Below, one piece after another: positions 1 to 32,000 of a stretch of DNA of 32,000 nt; the first letter of the stretch is position 1, and each line of letters starts with the position of its first letter. The notes under the pieces are model-generated. The model had not been told where the DNA came from. It did no database searches and saw nothing but the letters and a program-made list of their open reading frames with translations. This DNA is from Ruminococcus albus 7 = DSM 20455 (GTDB lineage: Bacteria; Bacillota; Clostridia; Oscillospirales; Ruminococcaceae). The DNA lies in NCBI RefSeq assembly GCF_000179635.2, contig NC_014833.1, forward strand, positions 2,850,001 through 2,882,000. Direction: 5' to 3'. The position numbers and the translations under genes are program-made.

Positions 1-704
1 ATATAATGTATGGTCCTGTTGAATTCGCTGATATTACCGAAATCTATTTTCAGCGATGTGCTAAGCTGTGCATTTCCATTGAAATCTTCATAAACGATCA
101 TTATACTGTAACTTGGTTCTGCACCCGGATAAACAACTGTTGATTTACAAAGGAGCATATGGTTCATGCCGGCTACCAGCTGACTTCCGAGATAAGCTAT
201 CGGACGGACATCTACACCTACACGACCGTCCATCGCCTTATTGAAAGCCGCAAGAACATCTTCATGGGCTGAAAGCGAAGTATCGCCGTCATTGACAGAG
301 TAGCCGCCGGTTGCACCTTCACTTGGGCTGTTCAATACCGTTGTTCTGCCGATGAATTCCGCATCGCCCTTGAGATCCTCATAGATGTATACAAGCTGAT
401 AAGAGGGCTTTGCCTTCGGTGCGACAGGCTTGACTTTGCATAACATACAGTAATTTGTTCCCGCAACGCACTGCCTTGCAAGTACTGCAACAGGGGTGTA
501 AGCAACTCCGTCGAGATATTTTAGCGCATTATCCAGTGCGGCAACAGCATCGGGATTGCTTTCAGGTGAAGTATCTCCCCTTACGACCTCCCAGCCGCCT
601 GCGACCTGCTCCGAAGCTTCGTGATATCCGTAACTTTCTCCTTTATCCTCTGCATTTGCTGCCAAAGCAGGCAGACAGCCTGCCATGCACATAACAGCGG
701 TCAT
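1..704 (-). CDS. Secreted protein / possible lipoprotein with tandem cystatin-like repeats (partial; 3' end runs off the left edge)
   Basis: The minus frame is open from ATG 704..702 to the window edge; it is absent from the ORF track because there is no stop in the window. My translation: MTAVMCMAGCLPALAANAEDKG... The N-terminus is hydrophobic and signal-like (AGC lipobox-like, ALA/ANA cleavage-like). Two ~90-aa repeats align well, each with GG[WY], a helix-like segment, Q-x-V-A-G (QCVAG nt 473..459, QLVAG nt 182..168), LCK, PSY and YED. The start codon is uncertain (see findings). Confidence 0.6.
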   Translation of the reverse strand, partial: MTAVMCMAGCLPALAANAEDKGESYGYHEASEQVAGGWEVVRGDTSPESNPDAVAALDNALKYLDGVAYTPVAVLARQCVAGTNYCMLCKVKPVAPKAKPSYQLVYIYEDLKGDAEFIGRTTVLNSPSEGATGGYSVNDGDTSLSAHEDVLAAFNKAMDGRVGVDVRPIAYLGSQLVAGMNHMLLCKSTVVYPGAEPSYSIMIVYEDFNGNAQLSTSLKIDFGNISEFNRTIHY

Positions 705-1052
705 ACCCGCTAGTGTACGCTTAATAACGTTGTGTTTCTTTTCCACTCTGATTACCTCCGTTTTCAATTGATCTTTTTACTACACCATAATACTGTCAGT
801 TTGTTCATCTGACACTGATCATTATATTACAATTTTTCAAACTACGCAAGCAGTTCGGCAGATTTTTTGATTATATCGGTAATAATTTGTGGAAAATAAA
901 CATTCAGTATAGAATAAGTTAGGAAAAGGTGACGAGTGTACACAGCAGCGAAAAGCCTTATATTTCCAGCATTTTTGATAACAGCAGACTTGCCGTCATG
1001 AAATATAATATATGAGTACACGTCCATTGTATCCTTGGTGTCTTTCAGTTAC

Positions 1053-1829
1053 CTATACATTATTTTTACGGTATTTTGACGGTGATACGCAGGCATATTT
1101 CTGGAATACTTTTGAGAAATAAGAATAGTCTGGATATCCGCATTTTTCAGATACCTCGATAACAGAAAGGTCAGTAGTGGTAAGCAGCTGTTTTGCATAT
1201 TCCATACGGCTGGTGAGTATATCCTTGGTACAGGGGATGCCGTAGCGCTGCTTGTAAAGACGCTGAAAATGAGATACGGACAAATTCAGCTTCTGTGCTG
1301 CCTGTGGTATGTTCCAATCTGCAGAAGGATCATCATATATCGCCTTGCGGATATTCTCCAGTTCGCTTTCGTACTGGGTATGACTGCACTTGTCATCAGG
1401 ATTTGAACTGCTCTTTATCTGCATGAATATAGCTTTCATAAGATACCTTAGGGTAGCATCCTTTTCGGTATCATCAGATCCAAACACATCAACACATATC
1501 CTGATAAGCTCGGAAACAACATCGCTGTTCAGATGTATTGGAGAATTTCGCACTATACCAAGGGAATCTATAAATTCGGAATCATCATCCTCAAGGTCGA
1601 ACCTTATCCAGTCATCAACATACTCCTCCCCTTCACCGTACAGTGCATGGGGATAGCAGCTTTCAACTACAAAAATAGTATTATTATCCACATTGTAGAT
1701 ATTGCTGCCCATACCTATGCGCGCCTTTGAACGCAAAAGAAGTATCTGCATACCGTGTATGCCGTTGGGTCTGTCCTTATAGAAGTCAGCAGGATGCTTG
1801 CTATGCCAGCCTAACATATATGCTTTCAT
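1053..1829 (-). CDS. AraC/XylS-family transcriptional regulator
   Basis: 258-aa ORF. The C-terminus has a double HTH typical of AraC (AAQKLNLSVSHFQRLYKQRYG...IEVSEKCGYPDYSYFSKVFQKYACVSPSKYR) and the N-terminus a cupin-like sensor region. SD AAGGTGGG lies 6 nt before the ATG. It is divergent from the PL11 gene. Confidence 0.9.
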   Translation of the reverse strand: MKAYMLGWHSKHPADFYKDRPNGIHGMQILLLRSKARIGMGSNIYNVDNNTIFVVESCYPHALYGEGEEYVDDWIRFDLEDDDSEFIDSLGIVRNSPIHLNSDVVSELIRICVDVFGSDDTEKDATLRYLMKAIFMQIKSSSNPDDKCSHTQYESELENIRKAIYDDPSADWNIPQAAQKLNLSVSHFQRLYKQRYGIPCTKDILTSRMEYAKQLLTTTDLSVIEVSEKCGYPDYSYFSKVFQKYACVSPSKYRKNNV

Positions 1830-1946
1830 AATGTACCCACCTTTTAGATATCATAGTGTTATTCTTTAATAACTTATATTTTTTGAACTTCTTCCCTATA
1901 GGGTATATCAATCGTCAACATTATTATATAATATCCTCCCCTGCAA

Positions 1947-1975
1947 TGTCATTAACTTTTTGCAACAAAATGACA
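1947..1975 (+). promoter_or_regulatory. Candidate operator: inverted repeat TGTCAT-N17-ATGACA upstream of the PL11 promoter
   Basis: TGTCAT at 1947..1952 and ATGACA at 1970..1975, 21 nt upstream of the -35. The same half-sites, spacing and distance recur at 5404..5432 upstream of the CE12 gene. Assignment to the adjacent AraC regulator is inference. Confidence 0.4.
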
Positions 1976-1996
1976 AATTTTTGATAGATTTCTACA

Positions 1997-2025
1997 TTGA
2001 AAAGAAAGTGTACAAATGGTAAAAT
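1997..2025 (+). promoter_or_regulatory. Sigma-A type promoter of the PL11 gene
   Basis: TTGAAA (1997..2002), a 17-nt spacer ending in TGg, then TAAAAT (2020..2025), giving an extended -10. It is conserved in the CE12 upstream copy. Confidence 0.55.
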
Positions 2026-2085
2026 GATATTACAAACTCACGACAACCCAAAACAGGTTAGTTTATCAGAATGGAGGACTTTCAA

Positions 2086-5000
2086 ATGAGTGGTATGACC
2101 AAAAAAATTGCCTCACTTGCAGCGTCGGTATTGCTTGCAGCAACATCGACAGTAGGTGCAGTGAGCAGCATCACAGCCAACGCTGCTTACGGTGTGGGCG
2201 GCAACGGAACTGCGATCATGGAATACCTTGACAGAGGTATTTATGCCGTTAAAAGCGGTAACGGTATGTTCGTAAGCTGGCGTTACAATGCTAACGATGC
2301 AGACAATGCCGAGTTCAGACTTTACCGCGACAACAAGCTGATCTACACAAGTAAATCAGGCGATGCAACTTCCTATCAGGACAACGGCGGCAGCACAAAT
2401 TCAAAGTACCGCGTTGACTGCGTATCAGGCGGAAAGGTAATAGATTCGCAGAACTGCAAATTCACATCCGGCAACAATTATTTCGACATCAAGCTTAACA
2501 GACCCGGAAGCCAGTATTCACCCAATGACTGTGTTGTAGGCGACGTTAACGGCGACGGACAGTACGAGATATTCCTGAAATGGGATCCCTCTAACCAGAA
2601 GGATAACTCTCAGGAGGGAAAGACTGACAATGTCTATATCGACTGCTATACACTGGAGGGAAAACAGCTCTGGCGTGTAGATCTGGGCAAGAATATCCGA
2701 GCAGGTCAGCATTACACCCAGATGTGTGTGGCTGACTTTGACTGTGACGGCAAGGCTGAACTCATAACAAAGACCGCTGACGGCACCAAGGACGGCAAGG
2801 GCAAGGTCATCGGCGATGGCAGCAAGGACTACCGCAACGGCAAGGGTTATATACTGGACGGTCCTGAATATATGACACTGTTTGACGGTCAGACAGGTGC
2901 AGCACTTGATACCATCGACTTCCCTGTTCCACGCGGCAAGGTTTCAGACTGGGGCGATAACTACGGAAACCGTGTAGACAGAATGAACAGCGGTATCGCT
3001 TATCTTGACGGCGTACACCCAAGTGCTATCTACGGCAGAGGCTACTACACAAGACTTACCTGGTCTGCAGTTGATGTAAGTAACAAGAAGCTGAAAGTCA
3101 GGTGGAAGTACGATTCGACCTTCAACAAATCCACTAAGGGCTGGGGCTGCGGCAACCACAATGTTATGGTAGCTGACTGCGATAACGACGGCAAACAGGA
3201 GATATTCACAGGTGCTAACTGCATTGATGACAACGGCAAGCTGCTGTGGTCAACAGGCGACCTTCACGGTGATGCTATGCACGTAGGCGACCTTATCCCC
3301 GACAGAGCCGGTCTTGAAGTATGGGAATGCCACGAGGATAAACCATACGGTGAAACTTGCTATGATGCAAAGACCGGTCAGAAGATATTCCACATAAACA
3401 ACAGCAAAGATACAGGACGCTGTGTAGCCGACAATGTATGGGCAGGCAGCAAGGGCGCAGAATTCTGGGGCGCTGCAGACGGTAATGTATACAATACTAC
3501 CGGCAAGAAGATAGGCGGAACAAAGCCTGCTCAGAACTTCCTGATCTACTGGGACGGCGACCTTGAGCGTGAGATCCTCGACGGCAACAAGATATCCAAG
3601 ATGACTGGTGCCGACAAGATCGACCGCATATTCACAGCTAACGGCTGCGGTTCAAATAACAGTTCCAAGAACAATCCCTGTATGACAGTTGACCTTTTCG
3701 GTGACTGGCGTGAGGAGCTGATACTCAGAACTGACGACAACACCAAGCTGCGTGTATGGTGCACAACCAATACCACCAAGGTACGTCTTACCACACTTAT
3801 GCATGATATGCAGTACAGGGCACAGAACTGCTGCCAGCAGAGTGCATACAATCAGCCTCCCCATGTAAGCTATTATCTGGGAAGCGATGCACCTATCCCC
3901 GCAAGACCCAAGATAAAGCTGAATAATAGTTATAATCCAGGTCCTAATCCAAACCCAGATCCTGATCCCGATCCTACACCAGATCCCGTAATACCCGAAA
4001 CTGACATCATCGACGGACAGGTATACACCTTCAAGAATGTGAACAGCGGACTTTACCTCTCAGTTGAAGGTGCAGCTGCAGCAAACGGCGCTAATGTCGA
4101 GCAGGGTAACGCTAACGGCAAGCAGGTACAGTTCAAGGCAGTTTCTGCTGGTGACGGATACTTCTATCTGGTATCACAGCTGGGTGACGGCAAGACCTAC
4201 GCAATTGATGTAAGCGGCAGACACACAGAAGATGAAACAAACATCGAGATATACGAATTCAACAAGGGCGACAATCAGAAGTTCAGGATAGACAAGAATT
4301 CTGACGGTACATACAGCATCCTCACCAAGATAACAAACGGCAATTCTGCACTTGACGTAAACGGCAAATCTACCAATGCAGGCGCAAACGTACAGCAGTA
4401 CACCTACAAGGGCAGCACAAACCAGAAATGGTATGCAGAGGCAGTTAAGCAGAACAACAACGATAATCCTCAGAACCCTCCCGTTGTTCAGACATCGGAT
4501 ATCACTGACGGACAGATCTACACTATCAAGAACCTCAACAGCGGACTTTACCTCTCTGTTAAGGGTTCAAATGCCGGAAACGGTGTAAATGTTGAACAGG
4601 CAGCTGCAAACGGTGCACAGAACAAGTTCAAGGCAGTTGCAGCAGGTGACGGATATTTCTATCTGGTATCTCAGCTGGGTGACGGCAATTCCTATGCACT
4701 TGATGTAAACGGCAGAAAGACAGAGGACGGAACTAATATCGAGATCTACACCTTCAACAAGGGTGAGAATCAGAAGTTCAAGTTCGTAAAGAATTCTGAC
4801 GGAACATACAGCATTCTTACAAAGATCACTGACGGAAAGTCTGCACTTGATGTAAACGGACAGTCCCGCGATGCAGGTGCAAATATACAGCAGTACACCT
4901 ACAACGGCGGCAATAATCAGAAGTGGTATGTTGAAACTTCTTCTACATCAGGCAATATCACTACAGGCAGCTATCCTGTGGTAACAAGCATCGAATACAA

Positions 5001-5238
5001 CGCACTTTATCATCAGTTCAAGATGAACTGGACATCCGTAAAGAACGCTGAAAAGTACGGTATCGCTGTATACCTCGCAGGCAAGTGGAGAGTTCAGACT
5101 TACACCAATGATACTACATTCACATCACCCAAGCTGAAGGCTGGCGACAGATACAGAGTACTCGTTGCTGCAAGAGTTGGCGGTCAGTGGGATCTCTCTG
5201 ATCTCAAAGAAAGATCTGTCATTATAAGTATCAAGTAA
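2086..5238 (+). CDS. Secreted rhamnogalacturonan lyase, polysaccharide lyase family 11 (YesW/YesX-like) with C-terminal CBM13-CBM13-Fn3-like modules
   Basis: Propeller-type motifs VGDVNGDGQYEI, VADFDCDGKAELI and VADCDNDGKQEIF are present. The block DLFGDWREELILRTDDNTKLRVW..TLMHDMQYR...YNQPPHVSYYLG matches my memory of B. subtilis YesW. Next come a Pro/Asp/Asn linker, two ricin-type beta-trefoil units (QxF/QxF/QxW; nt 4003..4440 and 4498..4935) and an Fn3-like module (4966..5235). I prefer ATG 2086 (GGAGG 8 nt upstream, homologous to the CE12 start) over the track start at 2071. Signal peptide MSGMTKKIASLAASVLLAATSTVGAVSSITANA. Confidence 0.9.
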   Translation: MSGMTKKIASLAASVLLAATSTVGAVSSITANAAYGVGGNGTAIMEYLDRGIYAVKSGNGMFVSWRYNANDADNAEFRLYRDNKLIYTSKSGDATSYQDNGGSTNSKYRVDCVSGGKVIDSQNCKFTSGNNYFDIKLNRPGSQYSPNDCVVGDVNGDGQYEIFLKWDPSNQKDNSQEGKTDNVYIDCYTLEGKQLWRVDLGKNIRAGQHYTQMCVADFDCDGKAELITKTADGTKDGKGKVIGDGSKDYRNGKGYILDGPEYMTLFDGQTGAALDTIDFPVPRGKVSDWGDNYGNRVDRMNSGIAYLDGVHPSAIYGRGYYTRLTWSAVDVSNKKLKVRWKYDSTFNKSTKGWGCGNHNVMVADCDNDGKQEIFTGANCIDDNGKLLWSTGDLHGDAMHVGDLIPDRAGLEVWECHEDKPYGETCYDAKTGQKIFHINNSKDTGRCVADNVWAGSKGAEFWGAADGNVYNTTGKKIGGTKPAQNFLIYWDGDLEREILDGNKISKMTGADKIDRIFTANGCGSNNSSKNNPCMTVDLFGDWREELILRTDDNTKLRVWCTTNTTKVRLTTLMHDMQYRAQNCCQQSAYNQPPHVSYYLGSDAPIPARPKIKLNNSYNPGPNPNPDPDPDPTPDPVIPETDIIDGQVYTFKNVNSGLYLSVEGAAAANGANVEQGNANGKQVQFKAVSAGDGYFYLVSQLGDGKTYAIDVSGRHTEDETNIEIYEFNKGDNQKFRIDKNSDGTYSILTKITNGNSALDVNGKSTNAGANVQQYTYKGSTNQKWYAEAVKQNNNDNPQNPPVVQTSDITDGQIYTIKNLNSGLYLSVKGSNAGNGVNVEQAAANGAQNKFKAVAAGDGYFYLVSQLGDGNSYALDVNGRKTEDGTNIEIYTFNKGENQKFKFVKNSDGTYSILTKITDGKSALDVNGQSRDAGANIQQYTYNGGNNQKWYVETSSTSGNITTGSYPVVTSIEYNALYHQFKMNWTSVKNAEKYGIAVYLAGKWRVQTYTNDTTFTSPKLKAGDRYRVLVAARVGGQWDLSDLKERSVIISIK

Positions 5239-5353
5239 TGATTCCTTCAACTGATCATTCTATTATTCATACAATCAACCTTCCTTAAATTATACACTAC
5301 ACCGAGAACATCCCATGTGGCAATACCACACGGGATGTTCTTGCTTATATATA
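4003..5353 (+). repeat. Copy 1 of a 1.35-kb near-identical direct repeat (CBM13-CBM13-Fn3-like coding cassette, stop codon, 3'UTR and terminator)
   Basis: I aligned it by eye against 6725..8084 and counted 8 substitutions plus one 9-bp indel. Identity begins at GACATCATCGACGG and ends after GCTTATATATA. Confidence 0.95.
5304..5353 (+). terminator. Rho-independent terminator of the PL11 gene
   Basis: Hairpin GAGAACATCCCATGTGG / CCACACGGGATGTTCTT (one mismatch, loop CAATA) followed by a T/A-rich tail. It lies inside repeat copy 1. Confidence 0.7.
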
Positions 5354-5403
5354 ACTTCCGGTATACAGGGTGTATCATTTGTCAGCATTATCCTGCAACA
5401 CTA

Positions 5404-5432
5404 TGTCATCAGCAATTTGCAACAAAATGACA
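5404..5432 (+). promoter_or_regulatory. Candidate operator: inverted repeat TGTCAT-N17-ATGACA upstream of the CE12 promoter
   Basis: TGTCAT at 5404..5409 and ATGACA at 5427..5432, 21 nt upstream of the -35. It is the paralogue of 1947..1975. Confidence 0.4.
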
Positions 5433-5453
5433 TATTTATGATAGGTTTCTACA

Positions 5454-5482
5454 TTGAAAAAAAAGTCCACAAATGGTAAAAT
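5454..5482 (+). promoter_or_regulatory. Sigma-A type promoter of the CE12 gene
   Basis: TTGAAA (5454..5459), a 17-nt spacer ending in TGg, then TAAAAT (5477..5482). It is the paralogue of 1997..2025. Confidence 0.55.
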
Positions 5483-5542
5483 AATATTACAAACTCAGAA
5501 CATCCGAAAATTGTTTGGATCATCAGAACGGAGGAGTATCAA

Positions 5543-7969
5543 ATGAGCAGTATAAACAAGAAAATTGCAGCGTTTGCCGCATCAATGGTGTTAGCTGCAA
5601 CTTCCGGTGCAGGCGTAATAAGCAGCATAAATACTAGTGCTGCCGGAAACGGACAGGCTGTAACAAATGTAAGCAAAAAATTTGACCTTGGTGCAAATGC
5701 TACCGGCGGCTTTACCACTGTCAAGGCAGCTGACAAGTATTCTGCAAACAAGGGCTACGGTTTTTCAGGCAACAATGTCAAAGACGTTGCAGCCTCAGGC
5801 AGAAACGAACTCAGCGACGCTGTACAATTCACAGGCAATACTACTTTCAATGCTGATGTTCCCAACGGTCTTTACAAGGTCAAGGTGACCCTGGGCAACA
5901 CCTCACGAACCAGCGTGTATATGGAAAATATGCTCCAGATCGTCAATATGACAGGCAACAACGCAGTTGATGAGATAATACTCCCTGTTACTGACGGTCA
6001 GCTGAATATACGTGCAGCCGCAGGCAAGGACGGCACTCCTTATTCCATAAGTGCTATCGAGATAAACAGGATATCCGACAAAGCTGTAATGCCCAAGACA
6101 GTATGGCTCTGCGGCGATTCAACAGTATGCAACTACTATCCTCTTACATCAAGCAACCAGGCAGGCTGGGGACAGATGCTCGGCAAATATCTGGGTAATG
6201 ATGTATACATAAGAAATATGGCAGCAAGCGGTGAATACGCTAAGGGCTTTGTTGACCACGGCAATTTCAACTGTATTGAAAAATACGGCAAGAGCGGTGA
6301 TACATTTATCATCTCTATCGGTATAAATGACGGTAAGTACTACAAAGGTGCTGAGTACAAGAAAGTAGTTACCGATATGGTAAAGAGAGCAAAGGCTAAG
6401 GGCATGGATGTCATCCTTGTGAAGCAGCAGGGACGCAAGGGCGATTATACACTCAAGCCACTGCTGAAGAGCAGATACTTCGCTGCTGAGCTGGATCAGA
6501 TAGCATCCGAACAGGGCTGCAAGATCATCGACCTGTTCACTCTCTGGCAGAACTACTGCGTATCTGTAGGCGCTTCAAAGGCTGATTCAATGTACATCGA
6601 CAACGTTCACCCCAACCGTACTGGTGCTGACAAGCTGGCTGAGCTGGTCGCATCCAAGATGGATAAGACAAATTCTTCTCCATCTAATCCTTCTACTCCG
6701 TCTGATCCGCCTACCTATACAACAGACATCATCGACGGACAGGTATACACCTTCAAGAATGTGAACAGCGGACTTTACCTCTCAGTTGAAGGTGCAGCTG
6801 CAGCAAACGGCGCTAATGTCGAGCAGGGTAACGCTAACGGCAAGCAGGTACAGTTCAAGGCAGTTTCTGCTGGTGACGGATACTTCTATCTGGTATCACA
6901 GCTGGGTGACGGCAAGACCTACGCAATTGATGTAAGCGGCAGACACACAGAAGATGAAACAAACATCGAGATATACGAATTCAACAAGGGCGAGAACCAG
7001 AAGTTCAGGATAGACAAGAATTCTGACGGTACATACAGCATCCTCACCAAGATAACAAACGGCAATTCTGCACTTGACGTAAACGGCAAATCTACCAATG
7101 CAGGCGCAAACGTACAGCAGTACACCTACAAGGGCAGCACAAACCAGAAATGGTATGCCGAGGCAGTTAAGCAGAACAACAACGATAATCCTCAGAACCC
7201 TCAGAACCCTCCCGTTGTTCAGACATCGGATATCACTGACGGACAGATCTACACTATCAAGAACCTCAACAGCGGACTTTACCTCTCTGTTAAGGGTTCA
7301 AATGCCGGAAACGGTGTAAATGTTGAACAGGCAGCTGCAAACGGTGCACAGAACAAGTTCAAGGCAGTTGCAGCAGGTGACGGATATTTCTATCTGGTAT
7401 CTCAGCTGGGTGACGGCAATTCCTATGCACTTGATGTAAACGGCAGAAAGACAGAGGACGGAACTAATATCGAGATCTACACCTTCAACAAGGGTGAGAA
7501 TCAGAAGTTCAAGTTCGTAAAGAATTCTGACGGAACATACAGCATACTTACAAAGATCACTGACGGAAAGTCTGCACTTGATGTAAACGGACAGTCCCGC
7601 GATGCAGGTGCAAATATACAGCAGTACACCTACAACGGCGGCAATAATCAGAAGTGGTATGTTGAAACTTCTTCTACATCAGGCAATATCACTACAGGCA
7701 GCTATCCTGTGGTAACAAGCATCGAATACAACGCACTTTATCATCAGTTCAAGATGAACTGGACATCCGTAAAGAACGCTGAAAAGTACGGTATCGCTGT
7801 ATACCTCGCAGGCAAGTGGAGAGTTCAGACTTATACCAATGATACTACATTCACATCACCCAAACTGAAGGCTGGCGACAGATACAGAGTACTCGTTGCT
7901 GCAAGAGTTGGCGGTCAGTGGGATCTCTCTGATCTTAAAGAAAGATCTGTCATTATAAGTATCAGGTAA
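5543..7969 (+). CDS. Secreted rhamnogalacturonan acetylesterase (SGNH/GDSL hydrolase, CE12-like) with an N-terminal beta-sandwich CBM-like domain and C-terminal CBM13-CBM13-Fn3-like modules
   Basis: SGNH blocks are present: LCGDSTV (block I, from about nt 6095), NMAASGE (II), SIGINDG (III) and DNVHPN (V). AGWGQMLGKYL is typical of RGAE-type CE12 enzymes. The signal peptide MSSINKKIAAFAASMVLAATSGAGVISSINTSA is paralogous to the PL11 one. C-terminal modules: CBM13 at 6725..7162 and 7229..7666, Fn3-like at 7697..7966. GGAGG lies 8 nt before the ATG. Confidence 0.85.
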   Translation: MSSINKKIAAFAASMVLAATSGAGVISSINTSAAGNGQAVTNVSKKFDLGANATGGFTTVKAADKYSANKGYGFSGNNVKDVAASGRNELSDAVQFTGNTTFNADVPNGLYKVKVTLGNTSRTSVYMENMLQIVNMTGNNAVDEIILPVTDGQLNIRAAAGKDGTPYSISAIEINRISDKAVMPKTVWLCGDSTVCNYYPLTSSNQAGWGQMLGKYLGNDVYIRNMAASGEYAKGFVDHGNFNCIEKYGKSGDTFIISIGINDGKYYKGAEYKKVVTDMVKRAKAKGMDVILVKQQGRKGDYTLKPLLKSRYFAAELDQIASEQGCKIIDLFTLWQNYCVSVGASKADSMYIDNVHPNRTGADKLAELVASKMDKTNSSPSNPSTPSDPPTYTTDIIDGQVYTFKNVNSGLYLSVEGAAAANGANVEQGNANGKQVQFKAVSAGDGYFYLVSQLGDGKTYAIDVSGRHTEDETNIEIYEFNKGENQKFRIDKNSDGTYSILTKITNGNSALDVNGKSTNAGANVQQYTYKGSTNQKWYAEAVKQNNNDNPQNPQNPPVVQTSDITDGQIYTIKNLNSGLYLSVKGSNAGNGVNVEQAAANGAQNKFKAVAAGDGYFYLVSQLGDGNSYALDVNGRKTEDGTNIEIYTFNKGENQKFKFVKNSDGTYSILTKITDGKSALDVNGQSRDAGANIQQYTYNGGNNQKWYVETSSTSGNITTGSYPVVTSIEYNALYHQFKMNWTSVKNAEKYGIAVYLAGKWRVQTYTNDTTFTSPKLKAGDRYRVLVAARVGGQWDLSDLKERSVIISIR

Positions 7970-8084
7970 TGATTCCTTCAACTGATCATTCTATTATTCA
8001 TACAATCAACCTTCCTTAAATTATACACTACACCGAGAACATCCCATGTGGCAATACCACACGGGATGTTCTTGCTTATATATA
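6725..8084 (+). repeat. Copy 2 of the 1.35-kb near-identical direct repeat
   Basis: See copy 1. This copy carries an extra CAGAACCCT unit (about 7192..7209), adding QNP to the inter-CBM linker. Confidence 0.95.
8035..8084 (+). terminator. Rho-independent terminator of the CE12 gene (placed between convergent CE12 and cysE)
   Basis: Sequence identical to the PL11 terminator hairpin. The cysE stop lies 15 nt further on, on the opposite strand. Confidence 0.7.
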
Positions 8085-8098
8085 CTGAAAAAACTGTA

Positions 8099-9043
8099 TC
8101 ATATCATATAGAACCAGGATGTGTCCTCCTCGAAATCCACTCTCTCCACAGGAGGGAAAGCATCGTAATTATACCTGAGTTCCTGACTCTTCACACTGAC
8201 TTTCGCTCCATCCGGAACAGACCGCGTTATGAATGCGTTACCGCCTATAACTACGTCCTTACCTATGACAGTATCTCCGCCCAGTATAGAAGCTCCCGAA
8301 TATATTGTCACATTGTCCTCGATAGTAGGATGACGTTTTCTGCTTTTAAGCGACTGTCCTCCTCTTGTGGACAAAGCACCTAAAGTCACACCCTGATATA
8401 TCTTTACGTTATTGCCTATGACGGTAGTTTCACCGATCACTATACCTGTACCGTGATCTATGAAAAAATATTTACCTATCGTAGCACCCGGGTGAATATC
8501 TATACCTGTTTCATTATGGGCATACTCAGTCATCATACGAGGTATTATCGGAACATTCAGCAAAAAGAGCTCATGGGCTATCCTGTTTATAAGTATTGCA
8601 AAAAGCCCCGGATATGAGTATATTATCTCATCCTCGCTGTAAGCAGCAGGATCACCGTCATAAGCCGCCTGAACATCTGTAAGTATATACTCCCTTATCT
8701 TGCGCAGACGCTTTATGAATTCAAGGGATATCGCTCTCGCCTTTGCCAGTATCTCATCGTTGTTTTCGCCTTCATTACCAAGTACGATCGTTATCTGTTT
8801 TGTCAGCTTGAAGATCACATCCTCCAAAAGCATTGAAAGATTACTTTTAAGTGTATATACCTTGATATCCCTGTTTCTGAAATAACCGGGAAATATTATT
8901 TTTCTCAGGCTGCTGAGTATATTTATTATAGCCTCTTTATCAGGGTGGTTGAATATCTTAAACTCCTCAGCACCATTATCATTATCGTAATCAGCAAGCA
9001 GATCATTGACAATACCATTAACGGTCTCTTCAATATTACTCAT
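8099..9043 (-). CDS. cysE: Serine O-acetyltransferase (long form)
   Basis: The 314-aa ORF has the left-handed beta-helix hexapeptide region DIHPGATIGKYFFIDHGTGIVIGETTVIGNNVKIYQGVTLG...IEDNVTIYSGASILG and an N-terminal helical SATase-type domain. SD AAGGAG is present. Confidence 0.9.
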   Translation of the reverse strand: MSNIEETVNGIVNDLLADYDNDNGAEEFKIFNHPDKEAIINILSSLRKIIFPGYFRNRDIKVYTLKSNLSMLLEDVIFKLTKQITIVLGNEGENNDEILAKARAISLEFIKRLRKIREYILTDVQAAYDGDPAAYSEDEIIYSYPGLFAILINRIAHELFLLNVPIIPRMMTEYAHNETGIDIHPGATIGKYFFIDHGTGIVIGETTVIGNNVKIYQGVTLGALSTRGGQSLKSRKRHPTIEDNVTIYSGASILGGDTVIGKDVVIGGNAFITRSVPDGAKVSVKSQELRYNYDAFPPVERVDFEEDTSWFYMI

Positions 9044-9097
9044 ATAGATATAACTCCTTTTTTCATATCATTTCGATTGGAATAATCATTTTAATAT

Positions 9098-9126
9098 AGT
9101 ATACCATAATAGTATTATAATGTCAA
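9098..9126 (-). promoter_or_regulatory. Sigma-A type promoter of cysE
   Basis: The minus strand reads TTGACA (9126..9121), a 17-nt spacer ending in TGg, then TATACT (9103..9098). The leader is only about 50 nt. Confidence 0.55.
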
Positions 9127-9366
9127 CATTACTGTCACCGACTTTTGGAAAAATCGCTGTCTGTGATCATGATACGCAAAAAGACAGCAAAGTGGAACTT
9201 AACTTTTCGGGGCGGTATGATAAGAAAGATACTCATATAGAAGTTTTAGCCATAGTATTTCTGATTTACAGTCAGAAGTACTATGGCGTTTTTATTGACA
9301 ATGCAGCAATGTTATGCTATAATTGTTACGAATATAAACCGTAATTTAGAGGAGAATTGAAAATAT

Positions 9367-9714
9367 ATGAACAGCATTGTTTTAGAACATATTAATGACT
9401 TGTTTGATTCATATGATTTATTTAGCAGCACAGGCAAAAAGAGGATACGCAGTTCAATTATAACAAGATTTCCCGATATATCAGATAAAGAGATCAAAGA
9501 AGCAGAGGAGTATTTGCATTCCTTTTATGAGTGTTGTTTGAAATATGCAGATATAATAGCCTCTAAATATAAAACACCATTCTTACCTAAAGGAGAAGAT
9601 GCACAAAAGGAAATCTCGGAATATGAGAGTGAATGCAGGAAACAATATCCCGAAATTGATGCAGAGAAAATTAAAAGTGTTTTTTCTATCGTTTGTTGGT
9701 TAGCTAACAGATAA
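9367..9714 (+). CDS. Hypothetical protein (115 aa, AT-rich gene)
   Basis: This is the only sizeable ORF in the interval. GAGGAG lies upstream but 12 nt from the ATG. I recognise no family. Confidence 0.45.
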   Translation: MNSIVLEHINDLFDSYDLFSSTGKKRIRSSIITRFPDISDKEIKEAEEYLHSFYECCLKYADIIASKYKTPFLPKGEDAQKEISEYESECRKQYPEIDAEKIKSVFSIVCWLANR

Positions 9715-9761
9715 CTGAGTTATAAATTCTGGTTTATCTTAGCAACCGTATAAAATAGAAT

Positions 9762-9789
9762 GCCCCTAAGCGCTTAAACGCTTGGGGGC
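9762..9789. terminator. GC-rich hairpin, possible terminator
   Basis: GCCCCTAAGCG / CGCTTGGGGGC with loop CTTAAA. The plus side is followed by AAAACTTC (weak), while the minus side would be followed by a T-rich run, so the direction is ambiguous. Confidence 0.35.
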
Positions 9790-9969
9790 AAAACTTCTAT
9801 ATGGGTATCCGTCTTATGCTCCGCAGCTTTTTTATTTTCTCCATAACAACACTTCACGTACAAAGCTTCACGCAAAAAATAAAATCGTCATATTTGCTAA
9901 AACCCAAATATTGTCACTAATAGTATTTCACAAAATTATCGGCTGAAATTATTAAAACATCTAAAGTAC

Positions 9970-9998
9970 TTGATAAAAATAAATGAATATGATATAAT
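9970..9998 (+). promoter_or_regulatory. Sigma-A type promoter of the 604-aa surface protein gene
   Basis: TTGATA (9970..9975), a 17-nt spacer ending in TGa, then TATAAT (9993..9998). Confidence 0.5.
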
Positions 9999-10086
9999 AA
10001 TTAACGTTAATGTACATCATGAAACTTTTTCTTAGGATAACAAAGTATATCCCACGAAAAAATCTATTTTTGAGGAGGAAAGAAAA

Positions 10087-11901
10087 ATGATAGTTCACAA
10101 AACATTGAAACGCTTAGCTGCCGCATCGCTGGCAATTACTCTTGTTGGTGGTGCAGTACCAGCAAACATAGGGGCATTTGACCTGTCACGCAGTACTTCT
10201 GTTGTAGCAAGTGCCGAATCGGAGATCAGCATTTCAAATGCAACCGTAACAATGAAAGCGCACTCAGCCAAAGTTCAGTCCGTAGAACTTAACGGCACAA
10301 AATTACAGAAAGACATTGATTACACCGTTTCTTATTCCCAGACGGATTCCGACGGAAAAATCACTGAATTTTCTGCGCCCCCGAAACAAACAGGCAACTA
10401 TAATGCTGTTATCACGGGTATAGGTGACTATCAGGGTGTTATAACAAGATCGTTTGATATCGTCGGAAGCGGTTATGAGGGTATTTCCATAATTGATGGC
10501 AGTCAGGGCTCTGATACACCTTCAAATGAACACCTATTTCTTATATTTGATAAAAATCGAAACACCAAAATGTGCAGCAAAGTTAACCGCGCGGGCATTT
10601 ATGCCAATAGAGACAGTGACTGGCTGCTGTTTGAGGCTGATACTCCTTTTGCTATCCATAACTATGTTCTGACTACCGCAAATGATACTTCACACTACAC
10701 GGGCAGAAACTGGAAAAGCTGGCGTATCTACGGAAGCAACAGCGAAGCGGCAGCAGATTATACAGCCTCCTATACCGAACATAAAGTTACAGACATAGAT
10801 GAAGATATCTGGTCACTTGTACAGCAGGTAACAGACGATACTGTTTTACAGCCTGTGAATTATACGGAATTTGCCTATGCTGTTCCTCATAACAAAAACA
10901 AGTATAAATATTATCTGCTTATTCTTGATGATATCGTAGATACCTCCAATAATATCCAGCAGATGTCCGAAATTGAGTTCAATGCCGCTCTGCCTGTCTC
11001 CGTTACCCATGTTGATGCAGTACCTGCCGACTGCCTTAACGCAGGCAATATCGAACACTGGTACGACGAGTACAACGATAAGTATTATCTCGATGAAGAC
11101 GCACAAAACGAGGTAGACGAGGAAGACGTCATTATCCCCGCGTCAGGTCACAGCTACGGCAGACCCGAATGGAATTATGACGCTAAAAACCAAACCGTAA
11201 CGGCAACTTTCAAGTGTGAGAACTGCGAAGATGTACAGACTGTTGATGCGACCATCACTTCAAAGACTACCAGCCCGACATACGTAAAAGAAGGTAAGAT
11301 AGTTTATACCGCTTCAGTAAAACTTAACGGTCAGACCTACACCACAAACAAGACAGTGATCATAGACAAGCTCACCTACACTCCTCCTACGATCACCAGC
11401 TTAAAGGGCTATGGCGCTGTAAAACTCCAGTGGACTGATGTAAAGGGAGCTGAAAAGTACGCAGTTGCAGGTTTTATAAGCGGCAAATGGAGAATATTAG
11501 ATCAGGGTGAGGGTACTTCATACGTGCTTAAAAACCTCCTGGCTGGCAAGGAATACAAGGTATGTGTAGCAACAAAACTGAACGGCGAATGGTTCACCGA
11601 CCCATCCAATGCTATCGTAGTTACACCGAAACTCAAGCCTGTAAAGGACAACCCCGCTGTTACATTTGAAAAGGGCAAGAACACTGTCAAGCTCAGCTGG
11701 GATGCTGTTGAAGGTGCTGAAAAATATGCAGTTGCAGGATATATAAACGGCAGATGGAAGATACTTGCTGAGGGTGTCGGCAATTCATATGTGCTCAAAG
11801 ACCTCAAAGCCGGCTATCAGTACAAGGTGGCTGTATCCGCGATGTTCAACGGAAAATGGAACACAGATCTCAACAATGCGATAACTGTGACCCCGAAATA
11901 A
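10087..11901 (+). CDS. Secreted multidomain surface protein: Ig-like region, discoidin (F5/8 type C)-like domain, Cys-containing GHSYG..W repeat region, two Fn3-like modules
   Basis: The signal peptide ends ..VVASAES. The discoidin-like signature is WLLFEADTPFAIHNYVLTTANDTSHYTGRNWKSWRIYGSNS. Two C-terminal modules (about 11380..11631 and 11647..11898) share L.W..V.GAEKYAVAG...GKW....G..YKV.V with the C-termini of the PL11 and CE12 proteins. GGAGG lies 8 nt before the ATG. Confidence 0.75.
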   Translation: MIVHKTLKRLAAASLAITLVGGAVPANIGAFDLSRSTSVVASAESEISISNATVTMKAHSAKVQSVELNGTKLQKDIDYTVSYSQTDSDGKITEFSAPPKQTGNYNAVITGIGDYQGVITRSFDIVGSGYEGISIIDGSQGSDTPSNEHLFLIFDKNRNTKMCSKVNRAGIYANRDSDWLLFEADTPFAIHNYVLTTANDTSHYTGRNWKSWRIYGSNSEAAADYTASYTEHKVTDIDEDIWSLVQQVTDDTVLQPVNYTEFAYAVPHNKNKYKYYLLILDDIVDTSNNIQQMSEIEFNAALPVSVTHVDAVPADCLNAGNIEHWYDEYNDKYYLDEDAQNEVDEEDVIIPASGHSYGRPEWNYDAKNQTVTATFKCENCEDVQTVDATITSKTTSPTYVKEGKIVYTASVKLNGQTYTTNKTVIIDKLTYTPPTITSLKGYGAVKLQWTDVKGAEKYAVAGFISGKWRILDQGEGTSYVLKNLLAGKEYKVCVATKLNGEWFTDPSNAIVVTPKLKPVKDNPAVTFEKGKNTVKLSWDAVEGAEKYAVAGYINGRWKILAEGVGNSYVLKDLKAGYQYKVAVSAMFNGKWNTDLNNAITVTPK

Positions 11902-12047
11902 ATAACCTGTCCCTAGTTCAGTACACAGGACAATTAGGGTAATATAAGCTTTAAACGGATAACAGTCCATGCTCCAACTAAAGGAGTTACGGTCGTGATA
12001 TACCGATCTCGGCTGATCATCAATTACCCGAATATAACGAAACATAC

Positions 12048-12085
12048 AAGCGGCAGGGACAACAGTCCTTTGCCGCTTTATTTAT
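12048..12085 (+). terminator. Rho-independent terminator
   Basis: AAGCGGCAGGGAC / GTCCTTTGCCGCTT with loop AACA and one bulge, followed by TATTTAT. It lies about 150 nt after the stop of the 604-aa gene. Confidence 0.6.
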
Positions 12086-12133
12086 CGAAATGCTGATTTG
12101 TTGGATCAATGTTTGCTTTATGTTGATAGGTAA

Positions 12134-12162
12134 TTGACGTATCGGTGAAGATGCTGTATAAT
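12134..12162 (+). promoter_or_regulatory. Sigma-A type promoter of the 374-aa gene
   Basis: TTGACG (12134..12139), a 17-nt spacer, then TATAAT (12157..12162). Confidence 0.5.
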
Positions 12163-12294
12163 AAATAATAAGGACAAGTAATATGCTTACTCTTGAAATC
12201 GGCGATGACCATGCTCTTTAGGAGCATCGGATCCATTTATAAGAAATAACATAATTACAGGAAATCTGACAGCTTTTGAAAAAAGGAGAAATCA

Positions 12295-13419
12295 ATGGAT
12301 TATAAGGTTTTAGATGATTTTGAAAAATTGAGTGATGTAAGCCCTGAGACTATAAAAAAATATGAGGATAAACTGCCTTCCGAGTGGATCGAGTTTTGGA
12401 AAGAATATGGATACGGTTCGTTTATGAACGGATATTTCAGGGTGATCGATCCTGATGTTTACAAGGATTTTTATAAAGAAAGCACTTTGAGATTATACAA
12501 ACAGGAACCTGTTCCTGTTATAGTTACTGCTTTTGGAGATATTATTGCTTTTATAACTACTTTTAAAGATGGTAAGTTGAAATGGAGTCTGGAGTGTGCG
12601 TATTACAGATATATGCGTAACATTTTTTTCCTGCCGTCGGTAGATCATTTCTTTAAAGGTCTATGCAGTCTCGAGGCTTATGGTAATGAAGAACAATATA
12701 CGTTCATAAAGTACTCCGAGGCAGTAGACAAACTCGGGGAACCAGAATACGATCAGTGTTTCGGATATGATCCGATATTGACAAAGCGGAGCAAAGAAAA
12801 AATGAGTGATCTTCGTATCGTAGATACAAAGGATTACTTAAAGGCAGTGTTTGAACAGAATGGACGTATCGAAGATCTTATGCCCGACGGAAAAACTATA
12901 GATGTTTCATATGCTGCAAAAAAAGAAAAGAAACCCAAGAGAGTCATCGTTGACAACCCTTATGAGTTAAAGCCGATCAATGAGCCTGCACTTAGATTTG
13001 ATAATTTCAATTTCAAATTATGTATCATACAGGTGCTTATGTATGAAAAGGAGCTTCTGAAACCTAAATTCGATATATATGAGTTTGCCAAATGCTATCC
13101 GCCCCGTGAGATAAATATTGATGATGAAGGCTATGATCCGATCAAACCTGCCATCGAGTATTTTAAGAAACTAGAGATCCCGTCATCTCTTGCCCACGAG
13201 ATCGAAGAGATCATTATGGATGGCGGCGATGATATCTACGGTCAGATCTATCCGTTCTGGGACGGCGAAGATGATTATTTTGACCTGAAAAGAGTTTCAG
13301 ATGCAGAGCTTTCTCAATTTCCGAATCTAAAGCTCATACAATTGATAAACAGCCCTGAAAATCTAAGCAAAACGCTGATAAGCAGGCTAAAGAAACATGG
13401 GATCGAAATAAAGGAATAA
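12295..13419 (+). CDS. Hypothetical protein; the N-terminal half resembles GAD-like/DUF1851 (Tdi1-type immunity) proteins
   Basis: 374-aa ORF with SD AAGGAG. The N-terminal segment LPSEWIEFWKEYGYGSFMNGYFRVIDPDVYKDF....VPVIVTAFGDIIAF recalls GAD-like plus DUF1851 immunity-type proteins. The C-terminal half (..DIYGQIYPFWDGEDDYFDLK..FPNLKLIQL) recalls another immunity-associated family. Both assignments are from memory only. Confidence 0.6.
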   Translation: MDYKVLDDFEKLSDVSPETIKKYEDKLPSEWIEFWKEYGYGSFMNGYFRVIDPDVYKDFYKESTLRLYKQEPVPVIVTAFGDIIAFITTFKDGKLKWSLECAYYRYMRNIFFLPSVDHFFKGLCSLEAYGNEEQYTFIKYSEAVDKLGEPEYDQCFGYDPILTKRSKEKMSDLRIVDTKDYLKAVFEQNGRIEDLMPDGKTIDVSYAAKKEKKPKRVIVDNPYELKPINEPALRFDNFNFKLCIIQVLMYEKELLKPKFDIYEFAKCYPPREINIDDEGYDPIKPAIEYFKKLEIPSSLAHEIEEIIMDGGDDIYGQIYPFWDGEDDYFDLKRVSDAELSQFPNLKLIQLINSPENLSKTLISRLKKHGIEIKE

Positions 13420-13620
13420 TATACAGAATGAATATGATATACCTCCTGCGCTTAGACTTGATTAAGCGGATTCCCTCTATTGCAGGACGTCCGTTCTTTT
13501 ATAATTCACCCCTTTTGTTTAGCAATTATTAGGAGAGTTAACCGTTACTGCAAAGACCACTTTATCTTTATTGACAAGCTAGAACACATATTCAAATCAA
13601 AAAGCCAACCAAATAAACCA

Positions 13621-13670
13621 TACAAAACAAAAAAGCTCTGAAACAACGTATTCTCGTTATTTCAGAGCTT
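13621..13670 (-). terminator. Rho-independent terminator ending the rRNA operon
   Basis: On the minus strand, AAGCTCTGAAA (13670..13660) pairs with TTTCAGAGCTT (13643..13633) and is followed by TTTTTGTTTTG. Confidence 0.85.
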
Positions 13671-13679
13671 ATAACTAAG

Positions 13680-13752
13680 CGCCACCTGTTGGACTCGAAC
13701 CAACGACCCTGCGGTTAACAGCCGCATGCTCTACCGACTGAGCTAAGGAGGC
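13680..13752 (-). tRNA. tRNA-Asn (anticodon GTT)
   Basis: Hand-folded cloverleaf GCCTCCT-TA-GCTC..GAGC-A-TGCGG-CTGTTAA-CCGCA-GGGTC-GTTGG-TTCGAGT-CCAAC-AGGTGGC-G. There is one U-U mismatch in the acceptor stem and no encoded CCA. Confidence 0.9.
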
Positions 13753-13789
13753 AGATACGCCAAAACACTCCGAAGAGTGTTTTGGGAGA

Positions 13790-13905
13790 GCCGGCGACAA
13801 CTTATTTTCCCGGGCGGTCGCCCGCCGAGTATTTTCAGCGAAGATGAGCTTAACTTCTGTGTTCGGCATGGGAACAGGTGTGACCTCATCTCAATGATCA
13901 CCGAC
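13790..13905 (-). rRNA. rrf: 5S ribosomal RNA
   Basis: It contains the conserved GGTCACACCTGTTCCCATGCCGAACACAGAAGTTAAGC. Helix I closes as GTCGGTGA / TCGCCGGC. The ends are good to a few nt. Confidence 0.9.
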
Positions 13906-13921
13906 TATAAATTAGAGGTAA

Positions 13922-13945
13922 CAGTAACCTCAAAATTGAATAATG
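13922..13945 (-). other. 23S processing-stem half (trailer)
   Basis: The 24-nt segment is complementary to 16907..16930 with one G-U and one mismatch. This is the expected RNase III-type stem bracketing 23S. Confidence 0.7.
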
Positions 13946-13972
13946 AAGGGTAATTTAAGGATTAACATAATT

Positions 13973-16819
<2,847 letters not shown>

Positions 16820-16906
16820 GTTATCCTTAATGTTATGCTGATTGTAGTTTTCCCGACTAATTTCTTTTAGTCGTTTTCCTCATTTGCATTACTTTTAATA
16901 TTGCTT

Positions 16907-16930
16907 CATTATTCAATTTTCAAGTTACTG
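16907..16930 (-). other. 23S processing-stem half (leader)
   Basis: Complementary to 13922..13945. Confidence 0.7.
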
Positions 16931-16951
16931 TCAGAGGACTTTTGTCCTCAG

Positions 16952-17025
<74 letters not shown>

Positions 17026-17104
17026 AAAAATCGCTAAAGCGATGTTTTGGCAACGAGTTTTAGTTCTCGTCTCAGTTCAGCTGTGTGATTGCGTCCTCGT
17101 CCCA

Positions 17105-17180
17105 TGGTGGAGATGAGGAGGATCGAACTCCTGACCCCCTGCTTGCAAAGCAGGTGCTCTCCCAGCTGAGCTACACCCCC
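17105..17180 (-). tRNA. tRNA-Ala (anticodon TGC), CCA encoded
   Basis: GGGGGTG-TA-GCTC-AGCTGGGA-GAGC-A-CCTGC-TTTGCAA-GCAGG-GGGTC-AGGAG-TTCGATC-CTCCT-CATCTCC-A-CCA. The G3:U70 Ala identity pair is present. Confidence 0.95.
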
Positions 17181-17224
17181 GTTTAAGGGACTCTTATGCT
17201 CTTTTAAAGATACCTTGCGGCATC

Positions 17225-17241
17225 CTCAAAATTGAACAACC
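17225..17241 (-). other. 16S processing-stem half (trailer)
   Basis: Complementary to 18973..18990, with a 14-nt perfect core AAAATTGAACAACC / GGTTGTTCAATTTT. Confidence 0.65.
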
Positions 17242-17303
17242 AGCTGTTTCCACCACTTGCTGACCGGAGATTTTTTTGAAGTTTTTTAAACTTCGGTTCT
17301 CCA

Positions 17304-18818
<1,515 letters not shown>

Positions 18819-18972
18819 TTGTATCCTAATACTCTTCTCAGAGTAATTATGATCTCAGTTTCGTTTCACTGAACGTTTGTACATTTTCTTAGTCTTGTAC
18901 TTGACTTCGATGAATTCATTCATCGTTAATACCTCAATCACTCAAAGTATTTTCAAGGGTTTTCGTATTCTT

Positions 18973-18990
18973 GGTTGTTCAATTTTCAAG
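18973..18990 (-). other. 16S processing-stem half (leader)
   Basis: Complementary to 17225..17241. Confidence 0.65.
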
Positions 18991-19030
18991 ATGCCTTTTC
19001 GTTGTCTGTCTTTTGTCAGACAACTCATTT

Positions 19031-19059
19031 ATTATACCACACTTTTCTTCATTTGTCAA
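19031..19059 (-). promoter_or_regulatory. rRNA operon promoter, proximal (P1 of 4)
   Basis: The minus strand reads TTGACA-aatgaagaaaagtgtgg-TATAAT, with an exact 17-nt spacer and a TGn extended -10. An A-rich UP-like tract lies upstream. Confidence 0.7.
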
Positions 19060-19131
19060 CCCCTTTTCAGAAGTTTTTTGAAGATTTTTTCATCTCTTTT
19101 TCAGAGATTTTTGTGTGTTATAAGCTTTTCT

Positions 19132-19160
19132 ATTATACCACATTTTTCTTCGTTTGTCAA
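19132..19160 (-). promoter_or_regulatory. rRNA operon promoter P2
   Basis: The minus strand reads TTGACA-aacgaagaaaaatgtgg-TATAAT, with a 17-nt spacer and TGn. Confidence 0.7.
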
Positions 19161-19238
19161 GTCTTTTTCAGAACTTTTTTGAAGCTTTTTTCTGAGCAGT
19201 TCTTTTTTACTGAACTTTTCTCTCGTGCGGTACTTTTT

Positions 19239-19267
19239 AGTATATCACATTTTCTCGCTTTTGTCAA
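19239..19267 (-). promoter_or_regulatory. rRNA operon promoter P3
   Basis: The minus strand reads TTGACA-aaagcgagaaaatgtga-TATACT, with a 17-nt spacer and TGn. Confidence 0.65.
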
Positions 19268-19400
19268 GACCTTTTGTGATATTTTTTTCTGCCTTTTTCG
19301 AGTTCGCTTTTTCTGAACTTCTACCCCACTCGTTCTCTTATCCCTAAGTTTCCTGCGGTTTTTCGCTCTTTTCGCTCGCTCTCTCGTTGACAGCTTAATT

Positions 19401-19429
19401 ATTATAGCATCATTTTCACGTTTTGTCAA
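19401..19429 (-). promoter_or_regulatory. rRNA operon promoter, distal (P4)
   Basis: The minus strand reads TTGACA-aaacgtgaaaatgatgc-TATAAT, with a 17-nt spacer and TGn. Confidence 0.65.
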
Positions 19430-19534
19430 GTAAAATCATTTTCCACTATTTGTCGAATTTATGTGTATTTTGACGATGAATAATTTTATACTCTTTGTAA
19501 ATAATATCCCTATAATTGATTCAGGAGGTCTACT

Positions 19535-20212
19535 ATGAGATCAGACATTAAATATATATCTAAATTCCTCGCTCTTATAATCTCCCTGTTATTGCTTGCC
19601 GCTATTATAGGCAGAATTGTTCCCCATGAACAACAAACCGTTTCCTCCATCGGATCTTACGGAAATGAAGTAAGAGCAATTCAGGAGAAATTAAAGGAAC
19701 GTGGGCTTTTCAAGGCTAACGTAACAGGTTATTACGGCGAGATTACGCGAAATGCAGTCAAAGCCTTCCAGAAACAGCAAGGCATCACCCAAACAGGTAC
19801 AGCAGGCCCTATAACGCTTAAAGCCCTTGGTATATCAATAGGTACTGTACCTGCTGCAACCGAAGCTAATATAGATCTTCTTGCACGTATCATATCCGCC
19901 GAAGCACGAGGTGAACCTTATGTTGGTCAAGTAGCTGTAGGTGCCGTTATACTCAATCGTATCGAACACCCGTCCTTTCCCGATACTCTTGCAGGTGTCA
20001 TCTATCAGAACGGCGCCTTTACCGCTGTAACCGATGGTCAGTTTAACCAGCCCGTTTCTCCCTCCGCCTATAATGCCGCCCGCGATGCACTCAACGGCTG
20101 GGACCCCACAAACGGCTGCATTTACTACTACAATCCCAATAAGACCTCCAACAAATTTATATGGTCAAGGCAGGTCGTGACCGTCATAGGCGCTCACCGG
20201 TTCTGTATATGA
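19535..20212 (+). CDS. sleB: Cell wall hydrolase of the SleB family (spore cortex-lytic enzyme-like) with a PG_binding_1 domain
   Basis: The ORF has an N-terminal TM/signal segment and a peptidoglycan-binding repeat (GNEVRAIQEKLKERGLF...GYYGEITRNAVKAFQKQQGITQTGTAGPITLKAL). It also carries a Hydrolase_2 block (LARIISAEARGEPYVGQVAVGAVILNRIEHPSFPDTLAGVIYQNGAFTAV). GGAGG precedes the ATG. Confidence 0.85.
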   Translation: MRSDIKYISKFLALIISLLLLAAIIGRIVPHEQQTVSSIGSYGNEVRAIQEKLKERGLFKANVTGYYGEITRNAVKAFQKQQGITQTGTAGPITLKALGISIGTVPAATEANIDLLARIISAEARGEPYVGQVAVGAVILNRIEHPSFPDTLAGVIYQNGAFTAVTDGQFNQPVSPSAYNAARDALNGWDPTNGCIYYYNPNKTSNKFIWSRQVVTVIGAHRFCI

Positions 20213-20221
20213 TAAAATAAT

Positions 20222-20258
20222 ACGGCGTTCCCATTTTGTGAGAACGCCGTTATTTTTT
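20222..20258. terminator. Bidirectional rho-independent terminator between convergent sleB and ychF
   Basis: ACGGCGTTC / GAACGCCGT with an 11-nt loop. It is flanked by AAAATAAT on one side and TATTTTTT on the other; the T-tract overlaps the ychF stop codon. Confidence 0.8.
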
Positions 20259-21351
20259 ATACGTTGAATTTGAACAGCACGATATCTCCGTCCTGCATTA
20301 CGTACTCCTTGCCTTCCTGCCTAGCCAGTCCTTTTTCACGGACAGCTGTCATTGAGCCATACTGCATCAGATCATCGAAGCTTACTACCTCCGCACGTAT
20401 AAATCCACGCTCAAAGTCGGAGTGTATCTTGCCTGCCGCCTGAGGTGCCTTTGTGCCTTTGGTTATAGTCCATGCCCTTACCTCGGGCTCACCTGCTGTA
20501 AGAAACGAGATCAGTCCCAGAAGTGCATATCCTTCCTTGATTATACGGTCAAGTCCGGATGTTTCCAGTCCCAGGTCAGCTAAGAACATTTTCTTGTCCT
20601 CAGCATCCATATCCGATATCTCAGCTTCTATCTGTGCGCATATAGGCAGCACTGCTGACTTCTCCTTTGCTGCTATCTCGCAGACCTTCTTGTAATTTGC
20701 ATTTGTCTCGATATTGTTGCGGAAATCGTCCTCACACAGATTAGCAGCATAGATTACAGGCTTCAGCGAAAGCAGAGGTGTTTCCTTCAGGAGCTCAAGC
20801 TCGTCGTCAGTCATATCAAAACTTCTGGCAGAACGTCCTTCTTCAAGATGTGCCTTCAGCCTCTCAAGGAACTCAACAACAGCCCCAAGGCTCTTGTCGC
20901 CCTTCATAGCCTTCTTTGTACGGTCGATACGTCTGTCGATAAGCTCGATATCCGAGAATATCAGCTCCAGGTCGATAGTTTCAATATCCCTCGCAGGGTC
21001 GATCGAACCGTCAACGTGGATTATATTATCGTCTTCAAAACACCTTACAACATGAACTATCGCATCCACCTCACGGATATTCGCAAGGAACTTGTTTCCA
21101 AGTCCTTCACCCTTTGATGCACCCTTTACCAGACCTGCGATATCAACAAATTCCAGTGTTGCAGGTGTGAACTTAACAGGGTGATACATCTCAGCCAGCG
21201 CATCAAGTCTTTTATCAGGTACAGATACTATACCAACATTCGGTTCTATGGTGCAGAACGGGTAGTTGGCAGACTCTGCCCCTGCATTAGTAAGTGCGTT
21301 AAAAAGTGTGGATTTACCGACATTCGGCAGTCCGACCATTCCGAGTTTCAT
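20257..21351 (-). CDS. ychF: Redox-regulated ribosome-binding ATPase YchF (Obg-like)
   Basis: [21 protein letters not shown] (G1/P-loop), a coiled-coil insertion and a C-terminal TGS-like FIRAEV...QDGDIV..FKFNV. The 364 aa is the typical length. Confidence 0.95.
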
Positions 21352-21430
21352 ATTTTTTACTCTCCTTTAAATGATTATTACAATGACCGACAAGGTCACA
21401 AGCACATATTACCTATGTAAGCCCGAACTA

Positions 21431-21706
21431 TCAGTCACCGCAGAAATTGCCGCAGCATTCCTCTTCTTCTTCGTTTTTATCTTCCTGCTTGTTCTTGCAG
21501 CAAGGTTCAGTTAAATTGCCGCCTTCAATGCAGTTGTTGCCGTTGTCACAGCCTATCTTTATGCCCTTTTTGATGGGCGCAAATGTAAATCCGATGATAA
21601 TGCCCAGCAGGAAAAGTGCCAGACCCTTCCAGAAATATCCCACCGAAGGAGTCTTGACCTCATTATCGATGATCTCTCTTACTGTTTCTCTGATCTTCTC
21701 TTTCAT
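21431..21706 (-). CDS. Small single-pass membrane protein with a Cys-rich acidic tail
   Basis: 91-aa ORF with SD AGGAGG about 8 nt before the ATG. It has one hydrophobic helix (GLALFLLGIIIGFTFAPI). The tail is CDNGNNCIEGGNLTEPCCKNKQEDKNEEEEECCGNFCGD (7 Cys). I recognise no family. Confidence 0.55.
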   Translation of the reverse strand: MKEKIRETVREIIDNEVKTPSVGYFWKGLALFLLGIIIGFTFAPIKKGIKIGCDNGNNCIEGGNLTEPCCKNKQEDKNEEEEECCGNFCGD

Positions 21707-21737
21707 TGTTTGTACCTCCTGTAAAATTATTTATACA

Positions 21738-21759
21738 ACGGGGGTCCCCCGTTTTTTTC
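21738..21759. terminator. GC hairpin with flanking A/T tracts between the permease gene and the small Cys-rich gene
   Basis: AACGGGGG-T-CCCCCGTT followed on the plus strand by TTTTTTCT. On the minus strand (the strand of both neighbouring genes) the U-tract is weak (GTTGTATAAAT), so the orientation is ambiguous. Confidence 0.4.
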
Positions 21760-21812
21760 TGTTGTTCAAATACAAGTACCGTGTTACCTTGCACACGGAA
21801 TCGTGATATACA

Positions 21813-23945
21813 TTACTCCACCGATTTCAGCGAGCCTATCATATCTACTTTTTTCAGGCTGAAATGCAGTGCCCCATTTACAGCCAGTGTGAACAAAGCC
21901 GTTATGAGCGCACCGTATACCATCGCAGAGGGTGCCAGCGAGTGATCGAATATCAGTATATCCACCTCAGCCGTGACCGTAACGAAATAGTGCAGTATAC
22001 GTCCCACGGGAAGACCCAGGACTATACCCACAGCCGCCGAGATAAGGTTCTCGCGTAGAATATAATCATCAGTTTCACGGTCAAAGAAACCCAGAACCTT
22101 TACAGTCGCTATCTCACGCATACGTTCGGTTATATTAATGCTCGCAAGATCGTACAGCACTACAGCCGCCAGCAGTCCCGCGCTGAATATCAGCACACCT
22201 ACCACCGTATTCAGGCTGTCCATAGAGTCCAGAAAGCCCCTTGACTGATCTTCCTTGTAGTTCAGCCCGTATACTTCACTGCTTTCCAGCAGGCGGCTCC
22301 TGAGCTCATCCTTATCCGTACCTTCCGCCAGCTTTATGAAGCTGACATTGTATACAGGCTTTCTCCCGAAGTATCTTTCATAGTCATTCGGGGTGATGAA
22401 CACATAGTGGAATGCATAGTTTTTGCATATATCTCCCACCGTGAACTCAACCTTCGATCCGTCCGCTTCTGTAACAGTGAAAGTGCTGCCCTTTTCAAGA
22501 TCCAGGATATCTGCCATCTTCTGCGTAATTATAACACTTCCGTCCTTTACAGTCAGCGTACTTCCGTCCTTTGTGCTTCTTAACAGTACAAAATCATCAA
22601 GCTCGTCCCCTTCAGAAGGAACACAGATATTCACCATGCACTTATTTTCGCCCACCGAAGCATCAACCTCATTGATGAGCGTCTGCATATGGTTTTCCAG
22701 ACCTTCAGCGTCATTCAGCTTACTTTCAAGCTCATCGTATGTGAACCTGTCGTTCAGCACCGCGATACCGTCATACACGAACACTTCACCGAACTGTCTG
22801 TCCGCCACCGAGCTAATGGAATTTTTAAGCCCGAATCCCGTGATTATAAGTGCTGTGCACCCGGTAACTCCGGCAAGGGTCATGAAGAAACGCCGCTTTG
22901 AGCGCAGCATATTCCTGGTAGTCACCTTGCCCATAAAGCTGAATCTTCCCCACACCGCCGACCATTTTTCCAGCAGCACTCTCTTGCCTGCCTTAGGGGG
23001 TTTCGGACGCATAAGGCTGCCCGGGACTTCTTTAAGATCCCTCATGCAGGTGAATACCGTCACACCGCATATACATACAGCCGATGCCGCAGTGCAGGCG
23101 GCTATGTATCCCCACCTCAGGGGAGTATCTATCTTCGGGATATTGTAAAGCATCCTGTACCCGTTGAATATCATCCGCGGGAATATTTTAAGTCCAGCCG
23201 CTGAACCGCACAGACCGCCTGTCACAGCAGCCACGCCCGAGTATATCAGGTACTTTGAAAGTATCTTCCCCCGCGGATAGCCCAGCGCCTTGTATACACC
23301 TATCAGACCGCGCTGCTCATCCATAAGCCTTGACATCGTAGCAAGACATACAAGTCCTGCCACCAGCATGAAGAATACAGGGAATACCTTTGCTATGGAA
23401 TCTATCTTCCTGCTGTCGCCCTCAAATGAGGAATAGTCCGAGCTTGCCGAAAATCTGTCATAGCTGTACACCGTCGGTTCAGGAGTATCTTCAAGCTGCT
23501 TTTTAGCATCATCTATCTCCCGTCTGGAATCCTGCAGCTGTGCCCTGTATTTCTCATGTGCCGAGCCGTCATCATCATCTGCAAGCTCACGAGCTATATT
23601 CAGTGCCTTTTCAGCCTGCAGCATAGTGGATTTTTCAAGGTATGCACGCTTGCCCTTATCGACCTCGCTCTCATAGATGCGTCTTGCCTCCGCAGCCTTT
23701 TTCTCCCACTCCGTCAGATGTTTCCGAAGGTCTTCCCTGTCCATATCAAGGACATTATTCAGCGTATCCGCAGTTTTCTGTGCCGCAGCTATCCTGTCCT
23801 CAGCACGGCTGCGGAGCGTATCATATCTTTCGTTTACGCTCTTCCTGAAAGCCGCCTCAGCCGCCGCGCCCTTTTCTTTCACGCTTCTGCGGTACTCCTC
23901 CGAGAACGGATCGCTCTCATCAAGTCCCTCCAGGTCAACGAACAT
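21813..23945 (-). CDS. FtsX-family ABC transporter permease, apparently 5'-truncated (possible pseudogene remnant)
   Basis: 710-aa ORF. It has a ~190-aa coiled-coil-like Glu/Lys/Ala-rich N-terminus and then two FtsX-type helix bundles (..GLIGVYKALGYPRGKILSKYL.. and ..REIATVKVLGFFDRETDDYILRENL..). TM1 and the first part of the extracytoplasmic domain are missing. The frame stays open 27 codons upstream of the ATG (to 24026) without any start codon, there is no SD, and there is no adjacent ABC ATPase gene. Confidence 0.6.
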   Translation of the reverse strand: MFVDLEGLDESDPFSEEYRRSVKEKGAAAEAAFRKSVNERYDTLRSRAEDRIAAAQKTADTLNNVLDMDREDLRKHLTEWEKKAAEARRIYESEVDKGKRAYLEKSTMLQAEKALNIARELADDDDGSAHEKYRAQLQDSRREIDDAKKQLEDTPEPTVYSYDRFSASSDYSSFEGDSRKIDSIAKVFPVFFMLVAGLVCLATMSRLMDEQRGLIGVYKALGYPRGKILSKYLIYSGVAAVTGGLCGSAAGLKIFPRMIFNGYRMLYNIPKIDTPLRWGYIAACTAASAVCICGVTVFTCMRDLKEVPGSLMRPKPPKAGKRVLLEKWSAVWGRFSFMGKVTTRNMLRSKRRFFMTLAGVTGCTALIITGFGLKNSISSVADRQFGEVFVYDGIAVLNDRFTYDELESKLNDAEGLENHMQTLINEVDASVGENKCMVNICVPSEGDELDDFVLLRSTKDGSTLTVKDGSVIITQKMADILDLEKGSTFTVTEADGSKVEFTVGDICKNYAFHYVFITPNDYERYFGRKPVYNVSFIKLAEGTDKDELRSRLLESSEVYGLNYKEDQSRGFLDSMDSLNTVVGVLIFSAGLLAAVVLYDLASINITERMREIATVKVLGFFDRETDDYILRENLISAAVGIVLGLPVGRILHYFVTVTAEVDILIFDHSLAPSAMVYGALITALFTLAVNGALHFSLKKVDMIGSLKSVE

Positions 23946-24138
23946 CTCTGTATAGTAATTGGTATAAAATTCCTCCTCACGGAGAAATACATTACTGACG
24001 ATAAGCTCTTCTCCTTGGCATAACTTTCAACTTTGCTATTGCCATAACCATGTTATGACCCGCCGTCAAGCAATCTTCCCTCTCTCACAAAACTATAAAT
24101 AGGCGGAATCGGCCCGCCCGGCCGAGGGCAATTATGAA

Positions 24139-25002
24139 TTAGATTGCCCATATCGCTGTTGAGCCGCAGGGCAGTACGCCCTTTGTCGCTTCAACGGGAA
24201 GTCCTATCTCGTCCGCAGTCACACTTCCGCCCCGCTGGGTGGTCAGCACATCATTCAGTATGTACGCCATTACCGAGGGTGAAAGTCCCGTGGTATAGCT
24301 GTTCAAAAGGAAGAACAGCGGCTTGTCGCTCAGTACTCCCGCACAGGTCTTGACAAGGTCGTATATGCAGTCTTCAAGCTTCCATACCTCGCCACCGGGG
24401 CCTCTTCCGTAGCTGGGCGGGTCCATAACGATACCGTCATAGAAGTTCCCGCGTCTTATCTCACGCTTTACGAACTTTTCACAATCGTCCACCAGCCAGC
24501 GTATCGGCTTGTCCGAAAGTCCCGATGCCGCCGCATTATCTCTCGCCCACTGCACCATGCCCTTTGAAGCATCAACGTGGGATACACTTGCTCCCGCCGC
24601 CGCACAGGCAAGGGTCGCACCGCCTGTGTATGCAAACAGGTTCAGCACCTTTACGGGACGTCCTGCGTTCTTTATCTTATCTGCCATAAAATCCCAGTTA
24701 ACAGCCTGCTCGGGGAAAAGTCCCGTGTGCTTGAAGCCTGTGGGTCTTATGACAAAGGTCAGGTCTCTGTACTTTATGTTCCAGCTTTCGGGGAGTTTTC
24801 TGCGGTACTCCCACTCGCCGCCGCCCTTTGAAGAACGGTGATATACTGCGTCTGCCTTATCCCACATATCAGTGCGCTTCGGGCTTTTCCAGATTATCTG
24901 TGGGTCGGGTCTTACAAGCACCTTGCCGCCCCAGCTTTCCAGCTTGTCACCGTCAGTGGTGTCAAGTATACGATAGTCGTTCCATTTATCTGCAATTCTC
25001 AT
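24139..25002 (-). CDS. Class I SAM-dependent methyltransferase (RlmI-like catalytic domain, no PUA)
   Basis: SAM-binding motif I VLNLFAYTGGATLACAAAGA, then the acidic VDAS, then motif IV IVMDPPSYGRG. The architecture resembles Methyltrans_SAM-type rRNA/large-RNA methyltransferases. Confidence 0.75.
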   Translation of the reverse strand: MRIADKWNDYRILDTTDGDKLESWGGKVLVRPDPQIIWKSPKRTDMWDKADAVYHRSSKGGGEWEYRRKLPESWNIKYRDLTFVIRPTGFKHTGLFPEQAVNWDFMADKIKNAGRPVKVLNLFAYTGGATLACAAAGASVSHVDASKGMVQWARDNAAASGLSDKPIRWLVDDCEKFVKREIRRGNFYDGIVMDPPSYGRGPGGEVWKLEDCIYDLVKTCAGVLSDKPLFFLLNSYTTGLSPSVMAYILNDVLTTQRGGSVTADEIGLPVEATKGVLPCGSTAIWAI

Positions 25003-25105
25003 AAATAATTTCCTTTGCTTTGTATTTTAGTCATACCAAGAAATATCCGATGTTATGCCAATGTAGTTCTTCATTACTTAAATTCATTTTATCCTCCTGC
25101 TAATA

Positions 25106-25885
25106 TCACTCTATTATTTTTATTGATTCACAATCAATTTTGTGATCTGGATTATTGATTTTATCATTCATAGAATCTAAATAATCATCATCTGCATATA
25201 TATTTAAGGTTAACTTAATTTTTCCATTAATTTCCTCAATGTGTGATTTTAATTCTGAAAACTCATTTTCAATGTTACTGTTCTTTTCGTATTCACGTTG
25301 TGGTATGCATACATGCATAATTAAACTAGGTCTTTCTGAATTATCCTCTATGCTGCTTACTGATTTTATGATTTCTTCCGCGGAAGCATTTACATCGTAT
25401 TCACTTGAAAATAGGTTGCTTGAAGACGAGAAAAACTTTGTATAATACTCATCAATGTTTGTATCATTCACATATCCGTCAATCCATTTCTCCATTTTTT
25501 CTTTAATGACTTTTCCATAATAGGCTTCGCTTTTTACATATAACTCATTATAATTCTTTGGGTATACATTAACATAATACTTTTCCTCATTACCGTCTTC
25601 ACCAATATTCACTGTAATATTATAATATAGACCCTTAGACGTTCCTAAAAAAACTCCCCCTGAGATTCCTTTATGGGTAACAACAGCCTTGACACCATAT
25701 TTATCATTAAAATATTTTTCAACTAACGGATCAACCTGATCTTCAAGCTTTTCAAGCGCATCTCTAGATAATTGCACCTGCCCATCATTGTTGTTCTTAA
25801 AAAGCGAACAACTCGTTAAACTAAAAAGCCCAATAATTCCAGCCGCCATTATTATTTTTGAAAGATGTTTTCGTAATTGTCCCAT
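25106..25885 (-). CDS. Lipoprotein, unknown function (AT-rich gene)
   Basis: The signal peptide carries the lipobox LFSLTSC. The 259-aa protein is Asn/Lys/Glu/Tyr-rich, and I recognise no family. Confidence 0.65.
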   Translation of the reverse strand: MGQLRKHLSKIIMAAGIIGLFSLTSCSLFKNNNDGQVQLSRDALEKLEDQVDPLVEKYFNDKYGVKAVVTHKGISGGVFLGTSKGLYYNITVNIGEDGNEEKYYVNVYPKNYNELYVKSEAYYGKVIKEKMEKWIDGYVNDTNIDEYYTKFFSSSSNLFSSEYDVNASAEEIIKSVSSIEDNSERPSLIMHVCIPQREYEKNSNIENEFSELKSHIEEINGKIKLTLNIYADDDYLDSMNDKINNPDHKIDCESIKIIE

Positions 25886-25964
25886 AATTATTACCTCAAT
25901 GAGTTGACATGGAACTGTAAAACAGCATATTTCTTTAAATTCATAGTGTTCTCCTCTGTTTTTT

Positions 25965-26396
25965 CTAATTATTTAATATAGATACAGCCTTTTTATACTT
26001 TTCAAGCCTTGCCCTGTCCTTGTCGGTCATGGGTCTGTTAAATCTTGTGGTATCGCTGTTATGTGTGAGGTCTGCAAGCTTTACAGCCCGCGCTATGGGA
26101 TCATTCTTTATCCTCTCTACATATTCGAGATAGGGTTCATCATCATCGTGGGTAAGCATCTCCACCGCTTTGACGACTTCCTCGCTTATACCCGCTTTCA
26201 GCAGGTCATCGGCTGTGACATCGGTATCTTCGATAACGTCATGAAGAAGTGCCGCGCAGCAGCTTTCCTCCGTCACCATCTGTTCGGCAACGTGCCACGG
26301 GTGGAAAACATAGGGCACACCGCTCTTGTCCATCTGATCCTTGTGGGCTTCAAACATTATGCCCATGGCTTTTCTCGTCATATCAGTGTAGATCAT
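25965..26396 (-). CDS. HD-domain (p)ppGpp-hydrolase-like protein (small alarmone hydrolase type)
   Basis: RelA/SpoT-type HD motifs are present: FHPWHVAEQM, AALLHDVIEDT and VKLADLTHN. I prefer ATG 26396 (GGAGG 7 nt upstream) over the GTG at 26414. It overlaps the upstream gene by 14 nt. Confidence 0.8.
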   Translation of the reverse strand: MIYTDMTRKAMGIMFEAHKDQMDKSGVPYVFHPWHVAEQMVTEESCCAALLHDVIEDTDVTADDLLKAGISEEVVKAVEMLTHDDDEPYLEYVERIKNDPIARAVKLADLTHNSDTTRFNRPMTDKDRARLEKYKKAVSILNN

Positions 26397-26685
26397 TTGC
26401 TTTCCTCCGTTCACTTAAAAAGATATTCCTGTGCTCGAACAGATACATTCTCATGCGCAGCCGCATCTCGTCGATATCACATTTCTTTTCAACTACCACA
26501 CCGCTGTCAGCATATTCTGCCTTGGTATCGTACCACCAGTCCATATACCACACAAATTCGCATAACGCCATGGACATCGCCATATCCCTGCCGTCATACC
26601 TGCGTGTGACTTTTATATCGTAGTCGGCTTCGCGCTCGGTAATATCAATATCGAATACGTCCTCTACCTCTTCGAGCACTTCCAC
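26383..26685 (-). CDS. Small acidic hypothetical protein (100 aa)
   Basis: GTG start with AAGGTGG 7 nt upstream, 2 nt after the stop of the preceding gene. It is Trp/Tyr-rich in the middle (FVWYMDWWYDTKAEY). I recognise no family. Confidence 0.5.
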   Translation of the reverse strand: MEVLEEVEDVFDIDITEREADYDIKVTRRYDGRDMAMSMALCEFVWYMDWWYDTKAEYADSGVVVEKKCDIDEMRLRMRMYLFEHRNIFLSERRKANDLH

Positions 26686-26687
26686 AG

Positions 26688-27215
26688 CTATACCACCTTG
26701 GTATAATACTGTTCCAGAATACCAAGTACTTCTTTTCTCTTGTCTTCGGGAACTGTTATTTTCAAATCCTGCCCGCGCTTTGCACTGAATATCACATTAT
26801 CATCTTCAAGGGAATAGCTGTACTTTTTACGATCGTATTTCTGTCCGCCAAGATAGAAACAGTCATTGCAAAGCCTGAACTCGTTATACTTGAAATAAAC
26901 TACCAGCCAGTGTATCAAAACAATAACATAGAATCCCATCAATGTACCACACGATGATATCATCTCTATATTTTTAAGTGTCCATTCAGCAACATCACGT
27001 CTGTATAATCCCATAAAAACACCAGTTACTAATAACAATATTCCTAAAATTGACATCCACAGTGCTTTCACAAATTCGGGATACTTATGCCTGAACGACA
27101 CGCCGCCTGCCTTCTCAGCCTCTTTCATTCCTTTGCTTCTCTTCGATATATCTACTGTAATACAGATGAGAAAAACGATCAAAAGCAACGGCATGATATA
27201 TATCAATATTTTCAT
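26688..27215 (-). CDS. Membrane protein, paralogue B (3 predicted TM plus a conserved C-terminal soluble module)
   Basis: 175 aa. The C-terminal block YNEFRLCNDCFYLGGQKYDRKKYSYSL..VIF....ITVPEDKRKEVLGILEQYYTK is shared with the upstream gene. Confidence 0.7.
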   Translation of the reverse strand: MKILIYIMPLLLIVFLICITVDISKRSKGMKEAEKAGGVSFRHKYPEFVKALWMSILGILLLVTGVFMGLYRRDVAEWTLKNIEMISSCGTLMGFYVIVLIHWLVVYFKYNEFRLCNDCFYLGGQKYDRKKYSYSLEDDNVIFSAKRGQDLKITVPEDKRKEVLGILEQYYTKVV

Positions 27216-27220
27216 ACTAT

Positions 27221-27766
27221 CTATCCATTCTCACTTTTAGTATAATGCTTTCCAAGAATACCCAGTACTTCTTTTCTCTTCTTTTCGGGTACTGTTATAC
27301 GCTTTTCGATACGACCCGATCTGAATACCACTTCTTCGCCGTCAAGAGAATAGGTGTAATGCTTCTTTTCGTACTTGGCACCGCCAAAGTAGAAACAATT
27401 CGCACACAGCCTGAATTCGTTATACTTCATATACTGCTGTATCGAGAATATGAAGATCATTACATAGATCACCAGTGCTATCCATAAAAAGATGTCTGCT
27501 TTTTTAGCATTTGACCAAGCATCGGCATTCGATTTTGACCTGCCTATTTTCGACATCAGCAGTCCGGACGTAGTCAATATGAATGCAATACTGTTCCAAA
27601 CCAGACTTAACAGCCCGCGGTCTTTGTGTTTGAAAACTACACCGCCTGCCATCTTTGAACTCTCAGTTACTGTAAAGCGTTTCGATGATGACACTATCAT
27701 ATAGATAATATCCACGATTGCCAGCACCAGCAGGCTAAACGCTATTATCGTATATGCCTTTATCAT
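27221..27766 (-). CDS. Membrane protein, paralogue A (3 predicted TM plus a conserved C-terminal soluble module)
   Basis: 181 aa. The C-terminal block is YNEFRLCANCFYFGGAKYEKKHYTYSL..VVF....ITVPEKKRKEVLGILGKHYTK. The ATG lies 1 nt after the Nudix stop codon. Confidence 0.7.
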   Translation of the reverse strand: MIKAYTIIAFSLLVLAIVDIIYMIVSSSKRFTVTESSKMAGGVVFKHKDRGLLSLVWNSIAFILTTSGLLMSKIGRSKSNADAWSNAKKADIFLWIALVIYVMIFIFSIQQYMKYNEFRLCANCFYFGGAKYEKKHYTYSLDGEEVVFRSGRIEKRITVPEKKRKEVLGILGKHYTKSENG

Positions 27767-27767
27767 A

Positions 27768-28262
27768 CTAAACTATCTCCTTTTCAGCGGCGATTATGAA
27801 CCTCTGTATAATACTGCCCTCACGGACGGTCTTTACAGCTTCTTCAAAGGTGAACCACTTAGCTTCAAGCAGTTCCCCGGAGATATTGGTATCAGCTTTT
27901 TTTACTCTTGCAATAAGTCCCAGCATAAGCTGATCTCTGCCCTCGTAAAATGCGCTGTCTATGTAGGTCACGCTTTCAGGAGCAAGCCCTGTTTCTTCAA
28001 GAACTTCTCTTGCGCCTGCTTCTTCGGGGGTCTCACCGATTTTCATAAAGCCCGCAACGCCCACATACTTCGATGTATCGCCGTAGCTCTGCCTTATGAG
28101 CAGTACCTCGTTATATTCATTGACCACCACGTTCAGCACACAGGTGGAAAACATATCAAACAGGGGACGGCTGCACTTTTCGCAGTAGGGTATATCGCCC
28201 TCGTCACCTATCTTTTTGAGTATGGTCTTTTCCCCGCAGAAGGGGCAGTATTCAAATCTCAT
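27768..28262 (-). CDS. NUDIX hydrolase with an N-terminal zinc ribbon (NudC-like NADH pyrophosphatase architecture)
   Basis: The ORF has CPFCGEKT...CEKCSRP (C-x2-C ... C-x2-C). A complete Nudix box GFMKIGETPEEAGAREVLEETGL (G-x5-E-x7-REUxEExGU) is also present. Confidence 0.85.
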   Translation of the reverse strand: MRFEYCPFCGEKTILKKIGDEGDIPYCEKCSRPLFDMFSTCVLNVVVNEYNEVLLIRQSYGDTSKYVGVAGFMKIGETPEEAGAREVLEETGLAPESVTYIDSAFYEGRDQLMLGLIARVKKADTNISGELLEAKWFTFEEAVKTVREGSIIQRFIIAAEKEIV

Positions 28263-28271
28263 CTTATCACC

Positions 28272-28592
28272 CTAAAATTTATCGCCGTAGTAACTCAGCA
28301 ATGTTTCGGCATCTATACCGCCGATATTGCATATCACAGCGTGTTCCCAGCGTTCTTTTAGAGACTTGCCGTCATAGATCTTCGCCGTGAACATCTCCTC
28401 GGCAGAAGAATACTCGCATCCGTCGGGGATATCGCAGTAGCCGACCCAGTAGGGCTTATCCTGACCGCCTATCCAGCCGAGATAATGCTCCTGTTCTTCG
28501 GGGTCATCGTCAAAATAGAACGTAGTCTCGTCCACATTTATCTTATCGGCGTTCTCAAATATCCGCAGGAATTTTTCGTAGGTAAGCTCCAT
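28272..28592 (-). CDS. Hypothetical cytoplasmic protein (106 aa)
   Basis: ORF with GAGGAG 8 nt before the ATG. The protein is acidic (..FYFDDDPEEQEHYLGWIGGQDKPYWVGYCDIPDGCEY..). Its stop is 9 nt before the Nudix start. I recognise no family. Confidence 0.55.
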   Translation of the reverse strand: MELTYEKFLRIFENADKINVDETTFYFDDDPEEQEHYLGWIGGQDKPYWVGYCDIPDGCEYSSAEEMFTAKIYDGKSLKERWEHAVICNIGGIDAETLLSYYGDKF

Positions 28593-28703
28593 AGGTTCAC
28601 GCTCCTCAATTCGCCGCAGGACTGCGGGGGTATCTTTTCTTTAACACAAGGAAAGCCCCACCCGCCCGCCCACGACAAAGCCGCTTCGTAAAGGGAAAAT
28701 ACC

Positions 28704-30053
28704 TTACATATTCTCTACAAGCTTAGCTATGCTGTTTGCGTACTCGGTTATAACAGCCGTGTCCTTGCCCTCTATCATAACTCTTACCAGTGGCTCGGTG
28801 CCCGATTCTCTTACGAGTATGCGTCCGTCGCCGCCCAGCTTTTCTTCATACATCTTTATAGCATCGGTTATCTCGGGTACAGTATCCCACTTGCCTTTAT
28901 TATCGGCAGTTATCTTGACATTCACAAGCACCTGGGGATAACATTCCATAACTGATGCCAGCTCGCTTGCCTTTTTGCCTGTTTTTGCCATTATCTGTAA
29001 GAACATAGCACCTGTCATCTCGCCGTCACCGGTGTTTGCATGGTCGAGAAGTATGATGTGTCCCGATTGCTCACCGCCTATGTTGTGACCGTTCTTCTGC
29101 ATCTCTTCAAGCACGTATCTGTCACCGACTTTGGTAGTAGCAGTAACTACGCCCTCTTTTTCAGCAAATTTGAAGAATCCAAGATTCGACATTACAGTAA
29201 CAACACAGCAGTCGTTTTTCAGAGTGCCCTCAGCCTTCATAAACTTCGAGAATATAGCCAGCAGCTTGTCACCGTCGATAAGTTCGCCGTTTTCGTCTAC
29301 TGCCAGACATCTGTCAGCATCGCCGTCAAATGCAAGACCTACATCGCAGCCATTCTCCACAACAGCCTTTTTCAGACCCTCCATATGTGTTGAACCGCAC
29401 TTTTCATTGATGTTAGTGCCGTCGGGCTTGTCGTTGGTCATAACGACCTCAGCGCCAAGACCCTCGAATATCTTCTGTGCGCATACGCTCGAAGAACCGT
29501 TGGCACAGTCAAGACATACCTTTATGCCCTTGAAGTCAACGTCAACGGTGCTCTTAACATGGGCGATATAATCGTTTACTGCATCAGCACAGACTTTCAT
29601 TCTGCCTACATTTACGCCCTCGCTGAGATTTTTCTCCATTTCCTCGGGAGTATCGAGTATAAGCGCTTCTATCTCGTTTTCAACATCGTCGGGAAGCTTG
29701 AAGCCCTCGCCCGAGAACAGCTTTATACCGTTGAATTCCACCGAGTTGTGCGAAGCGGATATCATCACGCCCGCATCAGCATTGTATTTTTTTACCAGCA
29801 TAGCAACCGCAGGAGTAGGCACTACTCCCAGCAGTACAGCATCCGCACCCACCGAGCATATGCCTGCGCAGAGAGCCGCCTCAAGCACATCACCCGATAT
29901 ACGTGTATCCTTGCCTATTATTATCTTCGGTCTGTGACCGCAGTCTTTTGCCAGCACCAAAGCCGCCGCTTTACCTATCTGAGTAGCCGTCTCCACTGTA
30001 AGCTCTGTTATAGCTACACCTCTTGCGCCGTCTGTACCAAATAATCTTCCCAT
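28704..30053 (-). CDS. glmM: Phosphoglucosamine mutase
   Basis: MGRLFGTDGARGVA N-terminus, active-site loop SASHNSVEFNGIK, Mg site FDGDADR, and GEQSGH. The 449 aa is the typical GlmM length. Confidence 0.95.
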   Translation of the reverse strand: MGRLFGTDGARGVAITELTVETATQIGKAAALVLAKDCGHRPKIIIGKDTRISGDVLEAALCAGICSVGADAVLLGVVPTPAVAMLVKKYNADAGVMISASHNSVEFNGIKLFSGEGFKLPDDVENEIEALILDTPEEMEKNLSEGVNVGRMKVCADAVNDYIAHVKSTVDVDFKGIKVCLDCANGSSSVCAQKIFEGLGAEVVMTNDKPDGTNINEKCGSTHMEGLKKAVVENGCDVGLAFDGDADRCLAVDENGELIDGDKLLAIFSKFMKAEGTLKNDCCVVTVMSNLGFFKFAEKEGVVTATTKVGDRYVLEEMQKNGHNIGGEQSGHIILLDHANTGDGEMTGAMFLQIMAKTGKKASELASVMECYPQVLVNVKITADNKGKWDTVPEITDAIKMYEEKLGGDGRILVRESGTEPLVRVMIEGKDTAVITEYANSIAKLVENM

Positions 30054-30126
30054 CTTGATCTTTTCTCCTTATAATTATTTTTCTATTACAAATATATGAT
30101 CGGGAATTTCTCCCGTTATTTGCATT

Positions 30127-30501
30127 TTAAATGTACTGTCTCACTACGCTAAGGGATCTGAAAAACTTTATATACCATATCATAACGCCTATCACCGCAC
30201 CTGTTATCAAGGCAAGTACGATGTCAGCCGCCAAAAGCTTTCCTGCGCCGATGTCTTTCCTTTTCACCGACATTCCCGAAAGCACACCGCCGATGACCGC
30301 CAGTATGAAGCTTACTCCTGCCGCGATCAGCGCTACAGCTTTGCCTGCCAGCAGTATCCAACCGTAGTTTTCAGGATCAACATTATTGAAACTGTTTGCC
30401 AACATATACGACGATACTATGCGCCACATCAGCGGAAAAAGCAGTACAGCCCATGCCGCCACCGTGACTTTCTTGGCTGTATAGTACAGCTTACTTCTCA
30501 T
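30127..30501 (-). CDS. Small integral membrane protein (about 124 aa)
   Basis: I prefer ATG 30501 (AGAGGT 5 nt upstream). The longer track ORF from 30612 overlaps the GNAT 3' end and adds a non-hydrophobic basic extension. There are 3-4 hydrophobic helices. Confidence 0.55.
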   Translation of the reverse strand: MRSKLYYTAKKVTVAAWAVLLFPLMWRIVSSYMLANSFNNVDPENYGWILLAGKAVALIAAGVSFILAVIGGVLSGMSVKRKDIGAGKLLAADIVLALITGAVIGVMIWYIKFFRSLSVVRQYI

Positions 30502-30604
30502 ATCATACCTCTTTATACTCCCTGTCCGCCGATGATGATAGCCACGGGTATGCGCACAAGTTTTTTTGCTTTTTTTAGTTGAGCGGAAGCCATTTTTGCC
30601 CCTT

Positions 30605-31087
30605 TCAGACATCTATAAACTCTATCAGCATTTCAAGTTCTGTCATGCCGTTTTCGTCCAGCACTTTTCCCGTGAACTCAAAGCCCATATGCTTGTAGAA
30701 ATCTATCGCATTCACATTGCCTTTCAGCACAAAAAGCGTGACCCTCCGCGCTTTCATTTCAGCGAAAGCCCTTTCCATAAGCGCCTTGCCGACACCTTTG
30801 CGCTGAAATTTTTTCAGCACATACAGTGCGACTATCTCGCCGCTTTCCTCACAGGTACAGAAGTCCCTTGCCCGCGGCAGAAAGCCTACCGCGCCTGCGG
30901 CTTCGCCGTCTGCATAGGCTATAAACTTATTTTCGGGAGAGAGCATTGCTCTTTCTGTCCACCGTTCAGCCCTGCGCCCATCGAGTATCTCATCTGGTAT
31001 CAGACCGCGGTAAGTTTCGCCCCAAGCATCGCATATCACTTTGCCGAAATCCTCGGCGTTTTCTGCACAGACAGAAACTATCTCCAC
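30605..31087 (-). CDS. GNAT-family N-acetyltransferase
   Basis: Acetyl-CoA motif A IVALYVLKKFQRKGVGKALMERA. The 160 aa begins at a GTG start with GAGGAGG 6 nt upstream. Confidence 0.85.
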   Translation of the reverse strand: MEIVSVCAENAEDFGKVICDAWGETYRGLIPDEILDGRRAERWTERAMLSPENKFIAYADGEAAGAVGFLPRARDFCTCEESGEIVALYVLKKFQRKGVGKALMERAFAEMKARRVTLFVLKGNVNAIDFYKHMGFEFTGKVLDENGMTELEMLIEFIDV

Positions 31088-31177
31088 CGCGCATCCTCCT
31101 CACATCAGCGAAAGTATTTTAACTGCTTGAAGAAGTCATATGCTTCACCTTTCAGAAAAAAATCTTAATAAGATCAA

Positions 31178-31498
31178 CTATAAGCTATGATGAAAACCAG
31201 CTATTACCGAACTAATTAACAAATAAGTCGGGTAACTGAATACTAAAACATTTATTATCCCCAGAATGATATGACCGGTCATGTAATAATCGCCTTTTAT
31301 TCTGACTGCCACAGAAGCTGCTAAGCCCCCGACAGACATTAAAATGCAAGGAATCGTCAAAAACACACAACTAAACCATAAAAATGCGAAAATAATATTG
31401 ATCTGAAAACAGCAGCCAATAAACAGTAATATCATTAAACCCGATGCACACAAAGACATCTTCGTAAGTGCTTTAGCAGCAGTAAATAATTTTTCCAT
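31178..31498 (-). CDS. Small integral membrane protein (106 aa)
   Basis: Three hydrophobic segments, with AAAGGAG upstream. I recognise no family. Confidence 0.5.
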   Translation of the reverse strand: MEKLFTAAKALTKMSLCASGLMILLFIGCCFQINIIFAFLWFSCVFLTIPCILMSVGGLAASVAVRIKGDYYMTGHIILGIINVLVFSYPTYLLISSVIAGFHHSL

Positions 31499-31569
31499 TA
31501 TCTGTAGTCTCCTTTATCATCTAGGTGCGTTGTTTCTCTTTGCCCGCACCAATAATTATGAATTATGAA

Positions 31570-32000
31570 TTAAAGATGCGTCTGCCCGTTTTTCAGTATC
31601 CCAAGATGGTCATACGCCAGCTGTGTCGCACAGCGTCCCCTCGGAGTCTTTGCCAGAAATCCCAGCTGCATAAGATATGGTTCACACACATCTTCAAGAG
31701 TTACCGCTTCTTCGCCTATGGCTGCCGCCAAGGTCGAAAGCCCCACAGGACCTCCGTTATAGCCCTTGATTATCATTTCAAGCAAACGCCTGTCAAGGCT
31801 GTCAAGCCCCAGTTTATCGACTTCCATACGGTTCAGGGCTATCTTCGCGATATCCTGAGTTATGCGCCCGTTGCCGATGACTTCGGCAAAATCGCGCACA
31901 CGTTTTAAGTAGCGGTTTGCTATTCGGGGGGTACACCTTGCGCGGGCGGCTATCTCAGTCGCACCGTCATCATCGCAGGAAACTCCCAGTATTGTTGCGG
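31570..32000 (-). CDS. ruvB: Holliday junction branch migration helicase RuvB (C-terminal part; 5' end beyond the right window edge)
   Basis: The frame is open to the window edge. The translation contains ..[77 protein letters not shown], typical of RuvB domain III. The track start at 31899 is internal. Confidence 0.9.

Follow-up and report, generated by a model that had tools for sequence, protein, structure and literature searches.

Gene organization and domain architecture

The window, a 32,000-nucleotide stretch of the Ruminococcus albus 7 genome, carries two consecutive genes for modular secreted enzymes (gene 1 and gene 2) next to a gene for an AraC-family regulator (Table 1). The true start of gene 1 is likely to be ATG 2086; this codon was selected from an alignment of the two upstream copies described below and is favored because the alternative, ATG 2071, overlaps the ribosome-binding site. 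Exact look-ups of both proteins, and of the gene 1 product read from 2086, matched no recorded protein. The catalytic beta-propeller of gene 1 matched Pfam RGL11_C (E = 2.5e-198) and RGI_lyase (8e-22), with PDB matches to 4CAG (1e-173), YesX (2e-164) and YesW (4e-162), and its membership of this family makes the product a predicted PL11 rhamnogalacturonan lyase. Gene 2 matched AGA-YXIM_GBD (6.5e-43), a YxiM-type galactose-binding-like domain, and Lipase_GDSL_2. It contains the SGNH blocks GDS (Ser193), GxND (Asn262) and DxxH (Asp353/His356), and its PDB matches included YxiM (2O14, 9e-92) and RGAE (1DEO, 9e-8). The R. albus 8 orthologue of this core is annotated as CE12 (PMC4081043), and gene 2 probably encodes a CE12 SGNH esterase, as judged from the SGNH blocks and CE12 homology.

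Table 1. Features of the locus, with positions in the window; promoter, operator and terminator elements are predicted
Feature	Start	End	Strand	Details
AraC-family regulator	1053	1829	-	Pfam HTH_18/HTH_AraC; divergent to gene 1; synteny anchor
Promoter/operator/5'UTR, copy 1	1886	2085	+	Motif TGCAACAAAATGACAAATTTTTGATAG 1961-1987; -35/-10 TTGAAA-17-TGnTAAAAT 1997-2025; RBS GGAGGA 2074-2079
Gene 1	2071	5238	+	Signal peptide; PL11 (about 2218-3906); Pro/Asp/Asn linker 3907-4002; CBM13-CBM13-CBM37
Repeat, copy 1	4003	5353	+	CBM13a 4003-4446; linker 4447-4488; CBM13b 4489-4941; CBM37 4942-5235; stop 5236-5238; 3'UTR; terminator hairpin 5303-5343
Promoter/operator/5'UTR, copy 2	5353	5542	+	Same motif 5418-5444; same -35/-10 pair 5454-5482
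Gene 2	5543	7969	+	Signal peptide 5543-5644; relic GNGQAV 5645-5662; CBM35-like galactose-binding domain 5678-6064; SGNH/CE12 esterase 6113-6631; linker; CBM13-CBM13-CBM37
Repeat, copy 2	6725	8084	+	CBM13a 6725-7168; linker with added 9-bp unit 7190-7198; CBM13b 7220-7672; CBM37 7673-7966; stop 7967-7969; 3'UTR; hairpin 8034-8074

Both proteins end in the same three modules. Two ricin-type beta-trefoil units in each tail are assigned to CBM13 by their Pfam matches (RicinB_lectin_2, 1e-44 and 3e-48; Ricin_B_lectin, 1e-22) and by PDB matches that include the xylanase CBM13 modules 1KNL and 1ISV as well as 3VSF. CBM13a and CBM13b are 75% identical as protein. The remaining C-terminal domain of ~95 amino acids is 45-62% identical to the sequence at the very C-terminus of several R. 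albus proteins (GH5, GH10, GH26 and LRR), some of which carry it in tandem, and 66% identical to the module labeled CBM37 in the R. albus 8 orthologue (PMC4081043). CBM37 lacks a Pfam model and was assigned by homology to these ~100-amino acid C-terminal modules of R. albus enzymes, which were recognized in a homology search with the repeated cassette; no protein in that search exceeded 76% identity, and the best match covered 38% of the query. The AF2 model of the domain (pLDDT 86) gave top Foldseek PDB matches that were all FnIII, with query-normalized TM-scores mostly of 0.55-0.73, and the Pfam fn3 match (E = 0.016, 15.9 bits) fell under the 25-bit cut-off. We assign the module to CBM37 by homology and predict an Fn3 fold for it. 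In R. albus, CBM37 modules bind polysaccharides and the cell surface (PMC4081043).

An earlier note on this DNA, made from the sequence alone, had proposed PL11 and SGNH CE12 cores of unrelated fold, and the Pfam and PDB domain calls agree. Its view that both enzymes would act on rhamnogalacturonan is supported, and its estimate that the CBM13 units are about three quarters identical is borne out at the protein level. The label "Fn3-like" for the last module holds for the predicted fold and not for the family, which is CBM37.

A near-identical tail shared by the two genes

BLASTN and global alignment placed the direct repeats, which lie 2.7 kb apart, at 4003-5353 and 6725-8084. Over 3999-5353 versus 6721-8084 identity is 98.7% with the gap counted. 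The copies differ by eight substitutions (4272, 4275, 4437, 4815, 5103, 5133, 5205 and 5234) and one 9-bp indel (7190-7198) that adds a "PQN" unit to copy 2. Six substitutions are synonymous, and the other two are D734E and K1055R. Identity begins sharply at 4003/6725 and ends equally sharply at 5353/8084, with no difference in the 115 non-coding bp past the stop codon (5239-5353). These results reproduce what the earlier note had counted by eye: repeats >99% identical with eight substitutions and a 9-bp indel, six silent changes plus D to E and a final K to R, an abrupt onset of identity, and a ~115-bp non-coding tail with hairpin free of substitutions. About 0.7 substitutions would be expected in the 115-bp tail at 0.6% divergence, and their absence is unremarkable.

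RNA folding predicted a strong stem in the 3'UTR (5303-5343, dG -27.7 kcal/mol, z = -7.1), probably an intrinsic terminator. A simple terminator scan made no call at this hairpin because its 3' tail is T-poor, and Rfam gave no match in the 3'UTR or intergenic region.

A diverged copy of the promoter and signal peptide

A second paralogous block, absent from the earlier note, covers the promoter, 5'UTR and signal peptide. Positions 1946-2111 and 5403-5568 are 82.5% identical, and identity is ~71% over the full block of ~300 nt. The upstream elements were predicted from the alignment of the copies, a promoter scan and a motif scan. The motif TGCAAYAAAA-N3-CA-N7-GATAG occurs once upstream of each of 13 fused-gene loci in relatives (see below) and twice both in the window and in L081, a related metagenome contig; the motif scan found no other occurrence in the 1.46 Mb of loci covered. 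Alignment of the block upstream of gene 2 with the region starting at 1886 begins at the block's first base, 5353, which places the probable junction of a tandem duplication at about 5352|5353. A CTTATAT microhomology near the borders (1873-1879 and 5344-5350) may be a faint trace of the duplication, with the left side not flush.

Relatives carry a single fused gene

PL11 is followed by CE12 within 400 nt in 24 relatives, including R. albus 8, AR67 and XPD3002, and a single ORF of 1205-1593 amino acids was present in all 14 fused loci whose ORFs were read. Its architecture is signal peptide-PL11-CE12-CBM13(x1-2)-CBM37, and PL11-CE12-CBM13-CBM13-CBM37 is listed for R. albus 8 (PMC4081043, Table 5). 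In R. albus 8, AR67, XPD3002 and L013 the fused gene is preceded by an AraC gene. By blastn, window 1060-1829 (AraC) matches DNA directly upstream of the fused gene in nine loci (L009, L011, L012, L013 and L083-L087) at 70-79%. The comparison with related Ruminococcus loci that the earlier note had suggested thus found an intact fused gene at the syntenic position in the closest relatives.

Window 2055-3927 corresponds to 9972-11845 of the R. albus 8 locus (L009), and window 5650-7954 to 11881-14131, which makes window 3928-5649 an insertion relative to the fused gene. This ~1.7-kb insert between PL11 and CE12 duplicates both ends of the gene itself: a copy of the 3' end with its terminator comes first, followed by one of the promoter, motif and signal peptide. 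Traces of the fused form lie on both sides. Behind the signal peptide, the CE12 protein has a six-residue relic of the PL11 N-terminus (GNGQAV): comparison with the R. albus 8 protein aligned "AAGNGQAV" of gene 2 with the PL11 N-terminus "AAYGVGGNGKAI". In the gene 1 linker, "DPVIPET" corresponds to "DPVQPIT" of the ancestral PL11-CE12 linker.

Neighbor-joining trees give the window clade fused genes as its sisters: that of R. albus 8 in the CE12 tree (199/200 bootstraps) and those of AR67/L013/L087 in the PL11 tree (171/200). The nearest neighbors with known context are all fused. The split form was seen only in the window and in two metagenome contigs (L081 and L082), whereas fused forms reach down to about 82% PL11 identity. 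The trees differ on the closest fused sister lineage, and the two halves may have somewhat different histories.

We consider it very probable, on these sequence comparisons, that the two genes descend from a single bifunctional gene by duplication and splitting, each representing one half of it, with the tails kept identical by gene conversion. The earlier note had a cassette transferred onto two unrelated cores; the PL11 core instead appears to be the N-terminal half of a single ancestral protein and the CE12 core its C-terminal half, and the common tail, promoter and signal peptide would be inherited because the whole gene was duplicated.

The ancestor would have been one AraC-linked gene encoding signal peptide-PL11 lyase-CE12 acetylesterase-CBM13-CBM13-CBM37. 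The entire unit, from promoter through terminator, would have been duplicated in tandem; the upstream copy would then have dropped its CE12 module, and the downstream copy its PL11 module, each by in-frame deletion at the linkers. Each daughter would retain the same promoter/operator, signal peptide, targeting tail and terminator. After the split, the sequence patterns indicate that the 1.35-kb tails were repeatedly homogenized by intrachromosomal gene conversion, while the short promoter and signal-peptide copies were free to diverge. We infer this three-step path, since no intermediate (tandem full-length duplicates or one-sided deletions) was present among 115 loci, in which sampling towards R. 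albus 8 is sparse; no other split lineage was found among the same loci.

Divergence and strain patterns point to gene conversion

Divergence is uneven along the duplicated unit. Tail dS is 0.026, compared with a saturated pS of 0.72 for the signal peptide, so that synonymous divergence in the tail is roughly 50- to 100-fold below that of the co-duplicated signal-peptide region, and tail identity extends to silent and non-coding sites, as in concerted evolution. At 71%, identity between the two promoter/signal-peptide copies is similar to that between the window and R. albus 8 (64-71%). The tail orthologues of the window and R. albus 8 are 77% identical, with a dS of about 1.1 and dN/dS of 0.15.

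L081 and L082 are independent, are about 98.7% identical to the window and carry the same split; neither ORF is disrupted in any of the three. Copy 1 is flanked by unique DNA on either side in L081, a contig that stops 123 nt into copy 2, and copy 2 is flanked in the same way in L082; among the external contigs, none carried both full copies. The earlier note had left room for an assembly artefact, but the copies differ at eight sites plus the indel, and independent contigs bridge each, which argues that both are real.

The two window tails (w1 and w2) were compared site by site with L081 copy 1 (B1) and L082 copy 2 (C2), which come from different assemblies and may stem from separate genomes. 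The paralogs w1 and w2 differ at about 8-9 sites, compared with 16 for w1-B1 and 18 for w2-C2; paralogs are closer within a genome than orthologues between genomes, the relation expected under concerted evolution. Five substitutions and a 9-bp 3'UTR indel are shared by w1 and w2 and differ from the state common to B1 and C2, supporting ((w1,w2),(B1,C2)), and no paralog-specific site was found inside the repeat among the four tails. This pattern of lineage-shared sites indicates that the tails are probably kept alike by ongoing gene conversion and rules out an artefact. The earlier note had offered module transfer or gene conversion: the strain sites and the dS gap favor conversion, and transfer onto unrelated cores falls away.

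Alternative explanations

A tail and terminator copied lately between the genes, with 0.6% divergence simply reflecting age, would explain why identity is high, uniform and stops exactly at the homology limits. Conversion is not needed in such a history, which we regard as very unlikely: the split and both tails are common to strains ~1% apart in unique DNA, paralogs differ at fewer sites than orthologues, and the five substitutions and 9-bp indel are common to both copies within a lineage. The abutting promoter/signal-peptide block is also saturated at synonymous sites, and insertion exactly at its border would be a coincidence. Purifying selection alone is scarcely credible as the reason for the identity. 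Both tails are probably functional and constrained, as the dN/dS against R. albus 8 suggests, but protein constraint cannot fix synonymous sites (0.026 versus about 1.1) or 115 bp of non-coding DNA, nor does it account for a 9-bp 3'UTR indel that, in each lineage, the two copies share; identity at synonymous and non-coding sites led us to reject it. That one real tail was placed twice, or that a collapsed repeat was mis-resolved, is extremely improbable. Near-identical 1.35-kb repeats do break short-read assemblies, as the end of L081 within copy 2 illustrates. However, the copies differ, each is in frame with its own linker and catalytic module, L081 and L082 bridge them into unique flanks, and a complete rRNA operon inside the window suggests a repeat-resolving assembly. 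The strain site pattern and the independent contigs led us to reject recent transfer and artefact, respectively.

The polarity could also be reversed, the split being ancestral and the relatives' single ORFs arising by fusion through deletion of the tail-terminator-promoter-signal-peptide block. Gene fusions in bacteria are generally commoner than fissions, and fusion takes one deletion where fission takes three events. Nevertheless, both trees place the window clade within the fused genes, the split is confined to the window, L081 and L082, and a PL11 relic in the CE12 protein is expected only if copy 2 once held PL11; on this tree nesting and relic, fusion was rejected as highly improbable. 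Somewhat less remote, though still improbable, is a second copy that came as a diverged allele from another Ruminococcus lineage and was inserted in tandem, with reciprocal degeneration and later tail conversion. In its favor, divergence between the promoter/signal-peptide copies matches that of inter-species orthologues, and the trees give CE12 R. albus 8 as its sister but place PL11 with AR67/L013. Against such an origin, the copy 2 promoter is not nearer R. albus 8 (64-67%) than copy 1 is (68-71%) but more diverged from everything, the PL11 identities to R. albus 8 (92.3%) and AR67 (92.5%) are practically equal, and gene conversion of the tail is still needed.

Comparison with known systems

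The closest counterpart to the proposed ancestor is the R. albus 8 protein (ZP_08159623; Dassa et al. 2014, PMC4081043; 1380 aa), encoded at the same locus with the same module order, upstream AraC gene and upstream cis motif. Amino acid identity to the window is 92% for PL11, 90% for CE12, about 80% for the CBM13s and 66% for CBM37. R. albus 8 has one ORF, whereas the window has two, each with a promoter copy, signal peptide, tail and terminator. In R. flavefaciens FD-1 the same PL11 and CE12 modules occur as PL11-Doc-CBM35-CE12 (orf03451; PMC4081043, Table 4), and the R. flavefaciens loci L001-L008 have PL11-CBM13 only; by these domain calls, the variants show module gain and loss to be frequent in the family. 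The R. flavefaciens enzymes have a dockerin anchor instead of CBM37, and no duplicated near-identical tails were seen in those compared.

The folds also match B. subtilis YesW/YesX (PL11; E <= 1e-162) and CE12 esterases (YxiM-type fold, 2O14; 9e-92); like the window, B. subtilis has the lyase and the esterase as distinct proteins. We know of no Bacillus rhamnogalacturonan enzyme that has a CBM13-CBM13-CBM37 tail or derives from a recent fission.

The Drosophila monkey-king genes, reportedly described by Wang et al. in 2004, are said to follow a fission model in which the two copies of a fully duplicated gene lose complementary parts. The window likewise combines duplication with complementary loss, but it is bacterial, keeps an N-terminal signal and C-terminal tail in both daughters, and its common part evolves in concert. 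RecA-dependent gene conversion drives concerted evolution of bacterial paralogs such as tufA/tufB and rRNA operons. As in those systems, the window paralogs are alike within a genome, including at synonymous and non-coding sites, up to the limits of homology; in contrast, only a sub-genic module and terminator are homogenized, and the catalytic parts are non-homologous. The portions of the literature seen on conversion of CBM modules and on bacterial fission by duplication-degeneration held only general reviews and one pilin example.

Implications

The locus is a clear case of known evolutionary processes and not a new kind of system. As a bacterial example of fission in which duplicates lose complementary domains, it is unusually legible: one can still read the fused ancestor, the relic residues, the junction and the second copies of promoter, operator and signal peptide. 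It suggests that gene conversion can homogenize a sub-genic module and terminator while the rest of a duplicated unit diverges to saturation. For carbohydrate-active enzymes, one R. albus-group locus would switch between multifunctional and single-function architectures, with the targeting modules CBM13 and CBM37 as the part held constant.

Lyase and esterase would be exported as two proteins under shared regulation, and their identical CBM13 and CBM37 modules may bring both to the cell surface and to the same side chains of pectin; if so, co-localization would be kept while the two activities are physically uncoupled. It is conceivable, although we hold it rather doubtful, that the fission was adaptive and not neutral, a "virtual fusion" held by concerted evolution in which selection favors conversion. 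Identical tails and the same AraC-linked operator would then keep co-targeting and co-regulation of lyase and esterase, while stoichiometry, folding and secretion would be freed from a 1380-aa polypeptide. On the same reading, the direct repeats would also allow deletion of the CE12 gene in one recombination step, leading to strain heterogeneity.

Short-read assemblies break at near-identical module tails such as these, and annotators could misread the two genes as unrelated enzymes with a mobile module.

Two genes with a near-identical tail

The direct repeats described in the earlier note, one ending ORF1 (the PL11 lyase gene) and one ending ORF2 (the CE12 esterase gene), were recovered by repeat search, BLASTN and global alignment. 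The alignment bore out the reported counts of eight substitutions and one 9-bp indel, and repeat identity begins within 1–2 bases, as abruptly as had been claimed, and ends within 1–2 bases as well. By codon comparison, six substitutions are synonymous and the remaining two, also as reported, are D734E and the final K1055R. The indel (7190–7198) gives copy 2 an additional PQN unit in the linker that joins its two CBM13 units. The 115 bp 3' of the stop codon are identical in the two copies, in agreement with a non-coding tail free of substitutions, and include a 41-nt hairpin (predicted dG −27.7 kcal/mol; z = −7.1 versus shuffles).

Features of the window discussed in the text
Feature	Position	Strand	Content or basis
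AraC gene	1053–1829		upstream of ORF1
Cis motif TGCAAYAAAA-N3-CA-N7-GATAG	1961–1987; 5418–5444		also at L009 9762, L011 9877, L012 9870, L013 9890 and others
Predicted promoter TTGAAA-17-TGnTAAAAT	1997–2025; 5454–5482		promoter scan; −10 elements at 2020–2025 and 5477–5482
ORF1	2071–5238	+	signal peptide, PL11 rhamnogalacturonan lyase, Pro/Asp/Asn linker, tail
Repeat, copy 1	4003–5353		in ORF1; hairpin at 5303–5343
ORF2	5543–7969	+	signal peptide, YxiM-type galactose-binding-like domain, SGNH esterase, linker, tail as in ORF1
Repeat, copy 2	6725–8084		in ORF2; hairpin at 8034–8074
CBM37-like protein gene	10087–11901	+	604-aa secreted protein
Multidomain ORF	12295–13419	+	GAD-like, Tdi1_C (T6SS immunity protein) and DUF6892 domains
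rRNA operon, complete	13679–18817	−	16S, tRNA-Ala, tRNA-Ile, 23S, 5S, tRNA-Asn
Tandem paralogous ORFs	26688–27215; 27221–27766	−	175 and 181 aa

The catalytic assignments also held. ORF1 matched Pfam RGI_lyase and RGL11_C at E 2.5e-198 and the PL11 structures 4CAG, YesX and YesW at E ≤ 1e-162. ORF2 contains the GDS, GxND and DxxH blocks of an SGNH CE12-type esterase and matched YxiM (PDB: 2O14; 9e-92) and rhamnogalacturonan acetylesterase (PDB: 1DEO; 9e-8); its YxiM-type domain is the "CBM35" of the ruminococcal literature. Both catalytic parts are under purifying selection, as shown by dN/dS to R. albus 8 of ~0.04–0.05. The true start of ORF1 is probably ATG 2086 (MSGMTKK...): ATG 2071 and the GGAGGA ribosome-binding site overlap, and 2086 lines up with the start codons of ORF2 and the orthologues.

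The tail encodes two ricin-type CBM13 units, which at 75% protein identity are about as alike as first judged by eye, and a C-terminal domain of ~95 aa. The earlier label of this domain, Fn3-like, is apt for its predicted fold but not for its family. For an AlphaFold2 model built from 24 homologues (pLDDT 86), all top PDB matches were FnIII domains (query-normalised TM-scores mostly 0.55–0.73), and the only Pfam match was a sub-threshold fn3 (E 0.016). The sequence is 45–62% identical to the extreme C-termini of R. albus GH5, GH10, GH26 and LRR proteins, where it is sometimes found in tandem. It shares 66% identity with the module that ends the R. albus 8 orthologue, which Dassa et al. (2014; PMC4081043) label CBM37. 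We therefore place the domain in family CBM37, with a predicted fold of the Fn3 type. The same authors describe CBM37 as confined to R. albus, with affinity for several polysaccharides and a role in anchoring enzymes to the cell surface (PMC4081043). The protein encoded at 10087–11901 has an N-terminal part without a Pfam family and two tandem C-terminal CBM37-like modules, 35–39% identical to the cassette CBM37; this further case shows the module to be used repeatedly in this genome.

Both tail copies are real. A metagenome scan found two independent contigs from close relatives, L081 (ODAI010307982.1; 98.7% identical to window 1–6843) and L082 (ODAJ012072051.1; 98.75% to 5326–8446), both with the split, two-ORF arrangement and intact ORFs, and each bridges one copy into unique DNA. 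An assembly artefact was also excluded by the differences between the copies, by their in-frame fusion to different linkers and by the full rRNA operon within the contiguous window, which suggests an assembly able to resolve repeats, whether long-read or finished.

A single fused gene at the orthologous locus

Relatives were found by scanning species-representative genomes with ORF1 and then running tblastn with each module on its own. In R. albus 8 (locus L009), R. albus AR67 (L011), Ruminococcus sp. XPD3002 (L012) and many MAGs, CE12 follows PL11 within ~60–150 nt in a single ORF of 1205–1593 aa; the fetched loci held 24 fused genes in total. One or two CBM13 units lie 3' of CE12, and R. albus 8 and AR67 have a CBM37 after these; the R. 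albus 8 protein has been published as "PL11-CE12-CBM13-CBM13-CBM37" (PMC4081043). The AraC gene is also kept upstream of the fused gene, and the loci are therefore orthologous. The proposal of a cassette joined to two unrelated cores was not sustained, since PL11 and CE12 form one ORF at this locus in relatives.

Longer fused variants (1357–1593 aa; L024 9956–14737, L028 520–4593 and L031 3888–8207) carry a second, distant CE12-like SGNH module (25–30% identity) 3' of PL11-CE12; in L030 and L032, a distant CE12-like module separates PL11 from the CE12 orthologue. In R. albus 8, the two CBM13 units (L009 12917–13360 and 13406–13852) share 88.7% DNA identity, against only ~78–80% with either unit of the window; the two window units share 78% with one another. 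This suggests either an independent duplication or internal homogenisation in R. albus 8.

Window 2055–3927 aligns with L009 9972–11845, and 5650–7954 with 11881–14131; relative to the fused gene, the window thus holds an insert of ~1.7 kb (3928–5649) between PL11 and CE12. The insert comprises, in order, a linker, a tail copy (with stop codon, 3'UTR and hairpin), an upstream-region copy and a signal peptide. DPVIPET, at the end of the linker, is similar to DPVQPIT, the PL11-CE12 linker of the ancestral gene. Directly after the tail copy, base 5353 opens a copy of the region upstream of the gene itself, which aligns with 1886 onward and retains both the predicted promoter and the cis motif. 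In the PL11/CE12 genes, ~10 nt separate this motif from the predicted −35 element downstream of it. Each of 13 fused-gene loci has exactly one upstream occurrence, and the window and L081 have two apiece; 1.46 Mb of fetched DNA held no other. The motif is a candidate operator for the neighbouring AraC-family regulator. In the CE12 protein, the signal peptide is followed by AAGNGQAV-TNVSKKFD. GNGQAV is the counterpart of the N-terminus of mature PL11 (AAYGVGGNGKAI in R. albus 8, GNGTAI in ORF1), and TNVSKKFD is where the CE12 part of the fused protein begins.

Evidence for gene fission

We infer a path of three events, a duplication and two deletions. The whole unit would have been duplicated head-to-tail, which would place the terminator end against the start of the promoter copy; copy 1 would then have lost CE12 and copy 2 PL11, by in-frame deletions indicated by the relics. 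No intermediate was found among the fetched loci. The reverse polarity could in principle apply, as one deletion turns the split form into the fused form. However, in neighbour-joining trees, the window clade (window, L081 and L082) has fused genes as its sisters: that of R. albus 8 in the CE12 tree (199/200 bootstraps) and those of AR67, L013 and L087 in the PL11 tree (171/200). It falls within a wider group of fused genes. This nesting, the occurrence of the split form in the window's own species only and the PL11 relic in the CE12 protein, which requires a fused ancestor, support fission as the direction of change. The two trees differ on the nearest fused sister of the window clade, which may reflect recombination inside the fused gene among Ruminococcus lineages.

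Concerted evolution of the tails

The two versions of the promoter and signal-peptide block share 82.5% identity across their best-matching 166 nt and ~71% across some 300 nt, the same level as between the window and R. albus 8 in those columns (64–71%), and the signal-peptide copies are saturated at synonymous sites (pS 0.72). In contrast, dS between the tail copies is 0.026; to R. albus 8, the tail, PL11 and CE12 each give dS of ~1.1–1.25. At the rate of the rest of the unit, the tails would be expected to diverge by ~20% (~270 differences), whereas eight were observed.

Four tails were compared: both window copies, tail 1 of L081 and tail 2 of L082. At 4146, 4204, 4214, 4740 and 5061, the window copies agree and both external copies differ; a 9-bp indel directly after the stop codon (5240–5248) is likewise common to the window copies, unlike the external two. 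Adjacent sites 4272 and 4275 show a crossed pattern. No paralog-specific site was found within the repeat across strains; the only one, 4002, lies one base outside it. Paralogs differ at 9 sites and orthologues at 16–18. This pattern is the signature of concerted evolution, upholding the earlier suggestion of conversion, and points to at least one conversion after the split of strains ~1% apart. Protein selection as the cause of tail identity was ruled out by the sharing of silent, non-coding and indel changes. The tails would be homogenised by intrachromosomal conversion of the RecA type, acting between direct repeats that lie 2.7 kb from each other and confined to the only long stretch of homology.

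Predicted roles and neighbouring genes

The two intact genes have homologous promoters, a common cis motif next to the AraC regulator, signal peptides and identical tails. Both enzymes are predicted to be secreted and co-regulated. Through their identical CBM13 pairs, both would be directed to the same pectic structures; CBM37 would target them to the cell surface or to polysaccharide. From the known roles of CE12 and PL11, the esterase would deacetylate rhamnogalacturonan I for the lyase. Direct repeats would permit loss of the CE12 gene in one step, yet it persists in three sources, which suggests selection. Modular CAZyme rearrangement, duplication-degeneration fission and paralog gene conversion are all known processes, and the fused architecture is already published; new here is this particular, well-resolved instance.

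The multidomain ORF adjoining the rRNA operon looks like an immunity protein. The tandem ORFs adjoin a NUDIX gene and matched no Pfam family; a 62-nt stretch is 85% identical in both (26698–26759 and 27237–27298).
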